Positions 1 through 64,000 of a DNA stretch of 64,000 bases are shown piece by piece. Positions within the stretch are counted from its first letter, which is position 1; each line of letters opens with the position of its first letter. The translations under genes were made by a program, and so were the position numbers. The notes under the pieces were generated by a model. It was not told where the DNA came from, made no database searches, and saw only the letters and a program-made list of their open reading frames with translations. This DNA is from Candidatus Methylacidiphilales bacterium (GTDB taxonomy: Bacteria > Verrucomicrobiota > Verrucomicrobiia > Methylacidiphilales > Verrucolacustridaceae). The stretch spans positions 14,563-78,562 of the forward strand of contig JBIKTM010000005.1 in NCBI GenBank assembly GCA_044348085.1, in the 5' to 3' direction.

Positions 1-87
1 AGGTCCTGCTTTTAAAAATATCGCGACCCAGGTGGCGGAGCAGTTGCACTTAAATCGAGGGGCTGTGGTGGCACGCCGATCCTCACC

Positions 88-1548
88 ATGAAGCTGACAG
101 ACGTGATGAAAGGAGTTGAGGTGAAGGAGTGGCAGGGCGGCCAAGAGGCAGATGTGTCGAGTTTGGCGTACGAATCCCAAAAGGTACGAAAGGGTTCCAT
201 CTTTTGTACATGGAAGGGTGAAAAAAGTGATGGGCACGCATATGTACCTGATGCGCTTCAGCGCGGTGCAGTGGCCGTAGTTGCGGAGCAGAAGGCGAAA
301 GAAGCGAACGTTCCAAGAATCCGGGTCGAGAGCGGACGGAGAGCCTTGGGAAGGATGGCGGCTAATTTTTATGGAAACCCATCCAAAGAGCTGCGTGTGT
401 TGGGTTTGACGGGGACGAATGGAAAGACCTCCACGGCTTTGCTTGTGCAATCGCTGTTTCAAGGTTGTGGGTTGAGTTGTGGTTATCTTGGGACGATTGG
501 GAATGATTTAGGCAAGGGGATTCAGCCGGCGAAACAAACGACTCCAGAAGCTTTGGATCTGCAGGCGATGTTGGCTGAGATGCGGGAGAATGGGTGTCGT
601 GCGGCATCGATGGAGGTGAGTTCCCATGCATTAGAGCAGGGTCGGACAGAGGGAGTTCATTTTGCGGGCGCCATTTTCACCAATTTGGGAAGAGATCATT
701 TGGATTATCACAAAACGATGGCGGCGTATGAGAATGCAAAGGGGAAGTTATTTGAGGGACTTACGGAGGGGGCTTTCGCGGCGATTCATCAGGAGGATCC
801 TGCTGGGGTAAGAATGGGAGCGCGGTGTCGTCCGGGAGTTCGAGTGGTTACGTACGGTATCGATCGGGGCGATGTGCATACGAAGAATTTGCGAATGGGG
901 ATGGAGGGAAGTTCGTTTCTTCTTTGCACGCCCGAGGGGGAGGTGCCAGCGACCCTTCCGTGGTTGGGGCGTTTCAATGTATCCAATGCCCTGGCTGCTG
1001 CAGCCGCTGCGATGCAGGCTGGCTTTTCAGCTGAAAAGGTTGCAGCGGGTTTAGGGCGCGCACCTGCGGTCCCTGGGCGTATGGAGAAAGTAGCCCATGC
1101 GGGTGAAATTTCCGTTTTGATTGATTACGCCCATACGGAGGATGCAGTGGGGGCTGCTTTGAGTACGTTAAAACCTTTCACCCGAGGATCGTTGTGGGTG
1201 GTGTTGGGAGCGGGAGGGGATCGGGATCCGGGGAAGCGACCGGCGATGGCAGCGATGGCAGCCCGGTGGGCAGACCGGATCGTGCTGACTTCCGATAATC
1301 CAAGAAGTGAGGATCCAAAAAAGATTTTGAAAGAAATGGCGGCAGGGTTGCCCAAGGGTGCTTCTGTCCAAGTTTTGGAAAATCGCGTCGAAGCGATTCG
1401 AACGGCTGTGTTATCTGCAGCTGCAGGAGATGTGGTGTTGGTCGCGGGCAAAGGGCATGAGGAGTATCAGGAAATTCGTGGAGAGAAGTTACCTTTTTCG
1501 GATCGGCGCGAAGTGGAGCGAGCTTTGGCGGAGAGGAGTCGATCATGA
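88..1548 (+). CDS. murE: UDP-N-acetylmuramoyl-L-alanyl-D-glutamate--2,6-diaminopimelate ligase
   Basis: P-loop GLTGTNGKTST, MEVSSHAL, FTNLGRDHLDYH, DYAHT, and the meso-DAP specificity motif DNPR; dcw context. Confidence 0.97.
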   Translation: MKLTDVMKGVEVKEWQGGQEADVSSLAYESQKVRKGSIFCTWKGEKSDGHAYVPDALQRGAVAVVAEQKAKEANVPRIRVESGRRALGRMAANFYGNPSKELRVLGLTGTNGKTSTALLVQSLFQGCGLSCGYLGTIGNDLGKGIQPAKQTTPEALDLQAMLAEMRENGCRAASMEVSSHALEQGRTEGVHFAGAIFTNLGRDHLDYHKTMAAYENAKGKLFEGLTEGAFAAIHQEDPAGVRMGARCRPGVRVVTYGIDRGDVHTKNLRMGMEGSSFLLCTPEGEVPATLPWLGRFNVSNALAAAAAAMQAGFSAEKVAAGLGRAPAVPGRMEKVAHAGEISVLIDYAHTEDAVGAALSTLKPFTRGSLWVVLGAGGDRDPGKRPAMAAMAARWADRIVLTSDNPRSEDPKKILKEMAAGLPKGASVQVLENRVEAIRTAVLSAAAGDVVLVAGKGHEEYQEIRGEKLPFSDRREVERALAERSRS

Positions 1549-2924
1549 AATCCCTCTCTTTATCTACCTTGGCAGAGTTGGCGGGAGCGGAGTTGATTGC
1601 AGGAAATGGAGAAAGAGTGGCAACGGGCGTGGGGATTGATTCGAGAACGATCCAACCTGGTGAACTTTTTGTGGCGATTCGTGGGGGAAAGCAGGATGGG
1701 CATGCGCATGTACTGGAAGCGGCGGAGAAAGGTGCGATTGCGGCTCTCGTTGAAAAACCTGTGACCGTGAAAGTAGTACATGGATTTTCCATCCTTCGTG
1801 TCCCGAATACTCAGATCGCACTCCAGAAGATGGCCAAAGGGTACCGACGACTTCTCTCGGTGCGGGTTGCATCCGTCACAGGCAGTTCGGGTAAAAGCAG
1901 CACCAAGGAAATGTTGGCCGCTGTCCTTGAGACAACGGGTCGAACGCATCGGACGAAGGGAAATTTGAATAACCACTTTGGGGTCCCGCTCACCTTGCTG
2001 GGAATCGGGGCTGAGGATCGTTGGGCGGTGGTTGAGTTAGCCATGAATTCTCCTGGAGAGATTGGTGCTTTGGCTGAACTGGCGGGCCCTGAGGTGGGTG
2101 TGGTTACGAATATTGGGTGGGCGCATATCGAAGGGATGGGCTCAAAAGAGGAAACGGCGAAGGAGAAGGGCGCGTTGTATCGGGCACTTCCAGCGGATGG
2201 GCTCGCCATCAGCAATGCGGATGATCCTTTGGAAAAAATTACTTTGGAAGGGTGCCGGGCAAGAGTGGTGCGAGTCGGAAGATCGAAAGGGGCGGATTAT
2301 CGACTGGGAGAAGTCATGTGTGAGGGAAATTCAACACGATTTGTGTGTGAAGGCCCAAAAGGGAAAATGGCCGTCCGAATTTCTGTTCCAGGTGCGCATA
2401 TGGCGATGAATGCGGCCCAAGCGTGGGCGGCTGGGGTGGAGCTAGGAGCTGAGCCTAAGGCGGCGGCCACAGCATTAGAGAAGGTTCAACTGCCTCCAGG
2501 CAGGGTGAAGCTAGAAAAGTATGGGGAGGGGTGGCTTTTGGATGATAGTTACAATGCCAATCCGGACAGCTTGCTGGCTGGACTGCAAACTCTTGAGGAT
2601 CTTCCTGGGAAAGGAAGGAATGTGGCATTGCTTGGGGCGATGGCGGAGTTGGGAGCCTTTTGCCAAATGTTGCATGAAGAGTCGGGTGCTGCAGTGGCGC
2701 GACGAAAGATTGGAATCTGTCTTGTGGTTGGAGCGGATGGAAAGTTTCTTGTGGAGGGTGCCCAGCGAGTGCGACCCGGGGATTGGGTCCGTTGGTTTTC
2801 CAAGAAAGAGGAACTTCTACAAGCCTATCGGGAGTTGGCGCAACCGGGGGATCGAATTCTGGTGAAAGGAAGTCGGCGAGAAGGAATGGAGACGGTGGCG
2901 GCACAACTACGGGGAGCGAAATAG
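1545..2924 (+). CDS. murF: UDP-N-acetylmuramoyl-tripeptide--D-alanyl-D-alanine ligase
   Basis: VTGSSGKSSTKEM, NLNNHFGVPLTL, DDSYNANPDS, LVKGSR; ATGA overlap with murE. Confidence 0.96.
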   Translation: MKSLSLSTLAELAGAELIAGNGERVATGVGIDSRTIQPGELFVAIRGGKQDGHAHVLEAAEKGAIAALVEKPVTVKVVHGFSILRVPNTQIALQKMAKGYRRLLSVRVASVTGSSGKSSTKEMLAAVLETTGRTHRTKGNLNNHFGVPLTLLGIGAEDRWAVVELAMNSPGEIGALAELAGPEVGVVTNIGWAHIEGMGSKEETAKEKGALYRALPADGLAISNADDPLEKITLEGCRARVVRVGRSKGADYRLGEVMCEGNSTRFVCEGPKGKMAVRISVPGAHMAMNAAQAWAAGVELGAEPKAAATALEKVQLPPGRVKLEKYGEGWLLDDSYNANPDSLLAGLQTLEDLPGKGRNVALLGAMAELGAFCQMLHEESGAAVARRKIGICLVVGADGKFLVEGAQRVRPGDWVRWFSKKEELLQAYRELAQPGDRILVKGSRREGMETVAAQLRGAK

Positions 2925-2926
2925 TT

Positions 2927-4033
2927 ATGCTGTACTATTTAAGCCTTCTGACTGACTGGTTTGGACCTTTGAACGTCTTTCAGTATGTGACGTTTCGAAC
3001 GGTAGGTGCGGCGATGACCTCCTTTGGTTTTTGTTTGTGGATTGGGCCTGCGGTGATTGATGCGTTGCATCGGCTTAAATTGGGTCAACCCTTGAGAAAA
3101 AAGTCTGAGGTGCATCGGCTTGCGGATTTACATGAAAGTAAGCAGGGAACACCGACGATGGGTGGAGTCTTAATCTTGTTTTCCCTGACTTTAGCCTGTG
3201 TGCTTTGGGGGCGTCCCACGAGTCCGTATCTGTGGCTCGCGTTGGGAAGTACCCTTGCTTTGGGAACGCTGGGATTTTGTGATGACTACGCGAAGGTACG
3301 AAAGAAGAGTTCGGGGGGATTGGGGGGGAAGCAGAAGTTATTGGTGCAAGCACTGGTTGCGGGGGGTGTGGCGGGTGTTCTCATGTTGATGCCTCAGGCG
3401 AGAGAGGCAGCTCTGAAATTACAAATTCCCTTTGTTCGTGAGGATTTCTTTATGCTCCAGCTCCCAGTCTGGGGTGCGATTCTTTTCTTCATCTTCATTA
3501 TTGTTGGAAGTTCGAACGCAGTGAATCTAACAGATGGGTTAGATGGATTGGCCTCAGGGTGTATTTTAACCGTAGCGCTTGTTTTGGGGTTGTTTGCCTA
3601 TCTTTCCAGCCACGCAAAATTGGCTTCGTATCTATTTTTGCCTCGGCTTCCAGGTGGAGAGGAATTGGTGATTTTTTGTGCGGCTCTCTTTGGATCGTCC
3701 TTGGGATTTCTATGGTTCAACTGTCATCCCGCAAAAGTTTTTATGGGAGATACGGGTTCATTGGCATTGGGAGGTGCGGTAGGGGTTGTGGCGATTTGTA
3801 TTAATCAGGAGCTTTTGCTGGCCGTGATCGGGGGTGTTTTTGTTATGGAGGCACTTTCCGTGATTTTACAGGTCGCTTCATTCCGTCTGACCGGGAAACG
3901 AATTTTTGCCATGTCACCGATTCATCACCATTTCGAGCTCCGAGGTTGGAGTGAAACGGCAGTGGTGACACGGTTTTGGATTTTGAGTGCGGTCTTCGCT
4001 TTGGCGGGACTGGCTTCCCTGAAGTTGCGGTGA
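2927..4033 (+). CDS. mraY: Phospho-N-acetylmuramoyl-pentapeptide transferase
   Basis: GTPTMGG, GFCDDY, NAVNLTDGLDGL, FMGDTGSLALG, PIHHHFE. Start set at ATG 2927 (MLYYLS) rather than the ORF-track start 2783. Confidence 0.97.
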   Translation: MLYYLSLLTDWFGPLNVFQYVTFRTVGAAMTSFGFCLWIGPAVIDALHRLKLGQPLRKKSEVHRLADLHESKQGTPTMGGVLILFSLTLACVLWGRPTSPYLWLALGSTLALGTLGFCDDYAKVRKKSSGGLGGKQKLLVQALVAGGVAGVLMLMPQAREAALKLQIPFVREDFFMLQLPVWGAILFFIFIIVGSSNAVNLTDGLDGLASGCILTVALVLGLFAYLSSHAKLASYLFLPRLPGGEELVIFCAALFGSSLGFLWFNCHPAKVFMGDTGSLALGGAVGVVAICINQELLLAVIGGVFVMEALSVILQVASFRLTGKRIFAMSPIHHHFELRGWSETAVVTRFWILSAVFALAGLASLKLR

Positions 4034-4041
4034 AAGGAGCT

Positions 4042-5382
4042 ATGGAATCATGGATTGGAAAAAAGGTGATCGTATTGGGAATCGGTCGCAGCGGTCAGGC
4101 TGCGGCGGGGTGGCTACTGTCTCAACGTGCGGAGGTAACGATGTTTGACGAGAGCAAAACCTTGGTGGCAAAAGCCTCTGCGCAAGATTGGAAGAGTCGT
4201 GGAGTGAGCATGGTTTTAGGTTCAGAAAAACTTCCTCATACCCGTTTTGATTGCGCGATTCTAAGTCCTGGGATCGATCCGAAGCGTCCCGTCGTCGTTC
4301 AGCTTCTTTCCGACCGAGTCCCGATGATTGGGGAATTTGAACTGGGTTCACGTGCTTGCCTCTGCCCGATTATTGCCGTTACGGGTACGAACGGGAAAAG
4401 CACAACGACAGAGCTGATTGCGGCTGTTTTTCAAGCGGCTGGTAAAAAAGCAGTTGCCTGTGGGAACTTGGGCCAACCCCTGAGCGAGGTGGCTCCCATC
4501 AGCGGCGGGTTGGACGTTGTGGTTGCTGAGGTTAGTTCCTTTCAGCTTGAGAGGATTGAGACTTTTCGTCCGCGCATTGCTGTTTATCTGAACCTAACTC
4601 CAGATCATCTCGATCGATACAAGGACATGGAGGAGTACGGGGGTGCAAAGAATCGAATCTTTGAAAATCAGACAAGTGAGGATTGTGCGGTTGTTCAAAA
4701 AGGGCTTCTCCTTCCTGCTCGGAAATCGCGAACGATGACCTTCTCCGCTGTGGATTCGTCTGCCGATTACACCCTGCGTGAGGGTTGGTTGTGTGCAGGT
4801 GAGGACCGAGTGATTCGCCAAGAAGAGACCCAGTTGCACGGACCCCATAATGCAGAAAATCTTTTGGCAGCCCTTGCCGTGGCGGACGTGGAGAAAATCT
4901 CAAGGGATATCGTTCAAAAGGCATTGATTGCGTACCGGCCGCTTCCACACCGATGCGAGGTGATTCGGGTCAGGGACGGAGTGACCTGGGTGAATGATTC
5001 CAAGGCTACCAATCTGGATGCGATGGAGCGTGCTGTGATGGGAGCCAAGGGATCGGTCATCCTGATTGCAGGCGGGAAAGACAAGGGTTTCGATTTTGCC
5101 CAAAGCCGTGTGTGTCTGGCGGGGAAAGTGCGAGGGGCTTTTCTGATTGGGGAAATGGCTGGGAAAATCGAAAAAGCTTGGGCGGGGGCGGTTCCGTGCC
5201 GAAAAGTGGGAGATTTAAAGGAGGCTGTGCAGCGGGCAGCCGAAATGGCGGTGAAAGGGGAAACGGTTTTGTTAAGCCCAGGGTGCTCCAGTTACGACAT
5301 GTATAAGAACTTCGAGGAAAGAGGGGAGAACTATAGGCAGTGCGTAAATGCGCTGCCGGAGGAGAAACAAAGAAATGAGTGA
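4042..5382 (+). CDS. murD: UDP-N-acetylmuramoyl-L-alanine--D-glutamate ligase
   Basis: VTGTNGKSTTT, EVSSFQL, PDHLDRY, NDSKATN, LLSPGCSSYDMY; AAGGAG RBS before ATG 4042. Confidence 0.97.
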   Translation: MESWIGKKVIVLGIGRSGQAAAGWLLSQRAEVTMFDESKTLVAKASAQDWKSRGVSMVLGSEKLPHTRFDCAILSPGIDPKRPVVVQLLSDRVPMIGEFELGSRACLCPIIAVTGTNGKSTTTELIAAVFQAAGKKAVACGNLGQPLSEVAPISGGLDVVVAEVSSFQLERIETFRPRIAVYLNLTPDHLDRYKDMEEYGGAKNRIFENQTSEDCAVVQKGLLLPARKSRTMTFSAVDSSADYTLREGWLCAGEDRVIRQEETQLHGPHNAENLLAALAVADVEKISRDIVQKALIAYRPLPHRCEVIRVRDGVTWVNDSKATNLDAMERAVMGAKGSVILIAGGKDKGFDFAQSRVCLAGKVRGAFLIGEMAGKIEKAWAGAVPCRKVGDLKEAVQRAAEMAVKGETVLLSPGCSSYDMYKNFEERGENYRQCVNALPEEKQRNE

Positions 5383-6229
5383 TGAACTGCTGGAATACTC
5401 AGCCCAACGAAACCAAATATCCGCAAATAGCGGCGAAGCAGGCGAACGCCCGGCAAAGAGTGGAGGACTAAACCGTCTTTCCACAATCTTTCTCGTGGTG
5501 TTGGGTCTGCACGTCGTCGTGATTGTGGGGATCAGCGCGTACCACCTGCTTCGGGGGAATCCTGAAACGGGAATGAGTACGGTGAGTGAGGTCGCACCAA
5601 GCCCCACACCCGAAACGGCTGCTACCCCTGAAGCTCCTGCACAACCTGCGGCGGAAGTGACGAGCAGCATGCCTAGCCCTGACGATAAGGTTTGGCAAAC
5701 TGCTGCTCCTGTAGCGACGGAAGCACCAGCTCCCGCTCCTGCAGTTCCTATGGTGGAAAGAAGCCACGTGGTGGTGAAGGGAGATACCTTAGCAAAAATC
5801 GCAAAGGCAAACGGAGTCACGAGTTCGGCTCTTGCGCAAGCCAACGGAATCAAAGGCTCGATGGTCAAGCTAGGTCAGAAGCTAATGATTCCTGAAAGCG
5901 CAGGTGCAGGGACCGTGAAGACTGTGGAGCCCAAAGCAACGACTCCAGCTAAGGCGGTTGTGGCAGCGGCAGCGAAGCAGGAATCAAGTCCTGCTGGCAC
6001 CTACACAGTCGGCGCTGGGGATACCCTTGCGAAAATCGCAAAAAAGTTCGGAACGAAGGCTGATACCCTCGCGAAGCTGAACTCCATCACCGATCCTAAA
6101 AAACTGAAGATCGGAATGAAGCTTCAGGTTCCTGGGGAAGCTTCGGCCAAGGCGGAGGTTCCATCATCGAACCAATCTGCTGCCGGCCCGACCGACATGG
6201 CGATGTTGCCGAAAGCATCGACGAACTAA
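5375..6229 (+). CDS. Membrane-anchored LysM peptidoglycan-binding protein with two LysM domains
   Basis: One TM helix, Ala/Pro-rich linker, two LysM repeats (HVVVKGDTLAKIAKANGV, YTVGAGDTLAKIAKKFGT). Confidence 0.9.
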   Translation: MSDELLEYSAQRNQISANSGEAGERPAKSGGLNRLSTIFLVVLGLHVVVIVGISAYHLLRGNPETGMSTVSEVAPSPTPETAATPEAPAQPAAEVTSSMPSPDDKVWQTAAPVATEAPAPAPAVPMVERSHVVVKGDTLAKIAKANGVTSSALAQANGIKGSMVKLGQKLMIPESAGAGTVKTVEPKATTPAKAVVAAAAKQESSPAGTYTVGAGDTLAKIAKKFGTKADTLAKLNSITDPKKLKIGMKLQVPGEASAKAEVPSSNQSAAGPTDMAMLPKASTN

Positions 6230-6231
6230 CC

Positions 6232-7362
6232 ATGGGACGAAACTCCGCGCATATCCTTGTTGCCTGCGTAGCGGCACTGGTCGGCCTTGGGTTGACCATG
6301 CTAGCGAGCGTAGGTGCGTTTTCCCCTGATAACCGGGGCCAAACCCTTTTTTTCCTCCAAAGGCAAGGGCTCTGGCTAGTGGTGGGAACGGGGATATGCG
6401 TGGGGTTGAGTCGTTGCGACGCAAAATCGATCCTGAAATACGCTGGATGGATTTTCGGTATTGCGACTGTGATGGTTGCGATGTCGATTATCCCAGGAAT
6501 TGGAAAATCGGTGAAAGGATCGGCCCGGTGGATTCCTCTGGGTCCATTCGCAGTTCAACCCAGCGAAATTCTGAAATTAGCAACTGTTGTGTTGGCGGCG
6601 GGGTGGGTCAAGTGGAAGGGGCCAAAAATGAAAAACGCATGGGATGGTTTAATTTTGCCATTCTTGATTCTAGCCCTGCCTGTTTTGCTTTTAGTCAAAC
6701 AACCGGACTTGGGATCTGCTGCTTTTGTTATGGCTGCGGCAGCGATCGTGCTTTTCGTAGGGGGCGCGCCGATATTTCCGCTCGTCATCATGGGAATTCT
6801 GGCATTGGTCGGTGTGGGTTTCGTGGCGGTCAGCATGCCTGAGCGTATGGATCGTCTCGTTGCATTCATGAACCCTGAAGCGCACCGGCAGGGGGGCGGC
6901 TATCAGGTAACCCAAGCACTGATTGCGTTGGGATCGGGCGGGGTGAGGGGGGTGGGATTAGGGCAAAGCATTCAGAAGATGTTTTATCTCCCTGAAGCGC
7001 ACACCGATTTTATTTTTCCGATTGTGGGCGAGGAATTGGGGTTATTTGCCACATTGGGAGTTGTGATCGTGTTTTTAATTCTCACTCTTTGTGGAGGATT
7101 CATTGCGGGGCATGCGAACGATCTGCCCGCAATGGCGTTGGGAATGGGGGCGACAGCTTTAGTGGGGATGCAAGCGGTCGCGAATCTTGCAGTCGTCACT
7201 GGATTACTCCCTCCCAAGGGGGTTGGGCTTCCTTTTATTAGTTATGGGGGCTCCAATTTGGTTCTGTGTTTGGGTGCGGTAGGGATTCTGTTGTCTTTGC
7301 ATCGCGAGGCAAAATATCCGGTCGAGGCTCGTAGCCGTCGTCTGGTGGGTGCAGCGAAGTGA
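6232..7362 (+). CDS. ftsW: SEDS-family peptidoglycan polymerase FtsW
   Basis: Multi-pass membrane protein with VQPSEILK, QPDLG, LPEAHTDFIF, PFISYGGS; between murD and murG. Confidence 0.93.
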   Translation: MGRNSAHILVACVAALVGLGLTMLASVGAFSPDNRGQTLFFLQRQGLWLVVGTGICVGLSRCDAKSILKYAGWIFGIATVMVAMSIIPGIGKSVKGSARWIPLGPFAVQPSEILKLATVVLAAGWVKWKGPKMKNAWDGLILPFLILALPVLLLVKQPDLGSAAFVMAAAAIVLFVGGAPIFPLVIMGILALVGVGFVAVSMPERMDRLVAFMNPEAHRQGGGYQVTQALIALGSGGVRGVGLGQSIQKMFYLPEAHTDFIFPIVGEELGLFATLGVVIVFLILTLCGGFIAGHANDLPAMALGMGATALVGMQAVANLAVVTGLLPPKGVGLPFISYGGSNLVLCLGAVGILLSLHREAKYPVEARSRRLVGAAK

Positions 7363-8453
7363 TGGTTATGGGGGAACTCGCAATCGCTTGTGGAGGCACG
7401 GGAGGACATCTGTTTCCCGGGTTGGCTGTGGCTGAAGCCGTACGAAGAAGGGGTCACGACGTAAGTTTCTTCATTTCATCAAAAGCGGTGGATCGGCGGG
7501 CTCTGAAGGGAGCAGGAGAGGAAAAGTTTGGAATTGAGATTCCAGCTGTGGGATGGAGTGGGGTGCTAGGAGCGGGAAACTTTGCGATTCACTTTGTGTC
7601 TGCCGTACGAAAAGCGGGAGATGAGTTGCGGAAGAGAAATGTAAAGGCCTTGTTGGGTATGGGTGGTTTTATTTCGGGAGCGACAACAGTGGCTTCTCGG
7701 TTAGCAAACATTCCGTACTTTCTTCACGAATCGAATGCGATTCCGGGAAGGGCAACACGCCTTCTTGCAAAAGGGGCCAAGCAGGTTTTTGTGGGATTTG
7801 CAGAGTGCGAATCGGGATTAGGCGGTGTGAAAGCCACAGTGAGCGGAACACCTGTGCGGGGTCGGTTAGGAAAAATGGAGAAAGAGGCGGCCCTTAAAAA
7901 ACTAGGCCTTCACCCCCATCGTCGCTTGGTGGCTGTCCTTGGAGGAAGTCAGGGTGCGCGTGGATTGAATGAAGCAATGGTGAATGGGCTGGGAGCATTG
8001 AAAAGCGAGGCGCAGCATTTGCAGATTTTACATTTAGCGGGTGAAGCACATGTGGAAAAGGTGCGGCGAGCTTATGAGGGAACTGGATTTCATGCGGTGG
8101 TGATGGGTTTTTGTGACGAGATGGAGGCAGTGTATGCAGCGGCAGAACTGGTGGTCGCCCGATCGGGAGCGGGAACACTTGCTGAATTAGCGGCTTGTGA
8201 GGTGCCTGCCATTCTCGTGCCTTTTCCTGCGGCAGCGGGAGATCATCAAATGGCCAATGCCCGAGCTTATTCTCAAGAGGGAGCGGGGGAAGTGGTGGCG
8301 GAGAAATATCTTATTGGAACGGAGTTGGGACAGCGCATCGCCAGGCTTCTAGCAGATCCAAGTCGATGCGAACGAATGAAGCATTGGGCAAAAGGACAAC
8401 AAAAACCGCAAGCGGCGGAAAAGATCGCGGAGGTGATTTCCCGTGAGCTTTAA
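7359..8453 (+). CDS. murG: Lipid II GlcNAc transferase
   Basis: GGTGGHLFPG, HESNAIPG, GGSQGA, RSGAGT; exact start among 7359/7362/7368 uncertain. Confidence 0.96.
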   Translation: MMVMGELAIACGGTGGHLFPGLAVAEAVRRRGHDVSFFISSKAVDRRALKGAGEEKFGIEIPAVGWSGVLGAGNFAIHFVSAVRKAGDELRKRNVKALLGMGGFISGATTVASRLANIPYFLHESNAIPGRATRLLAKGAKQVFVGFAECESGLGGVKATVSGTPVRGRLGKMEKEAALKKLGLHPHRRLVAVLGGSQGARGLNEAMVNGLGALKSEAQHLQILHLAGEAHVEKVRRAYEGTGFHAVVMGFCDEMEAVYAAAELVVARSGAGTLAELAACEVPAILVPFPAAAGDHQMANARAYSQEGAGEVVAEKYLIGTELGQRIARLLADPSRCERMKHWAKGQQKPQAAEKIAEVISREL

Positions 8454-10719
8454 TTCTTCTGATTGGATTAAGGGGAAGAAGAGAATTCACCTGATTGGTG
8501 TTTCTGGTTCCGGAATGACCCCATTGGCTGAAATTCTCCTCGATTTAGGGCATCGGGTAAGCGGGTCGGATATTAAGCCTGTCGCAGATCGGTTACTGAA
8601 GAGAGGACTTGAATTTACCCTAGGTCACGAGTTTTCCAAAATGGATGAAGTGGATGCGGTGGTGGCATCGGCAGCGATTCCAGATGAAAACAGGGAGTGG
8701 ATGGAGGCGAAGAAGCGCAAGATATCAAGGTTTCGTCGAGGTGAGGTTTTGGCTCAGTTGGCTCAGGGAAAAAAGCTCGTGGCTGTGATGGGTTCTCACG
8801 GGAAGACAACCACAGCAACCCTTTTGGCGCAGATTTTCCATGAGGCAGGGTTAGAACCGTGTTTTTATTTGGGTGGATACTCGCCTGCCCTGGGTGTTTC
8901 AGGAGCTTGGAATAAGGGGGAGTGGTTGATTGCTGAGGTGGACGAGAGCGAGGGGGCACCCGCACAGATGAAGCCTTGGGCGGCGCTGCTGTTAAATGCG
9001 GATCACGAGCATGTGGATCGCTATGCGGATGAGAAAGCGGTAGTGGCGGCTTATCGTGAGGTTTTGGGTCAAGTCACAGGCCCTGTTGTAGTTGTGGCCA
9101 AGGAGGAAAAAGCGGCCATGGAGGCAACGATGGGGGTGAAAACCAAAGTTACTTTCGGGTGGGAGAAGAGTGAGGCTGATTATGTGGGTCGGTGGGAGGG
9201 GGAGACTGCGAACGGGATTCAATTTGGAGTAATGAAAAGTGGAAAAGATTTGGGAAGTTTTTCAGTGGCAGCTACAGGAAGGCACAATGGAGGAAACGCT
9301 TTGGGAGGGTTGGCTTTGGCAGCGGAGTTGGGAGTGGAGGTCGAGAAGATCCGTAAGGGCTTGAAAGCGTTTCGACGGGCAGATCGAAGATTCGAAATTC
9401 TTACTAGTGGGCCCGGCTTGGAGGTGGTGGATGACTATGCGCATCACCCGAGAGAGGTGGAGGCGACGATTGCGTCCGCCCGCGCAAGGGGTCGGGCACG
9501 TGTGGTGGCAATCTTTCAACCTCATCGTCACACAAGATTGGCGACTTTTATGAGTGGATTCGCGGAGGCGCTACGGAATGCGGATCACGTTGTGATTTTA
9601 CCTACGTATGCGGCTGGAGAGAAAACTATGGAGGGGGCGGGGGTCGAGCAACTTGTTCGGGCGATTCAAGAAAAGGGAGGAACGGTGGATTTGGCGGGAT
9701 CGATGTCGGAGTGCAGGTCGATTTTGGGAAGGCTTTGGCAAGAGGGGGATCTGTTTTTAATGATGGGTGCAGGGGATGTGACCCAAATGGCCCGTAAGAT
9801 GGCGAAAGATTTTCTTGGGTTCTACAAGGTAAGGGATTTGGCAAAAGGCGAGGGGGTTGTGCGTTGGTATGAGCCGATGCGGAAGCACACCACCATTCGT
9901 ATTGGAGGGCCAGCGCAAGTGTGGTTTGAGCCAGAAAGTGAAGCTGCATTAGGTCGGGTCGTGGAGTGGTGTGCAAATGAGAAGGTGCCTCTGACCGTGG
10001 TAGGACGGGGAAGTAACCTACTGGTGCGGGATGGCGGTATTTCGGGGGTGTGCGTGCATTTTGGTCAACCGGGCATGAGCAAGATCGAGGTGGTGGATGG
10101 CAAGATTCATGCGGGGGCGGGAGCTCGGCTTAAACAGATTGTCGCTGTGGCAAAAGCAAACGGAATCATGGGTTTGGAATTTATGGAAGGGATTCCCGGC
10201 GCTCTTGGCGGGGCGATGAGGATGAATGCTGGGGCGATGGAGTCTTGGACCTTTGAAACGATAGAAAGCGTGAGGGTGATGGACCGAAAAGGAAAAGTGA
10301 GTGAGGTATTGAGAGGTGAGTTCGAGGTGAAATATCGGAGGGTACCAAGATTAGTGGAGGAGATTGCGGTGGGGGCTGTTCTGCATGGGAAGCCAGGGAA
10401 TCCTGAGGAGATTGCTGAAAAACTTAAACAGTACAGCCGGAAGAGATGGGATTCGCAACCCGCTGCGCCTAGTGCGGGTTGTATTTTCAAGAATGCGGAG
10501 AAGATTCCTGCAGGAAGATTGATCGAAGAGTTGGGATTGAAGGATACAGCGATCGGAGGTGCTCGGATCTCGCCCGTGCACGGAAATTTCATCGTGAACC
10601 AAGGCGGAGCGAAAGCGGTGGATGTGTTGGCGTTGATGGATCAGGTTCGGGCAAGGGCTCAAAAGGATCGGGGAATCGATTTGGAGCCTGAGGTCATTGT
10701 GGTGGGGGAAGACGAATGA
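8443..10719 (+). CDS. murC-murB: Fused UDP-MurNAc--L-alanine ligase (N-terminal) and UDP-N-acetylenolpyruvoylglucosamine reductase (C-terminal)
   Basis: MurC motifs GVSGSGM, GSHGKTTT, EVDESE, DDYAHHP, FQPHR, then MurB motifs HTTIRIGGPA, GRGSNLL, GIPGALGGAMRMNAGA, QPAAPSAGCIFKN in one uninterrupted 758-aa ORF. Confidence 0.95.
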   Translation: MSFNSSDWIKGKKRIHLIGVSGSGMTPLAEILLDLGHRVSGSDIKPVADRLLKRGLEFTLGHEFSKMDEVDAVVASAAIPDENREWMEAKKRKISRFRRGEVLAQLAQGKKLVAVMGSHGKTTTATLLAQIFHEAGLEPCFYLGGYSPALGVSGAWNKGEWLIAEVDESEGAPAQMKPWAALLLNADHEHVDRYADEKAVVAAYREVLGQVTGPVVVVAKEEKAAMEATMGVKTKVTFGWEKSEADYVGRWEGETANGIQFGVMKSGKDLGSFSVAATGRHNGGNALGGLALAAELGVEVEKIRKGLKAFRRADRRFEILTSGPGLEVVDDYAHHPREVEATIASARARGRARVVAIFQPHRHTRLATFMSGFAEALRNADHVVILPTYAAGEKTMEGAGVEQLVRAIQEKGGTVDLAGSMSECRSILGRLWQEGDLFLMMGAGDVTQMARKMAKDFLGFYKVRDLAKGEGVVRWYEPMRKHTTIRIGGPAQVWFEPESEAALGRVVEWCANEKVPLTVVGRGSNLLVRDGGISGVCVHFGQPGMSKIEVVDGKIHAGAGARLKQIVAVAKANGIMGLEFMEGIPGALGGAMRMNAGAMESWTFETIESVRVMDRKGKVSEVLRGEFEVKYRRVPRLVEEIAVGAVLHGKPGNPEEIAEKLKQYSRKRWDSQPAAPSAGCIFKNAEKIPAGRLIEELGLKDTAIGGARISPVHGNFIVNQGGAKAVDVLALMDQVRARAQKDRGIDLEPEVIVVGEDE

Positions 10720-11624
10720 AACCCGAGAAAATGAAAGTAGCGGTTTTGGCGGGTGGAATTTCAAGGGAGCGGGATGTCTCCTTGCGGAGTGGTGCGGGAG
10801 TGGCCAAGGCGTTGCGATCGTTGGGCGTGAAGGTGTTGGAGGTGGATGTGAAGGAGAAGGGGCTCAAAGTGCCGCAGGGAACTGACATATGTTTTCTATG
10901 TCTGCATGGAACCTATGGAGAGGATGGTGAGGTTCAGGCGGAGCTGGAGGCGGCTCAGATGCCATTTACAGGAAGTGGTTCCGTAGCCAGCGCACTGGCT
11001 TTCGACAAACTGAGGGCCCGGGATGTCCTGGTGGCGGCTGGTATACCCATGGCTGAAAGTATGGAGTGGAGGAAGGATCATGATTGGAAACCTCCGTACG
11101 TGTGTAAACCCGTTGCGGATGGATCCAGTTTCGGTGTTCACCTTGTTCGTGATGAAAAAGAGGCGGCGACTGCAATGAAGAGTTCGGAAAAGTGGAAGGG
11201 TGCGATGATGATGGAGCGATTGGTAGAAGGAGTAGAAATGACCGTGGGCATCTTGGGGGAAAAACCACTTCCTGTTGTTGAGATTAGGCCCGTAAAGGGA
11301 TTTTATGATTTCGCCAATAAGTATACGGCAGGCGCAACCCAGTACCTTTGCCCCGCACCCATCACCAAAGAACAGGCGGAAGAGGTGCAAGCCGTATCCC
11401 TTGCAGCTCATCGCGCGCTGGGTTGTGAGGTTCTATCTCGCGTGGATCTGATCGTTGATCGAGATGGGAAAATCAATGTTTTGGAAGTTAATACGCTTCC
11501 AGGAATGACGGACCTGAGCCTCTTTCCGAAGGCAGGTCGGACCGGGGGAATCGATTTTGCATCCCTCTGTTTGAAAATATTAGAGCTTTCTTGGGAGAGA
11601 TTCAAAAAAGGAGTGACATCATGA
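10716..11624 (+). CDS. ddl: D-alanine--D-alanine ligase
   Basis: GGISRERDVSLRSG, LHGTYGEDG, GSSFGV, LEVNTLPGMT. Confidence 0.96.
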   Translation: MKPEKMKVAVLAGGISRERDVSLRSGAGVAKALRSLGVKVLEVDVKEKGLKVPQGTDICFLCLHGTYGEDGEVQAELEAAQMPFTGSGSVASALAFDKLRARDVLVAAGIPMAESMEWRKDHDWKPPYVCKPVADGSSFGVHLVRDEKEAATAMKSSEKWKGAMMMERLVEGVEMTVGILGEKPLPVVEIRPVKGFYDFANKYTAGATQYLCPAPITKEQAEEVQAVSLAAHRALGCEVLSRVDLIVDRDGKINVLEVNTLPGMTDLSLFPKAGRTGGIDFASLCLKILELSWERFKKGVTS

Positions 11625-12532
11625 AGTTCAAACGAGTTCCATTCTTTTCGTCAAAAAAACAACGTCAGCGAAGTCGGCGCGCACGGCATGTGCTGGCTGC
11701 GCGAATGACAGGAAAAGAGAGTGCGCGTGCATTTAGCCGGCGTGTTGGGTTTCTCCTTCTTCTTGCCGGTTCTTTGGCCACGGCTGCGTTAGTGACCTCG
11801 ATCGGGATGGATGCGATTTTAGGGGCTCTTCTATATCGAAATACAGATTTCACTCTTCGGCGGTTCGTGATTGAACCTGCCAATAAGATTGGAAAGGGAG
11901 AACTCGTGGCGGCGAGTGGTGTGAAGATTGGTCAGAACGTCTTGCAACTGTCCTTAGACGAGGTGAAGGCATCGATTGAAAAGATTCCTCACGTGGCCTC
12001 GGTACGGGTGGAGCGTCATTTGCCTGATACTTTATACTTCTTTGTGGAAGAGCGGAGGCCTGTCGCCCTTTTGGCCCCTACGCCTTCTGCGGGGATGCAG
12101 TTGGCACAACCGATGTACTATATCGACACACGTGGCTTTGTCTTAAAGCCCAAGCCAGGGGAGAAGTTGATGTCGCTCCCTGTGATTACTGGAATTTCAT
12201 CGGATGAGGTTGTGGAGGGTGAAGTAATGAATCATCCCGATGTCAAAGCAGCCCTTCTTTTTATCCGAGAGGCTTCTCTGGCTGCCGTCCGGGATGGATT
12301 GGATTTCTCGAAAATAGTGATCGAGGGGCCCGGACGCTTCCAAATATCGACACCCAGAGGAGGAAAGATCCGTTTCCGGACTCAATTCCTGAGCGAACAG
12401 TTTGAGCGTCTGAACGTCATTTTTGAGTACGCGGAAACCAAGGGACGGATCGTTCAGACCGTAGATTTAACCCCTGAACGTAACGTTCCTGTCACCTTCT
12501 TGAGCACAAAACCTGGAGAACAAACCCTATGA
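11621..12532 (+). CDS. ftsQ: Cell division protein FtsQ/DivIB
   Basis: Basic N-terminus, one TM helix, POTRA-like segment (VRVERHLPDTLYFFVEERRPVA); between ddl and ftsA. Confidence 0.88.
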   Translation: MKFKRVPFFSSKKQRQRSRRARHVLAARMTGKESARAFSRRVGFLLLLAGSLATAALVTSIGMDAILGALLYRNTDFTLRRFVIEPANKIGKGELVAASGVKIGQNVLQLSLDEVKASIEKIPHVASVRVERHLPDTLYFFVEERRPVALLAPTPSAGMQLAQPMYYIDTRGFVLKPKPGEKLMSLPVITGISSDEVVEGEVMNHPDVKAALLFIREASLAAVRDGLDFSKIVIEGPGRFQISTPRGGKIRFRTQFLSEQFERLNVIFEYAETKGRIVQTVDLTPERNVPVTFLSTKPGEQTL

Positions 12533-13779
12533 TCATGCGAAGAACCCCGACTGAAGAAATCCTCATTGCGACCGATCTTGGTACGCAAACGATGAAGGTA
12601 GCGGTTGCAGAGATGTCTGAGGACGGAGCGTTAACTTTATTAGGAGTGGGTGAGTCTGCATCCGCAGGAATGCGCAAAGCGGAGGTAACAGATTTTGGAT
12701 ATGCCCAAACGGCAGCCCGAGTCGCTCTGGCGGAAGCTGAGCGGAGGACTCAGGCAGAGATTACTGAAGTCTACCTGTCTTTGAGCGGCACCCATTTAAA
12801 CTCCAGAAACGAGACAGTGCGGGGCGTTACGGTTGCTGAGGATGATCATCGCGTGACGGAGGGATCTCTAGAGGAACTGCATAAACTAGCGGCGAATCTG
12901 CCTTTGAGTCGGGATCATGCAATCCTCCACGAACTTTTGAGGGGTTACTCGTTAGATCGTGGGGTCGGTTCTGGTCAACCGCTGGGAGTGCATACCGAGC
13001 AGATTGAGGCGCACTACCATCTTGTGACTGGGAAAAGGACACTTCTGCAGACTGCGGTGCAGTGTGTGGCAGATCAGAAGATTCGGGTGAAAGGTTGCAC
13101 CTTTTCGGCCTATGCCTCTGGGCTGGCTGTATTGAGTGAGGATGCAAAAAAGCGCGGAGCGGTGGTGATCGATCTGGGTGCCGGTGTTACAGATGTCGCA
13201 GTGTGGAGGGACGACGCAGTGGTGCATTCCGCTGTGCATGGAGTAGGTGGGGATCACCTGACACAGGATCTTTCCATTGGTCTGGAGGTTCCATACGCGC
13301 GAGCCGAGAGGTTAAAAAAAGAGATGGGCTCTGTCGTTCTGGAGCCCATGGAGAAAGACGAGAAGATTACCCTAGCCCGTGAGGTGAGTTTTGATGGACG
13401 AGTCTTCTTTAAAGAGGCGATGGTGCAGATTCTGCAGGCTCGGATGGCGGAGATATGGCAGATCATCAAAGATGATCTGGAGGAGCAGAATCTGTGGAGT
13501 GCGATTGAGACAGAGGTGGTGGTGACGGGTGGCGGGGCCCGACTCCGAGGACTTAGTCGCTTGGCATCTGAAATACTGCCACGCCCTGTGAGGATCGGCA
13601 GGACACGCGATTTTCTGGGCGAGCAGAGCGATCTGGAGCGGCCAGAATTTTCAACCGTCTTAGGCACCCTACGCTATGCGGCCGATTGTGAACGGCGGGA
13701 GTCCAGTCAGCTAAAGGGTTGGAGAAAAATTCAGAAATCCTTGGGACGGGTCGTCTCAGGAATGCGCTTTTTGGCGTAA
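12529..13779 (+). CDS. ftsA: Cell division protein FtsA
   Basis: DLGTQTMKV, VIDLGAGVTDVAV, VGGDHLTQD, AERLKK, VTGGGARLRG. Confidence 0.95.
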   Translation: MIMRRTPTEEILIATDLGTQTMKVAVAEMSEDGALTLLGVGESASAGMRKAEVTDFGYAQTAARVALAEAERRTQAEITEVYLSLSGTHLNSRNETVRGVTVAEDDHRVTEGSLEELHKLAANLPLSRDHAILHELLRGYSLDRGVGSGQPLGVHTEQIEAHYHLVTGKRTLLQTAVQCVADQKIRVKGCTFSAYASGLAVLSEDAKKRGAVVIDLGAGVTDVAVWRDDAVVHSAVHGVGGDHLTQDLSIGLEVPYARAERLKKEMGSVVLEPMEKDEKITLAREVSFDGRVFFKEAMVQILQARMAEIWQIIKDDLEEQNLWSAIETEVVVTGGGARLRGLSRLASEILPRPVRIGRTRDFLGEQSDLERPEFSTVLGTLRYAADCERRESSQLKGWRKIQKSLGRVVSGMRFLA

Positions 13780-13796
13780 AGAAAGGAAACAAAACT

Positions 13797-14990
13797 ATGA
13801 ATCACTCATCTCAAGAAAATTCATCCGTAGCCATTCTTGCTCTCGGAGGAGCGGGAGCGGCGGTGCTTGACAATTTAGCGGTAGCTTGTGAGGGGGAGCA
13901 TCGAACCCTCTGCATAGATACCGACGCGTTGGCGTTGCGTGGGACAGTGGCGGGGAAAAAGATTCTAGTAGCTCCAGAGCGAGTGCATGGAATGGGTACA
14001 GGCGGCGAGGGGGAACTTTTGGAGGGATTGAGTTTGGAAGAGGGAGATAGTTTAGATCCGTTGCTTCAAGGAATTCAGACCGCCTTGATCGTACTATCCG
14101 TGAGTGGGGGCACGGGATCTGCACTTGGACCCAGTTTGGTACGACGATTAAAGAAGCAGGGATCGGAAGTGGTGGTGTTCGCAATGACACCCTTTGGATT
14201 TGAGGGTCGAAAGAAAAAGGAGAAGGCTGAGTCGGCTTTGAAAGCGTTACGGAATTCAGCTGATGCAGTGCTGGTTTTTGGAAACGACAGGTTGCTGGAG
14301 ACTTCGATGGCAAAAGATTTAAGGGAGGGTCAGCGTGCATTGAATCGGGCGTTGGCAAAAACGATTCATGGATTAGCTCATGTGATGGAGAAGGGGGGAT
14401 TGGTGCATTTAGGCGTCGATGAGCTTCGTGAAGCTGTGGGTCAAGGGGTGGATGCGGTTGCCCAATTCGAAAATGCATGGGCAGGAGTAGCCGAGGCCTC
14501 TGGTGAGGGCCGGGAGGAGGCAGCGATAGAGGCGGTTGTGGAGGATATCCTTTTGGAGGATGGAAGGGCCTGGAAAGATGGAAATCGGGTTCTGGTGAGC
14601 GTGATCACTGGACCTGAGACATCTCTGCAGGATTTTCATGGTTTGCTTGAAAAAATCCGGCGCCGGCTACCCGTAGATCTGCCCATTTCCGCTGGGGCTG
14701 CTGTAGATCCTGAAAGAAGTGAGTCGATTGGATTGACTGTGCTTGTGACGAGGAGGTGTGAGGAGGTGATGTTACCAAAGGTCGAGGTGGCCTCGAAGTC
14801 GTCTGCTGAAATGAGCCAAGAGCAAGCTGAGTCGAAAGCTAAAAGAAGAAAGAAATTTGTAGCTGCCCAAGCCGAATTAGAATTCGATAAAACACCGAGC
14901 CGATTTGCGAGGTCATCTCCTAGCGTACGAGGGGCGGAGGATTTAGATCGGCCGACCTTCCAGCGGAAGGGGATTAAACTCAGGGTTTGA
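13797..14990 (+). CDS. ftsZ: Divergent FtsZ/tubulin-family protein
   Basis: Follows ftsA. Retains LGGAG, IDTD, GGTGS, PFGFEG, NDRL and the C-terminal DLDRPTFQRK, but the GTPase motifs are degenerate. Confidence 0.88.
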   Translation: MNHSSQENSSVAILALGGAGAAVLDNLAVACEGEHRTLCIDTDALALRGTVAGKKILVAPERVHGMGTGGEGELLEGLSLEEGDSLDPLLQGIQTALIVLSVSGGTGSALGPSLVRRLKKQGSEVVVFAMTPFGFEGRKKKEKAESALKALRNSADAVLVFGNDRLLETSMAKDLREGQRALNRALAKTIHGLAHVMEKGGLVHLGVDELREAVGQGVDAVAQFENAWAGVAEASGEGREEAAIEAVVEDILLEDGRAWKDGNRVLVSVITGPETSLQDFHGLLEKIRRRLPVDLPISAGAAVDPERSESIGLTVLVTRRCEEVMLPKVEVASKSSAEMSQEQAESKAKRRKKFVAAQAELEFDKTPSRFARSSPSVRGAEDLDRPTFQRKGIKLRV

Positions 14991-15043
14991 TTGATCGGTG
15001 ACCCTTTCCTACCCAAGAGTTCGTCTTTAGGTTAGGGTCAAGA

Positions 15044-16411
15044 ATGGCATTTCGGTTTCCATGTTTGCTCGGGTTGATCTGCTTCAGCGGGGCTTTTGCC
15101 CAAGAAGGTAGTGTTCCTGTCTTTCGCTTAGGCATCGATGTATTAGCGGATCGGGGTTTTCAGGATTTGAGGGGAAAGCGGGTAGGGTTGGTGACGAACC
15201 CATCGGGAGTTGATGGGAAGGGAGTGCCGACTTGGCGAAGGTTCCGGGATGCTGAAGGCGTAAACTTAGTGGCTTTGTATGGGCCAGAACACGGGGTTTT
15301 TGGGAAAGTTGGTGCGGGAGATAAAGTTTCGGGTGAGAGGCACGGAGAGGATCAAAACCAAGACGGAAAAATTTCGAAGAATGAAGAGACGGGGATCAGG
15401 GTTTTCTCGCTCTATGGGGATACGAGGAAACCCACTCCCAAGATGCTGGATGGTGTCGATGTGCTGGTTTACGACCTCCAGGATGTGGGGTGTAGGTCGT
15501 ATACGTATATCAGCACATTGGGGTTGGTGATGGAGGCAGCACAGGAGAGGGGAGTCGAAGTAATGGTGTTGGATCGTCCGAATCCTCTAGGAAACTTTCG
15601 CGTGGAGGGTCCGCGTCCGCAGGGAGAAGGAGTCCTGACCTCCTTTATTGGGCAGTACGACATTCCTTATGTGTATGGGCTTACGGTAGGGGAGCTTGCC
15701 AAATGGATTAACGAAGTTCATTTGAGGCGCCCGTGTAGTTTGTCAGTGATTCCCATGAAGGGGTGGAATCAGAAGATGACTTGGGAGGATACTGGACTGA
15801 AGTGGGTTCCCACTTCACCCAATATTCCGATCACTCGTTGTGCGCGAGGGTACGTCGCAACTGGGTTCTTTGGGGAGTTGGGCGTTAGCAATGGAGCCAA
15901 TCCAACGGGAGTACCCACGACGGGGTTGGATGGAACGGTGGTTCAGCCGTTTGATATCTTTGCGCTCGAGAATGTGGATGCGGAGGAGCTTTGTCGGAAA
16001 ATGACAGAGTGGGGATTCAACGGGGTTAAGTTCACTCCGTTTCGCTTCAAACCGCCGACGGGTAAGTATCGATCCGTTGTCATGGCAGGGGCACGAGTCG
16101 CAATCGATCCGCAGGCTCCAGCTAATATTACGGCCATCAATATGGCGGGTCTGGAGTTTCTGAAAAAGCTTTTACCCAAAAAGAGGTTTTTCTCGGATGC
16201 GGAGAATATGTTGATGTTTGATAAGCTGAATCGAGGCCGACAGACAAGGAAGGCAGTTGAGGGGGGGATGAGCGCAAGGCAGATTGTGGCCAGTTGGGAT
16301 GTAGGTGTGGCTAAGTGGCGAGAAGAGAGAAAGCCGTACTTGCTGTATCCGGAGAGTCCATTGCCGACACGAAAAGTCCCGGCCACGGGGTCGGCAAGGC
16401 TCAAGCCGTAA
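15044..16411 (+). CDS. namZ: Exo-beta-N-acetylmuramidase NamZ (DUF1343) family protein, secreted
   Basis: Signal peptide; GKRVGLVTNPSG, YGPEHG, SLYG, DLQDVGCRSYTY, VLDRPNP, YGLTVGELA, WVPTSPNIP. Confidence 0.88.
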   Translation: MAFRFPCLLGLICFSGAFAQEGSVPVFRLGIDVLADRGFQDLRGKRVGLVTNPSGVDGKGVPTWRRFRDAEGVNLVALYGPEHGVFGKVGAGDKVSGERHGEDQNQDGKISKNEETGIRVFSLYGDTRKPTPKMLDGVDVLVYDLQDVGCRSYTYISTLGLVMEAAQERGVEVMVLDRPNPLGNFRVEGPRPQGEGVLTSFIGQYDIPYVYGLTVGELAKWINEVHLRRPCSLSVIPMKGWNQKMTWEDTGLKWVPTSPNIPITRCARGYVATGFFGELGVSNGANPTGVPTTGLDGTVVQPFDIFALENVDAEELCRKMTEWGFNGVKFTPFRFKPPTGKYRSVVMAGARVAIDPQAPANITAINMAGLEFLKKLLPKKRFFSDAENMLMFDKLNRGRQTRKAVEGGMSARQIVASWDVGVAKWREERKPYLLYPESPLPTRKVPATGSARLKP

Positions 16412-16416
16412 ATTTA

Positions 16417-16544
16417 GGTAGGGGCGGGTCTATAACCCGACTTTTCTGAGGGGTTTAGAAGTGCTATAAAGCATTGAAGAGGATGGTGTTAAAGAGGGGA
16501 TTAGGAAAGATGGAGAGATTTGAAAACGCTGCAAAAAAGCGAAG
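16417..16544 (+). repeat. Repeat A, copy 1 (5' of the Sel1 gene)
   Basis: By-hand ungapped alignment of 16433-16530 with 18917-19014 gives about 78/98 identities; starts with GTAG plus a CGGG..CCCG mini-hairpin. Confidence 0.9.
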
Positions 16545-16606
16545 TAAGAGGATTAACCTGTTTTTTTCAGTTCGCTACGGAAGAACTAGAAGGTAATGAA
16601 TTAATA

Positions 16607-17953
16607 ATGGAGCTAATGATTTTAAGAGGATTTGCTTTTCTCTTGTTCCTTGTCACATCCTCCCATTCAGAAGAAAAATATGAACTACAGAGCTATTCAC
16701 CGGAGCTTCTGAAAAAAGCAGAATCTGGAGATCCTAAAGCGCAGTTTTTGGTTGCAAAGTATTTACGGCTCGGGAAAGGAGTTTCTAAGAATGAGCACGA
16801 GGCCATAAAATGGTATATGCAAAGTGCCAAGCAAGGTCATACAAAATCCATGAACTCCTTGGGCGGGTACTATCTAGAAAATAAGGTTGATTCCCCGGAG
16901 ACAGATGCAGAAATCGCTAAAGCATTGCCTGAGATGTCATTCTCAATAGCGAAGAAAGATAAGAAGCAACCTCATAATCTTGAACAAGCCGTTTATTGGT
17001 TTTTCTTGGCGGCAGACGGAGGGAATCCACGAGCAAAAAGAAATATTGGTTTTTTATACAGTAAGGGGATTGGGCTGGAACAGAGCGATATTGATGCAGT
17101 TAAATGGTGGAAGGAGGCCGCTTTGGAGGGCGAAGTTTCTGCTCAATGTAATCTGGCCAACGCTTACCTAAATGGACGCGGATGTGAAAAAAACGAATCA
17201 AAAGCATTTGAGCTCATGTGTATGGCCGTCAACAAAACTCCCCAAGATGAAATCGACGAAAAAAATATAGCTGATGCTCAGGCCGAATTAGGTCGCTATT
17301 ATTATGAGGGTATAGGAACCAAAAAAAATCTAAACGATGTTTTCAAGTGGGCTACAAAGTCTGCTCAAAATGGATCAGCAATAGGTCAAAACAACCTTGG
17401 GAACGCTTATTACAATGGTTATGGAACCGAGAAAAATATATCTAACTCAATCATATGGTATCAAAAGTCAGCTGCACAAGGGAATGACGATGCCATGTAT
17501 CAATTGGGCTGGTTAAGCGCAAATGGAATCGGCCTTGAGAAGTCCAATGATAAAGCTTTTAGCTATTACAAAAAAGCTGCGGATAATGGAAACCGTGAGG
17601 CTCAAAATAACCTAGCTAACCTTTACTCAAAAGGGCTTGGCGTGCAAAAAAACGAAGCGGAAGCATTTCGTCTCTGGTTGAGATCATCTCTACAAACAAA
17701 CACCTTTGCGTTTGCGAATTTAGGTTTGTGCTATGAAAAGGGGACTGGTGTTAAAGTTAATATTTCCGAGGCCTTTCGTTGGTATGAAAAAGGCGCCTTG
17801 GCCGGTGAGCCAAGCGCGGAATACTATTTAGGCAGATGCTATGAAAGTGGTAATGGTGTTGATAAAAATCTAGATACGGCAAAGCAGTTGTATCTTAAGG
17901 CGGCGGACCAAGGGCTTAAGGAGGCAAAAGAGGCATTACGGAGCCTCGAATGA
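16607..17953 (+). CDS. Secreted Sel1-like repeat (SLR/TPR) protein
   Basis: About ten repeats of type AQxNLGxxYxxGxGVxxxxxxAxxWYxKAAxQG; hydrophobic N-terminus after M30/M33 of the ORF; AT-rich (sample line 17221: 24/60 GC). Confidence 0.92.
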   Translation: MELMILRGFAFLLFLVTSSHSEEKYELQSYSPELLKKAESGDPKAQFLVAKYLRLGKGVSKNEHEAIKWYMQSAKQGHTKSMNSLGGYYLENKVDSPETDAEIAKALPEMSFSIAKKDKKQPHNLEQAVYWFFLAADGGNPRAKRNIGFLYSKGIGLEQSDIDAVKWWKEAALEGEVSAQCNLANAYLNGRGCEKNESKAFELMCMAVNKTPQDEIDEKNIADAQAELGRYYYEGIGTKKNLNDVFKWATKSAQNGSAIGQNNLGNAYYNGYGTEKNISNSIIWYQKSAAQGNDDAMYQLGWLSANGIGLEKSNDKAFSYYKKAADNGNREAQNNLANLYSKGLGVQKNEAEAFRLWLRSSLQTNTFAFANLGLCYEKGTGVKVNISEAFRWYEKGALAGEPSAEYYLGRCYESGNGVDKNLDTAKQLYLKAADQGLKEAKEALRSLE

Positions 17954-17989
17954 GAATAAGTGTCATCTGAACGCTCCCATTCCTCAACC

Positions 17990-18120
17990 AATCCCCAACA
18001 AAACCCGTAGCAGAGAGGCCTGGCGGCCGAACCAAGTGGAAGGGGGCAGGTGGAAGGTGAAAGTTGGAAAGACTTTAAATTGACTGCGGCCTTCCACTTT
18101 CCACCTCCTGCCTTCCTGCA
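17990..18120 (+). repeat. Repeat B, copy 1: long imperfect hairpin 3' of the Sel1 gene; possible bidirectional terminator
   Basis: GGAAGGGGGCAGGTGGAAGGTGAAAG (18038-18063) pairs with CTTCCACTTTCCACCTCCTGCCTTCC (18091-18116); second copy at 19934-20071. Confidence 0.88.
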
Positions 18121-18163
18121 AAGCGAAGCGGTTGGGAGCTCCGAATATTCAGTCAGCTACAAA

Positions 18164-18433
18164 TTAGCGAAACAGATCGGAATGTGTGCCAGTGCGTTCT
18201 AAACGTAAATGTTCGGCAGAGGCGGTATAAATCAGAATCCAATCAGGCTCGATATGGAGATCACGGCATCCCACAAACTCTCCATGAAGAGGATGGTCTT
18301 TATAGATTGGTGGTAGAGGTGCGGTTTCGATCAAAAGATCAATGACCTTCTTGAGTTTCGAAAGGTCTTTGCCTCTCTTCTGGGCTCGTTTGACGTCTTT
18401 CCTGAATGCGGTGGTGCTACTAACGGATCTCAC
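18164..18433 (-). CDS. yafQ: Type II toxin, YafQ family (RelE superfamily mRNA interferase)
   Basis: 89 aa; FRKDVKR, DHPLHGEFVGCRDLHIEPDWILIY, RTGTHSDLF; 4-nt overlap with the antitoxin. Confidence 0.93.
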   Translation of the reverse strand: MRSVSSTTAFRKDVKRAQKRGKDLSKLKKVIDLLIETAPLPPIYKDHPLHGEFVGCRDLHIEPDWILIYTASAEHLRLERTGTHSDLFR

Positions 18434-18690
18434 AGGCCAAGGTGGCGATAGAGGTGCTTCTTCGATTCATGGTGCTTCACGCCTTTACCCTTTCGGCTGT
18501 CCCGAAGAACTTTGGCGGTTTGCGCGTTGGGCAGCGCTACCGCAAAGGGAAGTCCGCGGTGGAGCTGGATTTGGTGAAAGAGAAGCTGAATCGCATCCGA
18601 AGCGGTCATTCCCAGTGAGGAAAGAATTCTTTCCGCTTGGGTTTTTACGGTAGGGGTGATCCGTGCGCGGATGGTGGTAGTTTTCAGCAT
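18430..18690 (-). CDS. dinJ: Type II antitoxin, RelB/DinJ family
   Basis: 86 aa; IRARI..VKTQAERILSSLGMTASDAIQLLFHQI..HRGLPF...PNAQT; upstream of yafQ. Confidence 0.92.
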   Translation of the reverse strand: MLKTTTIRARITPTVKTQAERILSSLGMTASDAIQLLFHQIQLHRGLPFAVALPNAQTAKVLRDSRKGKGVKHHESKKHLYRHLGL

Positions 18691-18696
18691 GAGTTA

Positions 18697-18721
18697 ATTG
18701 TGGCGCAAATGTAGCTACAAG
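18697..18721 (-). promoter_or_regulatory. Probable autoregulatory operator/promoter of the TA operon
   Basis: Perfect palindrome TGTAGCTACA (18710-18719) in TTGTAGCTACATTTGCGCCACAAT, immediately before the antitoxin ATG; resembles the E. coli relO layout as recalled. Confidence 0.6.
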
Positions 18722-18902
18722 CAAGCGGTTGTTTTATCATGCGTATATTTTGGCTGCCTCTGAGATAACGGCCACTGAAGAGTCCCATCATGCTGAAGGG
18801 GTTAAGCTGTGGAAGAGATAAGTTAACTAAATTCCTCAAAATTTTACTCCTTTTACCCCTGAATCCCCAAGGGAAAGGAGTTAGCGACCCTATGCGGATA
18901 GA

Positions 18903-19029
18903 GGTAGTCGGGTGGCTAACCCGACATTTCTGAAGGGTTTAGAAAGGCTGTAACATGTTCAAGAGGATGGTGTTAAGGGGGGTATCTGGTGAGGTGGGGA
19001 GATTGGAAAACGCTATGAAAAAGCCGAAG
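18903..19029 (+). repeat. Repeat A, copy 2 (5' of the PEP-CTERM gene)
   Basis: Direct repeat of 16417-16544; GTAGTCGGGTGGCTAACCCGAC hairpin, shared blocks GGGTTTAGAA, AAGAGGATGGTGTTAA, GAAAACGCT. Confidence 0.9.
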
Positions 19030-19107
19030 ATTAGAATTTAAACTAAAACATTTTATTAGCCTTTTCGGGATATTGCGGAATTAGGGGGGTGGTGCTTAAT
19101 TTAAGGT

Positions 19108-19917
19108 GTGCGGTCGCTCTTCGCTATTTTGCTTTTTGTAGCTGTTTCGACACAAGCGGCTACGACGGCTTTTCTTGATTTTCAGCAAACCGGACAATTC
19201 TCCAATTATTTTAACGGGGATTCGAATCCTGTCTGGAGTCAGAGTTCCTCTGCCGGTGTCGGAGGGACGGGAGGAGTTCAATGGACTTTGGGGGGCTCTG
19301 ATGTCTGGGTTGCGAAGGTGGGATTTCAGCCTTCGGTAGGTTCCACATACACTCTTTCCGTACAGTACCTGTGCCAGATCAACTCTGGGTATGGGGGAAT
19401 CGGTCTTACCTCGCAAAATTCAAATCTGAATTTGGCTGGATCCACCGCCGGAGTAAATCCGGGTCTTGGCATCAGTTATCACGGAGGAGGGTTTAACCTA
19501 AACAACAATTCCGTGAGCGAGAGTGATACCCTTTGGACTTTGACTTCTTACGGTGCCAGTAAGTCCGGAAATCAGGGAATTCCTAGTCCAGGATTTGGCA
19601 GCTCGGGTAACTACTGGTCGCAACTCTCCCTCAAGATGAAGTATTTGGGCTCCAACCAATTTGAACTAACGCCAGAGGTATATGATGTAAGTCAAACTAC
19701 GGGAGCCGTTGGCTCAATGATGGCATCTGGTGCGACGCGCACTATTACAAATTCAAATCTTGGTGGAGCAAGTGTGCTCTATCCGTATTTCTCAAGCAAT
19801 GGGAGCCGTTTTGTAGGAGCTGATAATATCACTATGCCTGTCCCAGAACCTTCCGCTGTTTCGCTTCTCGCCGTTGGTTTAGGCGGATTGGCGATGTTGC
19901 GTCGTCGTCGGTTGTAA
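19108..19917 (+). CDS. PEP-CTERM surface protein
   Basis: Signal peptide, Ser/Gly/Asn-rich beta domain, C-terminal VPEPSAVSLLAVGLGGLAMLRRRRL. Confidence 0.93.
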   Translation: MRSLFAILLFVAVSTQAATTAFLDFQQTGQFSNYFNGDSNPVWSQSSSAGVGGTGGVQWTLGGSDVWVAKVGFQPSVGSTYTLSVQYLCQINSGYGGIGLTSQNSNLNLAGSTAGVNPGLGISYHGGGFNLNNNSVSESDTLWTLTSYGASKSGNQGIPSPGFGSSGNYWSQLSLKMKYLGSNQFELTPEVYDVSQTTGAVGSMMASGATRTITNSNLGGASVLYPYFSSNGSRFVGADNITMPVPEPSAVSLLAVGLGGLAMLRRRRL

Positions 19918-19933
19918 TCTTTAGTCCGCTACT

Positions 19934-20071
19934 AATCTCCAATAAAAACCGTAGCACGGGACCCGAAGACAAGTGGAAGGGGGCAGGCCCCGACGCTGGT
20001 CGGGGCAGGTGGAAGGTGAAAAAACCATAGGCAGAGCGCGACCTTCCATTTTCCACCTCCAGCCTCCCGCA
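19934..20071 (+). repeat. Repeat B, copy 2, with a nested 22-bp insertion
   Basis: Matches 17990-18120 (AATC.CCAA.AAAA.CCGTAGCA, CAAGTGGAAGGGGGCAGG, TGGAAGGTGAAA, CCTTCCA.TTTCCACCTCC.GCCT); extra CCCCGACGCTGGTCGGGGCAGG at 19988-20009. Confidence 0.88.
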
Positions 20072-20136
20072 TTCAAACTGAGCAAACCGTGAATGCCGGC
20101 CCTACTTCGCTCCTAACCCGCTGCGCGGAGGAGCTT

Positions 20137-20206
20137 CCTCCTTCGCCGAGGCTTCGGAGGACAAGTCGTAGGGCTGACGCGGCCCGATACGTAGATCGGG
20201 CCCTAC
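20137..20206. repeat. REP-like palindromic elements
   Basis: CCTCCTTCGCCGAGGCTTCGGAGG hairpin (20137-20160); GTAGGGC...GGCCCGAT-N6-ATCGGGCC..GCCCTAC doublet (20168-20206). Confidence 0.6.
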
Positions 20207-20898
20207 CTTGGTAATCCCACGGGCCAAGGAACTCGGCGACGTAAAAGCCAACCCACACCGATAAGGTCTTGGATGCCCACCCAGGCTCTGCCTGCGATGG
20301 TGTATTTGGAGACTCCTGCCCGACGAGGGCGGTGGTGAACGGGGAGTTCCCCTAATCGGAGGCCAGCTGCGCCCAAAAGAGCGGGAAGGTATCGGTGCAT
20401 CCCTTTAAAGGGAACAAGGAAGCGGGAGTCTTCCCTGCGAATAATTTTGAGAGAGCAACCGGTGTCGTGTGCCCCGTCCATAAGAACGGCGCGTCGGATC
20501 GAATTTGCAATTTTGGATGCGATCTTTTTTTGCCATGAATCCATGCGAGGAGTTCGGATTCCACAAGCAAAGTCCGCTTGATTGTTTTGAAGGAGTTGGA
20601 GAAGGGCAGGCAGATCGGCTGGGTTATTCTGACCATCTCCATCCATCATTGCTGCGAAGGGACGTGTGGCGGCGAGAAGTCCAGCGTAGAGGGCGGGGCC
20701 TTGGCCGAGATTCTTTGGAAAGTGGATGACGCGGATATCCTTTTCCTGATCGAGAAGAACAGGGGTACGGTCTTTGCTTCCGTCGTCCACCGCGATGATT
20801 TCGACACCAGGCAGAGCAGACCGGGCTTCCGTAATTACTGCGGAGACGTTTTCCTCCTCGTTATAAAACGGGATGATGAGGGAAAGCTGGGCGGACAT
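20203..20898 (-). CDS. Glycosyltransferase family 2 (polyprenol-phosphate glycosyltransferase-like)
   Basis: IIPFYNEEEN, VDDGSKD, NLGQGPAL, MDGDGQNNP, DTGCSLK, HRPRRAGVSKY. Confidence 0.9.
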   Translation of the reverse strand: MSAQLSLIIPFYNEEENVSAVITEARSALPGVEIIAVDDGSKDRTPVLLDQEKDIRVIHFPKNLGQGPALYAGLLAATRPFAAMMDGDGQNNPADLPALLQLLQNNQADFACGIRTPRMDSWQKKIASKIANSIRRAVLMDGAHDTGCSLKIIRREDSRFLVPFKGMHRYLPALLGAAGLRLGELPVHHRPRRAGVSKYTIAGRAWVGIQDLIGVGWLLRRRVPWPVGLPR

Positions 20899-20901
20899 GA
20901 C

Positions 20902-21561
20902 TTATTTGGAATGGAGCAAAGAAGGGAGTCGGGCAAACAGTTTCGGAAACCGTCTTTTGCCAACTTTTTTCCATATGGAATTTGCGATCTGGGCAATCGC
21001 CCAAGTGTAGAGCATGGAAAGCGGGATAGAGGCGAGAACGTCGGTTGGGTAGTGGTCGCCCGTGTAAATACGACCTAGGCCAGCTAGCGCCACGAGGTAC
21101 CAGGGCCAACGGAGGGCGGGACCCCAGACTAGGCGAGCCGACATGGCGGCGGCGGTGGCGTTGGCCACATGGGAGGAGGGAAAGGAGCGTCCGTGAGGGA
21201 TGTCCTGTTCGGGTATGCCGGAAATGCGGACGGCGGGTTCCCAGCGTTGTTCGCCCGAGCCTGGGCTGACCTCACGGACTCCCTCGACCGACTGGTAGGG
21301 GCGTGGTCGATCGAAAAGGTGTTTGAGTGGGTTGGTGATCAAGGGATCGCCGATTGCAACAGAGAGGAGCGTGAGAGCGACCCAAGCTTTTGTCCGATCC
21401 TTGCCCCTGACGAGAAAGTAAAGAGCCAGTAGAAGAAGAAGAGGGGTCCAGAACCGACCATCGGCCACAATATTGAAGAACTGATCCAAAATAGGGTGGT
21501 TCAGGCCTCGGTTGATCCAGCGGAAAACCCTGAGGTCCAACGAATAAACTTGGGAGATCAA
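20902..21561 (-). CDS. PAP2 family membrane phosphatase
   Basis: K..FDRPRP, SFPSSH, GRIYTGDHYPTD motifs; TTG start. Confidence 0.92.
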   Translation of the reverse strand: MISQVYSLDLRVFRWINRGLNHPILDQFFNIVADGRFWTPLLLLLALYFLVRGKDRTKAWVALTLLSVAIGDPLITNPLKHLFDRPRPYQSVEGVREVSPGSGEQRWEPAVRISGIPEQDIPHGRSFPSSHVANATAAAMSARLVWGPALRWPWYLVALAGLGRIYTGDHYPTDVLASIPLSMLYTWAIAQIANSIWKKVGKRRFPKLFARLPSLLHSK

Positions 21562-21585
21562 GCATCCGAGGATAAATTACTCAAA

Positions 21586-22329
21586 ATGGTACGACAAGTC
21601 GCATACATCGGGCTTTTACTGGGTTGCACTCATCTTGGTTGGGCTCAAGAGAGGAAGACGCCCTCTGCATCGGCATCGCAAGATCAGGATGAAATCACAC
21701 CGACTCCAAGGCAGATGCAAAACTTCCTATGGAGAACGTTGGTGATGAAGGACTTAAAACTTAAAGGGCAGGTACAGTCTGGGGAGAAAAAGATACCTAT
21801 TATTGTTCGTACGAAGGATCGCCTTTTGCAGTTTGAATTTCAGGATCGACCCTTGCAGATCCGTGTTCGATTTGCTCCTGAGGGTAGTTTGATTCAGCGA
21901 CGAAAGAAGTCGGATGGTGAGTGGCAAGTGGTGACGGGTGTGGAAAAGACCCAGTCGGTGGCGGGTACGGATCTGGCATACGAGGATTTAGGAATCGATT
22001 TTTTACGTTGGCCCGACCCCCAGCCCAAAGGAGAAGATTCGGTGATGATGCTGGATTGCTGGGTTTATGAAGTGAATCCTCCCGTGGAGAGTAACTATGC
22101 GAAAGTTAGATACTGGATTAGCAAGGGATATAAAACGATGATTCGGGCGGATGGGTTAAATGCCAAGGGACAACCGATCAAGCGCTTTACCTTCAACAGC
22201 GTGATTGAGGCGGAGGACACGGTGGTGATTGGGGAGATGAAAGTCGCGAAATTGACCCCCGGGACAGATTTATCGGTTACGAGGACTTATGTGCAGGTGG
22301 ATACCGTGGAAAAAGGATCTGGCCTATAA
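21586..22329 (+). CDS. Outer-membrane lipoprotein-sorting (LolA-like fold) protein
   Basis: Signal peptide; GTDLAYEDL, YAKVRYWISK, PIKRF pattern typical of LolA-like sorting proteins. Confidence 0.6.
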   Translation: MVRQVAYIGLLLGCTHLGWAQERKTPSASASQDQDEITPTPRQMQNFLWRTLVMKDLKLKGQVQSGEKKIPIIVRTKDRLLQFEFQDRPLQIRVRFAPEGSLIQRRKKSDGEWQVVTGVEKTQSVAGTDLAYEDLGIDFLRWPDPQPKGEDSVMMLDCWVYEVNPPVESNYAKVRYWISKGYKTMIRADGLNAKGQPIKRFTFNSVIEAEDTVVIGEMKVAKLTPGTDLSVTRTYVQVDTVEKGSGL

Positions 22330-22333
22330 AGCG

Positions 22334-23047
22334 ATGAAAGTTCGAATTGATCTGCACTGTCACTCGCGATTTTCTTCGGACGGGGTGAGTGAGCCTGAAG
22401 AGATGGTTCAGGCGGCCAAAGACCGTGGATTACACGGCTTTGCCATCACCGACCATAATACGAGTGCCTGTGTTGACTATTTTTTGTCGACGGGGTTGAT
22501 GAGGGAGGATGGAAAGCCTGTGGATGGATTCCTTATTTTGCCGGGACAGGAGATTACGACATCGGCAGGGCATCTGCTGGCTCTTGGGGTGCGACTGCCT
22601 GATCTAAAGGGGATTTCCCCTGCTGAAGCTATGAAGTTAATTCAGAGTGCGGGTGGATTGGCAGTTCCTCCGCACCCGTACGATAACTTCCGTGCAGGAA
22701 TTCGTGAGTCGATCCTGCAAGATTTGCCCTTGGAGGCGATTGAGGTGTTTAATGCCGCGGTCACATTCAAAAGAGCGAATCAGCGATCTTTTGATTACGC
22801 CGTCGAACGCAAGTTGGCGATGACGGCAGGAAGTGATGCGCACCATGTGGAGGCTATCGGCACCGCCTGCACGGTTTTGGAACTGGATGATTTTACGGTA
22901 GCGGGAACTTTAGCGGCAATTCGTAAGGGGGCGTCGGGTTTAGAGCAGAGGTATATGAGTAAAACACAGGCTTTGAAGAAGACTTGGAGTAACGTGTTTC
23001 GACTGGGGAGAAAAAAGAAACGACACTCTCCTCGAGCTGCCTCGTGA
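22334..23047 (+). CDS. PHP domain metal-dependent phosphoesterase
   Basis: DLHCHSRFSSDG, AITDHN, GQEITT..GHLL, PHPY, EVFNA, GSDAH. Confidence 0.92.
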   Translation: MKVRIDLHCHSRFSSDGVSEPEEMVQAAKDRGLHGFAITDHNTSACVDYFLSTGLMREDGKPVDGFLILPGQEITTSAGHLLALGVRLPDLKGISPAEAMKLIQSAGGLAVPPHPYDNFRAGIRESILQDLPLEAIEVFNAAVTFKRANQRSFDYAVERKLAMTAGSDAHHVEAIGTACTVLELDDFTVAGTLAAIRKGASGLEQRYMSKTQALKKTWSNVFRLGRKKKRHSPRAAS

Positions 23048-23880
23048 AACACCCCGCTCCCGTCACGAGGGCGATTATCTTTGGAAATGTCGGTGTGGCA
23101 GTGGTGGATGTCCTTTTTACAATCAATAATCAAGGGCAGGATTCATGGGTTCGTCACATGCTGTCCCTTTCTCCTGCGAACCTTCTGGATGGGGCATGGT
23201 GGGAGGTTTTTACCTATATGTGGCTTCATGCGCCTCCTGTGGGGTTCTGGGTCACGCATATTCTTTTCAATATGCTGACACTTTCGATTTTTGGGAAACC
23301 AGTCGAGGCAAGGGTTGGATCTGCCCGATTCTTGGCCCTGTACTTGATTGGTGGATTGACGGCGGCAGGGGCCTTTCTAGGGCAGGAGTGGTGGAGTGCG
23401 GGTCAAAGTCTGATCGCCCTTCACAATCAAACCCAGGAGATCGTGGGAGCTAGCGGGGCCGTTCTGGCGGTGGTTGCTGCTTTTGCCGTCTATTTTCCTG
23501 ATGCTCGTCTCTTTATTTTTCCATTTCCTTTTCCAGTCAAAGCGAGTCGGGCCGTGAGAGTATTTATTCTGCTAAGTCTGGCTATGATGTTTATCCCAGC
23601 TTTATCTTTCATAGGGCATAGTGCACACATCGGAGGTCTGCTGGCTGGATTCTTTTTGGCACGAGCCTGGAGGAGTCGATCCCCTCAGCCACCTGTCTTA
23701 AGTCCAATGATTCAAAAGAGAGTGGAGGAGATGTCGGCTACGGTGGAGGTGACGGCGATGTCGGAGTCGGAATATTTACGTGAGGTGAGACAGCTTCTGG
23801 GTGAGTTGGGGAAAGGGAACTGGCGACCTTTGACTCCGCGCGAACGGGCGCTCTTACGACGGGCACATCTTCTGGTGTAG
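23044..23880 (+). CDS. Rhomboid family intramembrane serine protease
   Basis: W..FTYMWLH, HILFNM, GASGAV (catalytic Ser), HSAHIGG (catalytic His). Confidence 0.92.
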   Translation: MKHPAPVTRAIIFGNVGVAVVDVLFTINNQGQDSWVRHMLSLSPANLLDGAWWEVFTYMWLHAPPVGFWVTHILFNMLTLSIFGKPVEARVGSARFLALYLIGGLTAAGAFLGQEWWSAGQSLIALHNQTQEIVGASGAVLAVVAAFAVYFPDARLFIFPFPFPVKASRAVRVFILLSLAMMFIPALSFIGHSAHIGGLLAGFFLARAWRSRSPQPPVLSPMIQKRVEEMSATVEVTAMSESEYLREVRQLLGELGKGNWRPLTPRERALLRRAHLLV

Positions 23881-23896
23881 ATGGATCTTTTTCTCG

Positions 23897-26485
23897 ATGA
23901 ACGAGCCTCTTTCTCCAGCCCAAGCTCGTGTGGCTTGGGAAAAGTTCCTCGAATTTTCATCCGGAAGCGCCGAGCTGGTTCAGAGTAGTGAAATTCTAAC
24001 GGAATGGGCCAAGAGCCCAGAGTTGCACTTGAAGGAGGGCTCGAAGGCAAAGTACCGAATCGAGTGGAAGGAGAGGGAGAGCCTAGCAAACTCGGCTTCG
24101 CAGCGGCTAAGGATGCTTCGGGATTGGCAGCGTGCGGAGTTGGTTAGGCTGGCTTGGCGTAACTTTGCCCAACCAATCCCAGCGGAAGCAGCGGGGCGTA
24201 GTTGGACGGAGTTGGCGGAGTTCACCTTGGAGACCGAGCTAAAGTTGGCTCAGGAAAAAGTTCCTGAAATGGATCGGGGGAAGTCAGAAGGGTTTACCCT
24301 TTTGGCCTTGGGAAAATTAGGGGCGGGGGATCTTAACTTTTACTCCGACCTTGATCTTATTTTCTTTCACGGAGAGACGGATGATGAGGGGGCCGTAACT
24401 CGGCTGGCTCGATCTCTGGTCGGAGACTTGGATGCCCCAGGAGGGGAGAGGATATATCGGGTGGATCTGAGGCTTCGGCCCGAGGGTGATCGCGGAGCAC
24501 TGGTTCCAGTGCGGTCTGCTTTGGAGGATTATTATGAGGCGTACGGGGAGGTGTGGGAGCGGTGTGCATGGATCCGAGGTCGAAGAGTGGGGGGTAACGA
24601 GGAGGAGGCGTATGAGTTTTTTCAAACTCTCCAATCCTTTATTTATCCCAGAGGAGTTAGTCCATCTGCCTTGGGGGAGCTTTTTCAGCAAAAAGGTCGG
24701 GCGGAGGAGGAGTTGATCGCCGACGTAGACCGAGATCGGGAGATGAAACGCGGGCGGGGTGGGTTGCGAGAGGTGGAGTTTCCCGTTCTTGGGTTGCAAT
24801 TGCTTCACGGAGCAAGGCAACCCACGCTTCAAACGTGCGATCTCCGAAAGGCGATACGGAACCTGGAGATTTTGCGAATCCTGAGTCCCGAGGAGTCTGA
24901 GACTCTACAAGGCGGATACGATTTTTGGCGCAGGTTGGAAGATTTTCTGCAAATGCGGCAGATCCGGCAGACCCATCTTTTGCCTGATACGGCTGAAGAG
25001 ATGGATCGGTTGGCGCGTGCGATGGGCAAGGGGACGGGAGGGGATTTAGAAAAGGAGGTGGAGGGGTGGCGTCTTCGCGTTCGGAAAGTCTACGATTCGA
25101 TCTTCGGGGAGCTTCAGCCCCAAAAGATTTCAGGATTTGATGGGCTGAGTCAGGTGAAGTGGGAGGATGGCAAAGCCGCACAGTTGGCATGGAAAACACT
25201 GGAACCGGATGAGGGAGTTCATGCGACGGCGCGGACAAAGGAAAACTTCGAACGTTGGCAGCCTTTGTTAGTCGCTGAACTTGCGAAGTGCGCCCGACCC
25301 GATTTGGCCTTGTCGGGGCTTTCACGTTTTGTGGGCGTGTACGGAGCCCGATCCCTTTTGTACGAGAGTCTGTGTGCTAGCCCCAAGGCCTTGAGATTAC
25401 TTGTGAAGTTTTTTGAAAGCAGCGAAAGCATGGGGACGAGTTTAGTCGCAAGACCCGATTTGTTTGAGGCGGTTGCGCAGGCGGAGTTGGATACTCCGCG
25501 AACAATCGAATTCCACCGTAAAGCTTTCGCCTTGCCTCAAGAGGAGGAAGAGGCGATGGATGCGGCACGGGTTTATGTTCGAGGGGAGCAACTACGGATC
25601 GCCTTACGAAGTTTGCTGGGCTTGGGGAAAACTGAGGTGTTTCAGGGTGAGGTAACGGCGTTGGCTGAGATCTGTTTGGAGTGGGCTTGGAACTTTGCGG
25701 GAAAACCAAAGTGGGCATGGATTGGGTTGGGAAAGCTAGGAGGATCTGCTTTGAGTTTTGGTTCTGATTTAGATCTCCTTGTCGTTGGAGAAGGGGAAAA
25801 AGAGGTGCAGAGAGCCGTCCAATTTTTAACGGAGGAGAGGGCTTCGGGTTCCTTATTTAAAGTCGATTTCCGTTTACGTCCTTATGCCGAGGGTGCGTTA
25901 GTGGTGCCTGTAAAAAGGTACGCGCAGTACTATGCAAAGGAGGCTCAGGGTTGGGAGGTTCAGGCCCTGTGTCGGGCACGTGTTGTGGGGGGTGAGGCAA
26001 AAGTGGGGAGCCAGTTCTGGCCCAGTGTGGAGAAAAGTTGGGTGGCTTGGGGCAAGAAAAATAAGATTTTTACGGAAATCAGGGAAATGCGCGAGCGAAT
26101 CGCAACCGAGAGGGTAATCAAGGGGGAGGAGGATCTTCACTATAAGACGACTCGGGGGGGCTTGATGGATGTAGAGTTTGCTGCCCAGGCGTGGCAGATG
26201 AGGCACGGGCTGAGGGAGTGCCGGACCGATGAGATTTTGCGAGCGATGGCGAAAGAGCTTCCAGAGGCATCGGGTGTATTGAGCGAAGGCTTGGAGTTTT
26301 GGGGACAGGTAGAGTGGTGGGTGCGCTTGAGCGAAGGTCGTGGGGGAAGTTGTTTGCCTCAAGCTGGGCGAAACTTGGAGTGGTTAGCTCAAATCGTAGG
26401 GGAACCGGATGGAAAAGCCTTGATGGAAAAGGTGAGAAAAATGTACGCACGGGTGCGAGAGGCGTATGAAATTGTGTTAAGATAG
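23897..26485 (+). CDS. glnE: Bifunctional glutamine synthetase adenylyltransferase/adenylyl-removing enzyme
   Basis: Two nucleotidyltransferase motifs LGKLGAGDLNFYSDLDL and LGKLGGSALSFGSDLDL; VDLRLRPEG; KRGRGGLREVEF. Confidence 0.93.
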   Translation: MNEPLSPAQARVAWEKFLEFSSGSAELVQSSEILTEWAKSPELHLKEGSKAKYRIEWKERESLANSASQRLRMLRDWQRAELVRLAWRNFAQPIPAEAAGRSWTELAEFTLETELKLAQEKVPEMDRGKSEGFTLLALGKLGAGDLNFYSDLDLIFFHGETDDEGAVTRLARSLVGDLDAPGGERIYRVDLRLRPEGDRGALVPVRSALEDYYEAYGEVWERCAWIRGRRVGGNEEEAYEFFQTLQSFIYPRGVSPSALGELFQQKGRAEEELIADVDRDREMKRGRGGLREVEFPVLGLQLLHGARQPTLQTCDLRKAIRNLEILRILSPEESETLQGGYDFWRRLEDFLQMRQIRQTHLLPDTAEEMDRLARAMGKGTGGDLEKEVEGWRLRVRKVYDSIFGELQPQKISGFDGLSQVKWEDGKAAQLAWKTLEPDEGVHATARTKENFERWQPLLVAELAKCARPDLALSGLSRFVGVYGARSLLYESLCASPKALRLLVKFFESSESMGTSLVARPDLFEAVAQAELDTPRTIEFHRKAFALPQEEEEAMDAARVYVRGEQLRIALRSLLGLGKTEVFQGEVTALAEICLEWAWNFAGKPKWAWIGLGKLGGSALSFGSDLDLLVVGEGEKEVQRAVQFLTEERASGSLFKVDFRLRPYAEGALVVPVKRYAQYYAKEAQGWEVQALCRARVVGGEAKVGSQFWPSVEKSWVAWGKKNKIFTEIREMRERIATERVIKGEEDLHYKTTRGGLMDVEFAAQAWQMRHGLRECRTDEILRAMAKELPEASGVLSEGLEFWGQVEWWVRLSEGRGGSCLPQAGRNLEWLAQIVGEPDGKALMEKVRKMYARVREAYEIVLR

Positions 26486-26546
26486 TTCATTAGTCGCTCG
26501 ACGATTTGGTCGGGGGACGGCATACTCCAATCTTTCAAACACCCTT

Positions 26547-27782
26547 ATGGCCAAAGAGATCACCATGCCCGCTTTGAGTCCCTCGATGACCGAGGGCGTA
26601 TTGGCTAAGTGGCATAAAAAGGTCGGCGATACCATCAAACCTGGGGAAGTGATCGCCGAGGTCGAGACCGACAAAGCGACGATGGATCTCGAGGCGTACG
26701 ACAAGGGGACTATTTTACAGATTTCCGCTCCTGAAGGTTCCAAAGTGGCGATCAACGGACGGATCGCCATCGTCGGAGAGCCTGGAGAAAAGGTGGATTC
26801 GTTCAGCGCCCCGGCTCCAGTGGCCTCCGCCGCCCCAGCCACTAAGGCTGCGACGAGCAGTTCTCCGGCTCCCGCAGTTGCAGCGGCTCCTGTCGTGGCA
26901 CCTGCGAACGTGGGGCGGGTGAAGATTTCGCCTTTGGCCAAGAAGGTGGCTGCAGAGAAGGGGGTGGATGTAACCCGGGTGGCGGGCACAGGTCCAGGAG
27001 GAAGAATTGTTCGTCGGGATGTGGAAGGGGCCGGCAGTGGTGCGGGGCGTGTTTCCGTTGGAATTTTTGGTGGGAAGCCGATCGCGCAAGATGGGGTTCG
27101 TCCGGTTTCGCAGATGCGGGCGGCGATCGCCCGTCGTTTGGTCGAGAGCAAGACCACCGCTCCCCATTTCTATGTCGAACGTGAGGTGGATGCATCTCCG
27201 CTTGCAAAATTACGGGCTTCGGCGAATGCCGCACTCGAAATGGCAGGCGAAAAGTTGAAGCTGAGCGTGAATGATTTTGTTTTGAAGGCGGCGGTGGAGG
27301 CACTTCGGAGAGTTCCGGGGGTCAACTGCTCGTGGGAAGGATCTTCCATCCGGCAACATGGGGCGGTGCATCTGGCCTTTGCGGTGGCGTTGCCCGATGG
27401 ATTGATCACACCAGTGATCCGTAATGCCCATGCGAAGGATTTCCGGACGATCGCCCGGGAGGCCAAGGATCTCGGGGCGAAAGCGAAGGCCGGAAAGTTG
27501 CAGCCCGAGGAGTACACGGGCGGAACCTTTACCGTGAGTAATCTTGGAATGGTCGGAGTAGAGAAATTTTCGGCGATTTTGAATCCCCCACAGGCGGCGA
27601 TTTTGGCGGTGGGGGCAACAGTCAAAAAGCCGGTGGTAGCTTCGAACGGGGCGATTGTTCCTGGTGAAAGAATGAGTCTGACCGTTTCGGCCGATCACCG
27701 GGTGGTGGATGGCCTGATGGCGGGAGAGTTTCTCAAAGCGCTGGTAGAAGTGTTGGAGAGTCCTGGCGTACTTTTGATGTAA
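26547..27782 (+). CDS. pdhC: Dihydrolipoamide acetyltransferase (pyruvate dehydrogenase E2)
   Basis: Lipoyl domain MPALSPSMTEG..EVETDKATM, E3-binding domain (ISPLAKK..GTGPGGRI), catalytic DHRVVDG. Confidence 0.92.
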   Translation: MAKEITMPALSPSMTEGVLAKWHKKVGDTIKPGEVIAEVETDKATMDLEAYDKGTILQISAPEGSKVAINGRIAIVGEPGEKVDSFSAPAPVASAAPATKAATSSSPAPAVAAAPVVAPANVGRVKISPLAKKVAAEKGVDVTRVAGTGPGGRIVRRDVEGAGSGAGRVSVGIFGGKPIAQDGVRPVSQMRAAIARRLVESKTTAPHFYVEREVDASPLAKLRASANAALEMAGEKLKLSVNDFVLKAAVEALRRVPGVNCSWEGSSIRQHGAVHLAFAVALPDGLITPVIRNAHAKDFRTIAREAKDLGAKAKAGKLQPEEYTGGTFTVSNLGMVGVEKFSAILNPPQAAILAVGATVKKPVVASNGAIVPGERMSLTVSADHRVVDGLMAGEFLKALVEVLESPGVLLM

Positions 27783-27791
27783 GGGAAATTT

Positions 27792-29180
27792 ATGGCGACC
27801 TATGATCTGGCAGTTTTAGGTGGAGGCCCGGCCGGCTACGTCGGGGCGATCCGTGCGGCTCAACTGGGCAAGAAGGTTATCGTCATCGAGAAGGAACGTG
27901 CGGGTGGAACCTGCCTGAACTGGGGATGTATTCCCTCGAAGTCTCTTCTCAAGAATGCCGAGGTTTATCAGCACATCCTGCACGCTGAGGAGTACGGGAT
28001 CACCACAGGGAAGGTCTCCTTTGATTTTGCCAAAGTGATCGGAAGAAGCCGAAACGTTTCCGACCGGATTGCGAAGGGAGTCGAGTTTCTTCTGAAGGCC
28101 AAGAAAGTGGATTATTTGGTTGGGGAAGGAAAGTTGGGGACAGACCGCAAGATCAAGGTGAAGACTGCCGACGGGAAGAGCCAGGTGATCGAGGCGACGA
28201 ACGTTATGTTGGCGACCGGATGTCTGCCGAGGGTCCTGCCCGGGATGAAGGTGGACGGCAAGGTGGTGATGACCAGCCGCGAGGCTTTGGAGATGAAGAA
28301 ACAGCCCAAGAGCATCATTATTCTTGGAGCGGGAGCGATCGGAGTGGAGTTTGCTTATTTCCTGAATTCGTTTGGCACCAAGGTGACCCTCGTTGAGATG
28401 AAGTCGCGGGTTTTGCCAATCGAGGATGAGGAGATTTCCGACATGTTGGGCAAGAACTTGGCCAAGCAGGGGATTGAGATTCTGACCGAGACCTCAATGG
28501 AAAGCGTCACCGCTTCTGCCTCCGGGGTGAAGGTGAAGTTGTCAGGGAAAAATGCCAAGACGATCGAAGCAGATGTGTTGCTCTGTGCGGTCGGGGTACA
28601 GGCCAATCTAGATGGGGCTCTGGATGCAGGTGTGAAGCTGGAGTTGGATCGTGGGTATGTGAAGACGGATGCCCGGTACAAATCCTCCATGGCTGGTGTT
28701 TTTGCGGCCGGGGATATCATTGGACCACCTTGGCTGGCGCACGTGGCCTCGTTTGAGGCGATTGAGGCGGTGAATGGAATTTTTGATGCCAAGTACCAGC
28801 CGAAGAAGGTTGGGGCTTTCCCAGGCTGTACCTACTGCCAGCCGCAGGTCGCGAGCATTGGACTGACCGAAGCCGCGGCGAAGGAAAAGAAGCTGAAGTT
28901 CAAGGTCGGCCGGTTCCCATATCGGGCGAGTGGTCGGGCAGTGGCAAGCGGCGATTCCGAAGGGATGGTGAAGATTCTCATTGGGGAACCGCACGGGGAG
29001 ATTCTCGGGGCGCATATCATCGGAGCTGAGGCGACTGAACTGATCGCGGAGGTGGGATTAGGAATGACCCTTGAGGCCACGGCAGATGAGATCGCTCAAT
29101 CTATCCACGCCCATCCGACATTGACCGAGATGATCAAGGAAGCGACCGAAGCGGCGGTCGGCCACGCGATCCATATTTAA
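27792..29180 (+). CDS. lpdA: Dihydrolipoyl dehydrogenase (E3)
   Basis: [38 protein letters not shown]. Confidence 0.97.
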
Positions 29181-29210
29181 TCACGGCCTGCTGGACGTCG
29201 GGCCCTCCCC

Positions 29211-30005
29211 GTGATGATTCGCAAAGTTCCGGTTGCGCTGACCATTGCCGGATCCGATAACTCTGGCGGAGCTGGAATCCAGGCGGATCTAAAAACCTTT
29301 ACGCGCTTTGGGGTGTATGGAACGTCGGCTTTGACCTGTGTCGTGGCGGAGCATCCGGGAAGAGTTTCGAGAATCACGGCGGTTGAGCCAAGAATGGTGG
29401 CGGAGCAGATCAAGTTGGTCTTTGAAGCTTTTCCGGTGGGAGCGGTGAAGACGGGGATGCTGTTTTCGTCTGGAATCATAAGGCAAGTGGCGAAGCAGTT
29501 GGGAAAGAGAAGAGGGCTTAAGCTGGTGGTGGATCCGGTGATGGTGGCGACGAGCGGGGCGGCACTGCTCAAGCCGGATGCGGAGCGGGCGATGGCCAAG
29601 CTTCTGTTTCCCAAAGCGGTCTTGGTGACTCCGAATCTGGATGAGGCGGCCAGATTGGTGGGGAGGAAATTGAGAAATCCAGAGCAAGCTAAGAAGGCGG
29701 CCCGGGAGTTGGCAAAAAAATGGAAAGTGCCGTTTCTGGTAAAGGGCGGGCATCTGATGTTGGCGAAGGCGGAGGATTATCTGGCTTGGCCGAACGGAAA
29801 GTTGAAAACCTTCTCAGCGGTACGCTGTAAGGGGGTCGAGACGCATGGGACGGGGTGCACCTACTCGGCAGCGATCTGTGCTGGATTGGCTCAAGGGCTT
29901 TCTTTGGAAAAAGCTGTAGGGAAGGGAAAGAAGTTCGTCACGCGAGCAATTCGGGGCCATCTCAAATTGGGTCGGTATACGCCTTTAAATCATCTGAAAG
30001 CATGA
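29211..30005 (+). CDS. thiD: Hydroxymethylpyrimidine/phosphomethylpyrimidine kinase
   Basis: [52 protein letters not shown]. Confidence 0.96.
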
Positions 30006-32302
30006 AGACGAATTGGCCGATGCGTCGGCCTCTGTTTCCAGTGGCGGTGGCAGGATTGGTGGGAACGGTGATGGGTTTAGGGTGGGGACAAATTCCATGG
30101 ATTTGGCTTGGGGTAGCTGGAGTTGGATCGGTGTTCTCTTGGTGGGGTCCAAAAAAGTGGAGAACGCCTGCGACCTGGCTCTTTGTTCTTGGGGTGTTTG
30201 CTCTTTATGCGGGGGCTCGGGCCTATGCTCCGCCCCGGGAATCGTTGAAGGCGCGGGCTGGGCAGGAGGGTGGGACAGTGGAGGTCGAAGGTTGGATCGC
30301 TGAATTGCCGACGGAACGAATTTGGGAAAACGGGGGAAAAGCGATGGAGACCGAAATGGAGGTAATCTCTCTTTTTGGGGAAACAGGTTGGGAGAGGACA
30401 AGTGGCAGGGTGTTGTTACGAGTGGATCCGTCTCCAGAAAAAATGCCCAAGGTGGGAAATGTTGTTCGGCTAGTGGGATATCTGACTTTACCGGAAAGGC
30501 CGATGAATCCAGGGGAGTTTGATCGGGTTCGTCACCTGCAATCCAGGGGATTGGATTATATTCTTAAGGTCCGAACCCAAGATTTGGAAATAGTCGGGGA
30601 TCAAAGGGGAGTTTGGTTGGCACGAATGGCAGCGGGATTACGGTCGCATATGATACGGTCGACATCATTGGGATTGCAGGAGGATTCGGAAGCTTCGGGG
30701 TTGATTGCGGCAATGTTGTTTGGTTATCGAGATGGGGTGGGCGAGGAATTGAGGGAGGCTTTTCGCGCAACCGGTACGTTGCATCTGTTTGCTGTGAGTG
30801 GACAGAACCTAGCGGTGGTAGCGGGAATGTTGCTGTGGATTCTGGCACTGACGGGAGCGGTGAAGTGGAGATGGGCGTGGATGACTTTACCGGCGGTGTT
30901 TCTCTTTTGTTTGGCGACGGGGATGGAGGCGAGTGCAGCCCGGGCCTTTGTCATGACTGGGGTGCTTTATCTGGGGTGGATCTTGGGTAGGCCGATGGAT
31001 CCTGCAAACTGGCTGGGGGCGGCATTAATAGGATTGATGATCTGGGATCCGCGCCAAGTGGAAGATGTTGGGTTTCAGCTTTCATTTTTAGTCGTAGCTG
31101 GGTTGATGGTTTTTGCGGCTCCGATTCAAGCGAAGCTGGTGGGTTGGGGTAGGCCAGACCGGTGGATACCGAATCGGCTGGTGAGCGTCTGGAGGAGGGC
31201 GTGGTATCGAGTTTGGTCGACATTGGCAACACTTGTCGCTGCCTCGGTTGCGGCGTGGTTGGGATCGGTGTTGCCTGGGATCGTTCTGTTTCATCAGATC
31301 ACGCCGGTGGCTTTGGTGGCGAATGTGGTGGCGGCTCCGATTGCGGGAGCGGTTACTGTCTTGGCGGCGGTATCTTCGATGATGGCGCCTTTCTTTTCCG
31401 TGGGGGCGATCGGGATGAATCTTTTAAATGCCCGGTTGGTCCATTTGCTGGCGGGGGTGTTGGGGTGGATGGCGACTTGGCCAGGAGGCCATTTTTCCGT
31501 GGCGGATCCGAGAGTGTGGTTCGAGAATGGGCCGGCATTAGAGATTGTGGCTGTGGAGGGAGCTGCGCCCACCTTGGTGACAGGGGAAGGAGGTAAATGG
31601 TTGATTGAAACTGGATCCAAGATGGCTTGGGCCAATTCTGTAAGACCATTTCTGAATTATTATGGGGTGAATCGGTTGGATGGGGTGATGTTAACGGCGG
31701 GTTTGGCAAAACGATCGGGTTCCGCACAGGAGTTATTGGGGTCGATGCCCATTGGGTGGTGGGGGGAGTCCGGTATGGGTGGGAGATCAGGAGCTTTAAA
31801 GCAGTGGAGAATGGAGATGGTGGAAAGAAAAGAGGGGAGAAGGTTTTTCGGTGAAGGGGATCGTGCAGATTTGGGGAAAGATTGGACAGCGGAGGTGCTT
31901 TGGCCGCCGGACGGAAGCGCATCAGGAAGGGCAGAAGAGGATGGGTTGGTTATGATTCTAGAGTGTGGAGAGGCACGATTGCTTTGGGCCGGGTCAATTC
32001 CAAGGGGTGTGGAAAAGAAACTGGTGGAAAGGTATGGGGAGAAGTTGAAATCGGGTGTTCTTGTACAAGGACCCTCCAAGGATGTGAATCTTACGTCAGA
32101 ATGGTTGCGGGCTGTTCGTCCGAACTATTTGGTCCGTTCGTGGAAAGCTCTAGAGGATGATCCTTCCCTCTCGGTCGACTTGGATCAAATTTCAAAAGAA
32201 ATCGGGATGACCCTTGTGAAGTTAAAAGAAAGCGGGGCGGTCCAGTTGCGGCCCGAGCCTCAAAATGGAGGTTGGGCAGTCAGGAAGTGGCGACCGGAGT
32301 AA
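30002..32302 (+). CDS. comEC: ComEC/Rec2 DNA-uptake membrane channel
   Basis: NPGEFD, TGTLHLFAVSGQN, GFQLSF, multiple TM helices, C-terminal metallo-beta-lactamase-like domain; ATGA overlap with thiD. Confidence 0.9.
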   Translation: MKTNWPMRRPLFPVAVAGLVGTVMGLGWGQIPWIWLGVAGVGSVFSWWGPKKWRTPATWLFVLGVFALYAGARAYAPPRESLKARAGQEGGTVEVEGWIAELPTERIWENGGKAMETEMEVISLFGETGWERTSGRVLLRVDPSPEKMPKVGNVVRLVGYLTLPERPMNPGEFDRVRHLQSRGLDYILKVRTQDLEIVGDQRGVWLARMAAGLRSHMIRSTSLGLQEDSEASGLIAAMLFGYRDGVGEELREAFRATGTLHLFAVSGQNLAVVAGMLLWILALTGAVKWRWAWMTLPAVFLFCLATGMEASAARAFVMTGVLYLGWILGRPMDPANWLGAALIGLMIWDPRQVEDVGFQLSFLVVAGLMVFAAPIQAKLVGWGRPDRWIPNRLVSVWRRAWYRVWSTLATLVAASVAAWLGSVLPGIVLFHQITPVALVANVVAAPIAGAVTVLAAVSSMMAPFFSVGAIGMNLLNARLVHLLAGVLGWMATWPGGHFSVADPRVWFENGPALEIVAVEGAAPTLVTGEGGKWLIETGSKMAWANSVRPFLNYYGVNRLDGVMLTAGLAKRSGSAQELLGSMPIGWWGESGMGGRSGALKQWRMEMVERKEGRRFFGEGDRADLGKDWTAEVLWPPDGSASGRAEEDGLVMILECGEARLLWAGSIPRGVEKKLVERYGEKLKSGVLVQGPSKDVNLTSEWLRAVRPNYLVRSWKALEDDPSLSVDLDQISKEIGMTLVKLKESGAVQLRPEPQNGGWAVRKWRPE

Positions 32303-32309
32303 GTGAAAG

Positions 32310-32951
32310 TCAGGGTTGCAGAGGGCAACCGGCGGTGGGGGCTTGGGGAATTCCCGAGAGGCCTGGCAGGTCAGGAGAGAGAGGGGGGAGTTGGAGTCGG
32401 GAAAAGAGATCGTTCAAACCGGCCAGAGAGATTCCGGGCCAGATGGCAGAAACCAGGCCATCCGGTTGGGCGAGAATGAAGCATCCGGATTTGGTAATTC
32501 CCAAGCGGTGGCCGAGCTGGGAATAGGGATCCCGGAGGGCCGGAAGTTCTTTTCCGGTTTTTGTCATGAACTCATGAATCTGGTCCGGTGTTCCCGCGAA
32601 AAGAAAAAACCAGGTGGCTTTTGTTTTAGTCTTTTCCATCGCAACGGCGAAATATTTCGCAAACTCGAGACTGCAGTCGCAGTCGTGGGAAAAGAAAACG
32701 AATACCACGGGCTTTTCTTTGGGGAGTGAGGGCCATGGGACGACCTGGCCATCCATTCGATATAGGACGCTCTGGTGGATGTTTTGACCTGTCGATTGGT
32801 TAAGGGTTTGTAGGTCGGAAGGGGGGGAGGGATGACGGCGTGAGATCTTTTCGTTGGGAGCGGTGGGGGGGTTGGAATCGGGTCGGGTAAGCCCGTAGAT
32901 CAAGGCAGCCAGAGCGACGAGAAAGAGGGCGATGGGCCAGGGGGATTTCAC
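32310..32951 (-). CDS. Membrane-anchored thioredoxin-fold (AhpC/TSA/redoxin-like) protein with CxC motif
   Basis: N-terminal TM, KPVVFVFFSHDCDCS, LRDPYSQLGHRLGIT, C-terminal GCPL. GTG 32951 preferred to TTG 32981. Confidence 0.7.
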   Translation of the reverse strand: MKSPWPIALFLVALAALIYGLTRPDSNPPTAPNEKISRRHPSPPSDLQTLNQSTGQNIHQSVLYRMDGQVVPWPSLPKEKPVVFVFFSHDCDCSLEFAKYFAVAMEKTKTKATWFFLFAGTPDQIHEFMTKTGKELPALRDPYSQLGHRLGITKSGCFILAQPDGLVSAIWPGISLAGLNDLFSRLQLPPLSPDLPGLSGIPQAPTAGCPLQP

Positions 32952-32956
32952 GGGAA

Positions 32957-34369
32957 TCAGTGGGAGGGCATGGCGATCCAAGGAGGGACAACACTTCCCT
33001 GTATCCAGCCATTGCGGCGACGGACTTCATCCTCCGTGAGGCGGGGATCTTTCAGATAGATGTAGTAGTCGTCCTGCCTTTCGAAGAGGTCGCCTTTGGC
33101 TTCCCGGGTTTCGCTGACCACCATAGTACTGGTGATCCGAATGTGGAAATAACCACGGATCAGTTCATCATACTTTGACGGAAGCAGTCTGAATTGAAAG
33201 GGGATGAGGGTTTTAGTTGGGATAACTTCCCGGATCTTTGTGTCGGACCCCTCGGGAGTCTCATGAGGAACGGAATCCCAACGCCCGTTGGCCTGATAGA
33301 AAACACGGATGGAAGGGCCAAGGATAAAGAAGCGACGGGATGAGTCATAGTTTTGGAGGAACAGATTCGCACGGACATTACCGTCGCCATTGGCATCGAA
33401 GGAGTCCACATCGGCCCGGAGTTGGCGAAAGGCGATTTCCTCAGTGATGCGTTTCTTTTCCTGTTTCGCCCAAAGTTGGCGTCCTTGTGACCAGGCGATG
33501 ATCCGGTCAGTCGAGTAAAGGAGTGACGCTCCCAAAAGCAGGGTACCCAGAAAGAACGAGGCTGGCCCCCGCCAATCCCCGACGGGTGCGGGTTGGGGGG
33601 GGTCTTGGGTCGCCAATCCTTTGGGGGGTTTTTCGAAAACCGGCCCCTGCCTTTCGATCAGGGAAGAGCGAACAGGTGTGGCGGAGGGTTTTTCCGTGAG
33701 AGCTAATTGTCCAGCAGACATCTGGAATACTCGATCGGCAAGCGAGGCGAGTTGGTCGCCATGGGTGACGGCGAAGATCGCGAGTTTCCGTTCGTCCCGA
33801 AGTTCTTGAAGTACTTTGAGAATTTCTTCCTCAGCCAAGGGATCGAGATTGCTGGTTGGTTCATCCAATAGGAGAAGGGCGGGTCCATATTGGAGGGCGC
33901 GGGCCAGGGAGACGCGACGCTGTTGTCCTCCGGAAAGTTCATTGGGAAAGGAATCCCAACGTTCTCCCATCCCCAGACGGGTCAGAAGTTTTTGGGCCCG
34001 GGAGTAGGCCTGATGTTGGGATTCGCCGGTAAGCAGCCCCGGTAGGGCGGCATTATCTAGGGCGGTGAGTCCGGGAAGAAGAGAGTTGGTTTGGAGCATG
34101 AAGCCAATTCGGCGGGAGCGGAGTTGGGCAAGTTTTCGGGGGGAGAGTTGGAGGAGGTCCGCTCCCTCAAGGTGGAGTGTGCCCTGGTCGGGTCGGGCGA
34201 GTGCTCCCAAGAGGGCCATCAGGGTGGATTTTCCCGAACCGGAACGACCACAGACGGCGACGAATTCACCCGGCTGGATTTCTAGGGAAACCTGGTGGAC
34301 AGCGGCGATGGAACCCCGTCGGGCAGGATAGATCCGGCTGAGATTTTGGGCGGAGAGGATAACGCTCAT
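32957..34369 (-). CDS. ABC transporter ATPase (LolD/MacB type) fused to a TM helix and an extracytoplasmic domain
   Basis: Walker A GRSGSGKS, LSGGQQRRV, Walker B LLLLDEPT, then a linker, a hydrophobic helix and about 180 aa ending WIAMPSH. Confidence 0.9.
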   Translation of the reverse strand: MSVILSAQNLSRIYPARRGSIAAVHQVSLEIQPGEFVAVCGRSGSGKSTLMALLGALARPDQGTLHLEGADLLQLSPRKLAQLRSRRIGFMLQTNSLLPGLTALDNAALPGLLTGESQHQAYSRAQKLLTRLGMGERWDSFPNELSGGQQRRVSLARALQYGPALLLLDEPTSNLDPLAEEEILKVLQELRDERKLAIFAVTHGDQLASLADRVFQMSAGQLALTEKPSATPVRSSLIERQGPVFEKPPKGLATQDPPQPAPVGDWRGPASFFLGTLLLGASLLYSTDRIIAWSQGRQLWAKQEKKRITEEIAFRQLRADVDSFDANGDGNVRANLFLQNYDSSRRFFILGPSIRVFYQANGRWDSVPHETPEGSDTKIREVIPTKTLIPFQFRLLPSKYDELIRGYFHIRITSTMVVSETREAKGDLFERQDDYYIYLKDPRLTEDEVRRRNGWIQGSVVPPWIAMPSH

Positions 34370-35595
34370 TCGTTATTCTCCCGGAGAAGTTGGTAGACCT
34401 CACGGCCCGCAAGACGCCAGGAAGGAAGCAGGGCGCCGAGACCGGCGACCAGAGAGCAAAGGATGAGGCTCAGGAGAGCGGCAAAAATCTGGGAGGAGAA
34501 AGAGGGGAGTTCGAAGGTGATTCCGCGGGAGGTGAGGAGATATCCGAAAGTTCGGACGAAGACGGCCAGTCCGGTGGCACCCAGGAGAACGCCAAAAAGA
34601 GCACCCAGGAAAGCGCAGAGGGCGGCTTCCATTGCCAGCCACAAGGAGAGTCCCATTCGAGAAAGGCCCATAGCGAGGAGTAGTCCGAGTTCCGCTTTTC
34701 GTTCAGCCACGATCCCGGCGTAGACGACAAGAATGAGAAGTCCGCCCATCCAAAGGCCAACGATGGTGAATGCGATCGAGCCGGTTAGTATGGTTCGGAT
34801 CGATTGGCGGACCTGAATTCCGAGTCCAGATCCGCTAATGACCTGAACTTCAGGAACAGAGGAAAGGGCGAAACGGACATGTCCCGCCCCGGCGCCGGGC
34901 GACAAGCGAAGGAGAAGGGCAGAGGCGGAGCCGCTGACCGGAAGGGTTCCGAATGTTTGGACTCCGTGGGATCTGGATTCATTCGCAAGTTCGTCCACGG
35001 TAGAAAAAGATCCAAAGACTGATCGTTCTGTGGGGCCCACACCCGTTAGGTCGAGTTTTCCCCAGACGACCAAACTTTTTCCAAAGAAATTCATGGTTGA
35101 GCCCAAGGGTTCTGGTCGGCGTCCACCGATGAGGACATCGCCTTGGGAGAACGGGCGGGGCAGGTGTTCTCTGATCCAGGGTTGTAAGGTGAAATCAGTG
35201 GAAGGATCGAAGGCGATCAGGTCGGTTTCGCCATGGCCTTCATCCGAGGGGATGGAGAAGTGGCGTTGGAGGGAGACTTTTTCCAGCCCGGGGAGAGTTT
35301 CGATTTGTTTAAAAACCGATGGGTCAAGTTGAGGGGCGTTGGGTTCCCCCGTGAGAAGGGCGGCGGTTAGGTTGTGGGTAGTTCCTTTGGAGAGGATGAG
35401 AAGATCGGCCCCCAGACGGTCGAGGGAGGTTTCGAGTCCACGGCGAATCGAATCTCGAACGACCAGAGTGAGAAAGATCGAAGCGGAACCGATGGCGACG
35501 GCGAGTGCTAGAAGGAGGTAGCGACCGGGGCTTCGTCGGGTCTCCTGGAGGACCAGACGAAATCCTAAGGGGAAAAGGTGGAATCCGTGGGGCAG
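34366..35595 (-). CDS. MacB/FtsX-family ABC permease (start codon non-canonical or lost)
   Basis: Hand translation shows the frame open from 35613 to the stop at 34366. The N-terminal TM segment RRSPGRYLLLALAVAIG..LDRLGADLLIL lies upstream of the ORF-track TTG (35106). CTG 35595 taken as provisional start. Confidence 0.8.
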   Translation of the reverse strand: MPHGFHLFPLGFRLVLQETRRSPGRYLLLALAVAIGSASIFLTLVVRDSIRRGLETSLDRLGADLLILSKGTTHNLTAALLTGEPNAPQLDPSVFKQIETLPGLEKVSLQRHFSIPSDEGHGETDLIAFDPSTDFTLQPWIREHLPRPFSQGDVLIGGRRPEPLGSTMNFFGKSLVVWGKLDLTGVGPTERSVFGSFSTVDELANESRSHGVQTFGTLPVSGSASALLLRLSPGAGAGHVRFALSSVPEVQVISGSGLGIQVRQSIRTILTGSIAFTIVGLWMGGLLILVVYAGIVAERKAELGLLLAMGLSRMGLSLWLAMEAALCAFLGALFGVLLGATGLAVFVRTFGYLLTSRGITFELPSFSSQIFAALLSLILCSLVAGLGALLPSWRLAGREVYQLLRENNE

Positions 35596-35600
35596 GGTGG

Positions 35601-37196
35601 TTAGACCGTGCAGCTACGACTGAATTTCATCTCCTCCACTTTGGAGGGAACGATGACGCAGTCGTGGTGTCCGCCGAAGTTGGGCATATAGCCGACCTGT
35701 TCTAAAGTATCCTGCCGGAAGACAAAGGCGCCGGATTCCATTCGTTGGAATCCCGAAAAGATCACCAAGGCATATTTTCCATCATAGGTTGTGGCTGTGG
35801 TCTGAGTATCGACTCCGACATTTCGGAACTTTTTGACGACTTTCCAGTCCTTGGTGCTCACGACATAAACATCCGATTTCATCGGCTTTGGTCGGAGAAC
35901 GGTGAAGAAGCATTTTGAACCATCGATGGAGAAGTTGACGTGGAAGGGGGAGGGATATTCGCCCTGCCACTCTTTGTCCTTGATGAAGGTAACCCGCTTC
36001 CATGCCCGTGGATCGTCGCTGGAGGTGTCGAATACGGCAACGTTGTTGGCGCGTAGATTGTTCATCATAACCAGGTGATTGCCAGAAGGATTGAATCCGG
36101 TCTCGTGGATGGGGTTGCCGACGGAAGGTAGGGTGACTTCCCAGGTGTCCGGGCTGTTCGAGACTTTTTTCACGGGCCAGTTGTCAGCGAGACCTTCGTT
36201 CGCCATCACGTAGCAAACGGGCTCCATAGAGGTGCGGTCGATGATAAAACCGCCTCCGCACATGCGAAGGCCGGCGATGGAGTAGCGGTTGCGCGGGTCG
36301 TGCAGGCAAAAATCCAGACCCGTCAGGGTATGGGGGCTAGCACCAGGAGTTTGGCCTTTCTCGACGAGGAGTTCTGCCATGGGAGCCATCTCGTAGTTAA
36401 GTTTGTTTCCCTTCGTCCCGTAATAGTCGTACTTCCCGTCTTTTCCTGGGGCCAGTTTAATGAGTCGGATGGTTCCGCCCTTCGTCCAAGTTTCTGCCAG
36501 AACCTTCGAGTTGGGGACCCAATCGCCCCGGAAGGAGGTAAGGACTTTGGTTTTATCCTGGCCGCGGGCCCGGGAGAAAAATCCCACCACATCCTTCTGA
36601 CCGTCGGCGCAGGCAAAACCATTTCCATCTGGGAAAGGGACAGTATGGACGCCTAAACCGATTCCCGTCGTTTCGGAAACATCCTCAAGGAGTTCCATCT
36701 GATTTGATTTTCCATCGTACCCGACGCGGTAGATGTGATTCCCCATTCCGTATTTGTCGAGCATGCCGTGCTCTTTGATTTTCGTATTGAGGCCGTACAT
36801 TAGGACATTATCGCCACCTTGGGTGGAGTTAATGAATTCAAAGCCTTTGTAGGGGTCTCCGCTATCGGCATAGAAGGCAGCCAAATGGTGGGAGATCGGG
36901 CAGGAGTCCCCGTAGTTCCAGTAGGAAATCCATGAGAGGGTTTTTTGAGTTCCCAAATCGACGGCATGGGTTCCTCCGCCCAGCTTTTGTGGGGTGAGAT
37001 AGATATATTTTCCAAGGGATTCGCGGATGCCTTGGTAGACGGCATCTTCGATTAGGATCCCGTCTTCGTTTTTAGCGGCGTAGGAGGTACCAGGAAGGTA
37101 GCGGGTTAGACCGGCACCCGTAAGCCCGGCCAGACCAGCGAATCCGTAATAAAAGAAGCGACGACGGCTGATTTTTTCAAGGTGGGCATTCGACAT
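35601..37196 (-). CDS. Tat-exported thiocyanate dehydrogenase (TcDH)-like copper beta-propeller protein
   Basis: Twin-Arg signal SRRRFF. Motifs match TcDH as recalled: PQKLGG, WNYGDSCPISHH, DPYKGFEF, GLGVH, DGQKD, GNKLNYE, GLD, IHETGF, YPSPFH, TYDGK, GHHD. Confidence 0.88.
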   Translation of the reverse strand: MSNAHLEKISRRRFFYYGFAGLAGLTGAGLTRYLPGTSYAAKNEDGILIEDAVYQGIRESLGKYIYLTPQKLGGGTHAVDLGTQKTLSWISYWNYGDSCPISHHLAAFYADSGDPYKGFEFINSTQGGDNVLMYGLNTKIKEHGMLDKYGMGNHIYRVGYDGKSNQMELLEDVSETTGIGLGVHTVPFPDGNGFACADGQKDVVGFFSRARGQDKTKVLTSFRGDWVPNSKVLAETWTKGGTIRLIKLAPGKDGKYDYYGTKGNKLNYEMAPMAELLVEKGQTPGASPHTLTGLDFCLHDPRNRYSIAGLRMCGGGFIIDRTSMEPVCYVMANEGLADNWPVKKVSNSPDTWEVTLPSVGNPIHETGFNPSGNHLVMMNNLRANNVAVFDTSSDDPRAWKRVTFIKDKEWQGEYPSPFHVNFSIDGSKCFFTVLRPKPMKSDVYVVSTKDWKVVKKFRNVGVDTQTTATTYDGKYALVIFSGFQRMESGAFVFRQDTLEQVGYMPNFGGHHDCVIVPSKVEEMKFSRSCTV

Positions 37197-37272
37197 AGGA
37201 TCAATTTGTGTTTCGGGAATATAAGATCAAGAGTTAAAGCAATCCGGTGATTCGGACATTTTAACAAGTGTC

Positions 37273-38283
37273 TCAGCGGCGGAAGAAAAGGTGGTTGGAG
37301 AGGTAGTAAAGTTTTCCGGCTTGAAGGTGGAAGGATTCGGGAACCAGACTGACCTGAACTTTGGTGTTTGTATCCTGCTTTTGACCTAGGAACCTGAAAA
37401 GTCGGCTGAAGTGGAAGGGGGCTGTGTAGCGAATGACGGGTGCATCGACTGGGAGCTTTGCAATTTCTCGCGCGTCAGCGATTGCGTCTTGGAGGTATCC
37501 AGTGGCATCAACCAGTTTCAGATCCAGGGCTTGCTTGCCTGAAACGATCCGACCATCCGCCACCTGGGTTGGTAATTTATGGTCAGGAAAATCACGTTCG
37601 GTGACCACGATAGAGGAGAAGCGCTCAAAGGTTTCGGCAATCATATCTTGGACCAGTTTCTTTTCGGATTCTGAGGCGGGTCGGGCTGGATTCAGAAGGT
37701 CTTTGAGGGCTCCGCTTTTGAAGGTGAGGGTGGAAAGGCCGAGGATTTTGGAGAGCCCTTCGTAGTTCAGTGCTTGCATGATGACGCCGATACTTCCTGT
37801 GATGCAAAGTTCATGAGCGACGATGTGGGATCCGCCCATGGCGGTGTAGTAACCGCCCGATGCTCCGACTGAGTCGAGGTAGACGATCACGGGTTTATCT
37901 TCACGAACGAGGGTAAGTTCATGATAGAGGTTGTCGCTGGCGGTGACTTCGCCACCCGGGCTATCGATATGAAGAAGAATGGCTGCGACGGAATCGTCAT
38001 TGGCGGCCTGACGGATCTGGAGAATGACATCGTCGACCATGCTGGAACCAATTTCACCTGGGATTTCCTGAGCTATGACTCCAAAGAGGTCGATCTTGGC
38101 GATGCGTTTTTTCTGTGAATCGTCTCCTTCGACAAACTCTTCATCGAAGTAGGGGGCTGGTTGGACATGGGAGGAGTTGGAGAGCAGTTGATGGTCTTTG
38201 GAAAGGAAGAGGAGATTGGCGAGGAGGCTGCTTCCGAGCAGAATCAGGCCAACGATGAAAAGGAGTTTTGATTGGCGAGCCAT
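37273..38283 (-). CDS. sppA: Signal peptide peptidase SppA (S49)
   Basis: LHIDSPGGEVTASD, GASGGYY, TGSIGVI, KSGALKD, ADGRIVSG. Confidence 0.93.
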   Translation of the reverse strand: MARQSKLLFIVGLILLGSSLLANLLFLSKDHQLLSNSSHVQPAPYFDEEFVEGDDSQKKRIAKIDLFGVIAQEIPGEIGSSMVDDVILQIRQAANDDSVAAILLHIDSPGGEVTASDNLYHELTLVREDKPVIVYLDSVGASGGYYTAMGGSHIVAHELCITGSIGVIMQALNYEGLSKILGLSTLTFKSGALKDLLNPARPASESEKKLVQDMIAETFERFSSIVVTERDFPDHKLPTQVADGRIVSGKQALDLKLVDATGYLQDAIADAREIAKLPVDAPVIRYTAPFHFSRLFRFLGQKQDTNTKVQVSLVPESFHLQAGKLYYLSNHLFFRR

Positions 38284-39268
38284 GAGAAAGGTAAGGATGC
38301 GTCAGATTGAGGCGCAGGGCAAGGGGGTGTGGAGCCGAATGGTTCAGGCGGTGGGATCGGAGTTGGGACGGGGTGCAAAAGTGGCGGTGGGAATTTCGGG
38401 TGGAGCAGACAGCGTAGTTTTAGCCGAGGCTATTCTGAGGAGTGGAGGGGAGCCGATTCTTTTGCATTTCAATCACCGTTGGAGGGGGCGGGTGGGGGAT
38501 AAGGATGCGTTGTGGGTGAAGACGTGGGGCAAGAGGAGGGGTTTGAGAGTGGTGGTAGGGCGTTCCCATAAGCCTGGGAGGACGGGGGAGGGTGAGGCGC
38601 GGGAATTGAGATGGGACTTCTTTCGCAAGGCGATGAGACGAATTGGAGTGAAGCAGTTGTGGCTTGCGCAGCAAGCGGATGACCAAGCGGAGACGGTTTT
38701 AATGCAGTTACTTCGTGGAGCAGGGGTGGATGGAATGGCTGGAATGACAGTGCGATCCAAATCATCTGGATTGGATGTGGTGCGACCTCTTTTGGGGTTT
38801 ACGCGGAAGGAGGTGAGAGATGCGGCAAGGGAGGAGGGCTTGCGTTGGAGGGAGGACAAGACGAATGAGGATGAGAAGGGATGGAGATCCCGCGTGCGTC
38901 ACAAAGTTTTGCCGTACTTGTCGAAGACGTATGGGCGCGAGGTGCGGGGGGCGTTGTGTCGTGCGGCAGAAATCTTTGCTGGGGAGAAAGAGTATTGGGA
39001 AAAGGAGCTAGGAAAAATTTCGACTCGGCCAGATGTACGGGATTGGAGGAAAAAAGAGGTGGCTTGGCAGAGGCGTGCGATTCGAATTTGGTTGGGGATG
39101 AGGGGTCATCGTGGAGCAACTTTTGCGGAGGTTGAGGGAGTTCGTAAATACGTGGTGATGGGAAAGAGCAGTGGCTGGCAGTTCAAAGGAGGCAGGGTGA
39201 CGAGATCTAAAAACAAGCTCTTCTGGATCAAGGAGATGGGTCGCATTGCACACGCAGGGCAATCGTGA
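38282..39268 (+). CDS. tilS: tRNA(Ile)-lysidine synthetase (short form)
   Basis: SGGADS PP-loop, ARELRW, AQQADDQAETVLMQLLRGAG, RPLL, DKTN; start uncertain (38282/38297/38339). Confidence 0.9.
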   Translation: MRKVRMRQIEAQGKGVWSRMVQAVGSELGRGAKVAVGISGGADSVVLAEAILRSGGEPILLHFNHRWRGRVGDKDALWVKTWGKRRGLRVVVGRSHKPGRTGEGEARELRWDFFRKAMRRIGVKQLWLAQQADDQAETVLMQLLRGAGVDGMAGMTVRSKSSGLDVVRPLLGFTRKEVRDAAREEGLRWREDKTNEDEKGWRSRVRHKVLPYLSKTYGREVRGALCRAAEIFAGEKEYWEKELGKISTRPDVRDWRKKEVAWQRRAIRIWLGMRGHRGATFAEVEGVRKYVVMGKSSGWQFKGGRVTRSKNKLFWIKEMGRIAHAGQS

Positions 39269-39289
39269 TAATCTTTAGCTCTTCAGTTT

Positions 39290-41371
39290 ATGCCTAACCC
39301 TCGTTCAAACTCACGCAAGCCCCCCAAGTTGCCACGTCCACCCGTTCGCCGACAGGACCCGAATAAAGCGGATGGGCCGAACTGGAGAGGCGTTGTTTTA
39401 TTTTTAGTCTCTGCCTCCGTTTTGCTTTTGGCGTTTTATGCCCATCAAAGTCAGAATGCGGCATCGGTTCGTGATTTAACCTTTGCGGAATTTGAAGGGT
39501 ATTTGAAGGAGGGGAAGGTCAAGGATGTGACCTTAAATGTGGAGCCGGCTGTGAACGTGCGTTGGCTTTCGGGAAAATTCGAGCCACCTGAGGCGCTCAA
39601 GAAAAGCGTACGAACGGATGCGCAGGGTTATACGGGATACAAGGTGACGGTAGATCTGGCCTTTAAACAGAATTTGGAGCAGGTGCTGGCGGCAAATGGA
39701 TTTCCCCAGGTAAGTCAAAAGGTGATCGATAATTCAACATGGCAAGCTTTGGCGGGGACACTGCCCTTTGTCCTTTTTGTTCTGATCATGTACTTTTTCT
39801 TCCGGCAACAGATTCGGATGGCAGGGAAATCGGCTTTTAGTTTTGGTAAGAGCAAAGCGCGGATTCTTTCGAAGGATAAAAACAAGGTCACCTTTGCGGA
39901 TGTGGCTGGGGTGGAAGAGGCGAAGGATGAGGTGAGTGAGATTGTGGAGTTTTTGCGGGATCCAAAAAAGTTTCAGAAATTAGGCGGACGGATTCCTAAG
40001 GGAATTTTGATGGTAGGACCTCCGGGAACGGGAAAAACTCTTTTGGCGAAGGCGATTGCGGGGGAAGCGGATGTTCCATTTTACGGAATCAGCGGTTCCG
40101 ATTTTGTGGAGATGTTTGTGGGTGTGGGAGCTTCCCGTGTGCGAGATATGTTTGAGCAGGGGAAGAAGACAGCTCCGTGTTTGATTTTCATTGATGAGAT
40201 TGATGCCGTGGGGCGGAGTCGGGGTCACGGAGTGGGGGGTGGGCACGATGAGAGAGAGCAGACATTGAATGCCCTCTTGGTGGAGATGGATGGAATTGAT
40301 ACGGCGGAGGGGGTGATCATTATTGCAGCGACGAATCGTAAGGATGTGTTGGATCCGGCGCTGTTACGTCCAGGACGGTTTGATCGGGAGGTGCACATCA
40401 ATCTTCCTGACGTCAAAGGTCGTGAGGAGATTCTAAAGGTGCATGCGAAAAAGGTGAAAGCAATGGAGACCGTGTCTTGGGCTACGCTTGCGCGAAGCAC
40501 CCCTGGTTTTTCGGGAGCGGAGCTGGCCAACGTGATCAATGAGGCGGCTTTGATGGCGGCTCGGAGAGATGCGGAAGCGATCACTCAGGCGGATCTAGAG
40601 GAGGCGAGGGACAAGGTGCGGTTCGGACGGGAGCGCAGGAGCTTGGCGATGAGTGATGAGCAGAAAAAGCTGACGGCCTATCATGAAGCGGGGCATGCCA
40701 TGTTGAATCTTGCTCTGGAGCATACGGATCCTCTGCACAAAGTTTCGATCATACCGCGTGGTCCTGCGTTAGGGGTGACGATGATGTTGCCGATTGAAGA
40801 TCGGTATGGGTATGGAAAGAAAAAGGTGTTGGATGACCTTTGTGTTGCGATGGGGGGAAGAGTGGCCGAGGAGATGTTTTTGGGGGATATCTCCAGCGGT
40901 GCCAGTGGGGACATTAAGATGGCCACGTGGTATGCGAAGAAGATGGTTTGTGAGTGGGGAATGAGTGGTCGTATGGGAATGATCGAATATGGGGATCATG
41001 AGGATTATGTTTTCCTGGGTCGGGATATTGGCCGGTCGAGGGGATATAGCGAGAAGACGGCACGGGAGATTGATGAGGAAGTGCATCAGATCGTCAACGG
41101 AGCCCATGAGCGGGCAAAAAAGATTTTGGAGGAAAACCGGGCAAAGGTGGAACTCATTGCGTCGGCCCTGCTGGAGTATGAGACTTTGGATGGGGCTCAA
41201 GTGGAGGAGATTGTGAAGCATGGGCGAATGATGAATCCGCCTCCCAAAGGATTATCAGCACCTTCGACGCCAACCCCTAGCGAGTCTCTTCCCGTGAATC
41301 GGCCGATTGAGAAGGTGAAGGACAAAGGCGGAATTTTGCCTGGGTTGGAAGGCGCACCTGCTGGGGCGTAA
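39290..41371 (+). CDS. ftsH: ATP-dependent zinc metalloprotease FtsH
   Basis: Two TM helices, [32 protein letters not shown]. Confidence 0.98.
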
Positions 41372-41386
41372 GCTTTTCTTTCTGGG

Positions 41387-42223
41387 GTGATGAATTTCCC
41401 GGCCACAGTGAAGTGGCAGTGTGGGAATCGAAGGATCGAGATTCAGGCGGGCCGCCCTTTTCTCCTCGGAATCCTCAATGTAACGCCCGACTCCTTCTCC
41501 GATGGGGGTAAGTATGAGAAACGGGATACGGCGGTGCGGAGAGGTTTGGAGTTGTGTGAGGTGGCGGATGGGGTGGATGTGGGGGGTGAATCGACAAGGC
41601 CTGGGGCGGAGGCAATTTCAGCCAAGGAGGAGAGGCAAAGGGTGATTCCCGTTTTAAAGCAGATTCGAAGTGAGAGGCCTGATGTTTTTTTGTCGGTCGA
41701 CACCTACAAGATGGAGGTAGCCAAGGCGGCGGTGGAGGAAGCCGGGGTGGAGGTGGTGAACGATGTGGGTGGTGGAAGGTGGGATGAGGGGATGTGGGAT
41801 TGGTTGGGTGGTACGAGGGTGGGTTATGTATGTATGCATGCTGGGGGTAAGCCCCAAGAGATGCAGAAAAACCCTTCCTATCAAAACGTGGTCAAAGAGG
41901 TGGGTCACTTTTTTGAACAACGAATGAATGGAATGGAGAAAGCGGGGATTGAAGCGGAGAGGGTAGTGCTGGATGTGGGGGTGGGTTTTGGCAAGTTGGC
42001 GGAGCATAACCGAGCCTTGCTGGAAGGGGATTGGGGGGGGGTGTCTCGTCCCTTGATGTGGGGATTGTCACGGAAATCGTTTCTTGGGGTGACGGAAAAG
42101 GAGAAAGGTTTGAAAAGTCGGGATGAGGCGTTGGATTGGTGGCATAGGGAACTATTAACTAAGGGGAGGCCTATGGTTTGGCGTGTTCACGATCCTGCCC
42201 GAGTGCGAGCAAATTTGTTTTAA
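41387..42223 (+). CDS. folP: Dihydropteroate synthase
   Basis: GILNVTPDSFSDGG, DVGGESTRPGA, SVDTYK, DVGVGFGK, SRKSF, RVHD. Confidence 0.95.
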   Translation: MMNFPATVKWQCGNRRIEIQAGRPFLLGILNVTPDSFSDGGKYEKRDTAVRRGLELCEVADGVDVGGESTRPGAEAISAKEERQRVIPVLKQIRSERPDVFLSVDTYKMEVAKAAVEEAGVEVVNDVGGGRWDEGMWDWLGGTRVGYVCMHAGGKPQEMQKNPSYQNVVKEVGHFFEQRMNGMEKAGIEAERVVLDVGVGFGKLAEHNRALLEGDWGGVSRPLMWGLSRKSFLGVTEKEKGLKSRDEALDWWHRELLTKGRPMVWRVHDPARVRANLF

Positions 42224-42273
42224 TGTGTGGATTTTCTCGTTTGCGTAGGTGTGCGGTAAGGTAGGCTTATGGG

Positions 42274-42813
42274 ATGAGCGAAGAGATTCAACTGAAGAGA
42301 GAAGTTGAGGCGACGGCGATTCCTGCGGGAACAAAAAAGAAGTTGATGGAGGGGACTGCGGTTGTGGTAACGCAAGATTTGGGAGGAACCTTTACGATTC
42401 ATGCGACAGCAGAGGGCGGGCTTTATCGAATTGAGGGAAAGGATGCGGATGCGCTGGGACGAAAAGTGGCTGAGGTGAGTGGTGTTGAGTCGGGTAAAGA
42501 GGCTGGGGAGGAGGAGGTTTGGGCAGTTTTGAAGACCTGTTATGATCCTGAGATTCCTGTGAATATTGTGGATCTGGGGCTGATTTACAGCATGGAACTA
42601 AAGAATACGGACGGCGGAGGAAAGAGAGCCGATGTGAAGATGACGTTGACGGCGCAGGGGTGTGGGATGGGGCCGTCTATCGCTGCGGATGCGCGACAGA
42701 AGATTTTGAGCCTCACTGGAGTCCAAGAGGCGCAGGTGGATGTAGTGTGGGATCCGCCTTGGGGGCCCCAGATGATCACTCCGGATGGTCGCAAGAAGTT
42801 GGGGATGGATTAG
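42274..42813 (+). CDS. sufT: Fe-S cluster assembly protein SufT (DUF59)
   Basis: REVEATAIPAG..TQDLGGTFT N-terminus; KTCYDPEIPVNIVDLGLIY, MTLTAQGCGMG, WDPPW. Confidence 0.88.
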   Translation: MSEEIQLKREVEATAIPAGTKKKLMEGTAVVVTQDLGGTFTIHATAEGGLYRIEGKDADALGRKVAEVSGVESGKEAGEEEVWAVLKTCYDPEIPVNIVDLGLIYSMELKNTDGGGKRADVKMTLTAQGCGMGPSIAADARQKILSLTGVQEAQVDVVWDPPWGPQMITPDGRKKLGMD

Positions 42814-42817
42814 TCGG

Positions 42818-43537
42818 ATGTTTGTCATTCCCTCGATTGATCTGATGGCGGGCGAAGTGGTGCGTCTGGCCCAAGGCAAAGCCACCGAGAAGAAGGTTTA
42901 CAGCAAGGATCCGATGGCGATGGCGAGGCGTTGGGAGAAAGTGGATGGGAAGGTTCTTCATTTGGTCGATCTGGAAGGTGCTTTTGAAGGCCAGATGCGA
43001 AATCTGGAGATGATCGGGCAGATTGCCCGTTCCGTTAAGATGCCGTGCCAAGTCGGAGGGGGAATTCGGGATCTGGCCGTAGCTGAAAAAATACTGAAGG
43101 CAGGTGCGATGAGGGTGATTTTTGGAAGCGTGGCTTGTGATTCCCCCGAGACGATTGATGAGGCGGTAAAGAAATTCGGACCAGAGAGAGTGGTGGTGGG
43201 GATCGATGCGCGTGATGGGGTGGTAGAAACACGTGGATGGACTAAGCCGAGTGGGTGGAAGGCGGTGGATCTTGCGGCACGAATGGCGAAGGGTGGAGTC
43301 ATTCGAATTATTTATACGGACGTGGTACGTGATGGGATGATGACCGGCCCGAACATTCCAGCGGTGCAGGAGATGATCCGTGCCTTCCCTGGAAAGGTGA
43401 TCTCCTCGGGGGGAATCAGTGGCCTGAAAGATCTTCAGGCTCTCGATAAGGCGGGAGGAGTTGAGGGGGTGATCGTTGGACGCGCGCTTTACGAGGGTGC
43501 GATGGAGGATGAAGTGTGTCGGTTGAGTACGTTTTAA
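42818..43537 (+). CDS. hisA: ProFAR isomerase
   Basis: VIPSIDL, LHLVDL, QVGGGIR, YTDVVRDGMMTGPN, SSGG, GRALY. Confidence 0.95.
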   Translation: MFVIPSIDLMAGEVVRLAQGKATEKKVYSKDPMAMARRWEKVDGKVLHLVDLEGAFEGQMRNLEMIGQIARSVKMPCQVGGGIRDLAVAEKILKAGAMRVIFGSVACDSPETIDEAVKKFGPERVVVGIDARDGVVETRGWTKPSGWKAVDLAARMAKGGVIRIIYTDVVRDGMMTGPNIPAVQEMIRAFPGKVISSGGISGLKDLQALDKAGGVEGVIVGRALYEGAMEDEVCRLSTF

Positions 43538-45492
43538 AGGAAGCGGTCAGATCGGGCGACGGGCCGACGATTGATTACGCCAAGGAGTTGAATTCCGAAC
43601 AACTGGAGGCTGTCACGGCTCCTCCAGGTCCGATGTTGGTGATTGCGGGTGCGGGGAGTGGAAAGACCCGGACCTTGACCTATCGGGTGGCATGGTTGGT
43701 GGAGCATGGGGTGGCTCCAGAAAGCATTCTTCTTCTTACCTTCACAAACAAAGCGTCGAAAGAGATGTTGGCGCGTGTCGGGTCTTTATTGCCTCACGAT
43801 CTTTCCCGTCTCTGGGGGGGGACGTTTCATCATGTGGGAAACCGAATCTTGCGACGTCATGCAGATCGGGTGGGCTATCCGAAAGACTTCACTATTTTAG
43901 ACCGAGAGGATGCGGAGGATCTTATCTCTGCGAGCTTAGGTGAGGCAGGAGTGGATCCCAAGGACAAGAGGTTTCCCAAGGCTCAAGTCTTGGCAGAGAT
44001 CTTTAGTTTAGCGGCAAATCACAGAACGAATTGTGGATCGATTCTTAAAAGTCAGTTTGGGTACTTCACGGAGTTCGAGAGCTGGATCACGAAAGTCGGG
44101 GAGATCTATCTGCGTAGAAAGAGGGACAGTTCCTCGATGGACTATGACGACCTCCTGACATTGCCGTTACGTCTATTAGAGCAAGAGGGGGATTTGAAAG
44201 AGCAGTATCGGGCCAGGTTTCAGCATGTGCTGGTGGACGAGTATCAGGACACAAACCGTTTGCAGTCAGATTTTGTGGATGCGATTGGGGGAGGGCACCA
44301 TCAGATCATGGCGGTAGGAGACGATGCGCAGAGCATCTACTCGTGGAGGGGTGCCAAGGTAGAGCATATATTGAGTTTTCCCGAACGGCATCCTGGAACC
44401 AAGATGGTTAGGCTGGAGACGAATTATCGAAGCATTCCTCAGATCCTTGATCTGGCGAATCATTCGATTTCTCATAATCCGAAGCAGTTTCCAAAGAATT
44501 TGAAGGCGGTACGGGAGGCGGGTGTGAAACCCGCGGTGGTGGCGCTGGAGGATGGGGGTCAACAGGCCAATTTTGTGGCGCAGCGGATTCTGGAGCTACA
44601 TGAGGAAGGTGCAAATCTATCTGACATTGCCATTTTGTATCGAGCCCACTTTCATGCCATGGAGATGCAGTTGGAGTTAACGCGGAGAAACATTCCTTAC
44701 ACGATCACTTCTGGTCTTAGGTTCTTCGAGCAGGCTCATATCAAAGACGTGGCGGCGCATTTGCGGCTGTCGTTAAATCCAAAAGATGAGGTGGCTTTTC
44801 ACCGAATGGCAAAGTTGTTGCCTGGGGTGGGGCCGAGGTCGGCGACCAAGATGTGGCAGGAGGTTCAGTCCGGAAAGGGGCTGGGGCAGCTGAAGGTTCC
44901 GGAAAAGGGGGCAAAGGGATGGAGTCAGATGGTGCAAACCCTGTCTCAGCTCAAAGGAAAAGATCCTTCGGAGCAGGTGAAGATCGTAGTGGAGGGAAGT
45001 TATGGGGATTATGTGAAGGCAAAGTACGCGAATGCCGCAAATCGGTTAGATGATTTGCGGCAGTTAGAGGATTATGCGGCGGGGTATACGGATCTGGCGG
45101 AGTTTCTAGGCCAGTTGGCTCTTTTGGGGAATACGGAGACTGAGGTGGCTCAACGTTCGCGGGATGAGGGGGAGGAAGCGGTAAAGTTGAGCACGATTCA
45201 TCAGGCCAAGGGATTGGAGTATGGAACAGTGTTTGTCATCATGTTGTGCGAGGGCATGTTCCCATCGAGTCGTTCTATGGAATCTCCAGAGGGGGAAGAG
45301 GAGGAGAGGCGACTCTTTTACGTGGCAGCGACAAGGGCGAAGGATGAACTGTATCTAACTCACCCAAGGTTGCGGATGGGAAAGGGAGGAGATGCTTGGC
45401 AGACACCTTCACGCTTCCTAAATGAACTTTCGAAGGAGTTGGTCAATGTATGGCGGGTCAAAGGCGCGGCAGGAGCTGGGGACTGGAGTTAG
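43516..45492 (+). CDS. uvrD: UvrD/PcrA ATP-dependent DNA helicase
   Basis: AGAGSGKT, LTFTNKA, VDEYQDTN, VGDDAQSIY, NYRS, STIHQAKGLE, EERRLFYVA. Confidence 0.94.
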   Translation: MSVEYVLKEAVRSGDGPTIDYAKELNSEQLEAVTAPPGPMLVIAGAGSGKTRTLTYRVAWLVEHGVAPESILLLTFTNKASKEMLARVGSLLPHDLSRLWGGTFHHVGNRILRRHADRVGYPKDFTILDREDAEDLISASLGEAGVDPKDKRFPKAQVLAEIFSLAANHRTNCGSILKSQFGYFTEFESWITKVGEIYLRRKRDSSSMDYDDLLTLPLRLLEQEGDLKEQYRARFQHVLVDEYQDTNRLQSDFVDAIGGGHHQIMAVGDDAQSIYSWRGAKVEHILSFPERHPGTKMVRLETNYRSIPQILDLANHSISHNPKQFPKNLKAVREAGVKPAVVALEDGGQQANFVAQRILELHEEGANLSDIAILYRAHFHAMEMQLELTRRNIPYTITSGLRFFEQAHIKDVAAHLRLSLNPKDEVAFHRMAKLLPGVGPRSATKMWQEVQSGKGLGQLKVPEKGAKGWSQMVQTLSQLKGKDPSEQVKIVVEGSYGDYVKAKYANAANRLDDLRQLEDYAAGYTDLAEFLGQLALLGNTETEVAQRSRDEGEEAVKLSTIHQAKGLEYGTVFVIMLCEGMFPSSRSMESPEGEEEERRLFYVAATRAKDELYLTHPRLRMGKGGDAWQTPSRFLNELSKELVNVWRVKGAAGAGDWS

Positions 45493-46421
45493 ATTCGGGG
45501 GTGATTTTTCTTCTTGGACCTACGGCGGCGGGGAAGTCGCGATTGGCGATGACCCTGGCTCAACAGACAGGGGCTGAAATCGCTTCTGTAGATGCGTTTC
45601 AGATCTATCGGGGTTTGGATATTGGAACGGGAAAAGCGACTCAGGAGGAGCAGGGAAAAGTCCGGCATCATCTGATCGATCTGGTGGAAGCGGAGCAGGA
45701 TTTCTCTTCCGCGGACTATGGGAACGAGGCGCGGCGGGTTCTTGCTGATCTTGATCAAAGGAAGGTGAATTCTATTTGGGTGGGGGGAACCGGATTGTAT
45801 CACCGAGTGATGACCCAGGGTTTATCAAAAGCCCCGGGAACCGATCGTGCCACCGCAGAGAATCTGGAGAAAAAGACGACAGAGGAGTTGGCTGAGACTG
45901 TTCTCAAAATCGATCCTGTGTGGGCCGAGAAGGCCGACTTACAAAACCGGAGGAGGGTAGTACGAGCTTTGGCTGTTTGGGAACAGACAGGAAGAAAGAT
46001 GTCCGACTGGCAAAAACAGGAAATGACACATGGTTTGATGGCCGAAGTGGAAACATGGTGTCTTGTTCCTCCAATCGAACTCTTGGAGGAGGTTATTCGA
46101 AAGCGGGTAGAGGGAATGTTGAGTGGCGGGTGGATTGAGGAGGTAAAGGGATTGATGGGGCGGTCCGGTTGGGAAGGGTGTCCTGGTTCGCGTGCGATTG
46201 GTTATCAGGAAGTGGCAGAACTGCTTTGCGGAAAAATTGGACGGGAGAGCGCGTGTGACAAAATTGTTTCAGCGACAAGGGCGTATGCGAAGCGTCAATT
46301 GACCTGGTTTCGTGGAATTCCTACAGTTCGGGTTATCGAGATTGATCCCCGAGAGCCCCTACCTAAAGCTGGGGTGGAGATTCTGGTGCGAGCGCTGGAG
46401 GGGGGGGCTATTCCGAAATGA
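45450..46421 (+). CDS. miaA: tRNA dimethylallyltransferase
   Basis: [47 protein letters not shown]; GTG 45501 is an alternative start. Confidence 0.95.
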
Positions 46422-47818
46422 TGGTTACGACGGGTCGGGACAAGGCGATGGAGCGAGCCTTTTTGGTGGGTTTAGAGACTCAAAAATCGGGTCGTTACGA
46501 AGTGGGCGAGTCATTGGATGAGTTGGCTTTGCTGGTGCAGAGTGCAGGTGGGGAAGTGGCCGATCGGGCGACCCAAAAACTCGATCACCCTGTTGCGCCG
46601 ACCTATATCGGAAGCGGGAAAGCGGCGGAACTTGCGTTGGTGGCGAAGGCAAAAAAAGCGGACACAATTATCTTTGATGACGAGTTAAGTCCTGCACAAG
46701 CGAGGAACTTGGAAGGAATCTTTTCCTGTAAGGTTCTGGACCGAACCCAGTTGATTCTGGATATCTTTGCGCAGCGGGCAAAATCGAAGGAGGGAAAGTT
46801 GCAGATCGAGCTGGCCCAGCTGGTTTATTTATTGCCGAGATTGACGGGCATGTGGACTCACTTGTCTAGACAGTCGGGTGGAATTGGAATGCGTGGACCG
46901 GGAGAAACGCAGTTGGAGGTAGATCGGCGTCGTGTGCAGGAGCGAATCACTCGGCTAGAGAGGGATTTGGCAGAGGTGAGAAAGCATCGGATGATTCAAA
47001 GGGAAGGTCGGATGCGGCAACATTGGCCTGTCGCGGCTTTAGTGGGTTATACGAATGCGGGAAAGTCGACCCTGATGAACCGATTGACCCACTCGGAAGT
47101 GGTGGCTGAAGATCGTCTCTTTGCAACGTTGGATCCAACGATACGTCAGTTTCGGATGCCGAACGGAGTGCGGGTGCTTTTGGGAGATACGGTGGGATTC
47201 TTAAAGAAACTTCCGACTCATCTTGTGGAATCTTTTCAGTCGACTTTGGAGGAGGTGGCTTTTGCAGATGTTTTGATTCATGTGGTGGATGCGAGTCATC
47301 CTCAGCGGGAACAGCAGAGGAAAGCAGTTGATGAGGTGTTGCAGAAGATTGGTGCAGGGGACAAGCACACCTTGACGGTATGGAATAAGGCGGATCGATT
47401 GGAGAACTGGACAACTTTGGAATGGGAGGCAAGGACTGCGCCCCATGGAGTAGTCATTTCAGCGAAGACGGGAGAGGGAATCCCGAACCTTTTGTCGGAA
47501 TTGGCCTCGATGTTGACGGCATGGAGTATCCGAGTTCGGATTCGGGTTCCTCAGAGTGAAGGGGCGCTTTTGGCTTTGTTGAGCCGAGCGGGGAGAATTC
47601 TTGAAAAGAGGTACGAGGGGAACGAGGTGGAGCTTGTGGCGCACATTCCTCCCTTCTTGAGGGGAAAGGTCGCTCCGTTTATCCTACCTGAGGATGGCAA
47701 GAATCCGGGAATTACCCTCGGGAGAGAGACCGAGGGAGCGGTTGATGAGTCAAGGTCCGGAGGCCTTGGGGGCGGCGGAATTGTTAGCGATCCTCTTGCG
47801 GACGGGGTTGCCGGGTAA
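46418..47818 (+). CDS. hflX: Ribosome-splitting GTPase HflX
   Basis: [48 protein letters not shown]. Confidence 0.96.
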
Positions 47819-48389
47819 GTCAGCGGTGGAGTTGGCTGCACAGATTTTAGGCTCTAGGGAGGGGTTGGGGGGATTGGCGCGGATTACTCCGAAATCATTG
47901 CAAAAAGATTTCAAGGGATTGGGGATCGCTAAGGCGTGTCAGATCGCAGCCGCGATTGAGTTGGGGAGGCGGGTGGGCGTGGCAGAGGTTTCGGGCGGAT
48001 TACTGGATACTCCAGTCCGGGTGGAGGCGCTGATGGGGCCAGAGTTGAGGAGGAAAGATCGGGAGGAGGTATGGGTGCTTTTATTGAACACGAAGCTGCG
48101 GCTTTTGAGGCGTGCTCAGGTGAGTCGGGGTTCGGTGAATGAGACTGCGGTACAGCCACAGGAGATTTTGCGGGAGGCGTTGGGGTCGGAAGCGGTGTAT
48201 GGATTGATCGTGGTTCATAATCATCCTTCGGGAGATCCTGCGCCAAGTCCTGCGGATTTGGATTTTACGCGGAGGTTACGGGATGGTGCAAAAACGGTCG
48301 GGGTGGTTTTGCAGGATCACGTAATTATCGGCGTCGCGCGTGAGGGCCGACCTGGGTACTATAGTTTTAAGGAGGCAGGATATCTGTGA
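47694..48389 (+). CDS. radC: RadC family JAB-domain protein
   Basis: [36 protein letters not shown]. Confidence 0.94.
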
Positions 48390-49195
48390 GTGAAATTCAT
48401 CCTACGGCGATTGTGGAGAAGGGGGCTCAGTTGGGGAAGGGTTGTGTCGTGGGGCCAGGGGCGATCCTAGGGGCAGAGGTGGAGTTGGGAGAAGGCTGTG
48501 TGGTGGGTGCGAGGGCGGTTTTAGAGGGAAGGGTGCTTATGGGGGCAAAGAATCGGATTGGAGTGGGTGCAGTCATTGGGGGAGAACCGCAAGATATCGC
48601 TTATCAGGGGGCGAAGTCGGGAGTGATCGTAGGGGAGGGGAATATTTTTCGAGAGTATGTGACGGTCCATCGAGGAACAAAGGAGGGAACGAACACTGTG
48701 ATTGGAAACGGGTGTTTTTTAATGGTGGGGGCACATGTGGCGCATAACTGTCGATTGGCGGACGGGGTGGTTCTAGTGAATGGGGTAATGTTGGCGGGGT
48801 ATGTGGAGGTGGAGGAGAAGGCATTTCTGGGTGGTGCGGTGGTAGTACATCAGTTTGTGAGGATTGGAAAGTTGGCGATGGTGCGGGGGCAGACGCGGAT
48901 CGGAATGGATTTGCCGCCCTACTGTATGGCGGTGGCTACGAATGCTGTATGCGGGCTGAATCTGGTTGGGATTCGAAGGTCAGGGGTAGGGGTTGAGGGG
49001 AGAAAGGCGTTGGAAAGGGCCTACGAGGAGTTTTTCTTCGGAGGAAAGAACCGGGTGCAAGCGCTGGAGGCGATTCGTAGCGGGAAGGATATCAAGGTGA
49101 AAGAGGTGAAGGAGTTTTGTGATTTTATTGAAAAGACGAAGAGAGGGATCTGCCACGGGTTACGGGCAGGGGATTTAAGGGAAGAGGAGAACTAG
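48386..49195 (+). CDS. lpxA: Acyl-ACP--UDP-GlcNAc O-acyltransferase family protein
   Basis: IHPTAIV, hexapeptide repeats, PQD, REYVTVHRGT, HVAHNC, VHQF, DLPPY, GLNLVGIRR. Confidence 0.88.
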   Translation: MSEIHPTAIVEKGAQLGKGCVVGPGAILGAEVELGEGCVVGARAVLEGRVLMGAKNRIGVGAVIGGEPQDIAYQGAKSGVIVGEGNIFREYVTVHRGTKEGTNTVIGNGCFLMVGAHVAHNCRLADGVVLVNGVMLAGYVEVEEKAFLGGAVVVHQFVRIGKLAMVRGQTRIGMDLPPYCMAVATNAVCGLNLVGIRRSGVGVEGRKALERAYEEFFFGGKNRVQALEAIRSGKDIKVKEVKEFCDFIEKTKRGICHGLRAGDLREEEN

Positions 49196-50430
49196 AAGCG
49201 GGACTGAATGCCGACTTCGAGGGCGAAGTTGTAGCTGTTTTCGAAATCGTAGTTTCCAATCCGAGGAGTGAAGGCTCCTAGAAGTTTGAAAACTCCGTAG
49301 AAGTCGACCCCTGGGGCAACTGTGTAGTTGGCGCCTAACTGAGCGTTGTAGCCAAATTGGAACGCGCTACGGCAGTAGTTAGCTTGGATGTTTGTGGTTC
49401 CGAAAGTGAAATTATTAACATCCAACTGCTGCCAGATGGCTCCCACACCTCCGCCAATAAAAGGCTTGAAGGCAGTTTTTCCGGGCCAGCGGAGAATTCC
49501 GTCGATCTGAATTGGAACTTGGAGTAATTCTCCATCAGCAGGAAGTTGGTAGGATCCGGCAGCGAAGGTTTGGCCGTAAAGGGTGCCTTGATTTGCAACT
49601 GTTAGGCCATATTGATCCAATGCATTGTAGATCACTCCGCTTTGGAGACTGACTCCGAGCCAATCGTAAATGTTGTATCCAAATTCAACATCAAATCTAA
49701 AGCCAGGTTCAAAAGTAAAATTTTCAGCCGATATAGTCGCAGCACCTACGGAGGGTGTGGAGGGTATGTAGGGATACGCCTGCATATTGTTGCCGTTGAA
49801 CACACGGCGGGCGGTAAGCTGGCCTTGGATGGAGCCACCTACCGAGGTGTTCATGAAGAAGTCATCGTACGTGCCAAGGTCTGTAGTGCCGACGCCCCCA
49901 TCGGAGAGGGGTGCGGGTTTGCCTGAGACAGTTTGAAGTGGAGTTGGTGTTGTTGGGGCACCGGAGAGTGGATCAACGGGAGCTGAACCTCCCATGGCAG
50001 ATCCGCCCATGGGATCTGAATTTGCCATCGGAATTTGAATTGTACTATCGGCGGAAGATGGAAGTGGTACAGGAGCGGTCGCAGGTGTTGTGGCATCGCC
50101 GATTGGGGCGATGGAGAGATTTTTATTTGAGGAAGAGTTTTGGGTTGGGGTTGGCTCTAGAAATGAGAGAGTGGGTGGGCCGCCGAAATCTTTTCCGTCA
50201 TCCCAAGAGTTCAATGAGGAAAGTGGAACGACTCGTTTGGTTCCGTTCGGATAAGTTTTTAGAATCTGACCTTGTGCCTCGACAATGGGAGGAGTCGCAA
50301 GATTCGGAGCAGGCGAGGGGCTAGCTGATTCTGGTAGAGTTAAACGTTGTGCTTCGGCAGTAATCGTAAAACAGGTACTTGCTACTAATAGAAGTACAAG
50401 GGGTGATGCCCTTCTGTGAATGGGTATCCT
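49192..50430 (-). CDS. Outer-membrane beta-barrel protein with Pro/Thr/Ser-rich N-terminus (paralogue 1)
   Basis: Signal peptide, low-complexity linker, amphipathic strands (PGFRFDVEFGYN, PFIGGGVG, FQFGYNAQLG), terminal Phe (QSRF). Confidence 0.75.
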   Translation of the reverse strand, partial: RIPIHRRASPLVLLLVASTCFTITAEAQRLTLPESASPSPAPNLATPPIVEAQGQILKTYPNGTKRVVPLSSLNSWDDGKDFGGPPTLSFLEPTPTQNSSSNKNLSIAPIGDATTPATAPVPLPSSADSTIQIPMANSDPMGGSAMGGSAPVDPLSGAPTTPTPLQTVSGKPAPLSDGGVGTTDLGTYDDFFMNTSVGGSIQGQLTARRVFNGNNMQAYPYIPSTPSVGAATISAENFTFEPGFRFDVEFGYNIYDWLGVSLQSGVIYNALDQYGLTVANQGTLYGQTFAAGSYQLPADGELLQVPIQIDGILRWPGKTAFKPFIGGGVGAIWQQLDVNNFTFGTTNIQANYCRSAFQFGYNAQLGANYTVAPGVDFYGVFKLLGAFTPRIGNYDFENSYNFALEVGIQSRF

Positions 50431-50583
50431 CATCGATCTAGTGCGGATACTGAGCACAATATGTAGTACCCGCAAAGAAAAGGACTCAACTTATAGTGAA
50501 GTTATTCACATAGTTGTACAGAAGTGGCCAGTTCCCGGGGCCCGCCGTAGGGCAGGCTTGGTGCCAAGTGTAAGGTCGGAGCC

Positions 50584-51447
50584 CTAAAAACGCCAGGTGA
50601 GGCCGATTTCTGCGGTATGATTAAACATGGCGTGGCTGGTGCCGAAGTCGTCGAAGTTGGGACTGGGCATGGAGAGGCACTTGTAACCGATATCGAGGTC
50701 GAATCCAGGTTGAATGGTGTAGGTGAAACCGGTGGTGAACTGCCAAGCAAAGTTCCACTGGTAGGAACTGTAAGTACCGACTTCGGTCAGGGCAGTGCCT
50801 GAGTGGTAGATCATCCAGTTTGCTCCGACACCTGCACCAACATACCCACGGAAAGGGCCTTGGGAGAGGTAGTGGTAGGTTGCATTAAAGAGTACGGGGA
50901 CTTGATAAAGGGAGCCTGCGCCGTAACGGGTATCGTTTTGCCAGACGACGGAGTGGATCGAATTATAGATGAAGTCGCCTTCGACCGAGAGACGGAGTTG
51001 AGGGAGGACATTGTAGCCGGCCTCGAGATCGTACCGGATCCCAGGGTTGAAAATGGTTTTGCTGTAGATCGACTGATTGCCAAAACGGGTGCTCCACGGT
51101 TGAAGTAGATTCACACCGACGGCGGTGCGAAAGACAGGGCCCTCGTTGGGACCATAAAAATCCTCAAGTGTGCGAGGGGAGTCGTTCGTCTCTTCGAGCG
51201 TAACAGGGGCAGGAGTCGTGACCAAAGGAGAGTTTGTGCCAATCGGAACGATGCCAACGTCTTCAGGGCGAAGTGAAGGGGAGGGAGTGGTGAGAGTAGG
51301 CCCTGAAGAATCGGATGTTGCAGTCCGAAGAGTAACAGCCTCAGAGCTGGTCTGGGCTGAAGCAGTGCAATTGAATATCAGCGCGATCAATAAAAAGCGC
51401 CCCCAGAAGGGGAAGCTTTTCATATTGAAGAAACCGCGTGATTTCAA
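50584..51447 (-). CDS. Outer-membrane beta-barrel protein (paralogue 2)
   Basis: PGIRYDLEAGYN, YQVPVLFN, GYVGAGVG, FAWQFTTG, NHTAEIGLTWRF; ATG 51423 is an alternative start. Confidence 0.78.
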   Translation of the reverse strand: MKSRGFFNMKSFPFWGRFLLIALIFNCTASAQTSSEAVTLRTATSDSSGPTLTTPSPSLRPEDVGIVPIGTNSPLVTTPAPVTLEETNDSPRTLEDFYGPNEGPVFRTAVGVNLLQPWSTRFGNQSIYSKTIFNPGIRYDLEAGYNVLPQLRLSVEGDFIYNSIHSVVWQNDTRYGAGSLYQVPVLFNATYHYLSQGPFRGYVGAGVGANWMIYHSGTALTEVGTYSSYQWNFAWQFTTGFTYTIQPGFDLDIGYKCLSMPSPNFDDFGTSHAMFNHTAEIGLTWRF

Positions 51448-52403
51448 AACCGGTAGGCAAGTCCGATTTCGGCAGTATGATTAAAGCTGGCCTGATAGTG
51501 CCCTCCTCCCTGGAAATTAGGATTCGGGGTGGATAAAAGCTTATAGGCAAAATCCAGATCGAGTCCCGGCATTACATTGTAAGTAAATCCAGCGGTTACC
51601 TCCCAAACAAAGTTCCATTGGTAGCTTGTGTATGCTCCTAGCGGGTTAACCGAACTTTGGAGAATGTCCCAGGCGCCACCTATGCCTCCGCCTAAATAGC
51701 CTCGGATAGGTCCTTCAGTTGGGTAGGTAAAGGTTACATTTGCAATAACTGGAACCTGATAAAACCCGCCATTTCCCAAGTTGGAGCTTCCATTATACAA
51801 AGCCGCATTGTTGAAATTGAGAGAGTGGACTTGATTGTAAATAAATGAGGATTCCAGTCCTACGCGAAACCAGTCAGTTACATTATATCCAGGTTCCAAA
51901 TCAAATCGAATCCCTGGTTGGAATACGAATTTATTGTAAGTTCTTCCATCTCCGCTCCTTCCGCTCAAAGGCTGCTGGAAGGAAGCCCCTACTGCGCTTC
52001 GGAGAACAAAGCCTTCTTCGGGTCCGTAGTTATCGGTATCAGACATGGGGGATGGAGTTGTGTTCACTCCACTTGAAGATTCTTGGATCACAACTGAAGT
52101 GGAGGAGGGCATCGGAGTTGAGGCTGATGCGGACGTAGACGTTGTTGCGGCAGGTTGGCCGATCGGCACGACCCCATCTTTTCCTGGGTCGTACGCGATG
52201 ATACGGGGAGAGCCTCCGTGCCTTTCTCCGTTATCGACCGCTTTTCCGATTTCACTCCAACGGACAACGACCTTGGTGCCGTCGGGATAAACCTTCATGA
52301 CCATAGGATCGTTCGTAGATGTGGTTACCGAAGGTTCCCCCAGCACTACAGGAGAGGCAGCGAGCAAAGCGACCACAGTTATACAATTTACGTATTTATA
52401 CAT
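51444..52403 (-). CDS. Outer-membrane beta-barrel protein (paralogue 3)
   Basis: PGIRFDLEPGYN, YQVPVIAN, GYLGGGIG, FVWEVTAG, NHTAEIGLAYRF. Confidence 0.78.
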   Translation of the reverse strand: MYKYVNCITVVALLAASPVVLGEPSVTTSTNDPMVMKVYPDGTKVVVRWSEIGKAVDNGERHGGSPRIIAYDPGKDGVVPIGQPAATTSTSASASTPMPSSTSVVIQESSSGVNTTPSPMSDTDNYGPEEGFVLRSAVGASFQQPLSGRSGDGRTYNKFVFQPGIRFDLEPGYNVTDWFRVGLESSFIYNQVHSLNFNNAALYNGSSNLGNGGFYQVPVIANVTFTYPTEGPIRGYLGGGIGGAWDILQSSVNPLGAYTSYQWNFVWEVTAGFTYNVMPGLDLDFAYKLLSTPNPNFQGGGHYQASFNHTAEIGLAYRF

Positions 52404-52647
52404 AATTAATCCTTGATTGGGTTGGGAGCCGTCCCGCGTCTAATTGACGACAAATGGCGTCTCATGAGCTCTATTTGATCTATATATGGTATGTGTCAAT
52501 AAAGATGTTAATAACTTCCAAACAACTTATTACATAATATATAGTATTAACGATTTTATCGTAGCGAGACATCCGCTGATTTTTTGATCTAAAGAGGTGA
52601 ACTTTTCTATCCCGAGTAAACTCTTCGGGGGAACGCTGAGCGTGTAG

Positions 52648-53271
52648 TTAGGTTTGTTTGATTCCTGAAATCTGGAAAGTTAGCAGTTCTTTTGCGAGAT
52701 CGGTTCCCGGGGGCAGGTGAAGGGTTCGCCATCCTGATTTTCTTGGGGTTTCCAGGTTTTCAGTAAGGTCATCGATAAAGAGGGAGCTTTCCGCTTTTGC
52801 TCCTGTTGCCTGTAGCGCTTTTTCGTAAATATCAGGGTGGGGTTTTCGACATCCCGCTTGGTGGGAGTAGATACGGTGCTTGAAAAGCGGGAAGAAGTCG
52901 TAGGTGGCTTCGAGATGTTGGATATGGGAGGCACAGGTGTTTGAGATCAGTGCAAGTGGGTAGTGCTTCGCAAGTTGACGAGCCAAGGCCACCCGTTCGG
53001 GCAGGGAATAAAAGATATCGCAGAAAGCCTCTTGTAGCTCTTGCTGTGCGTGGGTGAGATCTAGATCCTCAGCAAGAAGACCAAAGTACTCATCGCAGGT
53101 ATGGCGACCTCGTTCGTAGTCGTAAGCGCGTTCATGAGACCAGATCTTATTGCAAAAAGCCTCCACGCTTTGGCCTGTGCTTTGAGCCAAGGCTTTCAGC
53201 TTTTCGCCCGAGCGAAGTCCTACCAGAACGTTTCCAAGGTCGAAAAAAAGGTGGGTGATCCTCCGGCTCAT
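52648..53271 (-). CDS. HAD-superfamily phosphatase (YihX-like)
   Basis: FFDLGNVL, ISNT, GCRKPHPDIY, FIDD..EN. Confidence 0.9.
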   Translation of the reverse strand: MSRRITHLFFDLGNVLVGLRSGEKLKALAQSTGQSVEAFCNKIWSHERAYDYERGRHTCDEYFGLLAEDLDLTHAQQELQEAFCDIFYSLPERVALARQLAKHYPLALISNTCASHIQHLEATYDFFPLFKHRIYSHQAGCRKPHPDIYEKALQATGAKAESSLFIDDLTENLETPRKSGWRTLHLPPGTDLAKELLTFQISGIKQT

Positions 53272-53292
53272 CTCGGTTTGGTGGGCCCGCGA

Positions 53293-55392
53293 CTATTTCG
53301 AAGTCTGAATATACTCTCCTGCCCAGGATTCGGGCGGGGGATTTTTCAGGAATTCCTCGCAGATTTTTTTATAAGTTTTGGAGGGGCCATCGTGAGGATC
53401 AAGGGCAAGAGCTTCCTGAAACTTGGCGATAGCCTCCTTGAACTTTTTCGTGGCATGGAGCTTCCAGCCTTCTTCAAACAGTTGTACCACCCGCGCCTTG
53501 GTCTCGGAGAGTTCGCCTTTTTTGGCAAGGAGCTCGTAGCAGGGGACGGGCTCGGTCTTTCCTTTGACGATCATGTTGGCAAGGAAACGGGCCTCGATTT
53601 TGTCCTTTGCCATTTCGTAGGTTTTCCCGCCGATCATGATATGAGTATCGAAGGGTTTGTTGGCGGGCTCAAAACGGGCGGCTTGATTTACGGCGTCGCC
53701 CATCACGGTGTACTGAAACTTTTTGTCGGAGCCCATGTTGCCTGCGGCAACCTCTCCTGTGTTGATGCCCATTCGGGCGTCGATATCACAACCGTATTCG
53801 GCTTTGAGCTCCTGCTTAAGAGATTGAAGACGTTCCTGCTGTTCCAGCGCAGACCAGCAGGCTTTCCAGGCGTGGGAGTTAGGGTCTGGATCGACCCAAA
53901 CGGGGACTCCGAAGTCGGCCATAATGGCATCGCCTGAGTACTTATCGATGTAGCCGCCGTATTTGGTAACGAGATCGCTCATTGGGGTGAGGTAACGATT
54001 GAGGATTTTGGCAAGGTCCTCGGCAGAGACCGATTCGGAGATGGTGGTGAAACCGGCAAGATCGGAAAAAAATATGGAAACCATTCTTTTTTCTCCCGTC
54101 AGGCGGAAGCGGTCGGGATCCGCCTGCATGTAGGAGAGGACCTCGGGGCTGACCATGGTGGAGAACATTCCGCTGACGCGTCGCTTTTCCCGCTGTTCAA
54201 GGACGAACTCGTAGCCGAGGCAACCGATACCTCCGAAAAGAAGGGTGAGGCAGGGTGAGACAGCCGGAAGAATCAGGCTGAGTTTATCTTGAATCACGAA
54301 AGTGAGGACGGCGTATCCCAATCCAATCACGATCAGAAGAAGAAGACGGATGATAGGCTGTTTCGTGGCCAGAATGAGAATAAATGCGAGACCAGCCGCA
54401 CCGATAACTAGAGCGGGGAACATCCATGCAGGGGGAAGTTGGAGAAAACTGCCAGAAAGAGCAGCTCCGAGTGCCGCAAGGTGGACCTCGGGTCCAGGCA
54501 TCGGGTTGGGGTAGGGAGTGCGGATAACGTCTTTTGACCAGTTTCCGTATGGGCCCACGAGGACGATCTTGTTCTTGAGCATCTCCCCGTTTTGAAAAAC
54601 CTTTTCCCATGTGGAGGGAACAAAGAGTTGATAGACGGGGATGGCCTTGTAGTTGAAGTTGGGTGGGCCTGCAAAACGAAGGATGCCTGATCCTTGGGCA
54701 GGAATTCGATCGGCATAGCCTGCTTTTTCGAGCATGCGACATGCGAGTGAGACGGCGGGAATATCTTGGAATTGGCGCTGATAATCTGCTGAGCGGACGA
54801 TTCCGTCTTTCTCAGGCCAAAGATTCACAAAACCAACACGGCCTGCGGGATTATCTTTCGAAATTTCCGATGCCCCGAGAGAGGCCAGCGCAGCGGGAAG
54901 GGTCAGCTGGACGGAGGTGCGACCTGCATTACTAACTTCTTCAAATGTTCCACCCAAGACGGCATGGCTTCCCTCCTGATCCATGACTAGGAGAAGCTCT
55001 TGGTCCCCGTCCTTGGGGGTAGGAAACATGAGGTCGAGGCCGACCACCTTCGCACCCGCTTGGGAGATTCGTTGGATGACACTGGCCCAGACGGATCGGC
55101 GCCAAGGCCAGGAACCAGTCGACATTTCGGCTAAGGCAGGATCGGCGGCGATTTCTTCTTCCGAGAGGATATCCTTGTAAGTGGGTTTATCGATGGTGAT
55201 GAAGACAATCTCGGGCGAGAGGGGTGCGGTTTGCCCAAAGCGAACTCGAAGATCGCGAGTGTAAAGCTCGGCCTCGAGGAGGGGTTTGAACTGCATGAAG
55301 TTGAGAAGGCCGAGAAGAAGAGCCGCGCCTATGCAGATTCCGATTAGAATGATCCGACGCGATGCCGCCTCCTTTTTTGCAGTTTTGGCCAT
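53293..55392 (-). CDS. CHASE2-domain class III adenylate cyclase with C-terminal TPR
   Basis: CHASE2 (WPWRRSVW, GVEVH-like PGPEVH), three TM helices, FSDLAGFT, DKYSGDAIMA, YTVMGDAVNQAARFE. Confidence 0.92.
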   Translation of the reverse strand: MAKTAKKEAASRRIILIGICIGAALLLGLLNFMQFKPLLEAELYTRDLRVRFGQTAPLSPEIVFITIDKPTYKDILSEEEIAADPALAEMSTGSWPWRRSVWASVIQRISQAGAKVVGLDLMFPTPKDGDQELLLVMDQEGSHAVLGGTFEEVSNAGRTSVQLTLPAALASLGASEISKDNPAGRVGFVNLWPEKDGIVRSADYQRQFQDIPAVSLACRMLEKAGYADRIPAQGSGILRFAGPPNFNYKAIPVYQLFVPSTWEKVFQNGEMLKNKIVLVGPYGNWSKDVIRTPYPNPMPGPEVHLAALGAALSGSFLQLPPAWMFPALVIGAAGLAFILILATKQPIIRLLLLIVIGLGYAVLTFVIQDKLSLILPAVSPCLTLLFGGIGCLGYEFVLEQREKRRVSGMFSTMVSPEVLSYMQADPDRFRLTGEKRMVSIFFSDLAGFTTISESVSAEDLAKILNRYLTPMSDLVTKYGGYIDKYSGDAIMADFGVPVWVDPDPNSHAWKACWSALEQQERLQSLKQELKAEYGCDIDARMGINTGEVAAGNMGSDKKFQYTVMGDAVNQAARFEPANKPFDTHIMIGGKTYEMAKDKIEARFLANMIVKGKTEPVPCYELLAKKGELSETKARVVQLFEEGWKLHATKKFKEAIAKFQEALALDPHDGPSKTYKKICEEFLKNPPPESWAGEYIQTSK

Positions 55393-55401
55393 GGAGTATT
55401 C

Positions 55402-56733
55402 TTAGTTTGTTGGGGTGGGGCGGGCGAGAGTGGATTCCTGCTTGGTGCTTTCTTGCTGGAGCTCGTTTTCTAATTCGCGGATCTGTTTGCGCTGGTACTC
55501 GCTGACCTCGCGTTCGATCGCAGAGATAGCAGCCCGTCGGGCGGATCGTTCCTGTTCGAGCCGTTTTTCCTGCTCGGAGTTAGCTATGATGGCCCCAATT
55601 AACATGCCTGCTAAAGCTCCTGCTCCAGCGCCGATGGCGGCTCCATCTCCCCCTCCTGCCATCGCACCAATTCCGGCTCCGGTTGCGGCTCCGCTGACCA
55701 TTCCGACTCCTGCGCCTGTAGGGACACCACTTCCTGAGCCGATTCCTTTACTTTTGGCGGCATTGGGTGCGGAGGCCATGAGCTGGGCACGGTACTGCTT
55801 CACGTCTGCTCGGATGGATTCAAGTCGGTCGTCCAGCGCTTGGGTGGCGGCTCGGCGTTTTGCGTCGCTGTTTTCGAGTTCGCCCCGGGAGCGGAGAAGG
55901 GAGGGAGGAGGGGTGGTAGATTCACGAACAAAGATTGATTCGAGTGCGGGAATTCGAGTGAAGGGGAGGAGATCAGCCTCGAGAGCCACCCATCGACCTG
56001 AGGTGCGAGTGGCACGGCGTAGGGTCCAACCTCCCTCAAAAGTTGTACCTGCGGGGAGGACGTTTTTGGCGGCAGCGAAATCAAAGACTTTTCCAGGGGG
56101 AAGATCGTATGCGTAGACAATTTTCGGCAGCAGGCGGCGGTGGTCGTCTGAACCATGTTTAGCCGTTGGTGCAGAAACGACTGGGGCGATGAGAATATCT
56201 TCTTTTGCGCGTAGAGAGATGGCGTAGTCGACCGAGACGCCCTCATCTTCGATTTTGAGGCGGCGAGGTTGAAGTGAGACGAGCTCGATTTGTTGGGGGA
56301 TGCGACGAATCAGGACTGAGCGGGCGAGGCCTTCGGGAGGGAGGTAGCGCCAGCGTTGCCAAGGGCCAAGAGTTGCCTTGTCGAGAGATAGAGGCATGGG
56401 CAGGACGGGAGTGGTGGGGGAGTTCGGGGATTCTGAGGAGAGGCGCGCAAGTTCGCGAAGAGAGGTGCTCCAGCGTGCATATTCGGCTTGGAGAGCTTGG
56501 GGGGAGCGAATCTCATCATCATTTTTTGAGTAGAAAGAGCTTTGAAAGATGAGAATGAAAGTGAGAAGAGAGAGAGTAAGAAGGGCAATTGCGGAAGCGA
56601 GCCAGGCGACATACTTACGCCATGGGCGGAGGGTTGGGGGAGGGGATTGCGGTGGGGGGGTGGGCAGTATTGTGGGGACAGGTTTGGGCTGAAGGGAGGG
56701 TTGGATGCGGCGAGGGGGTCCTGACCGGAACAT
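55402..56733 (-). CDS. Hypothetical membrane-anchored protein with glycine zipper and coiled coil
   Basis: 443-aa ORF; one N-terminal TM; GAGVGMVSGAATGAGIGAMAGG..GAGAGALAG; E/R/Q-rich C-terminus. Confidence 0.65.
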   Translation of the reverse strand: MFRSGPPRRIQPSLQPKPVPTILPTPPPQSPPPTLRPWRKYVAWLASAIALLTLSLLTFILIFQSSFYSKNDDEIRSPQALQAEYARWSTSLRELARLSSESPNSPTTPVLPMPLSLDKATLGPWQRWRYLPPEGLARSVLIRRIPQQIELVSLQPRRLKIEDEGVSVDYAISLRAKEDILIAPVVSAPTAKHGSDDHRRLLPKIVYAYDLPPGKVFDFAAAKNVLPAGTTFEGGWTLRRATRTSGRWVALEADLLPFTRIPALESIFVRESTTPPPSLLRSRGELENSDAKRRAATQALDDRLESIRADVKQYRAQLMASAPNAAKSKGIGSGSGVPTGAGVGMVSGAATGAGIGAMAGGGDGAAIGAGAGALAGMLIGAIIANSEQEKRLEQERSARRAAISAIEREVSEYQRKQIRELENELQQESTKQESTLARPTPTN

Positions 56734-56830
56734 ATAGATACCCTATCAGCGGGGAGTTGCGCGAGGAAGAGGGGCGAGGAGTGGGCTGATTCAGGCTTGG
56801 GTGCGGTTGAATTTACTGCATATTGCCGTG

Positions 56831-57133
56831 ATGGCGGTCAAGCTAACGGGACATCAGATTGAAGTTGTGCTCTCTACCTTGGACGGGTGGAAGCAGGAAG
56901 GCGGCCAGATTTTGAAGGAGTACCAGTTTTCTGATTTCATTTCGGCTGCGATGTTTGTCTCGGGGGCTAATTTGGAGGCGGAAAAAGCCAATCATCATCC
57001 CGAGTTATTGCATCGGTACCAAAAAGTGAAGATTCAGTTGAGCACGCACGACGTGGGTGGGATTAGTGAACTGGATTTGCGGATGGCAAAGAAACTCGAT
57101 GCCCGAGCGAAGTCGCTGCAGGCTGTAGGGTAA
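56831..57133 (+). CDS. phhB: Pterin-4-alpha-carbinolamine dehydratase
   Basis: [29 protein letters not shown]. Confidence 0.9.
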
Positions 57134-57137
57134 ACCG

Positions 57138-58148
57138 ATGGCAAAAAAAGCGCTGATTACAGGAATCACGGGTCAGGATGGCTCCTATTTGGCAGAGCTT
57201 CTGTTGCAGAAGGGATATGAGGTCCATGGAATTATCCGCCGATCCTCAAGCTTCAATACTGAGCGGTTGGATGGGATTTACCGGGATCGGCATGAGAAAG
57301 GGACGAAGATCTTTTTGCATTTCGGGGATCTAAGTGATCCAAGTTCGATGATCAAAATTCTCGGCGAGACGCAACCGGACGAGATTTATAATCTGGCGGC
57401 ACAGAGCCATGTAAGGGTGAGTTTTGATATTCCGGAGTTCACGGGGGACGTGACGGGATTGGGGACGGTACGGTTGCTGGATGCCATGAGGGAGGTCACT
57501 CCGAAGGCGCGATTTTATCAGGCTTCAAGTTCGGAGATGTATGGGCTGGTTCAGGAAGTGCCGCAAAAGGAGACCACTCCATTTTATCCGCGGAGTCCGT
57601 ATGCGGTGGCCAAGGTATATTCGTACTGGATCACGGTGAACTACAGGGAGAGCTACGGGTTGCATGCATCGAACGGGATCTTGTTTAATCATGAGAGTCC
57701 GCGTCGTGGGGAGACCTTTGTAACACGTAAGATTACTCGGGCGGTGGCGAGGATTCATGCGGGTTTGCAGGAGAAGCTCTTCCTCGGGAATCTGGAATCA
57801 AAACGGGATTGGGGGTACGCCCCGGAGTATGTGGAGGGGATGTGGCGGATGTTGCAGCAGGAAAAGCCGGACGATTATGTTTTGGCGACTGGGGAAACGC
57901 ACAGCGTCCAGGAGTTCGTCGAGGTGGCGTTTGCCCGAGCGAAGTTGGATTGGAAGAAGCATGTGGCGTTCGATGAGCGGTATTTGAGGCCGGCGGAGGT
58001 AGATCTTCTGATTGGAGATGCCTCGAAAGCAAAGAAGCAGCTGGGTTGGGTGCCGAAAGTGAAGTTCAAGGAGCTGACGGAGATTATGGTGGATGCGGAT
58101 ATTGAGCAGTTGGCGGAGGAGCGGGCGGGGAAGCGTATTCGGGATTAG
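57138..58148 (+). CDS. gmd: GDP-mannose 4,6-dehydratase
   Basis: [63 protein letters not shown]. Confidence 0.98.
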
Positions 58149-59080
58149 TGATGAAGATCTTTGTGGCCGGTCACCGAGGGATGGTGGGCTCGGCCGTGGT
58201 GCGGGCCTTGGAGAAAAAAGGTGGATATCAGATTTTGACCCGAACAAGAGCGGAGCTTGATTTGACGGATTCCAAAGCGGTGGCGAACTGGTTTGAGAAG
58301 GAAAAGCCCGACCAGGTGATTGACGCGGCGGCACGTGTGGGCGGGATTTTGGAGAATTCAAAGCGTCCGGTGGAATTCTTATTGGAGAATCTGCGGATGC
58401 AGAACAATTTGATGGAGTCGGCCTTTGGGAATGGTTGTCGCAAATTTCTTTTTTTGGGGAGCTCCTGCATTTATCCGAAGCATGCGGAACAACCGATCCG
58501 GGAGGAGTCGTTGCTGGGCGGGCCTCTAGAGCCCACCAACGATGCATATGCACTGGCGAAAATTACCGGTGTGAGATTGGCTCAGGCGTACCGAGACGAG
58601 TATGGAAAGAGTGCGATTTCGGCGATGCCGACGAATTTATATGGTCCTGGGGATAATTTTGATCCGGAGAGTTCCCATGCTTTGCCTGGGATGATCACGA
58701 AGTTTCACCGGGCCAAGGTTCGGGGCGAGAAGGAGGTGGTTTTGTGGGGTACGGGCTCACCGAGAAGGGAGTGGTTGTATGTGGAGGATTTGGCGGACGG
58801 ATTAATGATGTTGTTGGAGAAGTACGATGGGCGGGAGATTGTGAATGTGGGGGTGGGGGAAGACTCGACGATTGCGGAGTTGGCGGAGAACGTGAAAAAG
58901 GCGGTGGGTTTTCTTGGGGGGATCCGTTGGGACAAGAGCAAACCGGACGGGACGCCTCGAAAGCTTTTAGATGTGACGAAGGTACGGGGAATGGGTTGGA
59001 AACCGAAGGTAACGATTGAGGATGGAATTGCTTCAACCTACGACTGGTTTTTGAAGAACGCTCCCGAAGCGAAGAGCTGA
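58148..59080 (+). CDS. fcl: GDP-L-fucose synthase
   Basis: [64 protein letters not shown]. Confidence 0.96.
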
Positions 59081-59101
59081 GTGAGAGGATTTGGTTGGAT
59101 A

Positions 59102-59857
59102 TTAATAGTATTCGACGATTCGAAAGAAGGCGCGGGGGTAGTTGAGGGGGAGGGGGCATTCAATCTTAAGTCCATTACCATCGATTCCGATGTTGCCTTC
59201 CACATTGATCCATTTGTTTGTAAACAAGTCGGTGCAAACCTGTAGGTCGTAAACGAGATACTCCCTCGATTGAAAGCTGAGCAGTGCCTGCCCGTTTTGC
59301 AGCTGGATTGAGAGTTGTGGGGGAAGTTGGGCATGGAGGGTCAGTGTGAAGTCTGTGCTCGGTAAGAAGAGGTTGTTTTTGTCCTGAGCTCGAAAGGCGA
59401 TCTGATAATCTCCAGGTTGATCAGTCGTAAAGATTCTTCCGTGGGCATGAGTTTCTCCGCCTAGGATCACTGGAAAGGCTGGGCGATCAGTTTCTGTTTG
59501 GTTCCAGCCGGAGGATCGGCTCCAGGTTGGAATCGTACTTCCAGATTCCCAGAAGGAGAAAAAAGCTCCTGTGGGGCCTGTCACGGAAACTAGTTCGATG
59601 ACAGGGTCGGATCCATCGGCTGAATTCAATACATTGACCTCAGTGGTGAACGTAAGTTCGCATGCAAAGTATCCACCGGGAAAATCTGGGGCATAGCCAC
59701 TGAAGGGTTCGCCTTGAGGAACAAAAAGGGCGATCTGATAACTTGGGCCATCCAGACCAAGTTGGCTTGGGTTCTGATAGGATTGGCCTACCTCCACATG
59801 ATCGTGGGCTTGTGCCCAGGCGGTGAAGATAAGTGCGGGAAGCAGGAGTTTCTTCAT
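59102..59857 (-). CDS. Secreted/surface His-motif protein, putative metal-binding
   Basis: ATG 59857; signal peptide ending AQA, then HDH; internal ETHAHG..FTTDQPGDYQIAF; C-terminal RAFFRIVEYY of the kind seen on verrucomicrobial surface proteins. Confidence 0.65.
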   Translation of the reverse strand: MKKLLLPALIFTAWAQAHDHVEVGQSYQNPSQLGLDGPSYQIALFVPQGEPFSGYAPDFPGGYFACELTFTTEVNVLNSADGSDPVIELVSVTGPTGAFFSFWESGSTIPTWSRSSGWNQTETDRPAFPVILGGETHAHGRIFTTDQPGDYQIAFRAQDKNNLFLPSTDFTLTLHAQLPPQLSIQLQNGQALLSFQSREYLVYDLQVCTDLFTNKWINVEGNIGIDGNGLKIECPLPLNYPRAFFRIVEYY

Positions 59858-60483
59858 GGGACCAGGAAAGAGGAGTTGGCTTGTGTGAGTCGTCTTTGGA
59901 CTTCGGTCCAAGAAAGGTTTTCTGCATGGCCGTCTGCAAACAGATAATTGGCGGATGGGCCGTGGCAGTTGACGTTTACTTCTCCACGAAACTGGTTCGG
60001 TGTTATTCGGGAAGCACCGCCACGGGTACCTGAAAAGTGAAAATGCTCGCCAGTCAGATTCGTGGCCAGTTCTGTGACCACCATGGTGCTGGAGGGACTT
60101 CGAAACGAGGGTGCTGTCACTCCATAGCCTTGTGCATCTGCTAAGGCATCGTTCCACGCGTAGGTGAGTTTCGATCGATGCTTAGGGACGGCACAGCAAC
60201 TTCCTAGAAAGTTGGTCTTCAAAAAATCGGCCAGAGTATTGGTCCATGAGGAGGCGACCCCCTGATGAGAAGTGCTCGGAAAACGCCCTGAATTCTCTCC
60301 GACGTAGAGTTGAACCGCTACGCCCACCTGTCTCAAGTCGTTCAAGCAACGGGTCGTTTTTGTTTTTTCGGTTACTCCGCGGGTGGCTGCAAGTCCAAGA
60401 GTTGTGAGGGTCGCGATGATGGTCACAACGGTTAGCAATTCGACCAGAGTGAAGGCTGGCGATTTTGTGAAAGATCGTTTCAT
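59854..60483 (-). CDS. Prepilin-type N-terminal cleavage/methylation protein with H-X9-DG motif
   Basis: AFTLVELLTVV, CLNDLRQVG.A..LY, HGPSANYLFADGH (exact H-X9-DG); ATG 60483. Confidence 0.9.
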   Translation of the reverse strand: MKRSFTKSPAFTLVELLTVVTIIATLTTLGLAATRGVTEKTKTTRCLNDLRQVGVAVQLYVGENSGRFPSTSHQGVASSWTNTLADFLKTNFLGSCCAVPKHRSKLTYAWNDALADAQGYGVTAPSFRSPSSTMVVTELATNLTGEHFHFSGTRGGASRITPNQFRGEVNVNCHGPSANYLFADGHAENLSWTEVQRRLTQANSSFLVP

Positions 60484-60523
60484 AAAAAAAGGGAAAGCCC
60501 CGCCCTCCTTTGCGGGAGGGCGG
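60484..60523 (-). terminator. Probable intrinsic terminator between the PEP-CTERM and pilin genes
   Basis: Minus strand: CCGCCCTCCC-GCAA-AGGAGGGCGG stem, then GGCTTTCCC and T7 directly before the pilin ATG. Confidence 0.6.
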
Positions 60524-60538
60524 AGTCCCCAATGGGAG

Positions 60539-61432
60539 CTAGCCTTTGCGCCTCCGAAGCAGGGCCAAGAGGGCGGCGCCGCCCAGAAGCAAGAAACCGG
60601 TTGAGGGTTCAGGCACCAGACCGACGGTGACGTTGGCCCCGTAAGTAGGGAATGTTGTGGGACCTTCCGTCGTCTGCAGGGCGTAATTCGCACCCCCGAC
60701 GAAGAAGGAGTAGTCGCCCGCTGCCAAACCGGAGAAGGTGGCGGTGACGAATCCGTCCGCCGTGCCGTCGCCGACAATCCCGGCCGCATTGCCGAAGTTG
60801 GCGGAGGTGCCATCCGCGGCATGGCCGATATAGGCGAAGTTCGCCAAACGTGCCGCGATCAGGATGCCGCTGGCGGGATCGCCGGCGGTGTTGTAGGTCG
60901 GGTCGTTGCCGATGGACCAGTTGCCTAGGGAGCGGAAGGAACCCTCTTTGCCGCTACCACCGAGGCCGGAGCCGTTGCCGCTTCCAAACTGATCCACCAA
61001 CGACTGGCTAGACAGCGCAGCGCCATCGTGCGCGAGCGCCTCCGTGCGGTAGATCGAGCCCTGCTGGACGCCTTCATTATTGGCCCGCTGAGCCAGTCCC
61101 AAGAAGAGGGAGAAGGCCGGCAGGAAGGTGCCGTTGGGGCCGGTGCCAAGTAGATTACGTTCGGCGGTGATCCTGACGCTCTGATCCGCAGTGAGAGGAT
61201 TTGCCAACGTGAACCGGAAAAACCTTCCGCGGTGACTATCGCCCCAGTCGGCATCGGTAGCATCGGCCCAACCGAAACCGCTTGAGATGGTTTGTGTGGT
61301 GTTGGACACGTCGGCGCTGATGATTAGGGTGCCGAAGTTCCGGTTGCTGTAGCTAATGTGAGCCAAGGCTTTGGTTCCAGCGATCGCCAGAATGCCACAA
61401 GCCATCAAAATATATTTAGTAATCCAGTTCAT
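60539..61432 (-). CDS. PEP-CTERM surface protein with predicted N-terminal His
   Basis: ATG 61432; signal peptide ending ALA, then HISY; DWGDSH, AHDG, GHAADG; C-terminal VPEPSTGFLLLGGAALLALLRRRKG; GC-rich (line 60721: 40/60). Confidence 0.92.
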   Translation of the reverse strand: MNWITKYILMACGILAIAGTKALAHISYSNRNFGTLIISADVSNTTQTISSGFGWADATDADWGDSHRGRFFRFTLANPLTADQSVRITAERNLLGTGPNGTFLPAFSLFLGLAQRANNEGVQQGSIYRTEALAHDGAALSSQSLVDQFGSGNGSGLGGSGKEGSFRSLGNWSIGNDPTYNTAGDPASGILIAARLANFAYIGHAADGTSANFGNAAGIVGDGTADGFVTATFSGLAAGDYSFFVGGANYALQTTEGPTTFPTYGANVTVGLVPEPSTGFLLLGGAALLALLRRRKG

Positions 61433-61506
61433 ATCTTTCTTCTTTCCTCCCGGACGAGCCGGGAAATCTGATCCAAGGGTTCGGACCAGCGGGTTAAATC
61501 TCAAAT

Positions 61507-61540
61507 GGAAGCCAACGCGTTGGCGTGGTTTCCAGAAACC
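61507..61540. promoter_or_regulatory. Adjacent inverted repeats in the leader-to-PEP-CTERM spacer
   Basis: Perfect 14-bp palindrome GCCAACGCGTTGGC (61511-61524) and GGTTTC-CA-GAAACC (61527-61540). Confidence 0.5.
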
Positions 61541-61553
61541 AAGCAGTTGAGAT

Positions 61554-61931
61554 TTAGGCTCTAGGAGGGGGGAGGAGTGGGGAGGCGCGATCCGCGCCCA
61601 TCAGATATTCAGTTGAGGAAAAGTGGGAAACTTCACGGGAGTTGGAAATGCGGCCTGTGACGGTTTCCAGAGCCCAGAGAAAATCAGCGGGGAGTGTTGA
61701 AAGTGCGGAAAGGGTCGTTGGGGTGGAATCGGGACGGGTCTGGGCAATTCGTTCGCACAATGAGCAGGGGTGTTGTCCGTCGAAAGTTTTCTTCAGCCCT
61801 ACGCCGAAACCGGATTCTTGGGAATAGGAGGTGAGCATCCAGCCCCACGCGACCGTTTGAAGGAGCCCTTGCGGCAAGCCGATCTGCCAAGCTAGGGCCA
61901 AGGTCATAACAAGGGCACAAAAACGTTTCAC
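61554..61931 (-). CDS. Small membrane protein with CxxC and C-terminal polyproline (DUF2946/CruR-like leader)
   Basis: 125 aa; hydrophobic N-terminus, TFDGQHPCSLC, C-terminal RASPLLPPPRA; first gene of the 59.1-61.9 kb operon. Confidence 0.65.
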   Translation of the reverse strand: MKRFCALVMTLALAWQIGLPQGLLQTVAWGWMLTSYSQESGFGVGLKKTFDGQHPCSLCERIAQTRPDSTPTTLSALSTLPADFLWALETVTGRISNSREVSHFSSTEYLMGADRASPLLPPPRA

Positions 61932-62020
61932 TTAAGTTGTCTTACTCCTATCCACAGGGACGGTCAACTTATGGAAGAAAGATAGTTGCGGAGTAAGATG
62001 GTATTGCGGATCGTTTTGGT

Positions 62021-62719
62021 ATGTCTGAAGTTCTAATTATCCAGCATGAAGCGGGGGAGGGCCCAGGCACGATTGAGGAGGAGCTCATTCGTGTGGGGCA
62101 TAAGGTGCGTAGGGTTCGGATCGATCAGGGCGATAAAGTGCCAAACGAAGTGGGCGTGATGGGTGGTTTGGTCGTGATGGGTGGATCCATGGGTGTGGGG
62201 GATCAGGGGAAATTAGGCCACCTCAAGGATGAGATCGCACTTTTGAAGCAGTTTCATAAAGCTGAGAAACCGATTTTGGGGATCTGTTTGGGAGCGCAGT
62301 TATTGGCAGCGGCGTTGGGCACCGAAGTGGCGGCGGGAGAAAAGGAGATTGGCTGGTTTCCTGTTCGAAAACTTCCAGACGCGTTTAAGGATCCGGTTTT
62401 ACGAAGGTTGCCTGAGAATTTTCCTGCCTTGATGTGGCATGGGGATCATTTTGCGTTACCCAAAGGGGCAGTCCATCTGTTGAGTACAGACAAGTGTGTC
62501 TGTGCTGCTTTTCGGCATGGGAAAAAGGCGTATGGATTGGTTCCGCATCTGGAGATGACGGCCGCGATGGTGGATGAGATGGTGGCCGGTTCGAGAAAAA
62601 AACTGGAGTCGGCGGGCGTTGAGGTTTCAGGGATTCTGGAGGATACTTCGGAAAACGCCGAACCAGCAGAGGAGTTAGCCCGAGTGATGTGGAGGGCGTG
62701 GATCGGATTGTTGAGTTAA
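62021..62719 (+). CDS. Type 1 glutamine amidotransferase (GMP-synthase-like)
   Basis: QHEAGEGPG, MGGSM, GICLGAQ, WHGD, PHLE. Confidence 0.9.
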   Translation: MSEVLIIQHEAGEGPGTIEEELIRVGHKVRRVRIDQGDKVPNEVGVMGGLVVMGGSMGVGDQGKLGHLKDEIALLKQFHKAEKPILGICLGAQLLAAALGTEVAAGEKEIGWFPVRKLPDAFKDPVLRRLPENFPALMWHGDHFALPKGAVHLLSTDKCVCAAFRHGKKAYGLVPHLEMTAAMVDEMVAGSRKKLESAGVEVSGILEDTSENAEPAEELARVMWRAWIGLLS

Positions 62720-63816
62720 CTGTTTTGGGAAAGACACAGATCCGCAAGGCGGAGGGATGCATCGGGCTTAGAGGCTGCGGCTAGTTTAGCTTTCCACTCT
62801 TTCCAACCCTTTGCATTTTCAGCGATTGCCTGCCGGATCACCTGAACAGCCGTTGCTCCATCGGGGGTAAGTTGGGCGACACCAATCTCTTTGAGGAGGG
62901 CAAAGTTGCCCTCCTCTTGGCCCGGGACAACTTGTGTGACCAGAAAGGGAGTGCGGGAAGCAATCGTTTCTTGGGTGAGTGCGCCACCCGCTTTGCCAAT
63001 GACGAAGTGGTGCTTGGCGAGGATGGATGGCATTTCCGTGGTCCAGCCGAGGAGTTCGACATTCTTGCGAAGGGGGCCCAGCGCCTGTTCGACGCGACGT
63101 GCGATATTCGGGTCCCGTCCTGTTCCAATCGTAACCGCCCAGTTCTCTTGGGCGGCCAGTGACTTGGCCAGTTGGGGCCCGCCCTGAAGGCCTGAGCTAA
63201 GAAGGTAGAGAACGCGGGGTGTTTTCCCCGGAGGTTCGTCACCCGGATGGGGGGTGGGGGCGGCAAAGCGAGGATCCACGGGAAAACCAACAGGTTGAAT
63301 CTTATCCATCGGGATTCCGAGACCGTGAAGGGATTGGGCTGTGGGAGGATTGGGTACGATCCAGAGGTCTGCTGGGGCCGTGGACCAGAGGCGATGAACC
63401 GAAATCGAATCGGTCACAATCGTGATCAACCGAAACGTGGCCCGCAGATCTTTGGGAAGGCGGGCGATGAGGTGAGCGTAGACAGGGAAGGTAAGAGCGA
63501 TGACTTTTGGGCGGTGTATTTCGATCAGTTCCCGAAGGCGGAGTGCGGCGGGACGATTTGTGAAGAGAGTGTTTTCGATCAAAGGGAAGTGGTGACAAGC
63601 CAGATAGAAGAGATTCCAGGCTCTCGGATAGCGATTGATCAGCGTCAGGTAGAGGCGGCGAAAGAAGTCGTTTAATTTCGGTCGGGATTCGGCGAAGGGA
63701 TCCGCAACCACGGCTGTTCCGCCCCGAAGTTCGATCGCACTGGCCAGACCTCGAGCTGCGGCGTTATGACCATCGCCGAAAGCGGCGGTAAGGATCAGGA
63801 CGGGGGTAGTGCTCAC
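62716..63816 (-). CDS. MGDG-synthase/UgtP-like diacylglycerol glycosyltransferase
   Basis: TAAFGDGHNAAA, IVTD, GFPVDPRF, IGKAGGALT, VVPGQEEGN. Confidence 0.85.
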   Translation of the reverse strand: MSTTPVLILTAAFGDGHNAAARGLASAIELRGGTAVVADPFAESRPKLNDFFRRLYLTLINRYPRAWNLFYLACHHFPLIENTLFTNRPAALRLRELIEIHRPKVIALTFPVYAHLIARLPKDLRATFRLITIVTDSISVHRLWSTAPADLWIVPNPPTAQSLHGLGIPMDKIQPVGFPVDPRFAAPTPHPGDEPPGKTPRVLYLLSSGLQGGPQLAKSLAAQENWAVTIGTGRDPNIARRVEQALGPLRKNVELLGWTTEMPSILAKHHFVIGKAGGALTQETIASRTPFLVTQVVPGQEEGNFALLKEIGVAQLTPDGATAVQVIRQAIAENAKGWKEWKAKLAAASKPDASLRLADLCLSQNS

Positions 63817-64000
63817 ATTAAACCATCGCGTTCCAGCTCATCGAGCCGACGGTCGTCCGACTGGTCGACTATTTCCGTCACGCCTGTGAGTTCAAGAAGG
63901 ATGTCCAGGCAAAGTGCAATTTTTTCATTTGGGAGACCTGTCGTTTCGATGACGCGACGGTTTCGGGTCAGGTAGGCCCAACTGAAGTCGTCTCCTTGGA
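63813..64000 (-). CDS. 3' end of a hypothetical protein that starts beyond the window
   Basis: Open frame QGDDFSWAYLTRNRRVIETTGLPNEK...DELERDGLM* whose TGA (63813-63815) overlaps the GTG of the next gene. Confidence 0.6.
   Translation of the reverse strand, partial: QGDDFSWAYLTRNRRVIETTGLPNEKIALCLDILLELTGVTEIVDQSDDRRLDELERDGLM

Follow-up and report, generated by a model that had tools for sequence, protein, structure and literature searches.

The first of four co-oriented minus-strand genes (g1 to g4) encodes a leader that is read here, on balance, as a CutF/CruR-like nascent-chain sensor of a metal, probably copper, which would gate an envelope metal-handling cassette. The sensor mechanism rests on analogy, since no homology to DUF2946 is detectable. 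The genes sit between fcl and a GATase gene in the window, i.e. the whole stretch of 64,000 nucleotides that was analysed. A sequence check of the window found every g1–g4 feature in place, confirming the preliminary description of four co-oriented genes between these flanks, with g3 and g4 coupled through ATGA:

59102..59857, minus strand: g4, secreted protein of 251 aa, start overlapping the g3 stop as ATGA
59854..60483, minus strand: g3, prepilin-type H-X9-DG (DUF1559-like) protein of 209 aa
60492..60525, minus strand: GC-rich 11-bp hairpin with a run of seven T, between g2 and g3, abutting the g3 ATG
60539..61432, minus strand: g2, predicted exosortase-sorted PEP-CTERM protein of 297 aa
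61433..61553, minus strand: structured leader–g2 spacer RNA of 121 nt with four helices, helix 1 reaching 61556
61554..61931, minus strand: g1, leader and candidate nascent-chain sensor of 125 aa, GTG start
61932..62020, minus strand: presumed promoter region, 89 bp, divergent intergenic, upstream of the g1 leader
61962-61967: TTGACC, −35-like, within this 89-bp region
Flank: gmd/fcl, convergent to the g1–g4 cassette
Flank: GATase gene, divergent from the g1–g4 cassette

The 89-bp region upstream of g1 holds a block kept in close relatives, and a consensus scan of the region found no sigma-70 promoter. Contigs from freshwater metatranscriptomes include the leader and g3–g4.

Anatomy and kinship of the leader

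The g1 N-terminus consists of KR and a hydrophobic, TM-like anchor (as read from the sequence), for which the family motif is HWxxLQxxAWxxM. A cysteine pair, C56-S-L-C59, lies inside K48-TFDGQHPCSLC59 and is separated from PPPR by a 61-aa spacer of variable sequence, the protein ending in L119-L-P-P-P-R-A125-stop. Invariant residues are Q25, A28, W29, M32, T49, F50, G52, C56 and C59, with both cysteines invariant in 72 sequences. The CruR/CutF-type anatomy proposed earlier (export anchor, CxxC, fixed spacer and a proline-rich end before the stop) is indeed present.

No Pfam or NCBIfam profile matched g1. The PF11162 (DUF2946) profile gave no match to g1 or 17 relatives, even at an E of 10, and missed the g1 locus in a six-frame search of the genome. 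Over 301 genomes of the phylum it found eight loci, none shared with g1-type leaders, and an hhalign comparison of 72 leaders with eight true DUF2946 proteins reached 3% probability over 16 columns. As both the PF11162 profile and hhalign fail, the earlier assignment of g1 to the DUF2946/CruR type was rejected; its PPPR-x-stop end is that of CutF, not RAPP. A CruR-type RAPP end about 45 residues past the CXXC is absent in g1, which ends LLPPPRA-stop at 61 aa.

According to Ozturk et al. (2023 mBio; 2025 bioRxiv), the Rhodobacter capsulatus cutFOG leader CutF ends in P109EPEGPPPRL118. Its PPP is needed for Cu-dependent, EF-P-sensitive stalling, which opens a stem-loop that hides the next gene's Shine-Dalgarno (SD) sequence. 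CutF is Cu-inducible, longer than 100 aa and degraded after export; for some CutF-like clusters, Ni/Co specificity has been suggested. Like CutF, g1 is a predicted exported protein of ~120 aa, first in its operon, with a Cys-pair metal motif, an end in which a single residue separates PPPR from the stop (CutF GPPPRL; g1 LPPPRA) and an RNA helix over the SD of the next gene. It fits a CutF-like rule set (<150 aa, export signal, HPCxxC and a co-directional g2 121 nt downstream), and the CutF-like proline-repeat stalling motif is present, at the sequence level, as LPPPRA-stop. Unlike CutF, g1 has no homology to DUF2946 that sequence or profile comparison could detect, carries a CxxC in TFDGxHPCxxC instead of a CxxxC, is anchored by a conserved TM-like HWxxLQxxAW segment, and is followed by a 121-nt spacer with four helices. 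Moreover, it heads pilin-like, PEP-CTERM and beta-sandwich genes, whereas a multicopper oxidase lies downstream of CutF, and its phylum, Verrucomicrobiota, differs from that of the CutF host.

For CruR (Bp2923 of Bordetella pertussis, DUF2946), Roy et al. (2022 mBio) described a CxxC, a fixed spacer and a RAPP arrest motif. With CruR, g1 shares the CxxC, an export signal and a C-terminal arrest motif set at a conserved ruler distance, and leaders of both types head uptake-type operons, with TonB-dependent receptors, TonB and ExbB behind g1-type leaders in other genomes. It differs from CruR in its arrest motif (PPPR versus RAPP), in spacing (56–62 aa versus 45 aa), in having no PF11162 match and in a genome that lacks a TonB-dependent receptor.

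The supplementary tables of a 2025 EMBO J survey (PMC12992588) list, without analysis, RAPP/RGPP leaders enriched upstream of DUF1559 genes, and also upstream of CopC, multicopper oxidase and TonB-receptor genes. Like g1, these small ORFs are arrest-type leaders with a DUF1559 pilin-like gene directly behind them, but they end in RAPP or RGPP, and their described partners include neither PEP-CTERM nor choice-of-anchor-M proteins. The system had been called undescribed, which stands only in part: RAPP/RGPP leaders upstream of DUF1559 were already listed there, albeit without study.

The leader family and the spacer RNA

On sequence comparison, g1 belongs to a large unannotated family with 58 close homologues, more than 556 genomic loci and 3024 representative clusters. 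Leaders of this type occur in 89 of 401 Verrucomicrobiota genomes, in one to three copies apiece. The TFDGxHPCxxC to PPxPPPR distance is 56–62 aa in 57 of 65 leaders and stays fixed while the middle third is hypervariable, and the terminal PPPR always stands 1–6 residues before the stop. All four Pro and all six Arg codons occur in this motif; because the codons vary synonymously, the constraint appears to be on the peptide, not on the RNA.

A pilin-like gene lies directly downstream of the leader in ~38 of 75 usable loci. Since pilin-like genes make up ~14 ORFs in this 2-Mb genome, such an arrangement is not due to chance. TonB-dependent receptors lie downstream of homologous leaders in at least six loci, and TonB and an ECF sigma factor follow them in Methylacidiphilum-like genomes; rarer partners are ExbB (one locus), c16 with CopC (two) and MbnH-like di-haem peroxidases (two). 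With these neighbours, the linkage to metal-uptake genes on which the preliminary description had staked its reading is borne out for homologous leaders. Behind the leader, 22 loci have a Cys-rich 310-aa protein and nine have Met-rich PEP-CTERM proteins (GGMIMPM, FMFMANPMMGM); a close relative carries a Met-rich cassette behind an almost identical leader. The leader is always first in a co-directional set, its partners belong to unrelated protein families, and the leader–cassette link runs across the phylum with shuffled gene order. The three-gene set of predicted exported, His-rich proteins behind the leader is conserved across Verrucomicrobiota.

Between g1 and g2, the minus-strand spacer contains the following elements:

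61547-61556 with 61495-61504: helix 1, its 5' arm being the g1 stop codon plus 7 nt
61523-61534 with 61506-61518: helix 2
61481-61489 with 61468-61476: helix 3
61459-61463 with 61449-61453: helix 4, which takes in the leading Gs of the g2 SD
61445-61451, minus strand: g2 SD, GGGAGGA
61570-61576 with the g2 SD: alternative long-range pairing of Leu/Pro codons

The fold has a z-score of −3.16. In the alignment, 97% of cells are paired, with compensatory changes in 11 of 35 pairs; the covariation values were matched by none of 500 shuffles and collapsed in slid controls. No Rfam family matches the spacer RNA. Modelled SD accessibility rises from 0.02 to 0.24 once the ribosome footprint is blocked, a modest effect which fails in relative L008. 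The g2 ribosome-binding site is predicted to be masked by this covarying RNA, in this clade only. Family-wide, leader-to-gene spacers show no more structure than the control windows do (median z = −0.42), which rules out SD masking as the mechanism of the family in general.

This lack of notable structure across the family also suits a different explanation, namely that g1 is a stable small membrane protein (a thiol/metal chaperone or partner subunit) whose proline end is structural. The unusually conserved TM residues (Q25, A28, W29 and M32), the length of 125 aa and the fact that in some genomes a g1-type gene immediately precedes one for an ECF sigma factor are in line with it; genes in that place often encode sigma-factor regulators such as anti-sigma factors. 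Nevertheless, a stable protein is distinctly unlikely, given the fixed CxxC-to-PPPR distance across a hypervariable middle third, the constant nearness of the motif to the stop and the invariable first place of g1 before partners from unrelated families. CutF, too, exceeds 100 aa, and once exported it is degraded.

The three exported proteins and their surroundings

The claim that all products downstream of the leader are exported and carry His motifs agrees with the invariant His residues found in g2, g3 and g4 and with the exosortase and prepilin peptidase in the genome. For g2, the PEP-CTERM signal scores above cut-off with two profiles (PF07589, 23 bits versus 20.7; TIGR02595, 27.7 versus 16), and the exosortase (Exosortase_EpsH, 142 bits) is encoded at G000:C1. 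Its signal peptide ends ALA/HISY, placing the predicted mature N-terminus (by eye) at His25, invariant in 12 of 12 sequences. The other invariant residues are Y28, R31, FGWA53-56, D60, GDSH64-67 and H135-D136. The AF2 model of g2 is poor (pLDDT 49.6).

The prepilin N-terminus of g3, A/FTLVELL, scores 17.0 versus 16.3 with TIGR02532 and 17.3 with Pfam N_methyl, below 21.2; at position −1, members of this clade have Ala, and the family as a whole has either Gly or Ala. An exact H-X9-DG is present as H174-GPSANYLFA-D184-G185, with a TIGR04294 score of 14.3, below 19. PF07596 misses g3 itself; among its leader-linked relatives, 22 of 23 match N_methyl and 13 of 23 match PF07596. Conserved residues are C46, H73, W80, C96, D-H147-F-H149, H174, D184 and H186. 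Compared with solved pilins, the match is limited to the N-terminal helix. The prepilin peptidase of this genome is of the Peptidase_A24 type.

The hairpin between g2 and g3 looks like a terminator or attenuator. It occurs in the nearest relatives only, and related-strain metatranscriptome contigs skip 68–77 nt at this site. By parting g2 from g3–g4, this terminator-like element counts against reading the four genes as one sensor with its cassette.

The predicted signal peptide of g4 ends AQA/HDHVEVG, and residues 137-139 form a second HxH. The His set of g4 comprises H18, H20, H137 and H139, with G140 and R141 directly after the last; H20 is invariant, and H18, the +1 residue, is kept in only ~88%. 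The AF2 model contains two beta-sandwich domains (pLDDT 78, pTM 0.71), with fold matches to generic Ig/FN3 only. NF038134 scores 23.7 bits, below its cut-off of 55, over residues 82-161 only, and five of 15 relatives match weakly. Because this score is below the curated cut-off, g4 is best treated as a distant choice-of-anchor M/TIGR03769-like relative, not as a certified member. In some relatives its C-terminal domain is swapped for PEP-CTERM. Paralogues in the same genome reach 50.9 and 42.1 bits with NF038134, plus TIGR03769 matches, and share with g4 the HxH...PGxY core of the choice-of-anchor M domain. One paralogous pair of pilin and choice-of-anchor-M genes adjoins a Fur-family regulator and a Cu-type (CopA-type) P1B ATPase.

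Through the HxH...PGxY core, g4 resembles the surface proteins of anchored-repeat ABC transporters (TIGR03769/TIGR03773), a family with interchangeable anchors and a genomic tie to metal transport. In the troA-dip0445 cluster of C. diphtheriae, these proteins are Zn/Zur-repressed. Unlike that cluster, the present locus has no ABC transporter, the partner of g4 is pilin-like and control would be by a leader peptide. The predicted mature N-terminal His and distal HxH of g4, like the invariant N-terminal His and other His residues of g2, are also reminiscent of CopC, YcnI, PCuAC and the PmoB CuB site, all secreted, periplasmic beta-sandwich copper proteins with an N-terminal His. These His residues would be candidate ligands for a copper site of the histidine-brace type, where the His exposed by signal-peptide cleavage coordinates Cu together with a second one. 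Neither g2 nor g4 matched these four families in sequence or fold.

The neighbourhood raises the question of whether the cassette is related to metals at all, or is a variable surface, adhesion or EPS-associated module by the GDP-fucose genes, with structural His residues. The gmd/fcl genes are adjacent, PEP-CTERM proteins are generally tied to exopolysaccharide loci, and g2–g4 diverge much faster than the flanking genes, like surface antigens. However, the gmd/fcl linkage is confined to the nearest relatives, whereas the leader–cassette link is phylum-wide; elsewhere the leader is paired with metal or TonB genes, and the paralogous pair lies beside the Fur-family regulator and CopA-type ATPase. 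A non-metal role is thus very improbable.

Proposed mechanism, metal and direction of transport

For g1–g4, we infer ribosome stalling, metal binding, the metal's identity, the sign of regulation and the direction of transport as follows. The g1 anchor would target the growing chain to the Sec translocon, so that the D-x-x-H-P-C-x-x-C site reaches the periplasmic side as the ribosome arrives at PP-x-PPPR, 56–62 residues on and one to six codons before the stop. Metal occupancy of the CxxC site would set the length of the pause on PPP. The paused ribosome would cover the Leu/Pro codons and the stop-codon arm of helix 1, lifting the long-range masking of the g2 SD, and may also block Rho access. 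With the SD unmasked by the pause, downstream expression would follow the pause. In the resulting envelope set, g2 would be an exosortase-sorted surface protein starting with His, g3 a pilin-like protein of the DUF1559 type whose His cluster is conserved and which would be tethered to the inner membrane or form part of a pseudopilus, and g4 a choice-of-anchor-M-like beta-sandwich with a putative site of three to four His, translationally coupled to g3.

The sensed and handled metal could also be zinc (or Ni/Co). Asp51, His54, Cys56 and Cys59 of g1 would form a classical Zn site, and g2, g3 and g4 are His-only proteins. The C. diphtheriae choice-of-anchor M/TIGR03769-03773 proteins belong to a Zn/Zur-repressed cluster, the regulator beside the paralogous pair is of the Fur/Zur family, and the Ni/Co-specific role considered for some CutF-like clusters extends the argument to these metals. 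A metal other than copper is nonetheless unlikely: leader contexts include CopC and MbnH-like proteins, the PEP-CTERM proteins behind the almost identical leader of a close relative are Met-rich (Cu(I)-type), and the P1B ATPase beside the paralogous locus is of the Cu type.

Copper is therefore favoured by context; uptake, proposed earlier as 'scavenging', is an inference, and the CutF analogy fits metal-induced sequestration equally. With the same architecture, metal would then prolong the stall and turn on the His-rich proteins of the surface and periplasm, which would buffer an excess. PPPR-x-stop with an SD-masking helix is the arrangement of the Cu-inducible CutF, CopC and outer-membrane-type genes (c1, c16) are among the leader partners, and the cassette encodes no inner-membrane importer. 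CopC and outer-membrane-type partners are known from cop/pco resistance operons too. Sequestration or detoxification has, however, a rather low probability, as the leader family precedes import machinery (TonB-dependent receptors, TonB and ExbB), CruR-type uptake control is built from the same parts and g4 relatives are induced under metal limitation.

Most likely, the cassette captures metal and passes it inward, i.e. serves uptake, in a small genome without TonB-dependent receptors; as the preliminary description had said for the locus, none was found there or anywhere in the 93%-complete genome. A wider proposal is tentative: PPPR-type sensors of Verrucomicrobiota, distinct from DUF2946, could possibly gate a TonB-independent capture of copper and its relay through the envelope by an exosortase-sorted surface protein, a DUF1559 pseudopilin and a choice-of-anchor-M beta-sandwich. 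By swapping His-type and Met-type cassettes behind the same leader, close strains may adjust capture to Cu(II) or Cu(I), depending on habitat. For the uncharacterised DUF1559 pilin-like proteins, the g1 cassette offers a function that can for the first time be tested. The wider proposal, if true, would provide the first function for the very large DUF1559/H-X9-DG family of PVC bacteria, as membrane-tethered metal-binding proteins.

Gene order and the leader family

The host is a freshwater verrucomicrobium with a genome of ~2.03 Mb (93% completeness), and its relatives carry the database labels Methylacidiphilales or 'subdivision 6'. Between fcl and a class-I glutamine amidotransferase gene, four ORFs lie on the minus strand, all in the same orientation: a leader gene (g1), followed by a cassette of three genes (g2, g3 and g4).

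58148-59080, plus strand: fcl, one flank of the cassette
59102-59857, minus strand: g4, 251 aa, HxH protein, signal peptide ending in AQA before HDHVEVG, second HxH at residues 137-139
59854-60483, minus strand: g3, 209 aa, H-X9-DG prepilin-like (DUF1559-like) protein, prepilin N-terminus with A before FTLVELL
60539-61432, minus strand: g2, 297 aa, PEP-CTERM protein, signal peptide ending in ALA before HISY
61554-61931, minus strand: g1, leader, 125 aa, GTG start
62021-62719, plus strand: class-I glutamine amidotransferase gene, the other flank

The ATG of g4 overlaps the TGA of g3. The PEP-CTERM domain of g2 scores above both curated cut-offs, while g3 matches TIGR02532 above cut-off and contains an exact H174-X9-D184-G185. 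The preliminary description had the four co-oriented genes, their motifs and the g3-g4 ATGA overlap right, and overlooked both a hairpin with a T7 run between g2 and g3 and the leader's lack of a DUF2946 match.

The g1 product consists, in order, of MKRF, a hydrophobic stretch, K48-TFDGQHPCSLC59 and a C-terminal L-L-P-P-P-R-A-stop. A protein search retrieved 58 homologues of similar length. At least 556 loci were confirmed by a scan of a genome collection, and almost all of the top 80 come from Verrucomicrobiota. A profile built from 72 leaders matches 3024 clusters at 50% identity and is positive in 89 of 401 Verrucomicrobiota genomes, with one to three copies per genome. Searches of Pfam and NCBIfam gave no model for this family. 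Its consensus has a basic N-terminus, a hydrophobic segment (G-x-HW-x-x-LQ-x-x-AW-x-x-M), K-TFDG-x-HPC-x-x-C, a hypervariable stretch and PP-x-PPPR, with only 1-6 residues left to the end. CxxC and PPPR are separated by 56-62 residues in 57 of 65 leaders. Since all four Pro codons and all six Arg codons are in use at PPPR across the family, this motif is under selection as a peptide, not as RNA.

In some genomes, leader-family genes are clustered, with two or three of them within a few kb (L052:2551-9067, L070:1578-6032 and L041:7001-9232). The tandem cassettes of L052 run leader, PEP-CTERM, pilin, cytochrome-c protein, leader, pilin, g4-like, and L041 has a leader-like fragment on the opposite strand. 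Typical verrucomicrobial leader-pilin loci were also seen in MAG records titled Aliarcobacter, Bifidobacteriaceae, Proteobacteria or Bdellovibrionia (L017, L071, L021, L027, L040 and L077); these records are probably mis-binned or mislabelled.

To our knowledge, Cu-sensing leader peptides such as CruR and CutF are a recent discovery, studied in Proteobacteria only and defined via DUF2946. As described by Roy et al. [quoted passage not shown] The Rhodobacter capsulatus leader CutF ends in P109EPEGPPPRL118; its PPP is needed for Cu-dependent, EF-P-sensitive stalling, and the stall melts the stem-loop that hides the ribosome-binding site of cutO (Ozturk et al. 2023, mBio; 2025, bioRxiv). The CxxC and the ruler principle are common to CruR and g1, and the PPPR-x-stop ending is common to CutF and g1.

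Membership of the leader in DUF2946 was rejected: the leader has no Pfam or NCBIfam match, and hhalign of its family against DUF2946 gave a probability of 3%, over 16 columns around H..CxLC. PF11162 (DUF2946) matched neither g1 nor its relatives, nor the locus in a six-frame search of the genome. In 301 Verrucomicrobiota genomes it identified 8 loci, all of them other than leader loci and encoding genuine CxxC...RAPP/RGPP proteins. The absent PF11162 match and the hhalign result together rule out g1 as a DUF2946 member, and we file it as a leader that would work like CutF and CruR, yet outside DUF2946. The same logic and the same PPPR-x-stop as in CutF, without detectable homology, imply that the two families have either diverged extremely or converged on a single mechanism. 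On balance, we lean slightly towards g1 being a CutF/CruR-like nascent-chain sensor of envelope metal that would gate an envelope metal-handling cassette. That g1 encodes a stable membrane protein is less likely.

The leader-g2 spacer and transcription of the locus

The spacer between g1 and g2 has a length of 121 nt and a fold z-score of -3.16. In nine relatives, four helices are kept, with 97% of cells paired and compensatory changes in 11 of 35 pairs; none of 500 shuffles reached the observed values, and sliding the partners collapsed the signal. The 5' arm of helix 1 is formed by the g1 stop codon and the next seven bases. The g2 Shine-Dalgarno sequence (SD) is GGGAGGA, and its first Gs lie within helix 4 (CCCGG/CCGGG), where two sequences have A-U in place of a G-C pair. 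In the minimum-energy fold, this SD pairs instead with the codons of Leu119-Leu120-Pro121 (UCCUCCC). If a ribosome were to pause on PPP or the stop codon, it would occupy both these anti-SD codons and the helix-1 arm. Blocking this footprint in the fold raises the unpaired probability of the g2 SD from 0.02 to 0.24 in the window; three sequences (the window and the related loci L010 and L012) reach ~0.24-0.29, and L008 shows no rise. Opening of the SD by a stalled ribosome, with its modest modelled rise, is suggestive only. Leader-to-gene spacers across the family are not unusually structured (median z -0.42; 5 of 51 below -2), so the SD-masking structure, and with it the putative switch, is clade-specific. 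Other family members may use Rho, as CruR does. An Rfam search of the spacer RNA returned no family match.

Between g2 and g3, an 11-bp GC hairpin followed by T7 (60492-60525) abuts the g3 ATG. The window shares it with L005 and L011, and it is absent or different in L007, L009 and L012. Some freshwater metatranscriptome contigs connect the g2 end with the g3 start and omit 68-77 nt exactly at the hairpin (window 60459-60537), which resembles a small insertion or a REP-like element in its behaviour. In the same data, which are assembler contigs from related strains (90-99% identical), the leader and spacer are covered at a word depth of 8-14 and g3-g4 at 3-6, attenuation ratios and metal response being beyond their reach. 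They show transcription of the leader and of g3-g4 in related strains in nature, where co-transcription is probable. A sigma-70 consensus scan upstream of the leader found no promoter. The stretch 61932-61971 contains TTGACC and, 17 nt further on, a weak TAAGAC that only ~7 nt separate from the GTG start, so that the 5' UTR of the leader mRNA may be very short or absent.

Genes downstream of homologous leaders and exchange of the cassette

The ORFs downstream of the leader were called at 80 loci and clustered, and representatives were annotated; 75 loci were usable.

Gene classes downstream of homologous leaders at 75 loci
Pilin-like (g3-type) gene within ~1.5 kb: ~38 loci
c1 (exported, 310 aa, CxCxC at the N-terminus, Phe at the C-terminus, no family match): 22 loci
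TonB-dependent receptors: at least 6 loci (L016, L019, L020, L026, L034, L040)
c16, a protein without assigned family, then CopC: 2 loci
929-aa beta-propeller / di-haem peroxidase (MbnH-like) protein: 2 loci

The pilin-like gene is accompanied by a g4-like gene, a g2-like PEP-CTERM gene or a gene for c4, a Met-rich PEP-CTERM protein (GGMIMPM, FMFMANPMMGM). Cassette orders vary: leader-pilin-g4, leader-pilin-PEP, leader-PEP-pilin-g4 and leader-pilin-g4-PEP all occur. The second commonest partner of the leader is c1 (~310 aa; e.g. L021:7473-8414 and L089:8322-9350, minus strand), with CxCxC or CDLCGC at its N-terminus; Pfam and NCBIfam searches gave no match, and its C-terminal Phe gives it the look of a beta-barrel of the outer membrane.

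The complete genomes of two cultivable, Methylacidiphilum-like methanotroph relatives (G132 and G279; loci L084-L087) have two leader copies each, one immediately before the gene of an ECF sigma-70 factor and the other immediately before a TonB gene. In another genome of the same taxonomic order, a TonB-dependent receptor follows the leader. At one locus ExbB follows it, as read by eye from the N-terminal sequence and not from a profile search. Homologous leaders are thus linked to metal-uptake-type genes (TonB-dependent receptors, TonB, ExbB, CopC and MbnH-like peroxidases), and such partner classes are also those reported for CruR/CutF-like and RAPP leaders. According to the supplementary tables of an EMBO J 2025 survey of RAPP/RGPP small ORFs (PMC12992588), 'DUF1559 domain-containing protein' is enriched downstream of these ORFs, beside CopC, multicopper oxidases and TonB receptors. 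Planctomycete-type RAPP leaders in these tables show the same pairing with DUF1559 genes as the family of g1. Two unrelated-looking leader families are thus tied to DUF1559-type genes.

Among the nearest relatives, identity is 90-99% in the flanks and 90-95% in the leader, and falls to 40-90% in g2, g3 and g4. The closest loci, L003 (6594-8590) and L006, with flanks 94-98% identical, share the leader, the spacer and the start of the signal peptide (MNWITKF) with the window. The cassette behind these is a different one, which encodes a PEP-CTERM protein rich in Met (GGMLMPM, FMFMSMG) and another pilin subtype, and lacks g4. The apparent point of recombination is within the codons of the signal peptide. 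Since leader, spacer and MNWITKF are kept and what follows differs, the effector cassette is exchangeable behind a fixed sensor. Compared with these loci, the window presents a swap of a His-type and a Met-type cassette at one locus. Linkage to the fucose genes gmd/fcl is limited to the nearest relatives, and an EPS reading was set aside for this reason.

Effector proteins and candidate metals

Invariant in g2-type proteins are an N-terminal His (predicted mature residue 1), Y28, R31, FGWA, D60, GDSH and H135-D136; the AF2 model of g2 is unusable (pLDDT 49.6). In g3-type proteins, the prepilin helix, C46, H73, W80, C96, D-H147-x-H149, H174, D184 and H186 are conserved, 22 of 23 match N_methyl and 13 of 23 match DUF1559; solved relatives cover the N-terminal helix only. 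For g4, AF2 gives two beta-sandwich domains (pLDDT 78) with generic Ig/FN3 fold matches only; H20, H137, G140 and R141 are invariant in its type, and H18 and H139 nearly so. Its similarity to choice-of-anchor M / TIGR03769 is distant (23.7 bits, below cut-off). In two relatives PEP-CTERM replaces the C-terminal domain of g4, a 'choice of anchor' pattern. No homology between g2 and g4 was detectable by hhalign, only the signal peptide and His aligning.

The 2-Mb genome encodes an exosortase, a prepilin peptidase and an expanded family of ~14 pilin-like (DUF1559/H-X9-DG) paralogues. A second pair of a pilin-like and a choice-of-anchor M gene lies beyond the window, on contig C22 of this assembly (~27253-36000). 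Its H-X9-DG pilin-like gene is separated by 6 nt from the gene of the choice-of-anchor M protein, whose 395 aa match NF038134 at 50.9 bits and also TIGR03769. Beside the pair, genes encode a Cu-type (CPC) P1B ATPase, a Fur-family regulator that has CxxC pairs and an H5 run, a protein resembling pentameric ligand-gated channels and a PEP-CTERM choice-of-anchor-M protein; no g1-family leader is found there.

Copper is favoured as the sensed metal, based on the CopC, MbnH-like and Met-rich partners. Zinc is possible, given the D/H/C/C ligand set of the leader and the Zur-regulated relatives of g4: in the troA cluster of C. diphtheriae, TIGR03769/03773 surface proteins are Zn-repressed through Zur. 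As for the role of the cassette, uptake is favoured, based on the TonB, ExbB and receptor partners and on the absence of a TonB-dependent receptor in the window's genome; a PF00593 search found no such barrel in the 93%-complete 2.03-Mb assembly, extending to all of it what had been claimed for the locus. Metal-induced sequestration would fit equally well, with the CutF-like ending, the SD masking and a cassette without an importer. A surface role unrelated to metals is less likely.

Arrest-type metal-sensing leaders are a kind of regulation already known. New are a leader family without a model or detectable DUF2946 homology, dominant in Verrucomicrobiota, a structured leader-g2 spacer in the window's clade, and an effector cassette of pilin, PEP-CTERM and choice-of-anchor-M genes that is conserved and yet swapped between strains. 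Of the earlier claim that the system is undescribed, the novelty of the cassette stands, and its pilin-like core was already listed beside RAPP/RGPP leaders in a supplementary table. The family would form a second, phylum-wide set (~3000 clusters) with CutF/CruR logic, about half of whose members are placed to gate DUF1559/H-X9-DG pilin-like genes, a family for which we found no function in the searchable literature. These partners and the pairing with RAPP leaders lead to the testable hypothesis that DUF1559, PEP-CTERM and choice-of-anchor-M proteins handle envelope metals, and suggest a way in which trace metals might be acquired or buffered by streamlined bacteria of fresh water that lack TonB-dependent receptors.

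Follow-up and report, generated by a model that had tools for sequence, protein, structure and literature searches.

A conserved leader gene of Verrucomicrobiota and its possible role as a metal-sensing arrest peptide

The open reading frame (ORF) at 61554-61931 of the 64,000-nt stretch of Candidatus Methylacidiphilales DNA analyzed here (the window) is a genuine conserved gene, and it belongs to a Verrucomicrobiota family that has no annotation. On balance, and with only slightly more confidence than doubt, we take its product to be a metal-sensing, probably copper-sensing, arrest peptide that turns the operon on by stalling; the stall itself, which metal is sensed, where it is sensed and the output step are what we infer. 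The features of the locus are collected in Table 1.

Table 1. Features of the leader gene, its spacer and the genes that follow it, in mRNA order (positions in the window).
Feature	Position	Strand	Basis
Interleaved inverted repeats upstream of the leader	61933-61998	-	
Leader ORF, 125 aa, GTG start, TAA stop (61556-61554)	61554-61931	-	Unannotated Verrucomicrobiota family
Signal-peptide-like or signal-anchor-like N-terminus (MKR and hydrophobic residues)	61875-61931	-	Hydropathy, AlphaFold helix, R3
Amphipathic helix LLQTVAWGWM	61836-61865	-	Family consensus LQxVAWxxM; W29, M32 invariant
TFDGQHPCSLC, putative metal site (H54, C56, C59; possibly D51)	61755-61787	-	Invariant or near-invariant columns
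Linker, residues 60-114, of conserved length and poor sequence conservation	61590-61754	-	Family alignment, pLDDT 57-69
RASP, residues 115-118	61578-61589	-	Family-wide, P118 alone kept
UCCUCCC in codons L119-P121, exact complement of the downstream Shine-Dalgarno	61570-61576	-	MFE, RNAalifold, pair counts
PPP-R-A-stop, proposed arrest site (P-site P122, A-site P123)	61554-61571	-	Conservation, CutF tail
Helix P1 domain: 5' arm UAAAUCUCAA from the stop codon, 3' arm UUGAGAUUUA	61496-61556	-	
Structured intergenic region, 121 nt	61433-61553	-	
Hairpin P4	61468-61489	-	Compensatory changes in 7/9 pairs
Hairpin P5 (UUCCCGG/CCGGGAG), predicted to mask the Shine-Dalgarno	61447-61465	-	Predicted -10.6 kcal/mol
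Shine-Dalgarno GGGAGGA of the downstream gene	61445-61451	-	
Cargo gene 1: 297-aa PEP-CTERM protein	60539-61432	-	
GC-rich hairpin and T-tract, resembling an intrinsic terminator, that separate cargo gene 1 from the pseudopilin gene	60498-60525	-	
209-aa prepilin-type (N-methylation) protein; literal H-X9-DG motif near the C-terminus	59854-60483	-	
251-aa exported protein (AQA/HDH...), weakly similar to choice-of-anchor M	59102-59857	-	

The leader protein begins with K2 and R3, the latter near-invariant in the family alignment, followed by a single hydrophobic stretch (residues 4-17, Kyte-Doolittle 11-residue mean up to 2.5), and AlphaFold models residues 2-16 as a helix; this bears out the membrane-targeting N-terminus that the first-pass annotation had reported. 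The three motifs that it had listed are likewise present: CSLC (C56-C59, 61766-61755), which lies within TFDGQHPCSLC with a Cys at the N-terminus of a modeled helix (57-65), RASP, and PPPRA (residues 121-125, 61571-61557), which closes a C-terminal tail reading DRASPLLPPPRA up to the stop. Residues 1-65 were modeled as a helical unit with pLDDT above 90. Such conservation and confidence of this unit exceed the needs of a disposable sensor and speak against our preferred reading. The ORF had no match in Pfam or NCBIfam, a fold search of the model against the PDB returned none, and no paralogue was found in its own genome, where the gene is single-copy.

The family comprises 58 close cluster representatives and 1423 distant ones, with relatives encoded in 538 species genomes, and was found in 70 of 301 sampled Verrucomicrobiota genomes, about a quarter. 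Among 74 representatives, which share only about 30% identity, T49, F50, G52, C56, C59, P122 and P123 are invariant and D51, H54, P55, P118, P121 and R124 are the same in 90% or more of them, so these motifs are conserved far beyond chance. The tail had been described as a non-canonical form of RAPP, a description that the family does not support: conservation of R115 and A116 in RASP is confined to the subfamily to which the window's leader belongs, and the family-wide motif is PPxPPPR, 1-4 residues ahead of the stop, a tail of the kind that CutF has. PPP[RK] occurs no more than 10 residues from the stop in 102 of 136 representatives, 90 of which have it at 1-4 residues. The second Cys precedes PPP by 57-63 residues in 77% (family mode 58, range 57-72), and in the window's leader CXXC is separated from RASP by 55 residues and from PPP by 61. 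At the codon level, CCU stands at Pro2 in 28 of 53 leaders, compared with 13.5% background use, and CCUCC occurs in 22 of 40 independent leaders where 11.7 ± 2.8 are expected. Proline codons are inherently complementary to GGAGG. Since genes of this family are now annotated as 'hypothetical protein' or missed altogether, the family merits an annotation model of its own.

The first-pass annotation had called the ORF CruR-like, a verrucomicrobial variant of a metal-sensing nascent-chain regulator, and had proposed a comparison with the DUF2946 model. In that comparison the ORF had no match to the DUF2946 Pfam model (PF11162) at E≤1, none of the 74 family members matched it at E≤10, hhalign of the family against seven genuine verrucomicrobial DUF2946 proteins gave a probability of 2.2% over 15 columns, and a DUF2946 scan of the window's genome found nothing above the cut-off. 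On the scans of the ORF and of the 74 members and on hhalign, we reject membership in DUF2946. Genuine DUF2946 genes with RAPP or RGPP occur separately in other Verrucomicrobiota, and in literature searches combining DUF2946 with Verrucomicrobia or Planctomycetes, DUF2946 was absent from the top-ranked papers. What stands of the earlier claim is the architecture: judged from sequence, the family appears to resemble CutF and CruR in design, with no detectable sequence likeness to CruR/DUF2946, and a metal-linked, leader-type small ORF is plausible by comparison with these regulators.

Metatranscriptome contigs run from the leader through the spacer into the 5' end of the next gene. The operon that follows in the window encodes the PEP-CTERM protein, the pseudopilin and the exported protein, and has no proven link to copper. 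The PEP-CTERM protein has a signal peptide (ALA/H) with an invariant mature N-terminal His, and also a conserved GWADATDADWGDSHR motif; its AlphaFold model was unusable (pLDDT 44.5). The ATG of the exported protein gene overlaps the pseudopilin stop (ATGA). Relatives of the leader head operons with TonB receptors, PepSY_TM, PCuAC, SCO1, CopC/D and CusF, and very often with pseudopilins: in about 68 loci we counted TonB receptors 8 times, SCO1 9, CopC 3, CusF 3, CopD 2, PepSY_TM 2, MetA-type barrels 5, N_methyl 19 and DUF1559 10. At one of these loci (L001), the order of leader, TonB receptor, PepSY_TM and PCuAC is that of cruR-bfrG-bp2921. A sigma-70-type promoter scan of positions 59000-62200 gave no match, and the ends of Logan contigs at 61957 were rejected as a transcript 5' end, since a strain variant falls at the same point (61958).

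Within the spacer, the P1 domain has a predicted energy of -19 kcal/mol (z-score -3.75) and encloses hairpin P3 (61511-61524); P1, P3 and P4 are 93% paired, and 9 pairs show changes on both sides. Pairing in P5 reaches 100% across 18 sequences, in which one pair has changed from GC to AU with compensation. The UCCUCCC of the leader tail pairs with the downstream Shine-Dalgarno in both the MFE and the RNAalifold structures, the long-range helices between the leader tail and the Shine-Dalgarno region show 95% pairing and include one compensated pair, and in the free-mRNA ensemble the probability of pairing between the Shine-Dalgarno and the tail is 0.52-0.97 in five homologues. These models suggest that the Shine-Dalgarno of the next gene would always be masked, by the local hairpin or by the UCCUCCC stall-site codons. 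Pairing of the Shine-Dalgarno to the tail is predicted in 19 of 35 loci versus 13.2 ± 2.1 after synonymous recoding, a modest excess in that 1 of 20 recoded replicates reaches the observed value. With a ribosome covering PPP, the cost of opening the ribosome-binding site (RBS) falls in a thermodynamic model from 12.7-17.9 to 11.5-13.4 kcal/mol; this gain is small because the Shine-Dalgarno drops into P5, and one covarying position (columns 143/149) favors P5 over the long-range helix.

An Rfam search with the spacer and the 5' region gave no match at E≤1. P3 with its U-tract was flagged by a scan as an intrinsic terminator, but such sites are fewer than the shuffled expectation and the candidate was rejected. 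A programmed +1 frameshift at CCC-CCU, which would fuse the leader to the next ORF, was rejected as well: in the window the frame of the downstream ORF is open back through the spacer, but the offset between the two frames differs among relatives (0, 1 or 2), and stops occur.

In the reading that we favor, the nascent leader peptide would itself act as the sensor. Its N-terminal signal would target it to the membrane or periplasm, and the site that it would display, His-x-Cys-x-x-Cys, would most likely bind copper. The ribosome would reach Pro-Pro-Pro about 61 residues past the Cys site, two codons ahead of the stop, and slow peptide-bond formation there would make it pause; the stable P1, which begins with the stop codon and thus 6 nt past the A-site codon, should strengthen this pause. 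The paused ribosome would cover the C-rich tail codons (UCCUCCC, GAGCC). In free mRNA these codons are predicted to base-pair 105 nt further on, with the next gene's Shine-Dalgarno region, and the conserved P1 and P4 would bring the two partners together. Because the codons so covered are those predicted to mask the Shine-Dalgarno, a long pause would favor expression of the PEP-CTERM, pseudopilin and exported-protein operon, while a fast run to the stop would shut it. Metal at the exposed Cys site would alter the dwell time at PPP, and this could be of the CutF type (stall induced) or of the CruR type (stall relieved). In keeping with this reading, the genome encodes EF-P.

A bolder version, possible though doubtful, holds that these are independently evolved copper-sensing arrest peptides, convergent on CutF and CruR, whose stall codons are themselves the anti-Shine-Dalgarno and whose cargo is a copper surface apparatus. 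Dwell time would then be read directly as RBS exposure, because the stall-site codons (CCU-CCN, CUC-CUC-CCC) would be the anti-Shine-Dalgarno strand. If this version were true, the H-X9-DG/DUF1559 pseudopilins and the PEP-CTERM proteins with N-terminal His, which are frequent cargo of the family, would be part of an unrecognized Verrucomicrobiota surface apparatus for copper acquisition or handling.

The same sensor could also act on transcription, as in CruR, with Rho loading on the C-rich 3' half of the leader: a ribosome at PPP would keep Rho off the RNA or the polymerase, while quick termination of translation would allow Rho to end transcription, within either the spacer or the next gene. 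The linker RNA is C-rich and G-poor (C/G ratio 1.5-4), a ratio that the leader RNA has from 61780 to 61520 together with many YC dimers, the genome encodes Rho, the U-rich tract after P3 is a possible pause site, and the small modeled gain in RBS accessibility leaves room for another output. CruR acts in this manner with a spacer of 162 nt; here it is 121 nt, and in the family members that precede TonB receptors roughly 150-280 nt. However, the C-richness is in part a product of the Pro/Thr/Ser/Leu/Ala composition, the spacer has extensive structure that is itself conserved, which is unfavorable for Rho, the rut site and the termination point are not definable in silico, and the PPPR tail matches CutF, with its translational output, and not the RAPP of CruR. 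We regard output through Rho as unlikely.

It is improbable, in our estimation, that the product is instead a stable small copper-binding protein, exported or membrane-anchored, that serves the uptake or surface system encoded downstream as a chaperone or accessory subunit and in which PPxPPPR is a polyproline-II (PPII) interaction motif, on the W29/M32/Y36 surface or with a partner, and not a stall. The strong conservation and confident modeling of residues 1-65 would suit such a protein, as would the chaperone-type operon partners of relatives (SCO1, PCuAC, CopC, CusF), and pLDDT rises to 74-83 in the last 15 residues after the poorly modeled linker, a hint that a contact is predicted there. 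For CutF, early studies likewise weighed a function as chaperone and a PPII motif for interaction (PMC8456105). Against this, the motif is fixed 1-4 residues from the stop in most representatives, the synonymous-site bias of its Pro codons is not expected of a purely structural motif, the stop codon lies inside a conserved helix and the tail codons complement the next gene's Shine-Dalgarno, the linker of some 50 residues is conserved in length and not in sequence, and the products of CutF and CruR are undetectable in cells. Structural and stalling roles can coexist and are not mutually exclusive.

Upstream of the leader, nested inverted repeats had been proposed to add transcriptional control. 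The repeats exist, in mRNA sense a 9-mer pair A/A' (TCTTACTCC, 61998-61990, with GGAGTAAGA, 61948-61940) and a 7-mer pair B/B' (TAAGTTG, 61971-61965, with CAACTTA, 61939-61933), but their order is A..B..A'B', that is, interleaved and not nested. By our estimate, a region of 130 nt would by chance hold about 0.03 occurrences of the 9-mer pair and about 0.5 of the 7-mer pair. A' contains the leader's own GGAG Shine-Dalgarno, and the conserved TTGACC at 61967-61962 looks like a -35 box. A conserved RNA switch was rejected, and the grounds for additional control are weak, because B/B' is lost in relatives at 89-92% protein identity (L008, L009) and A/A' survives only in part, by means of wobble pairs.

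The descriptions of nascent-chain metal sensing to date, for CutF and CruR, concern DUF2946-type proteins, nearly all of which are proteobacterial. If our preferred reading is true, the principle would extend to a whole phylum through a separate sequence family that current models do not detect. The family would offer a natural comparison of how spacing (about 60 versus 40-45 residues) and stall motif set the sensing site, and a first regulatory handle on the very abundant, uncharacterized H-X9-DG pseudopilins and PEP-CTERM proteins, which, if switched by a copper-type leader, would become candidates for metal acquisition.

SecM, with RAGP, and ApdA and ApdP, of the RAPP type, are force- or ligand-sensitive arrest peptides. 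Like them, the leader is putatively secreted, has a putative stall site by the stop and is predicted to remodel the downstream mRNA, and the R-A-S-P of the window's subfamily resembles their R-A-G-P and R-A-P-P; however, R115 and A116 are not family-wide, the conserved element is polyproline, and the cargo genes do not encode secretion machinery.

CruR (Bp2923) of Bordetella pertussis is a DUF2946 (PF11162) protein that acts by copper-dependent relief of translation arrest and Rho-dependent termination, with a spacer of 162 nt, about 45 (± 2) residues between CXXC and the arrest motif, and RAPP about 3 residues before its end (PMC9426467). The leader family has in common with it an export signal, CxxC, a conserved spacing to a Pro motif near the stop and a long spacer ahead of the next gene, and relatives head CruR-like operons with TonB receptors, PepSY_TM, PCuAC or SCO1, in identical gene order at L001. 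The family differs in its tail (PPxPPPR versus RAPP) and in its spacing (about 58-62 residues versus 45), and as to CruR's Rho-dependent output, the window's genome has a Rho gene and the leader RNA a rut-like composition.

CutF of Rhodobacter capsulatus (cutFOG) has 118 aa and the tail P109EPEGPPPRL118, and its PPPR tail (GPPPRL-stop) is a proven stall, EF-P-sensitive and copper-dependent (PMC8456105, bioRxiv 10.1101/2025.02.05.636593), which opens a hairpin that shields the Shine-Dalgarno (PMC8456105, PMC9973294, bioRxiv 10.1101/2025.02.05.636593). CutF-like proteins, defined in Proteobacteria only, to which the published searches were limited, have fewer than 170 aa, no Pfam domain, a signal peptide and a central CXXXC, with Cys variants accepted (PMC8456105). 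The leader agrees with this definition in its size, lack of a Pfam domain, signal-like N-terminus and C-terminal Pro motif; its Cys motif is HPCxxC and not CxxHC. Differences from CutF are the CxxC within TFDGxHPCxxC in place of C69xxH72C73, the 61 residues from Cys to PPP (57-63 in the family, 40 in CutF), the additional conserved amphipathic helix, the 121-nt spacer with several helices and long-range pairing where CutF has one hairpin immediately behind the stop, the PEP-CTERM and pseudopilin cargo in place of a multicopper oxidase, and the phylum, Verrucomicrobiota. The likeness is drawn from published features: both proteins are small (118 and 125 aa), with an export signal, a central Cys/His motif, PPP-R-x-stop (GPPPRL and LPPPRA before the stop) and no Pfam match, and both are encoded by the first gene of an operon, in genomes with EF-P, with the next Shine-Dalgarno hidden in RNA structure. 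For the leader this shielding is predicted with support from covariation, and its opening by a ribosome on PPP is partial in our model.

The leader ORF (translation, MKRFCALVMTLALAWQIGLPQGLLQTVAWGWMLTSYSQESGFGVGLKKTFDGQHPCSLCERIAQTRPDSTPTTLSALSTLPADFLWALETVTGRISNSREVSHFSSTEYLMGADRASPLLPPPRA) has a hydrophobic stretch at residues 4–17, as judged by hydropathy, with K2 and R3 ahead of it, CSLC at residues 56–59, RASP at 115–118 and PPPRA at 121–125, the last adjoining the stop codon. The hydrophobic N-terminus and the three motifs listed by the first-pass annotation were all found in the ORF. On its 3′ side lies a spacer of 121 nt, followed by three co-oriented cargo genes.

Features of the leader operon and of neighbouring DNA (window coordinates)
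Feature	Position	Strand	Description
Leader ORF	61931-61554	-	125 codons, GTG start, TAA stop, GGAG 13 nt upstream
P1 helix			UAAAUCUCAA / UUGAGAUUUA; 5′ arm opens with the leader stop codon; encloses hairpin P3
Shine-Dalgarno of first cargo gene	61451-61445	-	GGGAGGA; two alternative predicted pairings
First cargo gene	61432-60539	-	PEP-CTERM protein, 297 aa
Second cargo gene	60483-59854	-	prepilin-type protein, 209 aa, literal H-X9-DG motif
Third cargo gene	59857-59102	-	exported protein, 251 aa
Glutamine amidotransferase gene	starts 62021		divergent from the leader
ORF pair outside the finding	57138-58148, 58148-59080		resembles GDP-mannose 4,6-dehydratase and GDP-fucose synthase (by eye from translation)
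ORF outside the finding	56801-57133		about 110 aa
ORF outside the finding	53293-55392	-	699 aa, membrane segments, cyclase-like C-terminal part (by eye from translation)

Neither Pfam nor NCBIfam gave a match to the leader ORF at E ≤ 1. A word-indexed search retrieved 58 related cluster representatives, all from metagenome or MAG sources and, where named, called "hypothetical protein", with Verrucomicrobia bacterium as the label of two; an exhaustive search at E ≤ 0.001 yielded 1423 relatives, each representing a 50%-identity cluster. In a GTDB-based collection a relative is encoded by 538 species genomes, nearly all labelled Verrucomicrobiota among the matches listed, and a 74-member profile matches 70 of the 301 genomes sampled across the phylum (46/149 genera), at one to three copies each; the window's own genome has exactly one. 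When 74 diverse members were aligned (mean column identity 30%), W29, M32, T49, F50, G52, C56, C59, P122 and P123 were invariant, and Q25, A28, Y36, D51, H54, P55, P118, P121 and R124 were kept in at least 90% of the sequences. Judged from this alignment, members share a five-part signature: a signal-like N-terminus comes first, then LQxVAWxxM and TFDGxHPCxxC, a barely conserved spacer, and PPxPPPR a few residues ahead of the stop. The linker between the Cys motif and PPxPPPR shows almost no sequence conservation; between the second Cys and the first Pro of PPP the spacing is 57–63 residues in 77% (mode 58) and 61 in the window's subfamily. PPP[RK] occurs within 10 residues of the end in 102 of the 136 representatives having the Cys motif, and 1–4 residues ahead of the stop in 90/102. 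R115 and A116 of RASP are conserved in the subfamily only, the family-wide residues at that position being (S/A)PP. The 1423 representatives and the five-part signature indicate that the leader is a real gene, belonging to a large, unannotated, phylum-wide family.

The genes found behind these leaders point to copper. Behind P0058, a distant family member at locus L001, stand genes for a TonB-dependent receptor, a PepSY_TM protein and a PCuAC-type (LpqE-like) protein, partners reported for homologues of CruR from Bordetella pertussis. The first downstream gene at 63 loci encodes N_methyl pseudopilins (13), TonB receptors (8), MetA-type barrels (5), PEP-CTERM proteins (5), DUF1559 proteins (4) or SCO1 (1). 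A count at about 68 loci outside the subfamily, taking in every plus-strand ORF up to about 4 kb downstream, gave N_methyl 19, DUF1559 10, SCO1/SenC 9, TonB receptors 8, MetA-type barrels 5, CopC 3, CusF 3, CopD 2, PepSY_TM 2, Fur 2 and ZnuA 1. On this gene content the copper theme of the family is clear. H-X9-DG/DUF1559 prepilin-type proteins are the commonest cargo (loci L016-L082; window 59854-60483) and share operons with SCO1, CopC and TonB receptors; the link to the leader may be the first functional hint, to metal handling, for this very abundant class. The interest of the family lies in its large size and its unexpected cargo of pseudopilins and PEP-CTERM proteins.

For the window's own operon the copper link is only indirect, and comes from a conserved four-gene cassette and from His- and Asp-rich features of its exported products. 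The cassette comprises the leader, a PEP-CTERM-like protein (~272–297 aa), a pseudopilin (~209 aa) and a ~250-aa protein, and is kept at 55–60% leader identity despite differing upstream neighbours, which are HupE/UreJ metal-transporter-like, ion-channel, LplA or, in the window, GATase genes (L105:823-1416; L106-L108:635-1417). Since the upstream genes differ, the mobile unit would be the leader together with its cargo. At locus L010 (5376-5545) the leader is 90% identical and the spacer and downstream protein are wholly different from the stop codon on; at L004 and L007 the spacer and signal peptide are kept, with a different mature cargo protein behind them. From these loci, the leader appears to be a portable cassette.

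In the first cargo protein, the signal-cleavage junction ALA|H (ALA|HISY) is invariant among 31 homologues, as are Asp/His-rich motifs that include GWADATDADWGDSHR; the third begins AQA|HDH (AQA|HDHVE). Both exported proteins (60539-61432, 59102-59857) thus present His first after the predicted signal-peptide cleavage, and this N-terminal His and GWADATDADWGDSHR are suggestive of metal sites; the AlphaFold model of the first protein (pLDDT 44.5) is too poor for judging them. A strong GC-rich hairpin with a T-run lies at 60498-60525 (-), its T-tract extending to about 60486; the PEP-CTERM gene stops ahead of it (60539) and the pseudopilin ATG comes after it (60483). The hairpin is probably a partial terminator, which would leave the later cargo proteins less abundant than the first. 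The pseudopilin gene has no obvious Shine-Dalgarno except a GGAGG within this hairpin.

The 181 nt from 61600 to 61420 are predicted to fold at -62.5 kcal/mol (z-score -2.9), with the P1 domain at -19 kcal/mol (z-score -3.75) and helix P4 at -11.7 kcal/mol (z-score -3.4); no Rfam family matches the spacer. The Shine-Dalgarno of the first cargo gene may pair either with UCCUCCC in leader codons L119–P121 (61576-61570), with flanking GAGCC (61561-57) joined to GGCUC, or with a local strand, UUCCCGG, forming hairpin P5 (-10.6 kcal/mol). Covariation was assessed in 18 homologous spacers that represent two clades together with several intermediates. P1, P3 and P4 are 93% paired, with two-sided changes in nine pairs, seven of them in P4, and a covariation score reached by none of 500 column shuffles. 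P5 is 100% paired with one compensated GC-to-AU pair. Pairing in the long-range helices is 95%; one AU-to-GC pair, joining the Arg codon's third base to a P5 loop base, is compensated, and one position, which co-varies within P5, is broken in six sequences. These patterns make both pairings, which compete for the same G residues, compatible with the data. The unconstrained ensemble gives a Shine-Dalgarno/leader-tail pairing probability of 0.97 in the window and 0.52–0.93 in four relatives. In the window and several relatives the downstream gene's frame (+1 to the leader; 61432-61600 (-)) continues open 5′ of its start, across the spacer and reaching into the leader tail; other relatives do not conserve this open frame, which was therefore judged coincidental.

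The codons at PPPR are also biased. CCU encodes the middle Pro of PPP in 28 of 53 leaders; among the Pro codons of long ORFs at these loci its share is 13.5%. CCUCC occurs within the 24 nt around PPPR in 22/40 leaders outside the subfamily, where synonymous-codon resampling predicts 11.7 ± 2.8 and reached 22 in 0/2000 simulations. Minimum free energy folds pair at least four Shine-Dalgarno nucleotides with the leader tail at 19 of 35 loci (13.2 ± 2.1 after synonymous recoding, 19 being reached in 1/20 replicates), these being the loci with a guessable downstream start having a Shine-Dalgarno-like motif, where guesses are rough and loci are not phylogenetically independent. Together these observations argue for selection at PPPR on RNA or decoding, through a slow rare codon, Shine-Dalgarno complementarity, or both.

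PPP slows peptide-bond formation without EF-P help, as described in other systems, and in CutF of Rhodobacter capsulatus this slowing is modulated by a copper-binding Cys motif outside the ribosome. There the PPP stall is normally relieved by EF-P, copper on the exported Cys motif overrides EF-P, and the stall melts a stem-loop concealing the cutO Shine-Dalgarno (bioRxiv 10.1101/2025.02.05.636593, PMC9973294). On the same plan, the ribosome would pause with P122 in the P site and P123 in the A site, and P1, beginning 6 nt past the A-site codon at the mRNA entrance, should add resistance. The paused ribosome would cover UCCUCCC and GAGCC, freeing the Shine-Dalgarno from them, and by covering these tail codons would favour operon expression. 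When the model covers the tail, opening the ribosome-binding site costs 11.5 instead of 12.7 kcal/mol in the window and 1–5 kcal/mol less in relatives. This modest predicted gain is the weak point of the mechanism, and is small since the Shine-Dalgarno, once the tail is covered, drops into P5. Another possible output is of the Rho type, as in CruR, where a parked ribosome blocks Rho (PMC9426467): the 3′ half of the leader (61520-61780 (-)) is C-rich and G-poor (C 0.33–0.47, G 0.12–0.22), a rut-like composition, and the genome has a Rho gene. A stall would mean ON under both outputs, and uptake-type cargo (TonB receptor, PepSY_TM, PCuAC, SCO1) would fit CruR logic.

With a spacing of 58–62 residues, the Cys site would lie well beyond the exit tunnel when the ribosome pauses, which is consistent with sensing beyond the translocon. 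Only residues 4–17 are strongly hydrophobic and the second helix is amphipathic, often with K, R or T at positions 30–31, which favours an exported domain rather than a helical hairpin. Alternatively, the leader could encode a small, stable copper protein that uses its polyproline tail for binding, a role that could coexist with stalling. Residues 1–65 are indeed more conserved and better modelled (pLDDT above 90) than a disposable sensor needs, the AlphaFold model having helices at 2–16, 19–40, 42–50 and 57–65, and the tail is modelled with moderate confidence. However, a purely structural role sits poorly with PPP[RK] pinned beside the stop, a linker whose length, unlike its sequence, is conserved, biased synonymous sites in the Pro codons and a stop codon lying within a conserved helix.

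The upstream repeats, which the first-pass annotation described as nested, exist but are interleaved; additional control by them is unproven. Arm A′ (GGAGUAAGA) includes the leader's own Shine-Dalgarno, which the upstream hairpin may, at most, mask. In relatives of 89–92% protein identity the 7-mer pair is destroyed and the 9-mer pair keeps 7–8 of 9 pairs, with one-sided changes giving G-U. The repeat region contains a conserved TTGACC, and none of the candidates in a sigma-70-type promoter scan passes. Freshwater and marine metatranscriptome contigs (e.g. 61406-61653, 61442-61639) run from the leader across the spacer into the 5′ end of the gene behind it, which is consistent with co-transcription, the contigs being unstranded and possibly including DNA.

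CruR is defined by PF11162 (DUF2946) membership, CXXC, RAPP lying three residues short of the C-terminus and a motif-to-motif interval of 45 ± 2 residues (PMC9426467). The leader had been proposed to be CruR-like, and a comparison with the DUF2946 HMM suggested; when run, PF11162 matched 0/74 family members, even at E ≤ 10, and nothing in the window's genome exceeded the cut-off. Genuine DUF2946 genes, with matches above the cut-off in 4/201 genomes of other Verrucomicrobiota, look canonical (L085-L094: CPLCQL, ~45 residues, then RAPP, RGPP or CGPP near the stop). Profile-profile comparison of the leader family with seven of their proteins gave a probability of 2.2%, over 15 columns around the Cys motif. 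Membership is ruled out by these two results, which indicate two separate leader families coexisting in the phylum. What stands of the earlier interpretation, beyond the confirmed observation, is the shared leader plan. The gene order at L001 behind P0058 is that of cruR-bfrG-bp2921, and the 58–62-residue spacing exceeds the 45 of CruR. The tail, which had been read as a departure from RAPP, is more aptly called a canonical CutF-type end, since LPPPRA-stop has the same PPP-R-x-stop arrangement as CutF, a 118-aa protein with C69xxH72C73 that ends P109EPEGPPPRL118 (PMC8456105). CutF has no Pfam match either, and "CutF-like" proteins are a rule-based set drawn from Proteobacteria only (PMC8456105); compared by these rules and published features, the leader would qualify, save for CxxC rather than CxxxC, and its family's spacing of 58–62 contrasts with 40 in CutF. 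The leader belongs to a distinct family built on the same plan as CruR, with a CutF-type PPPR tail.
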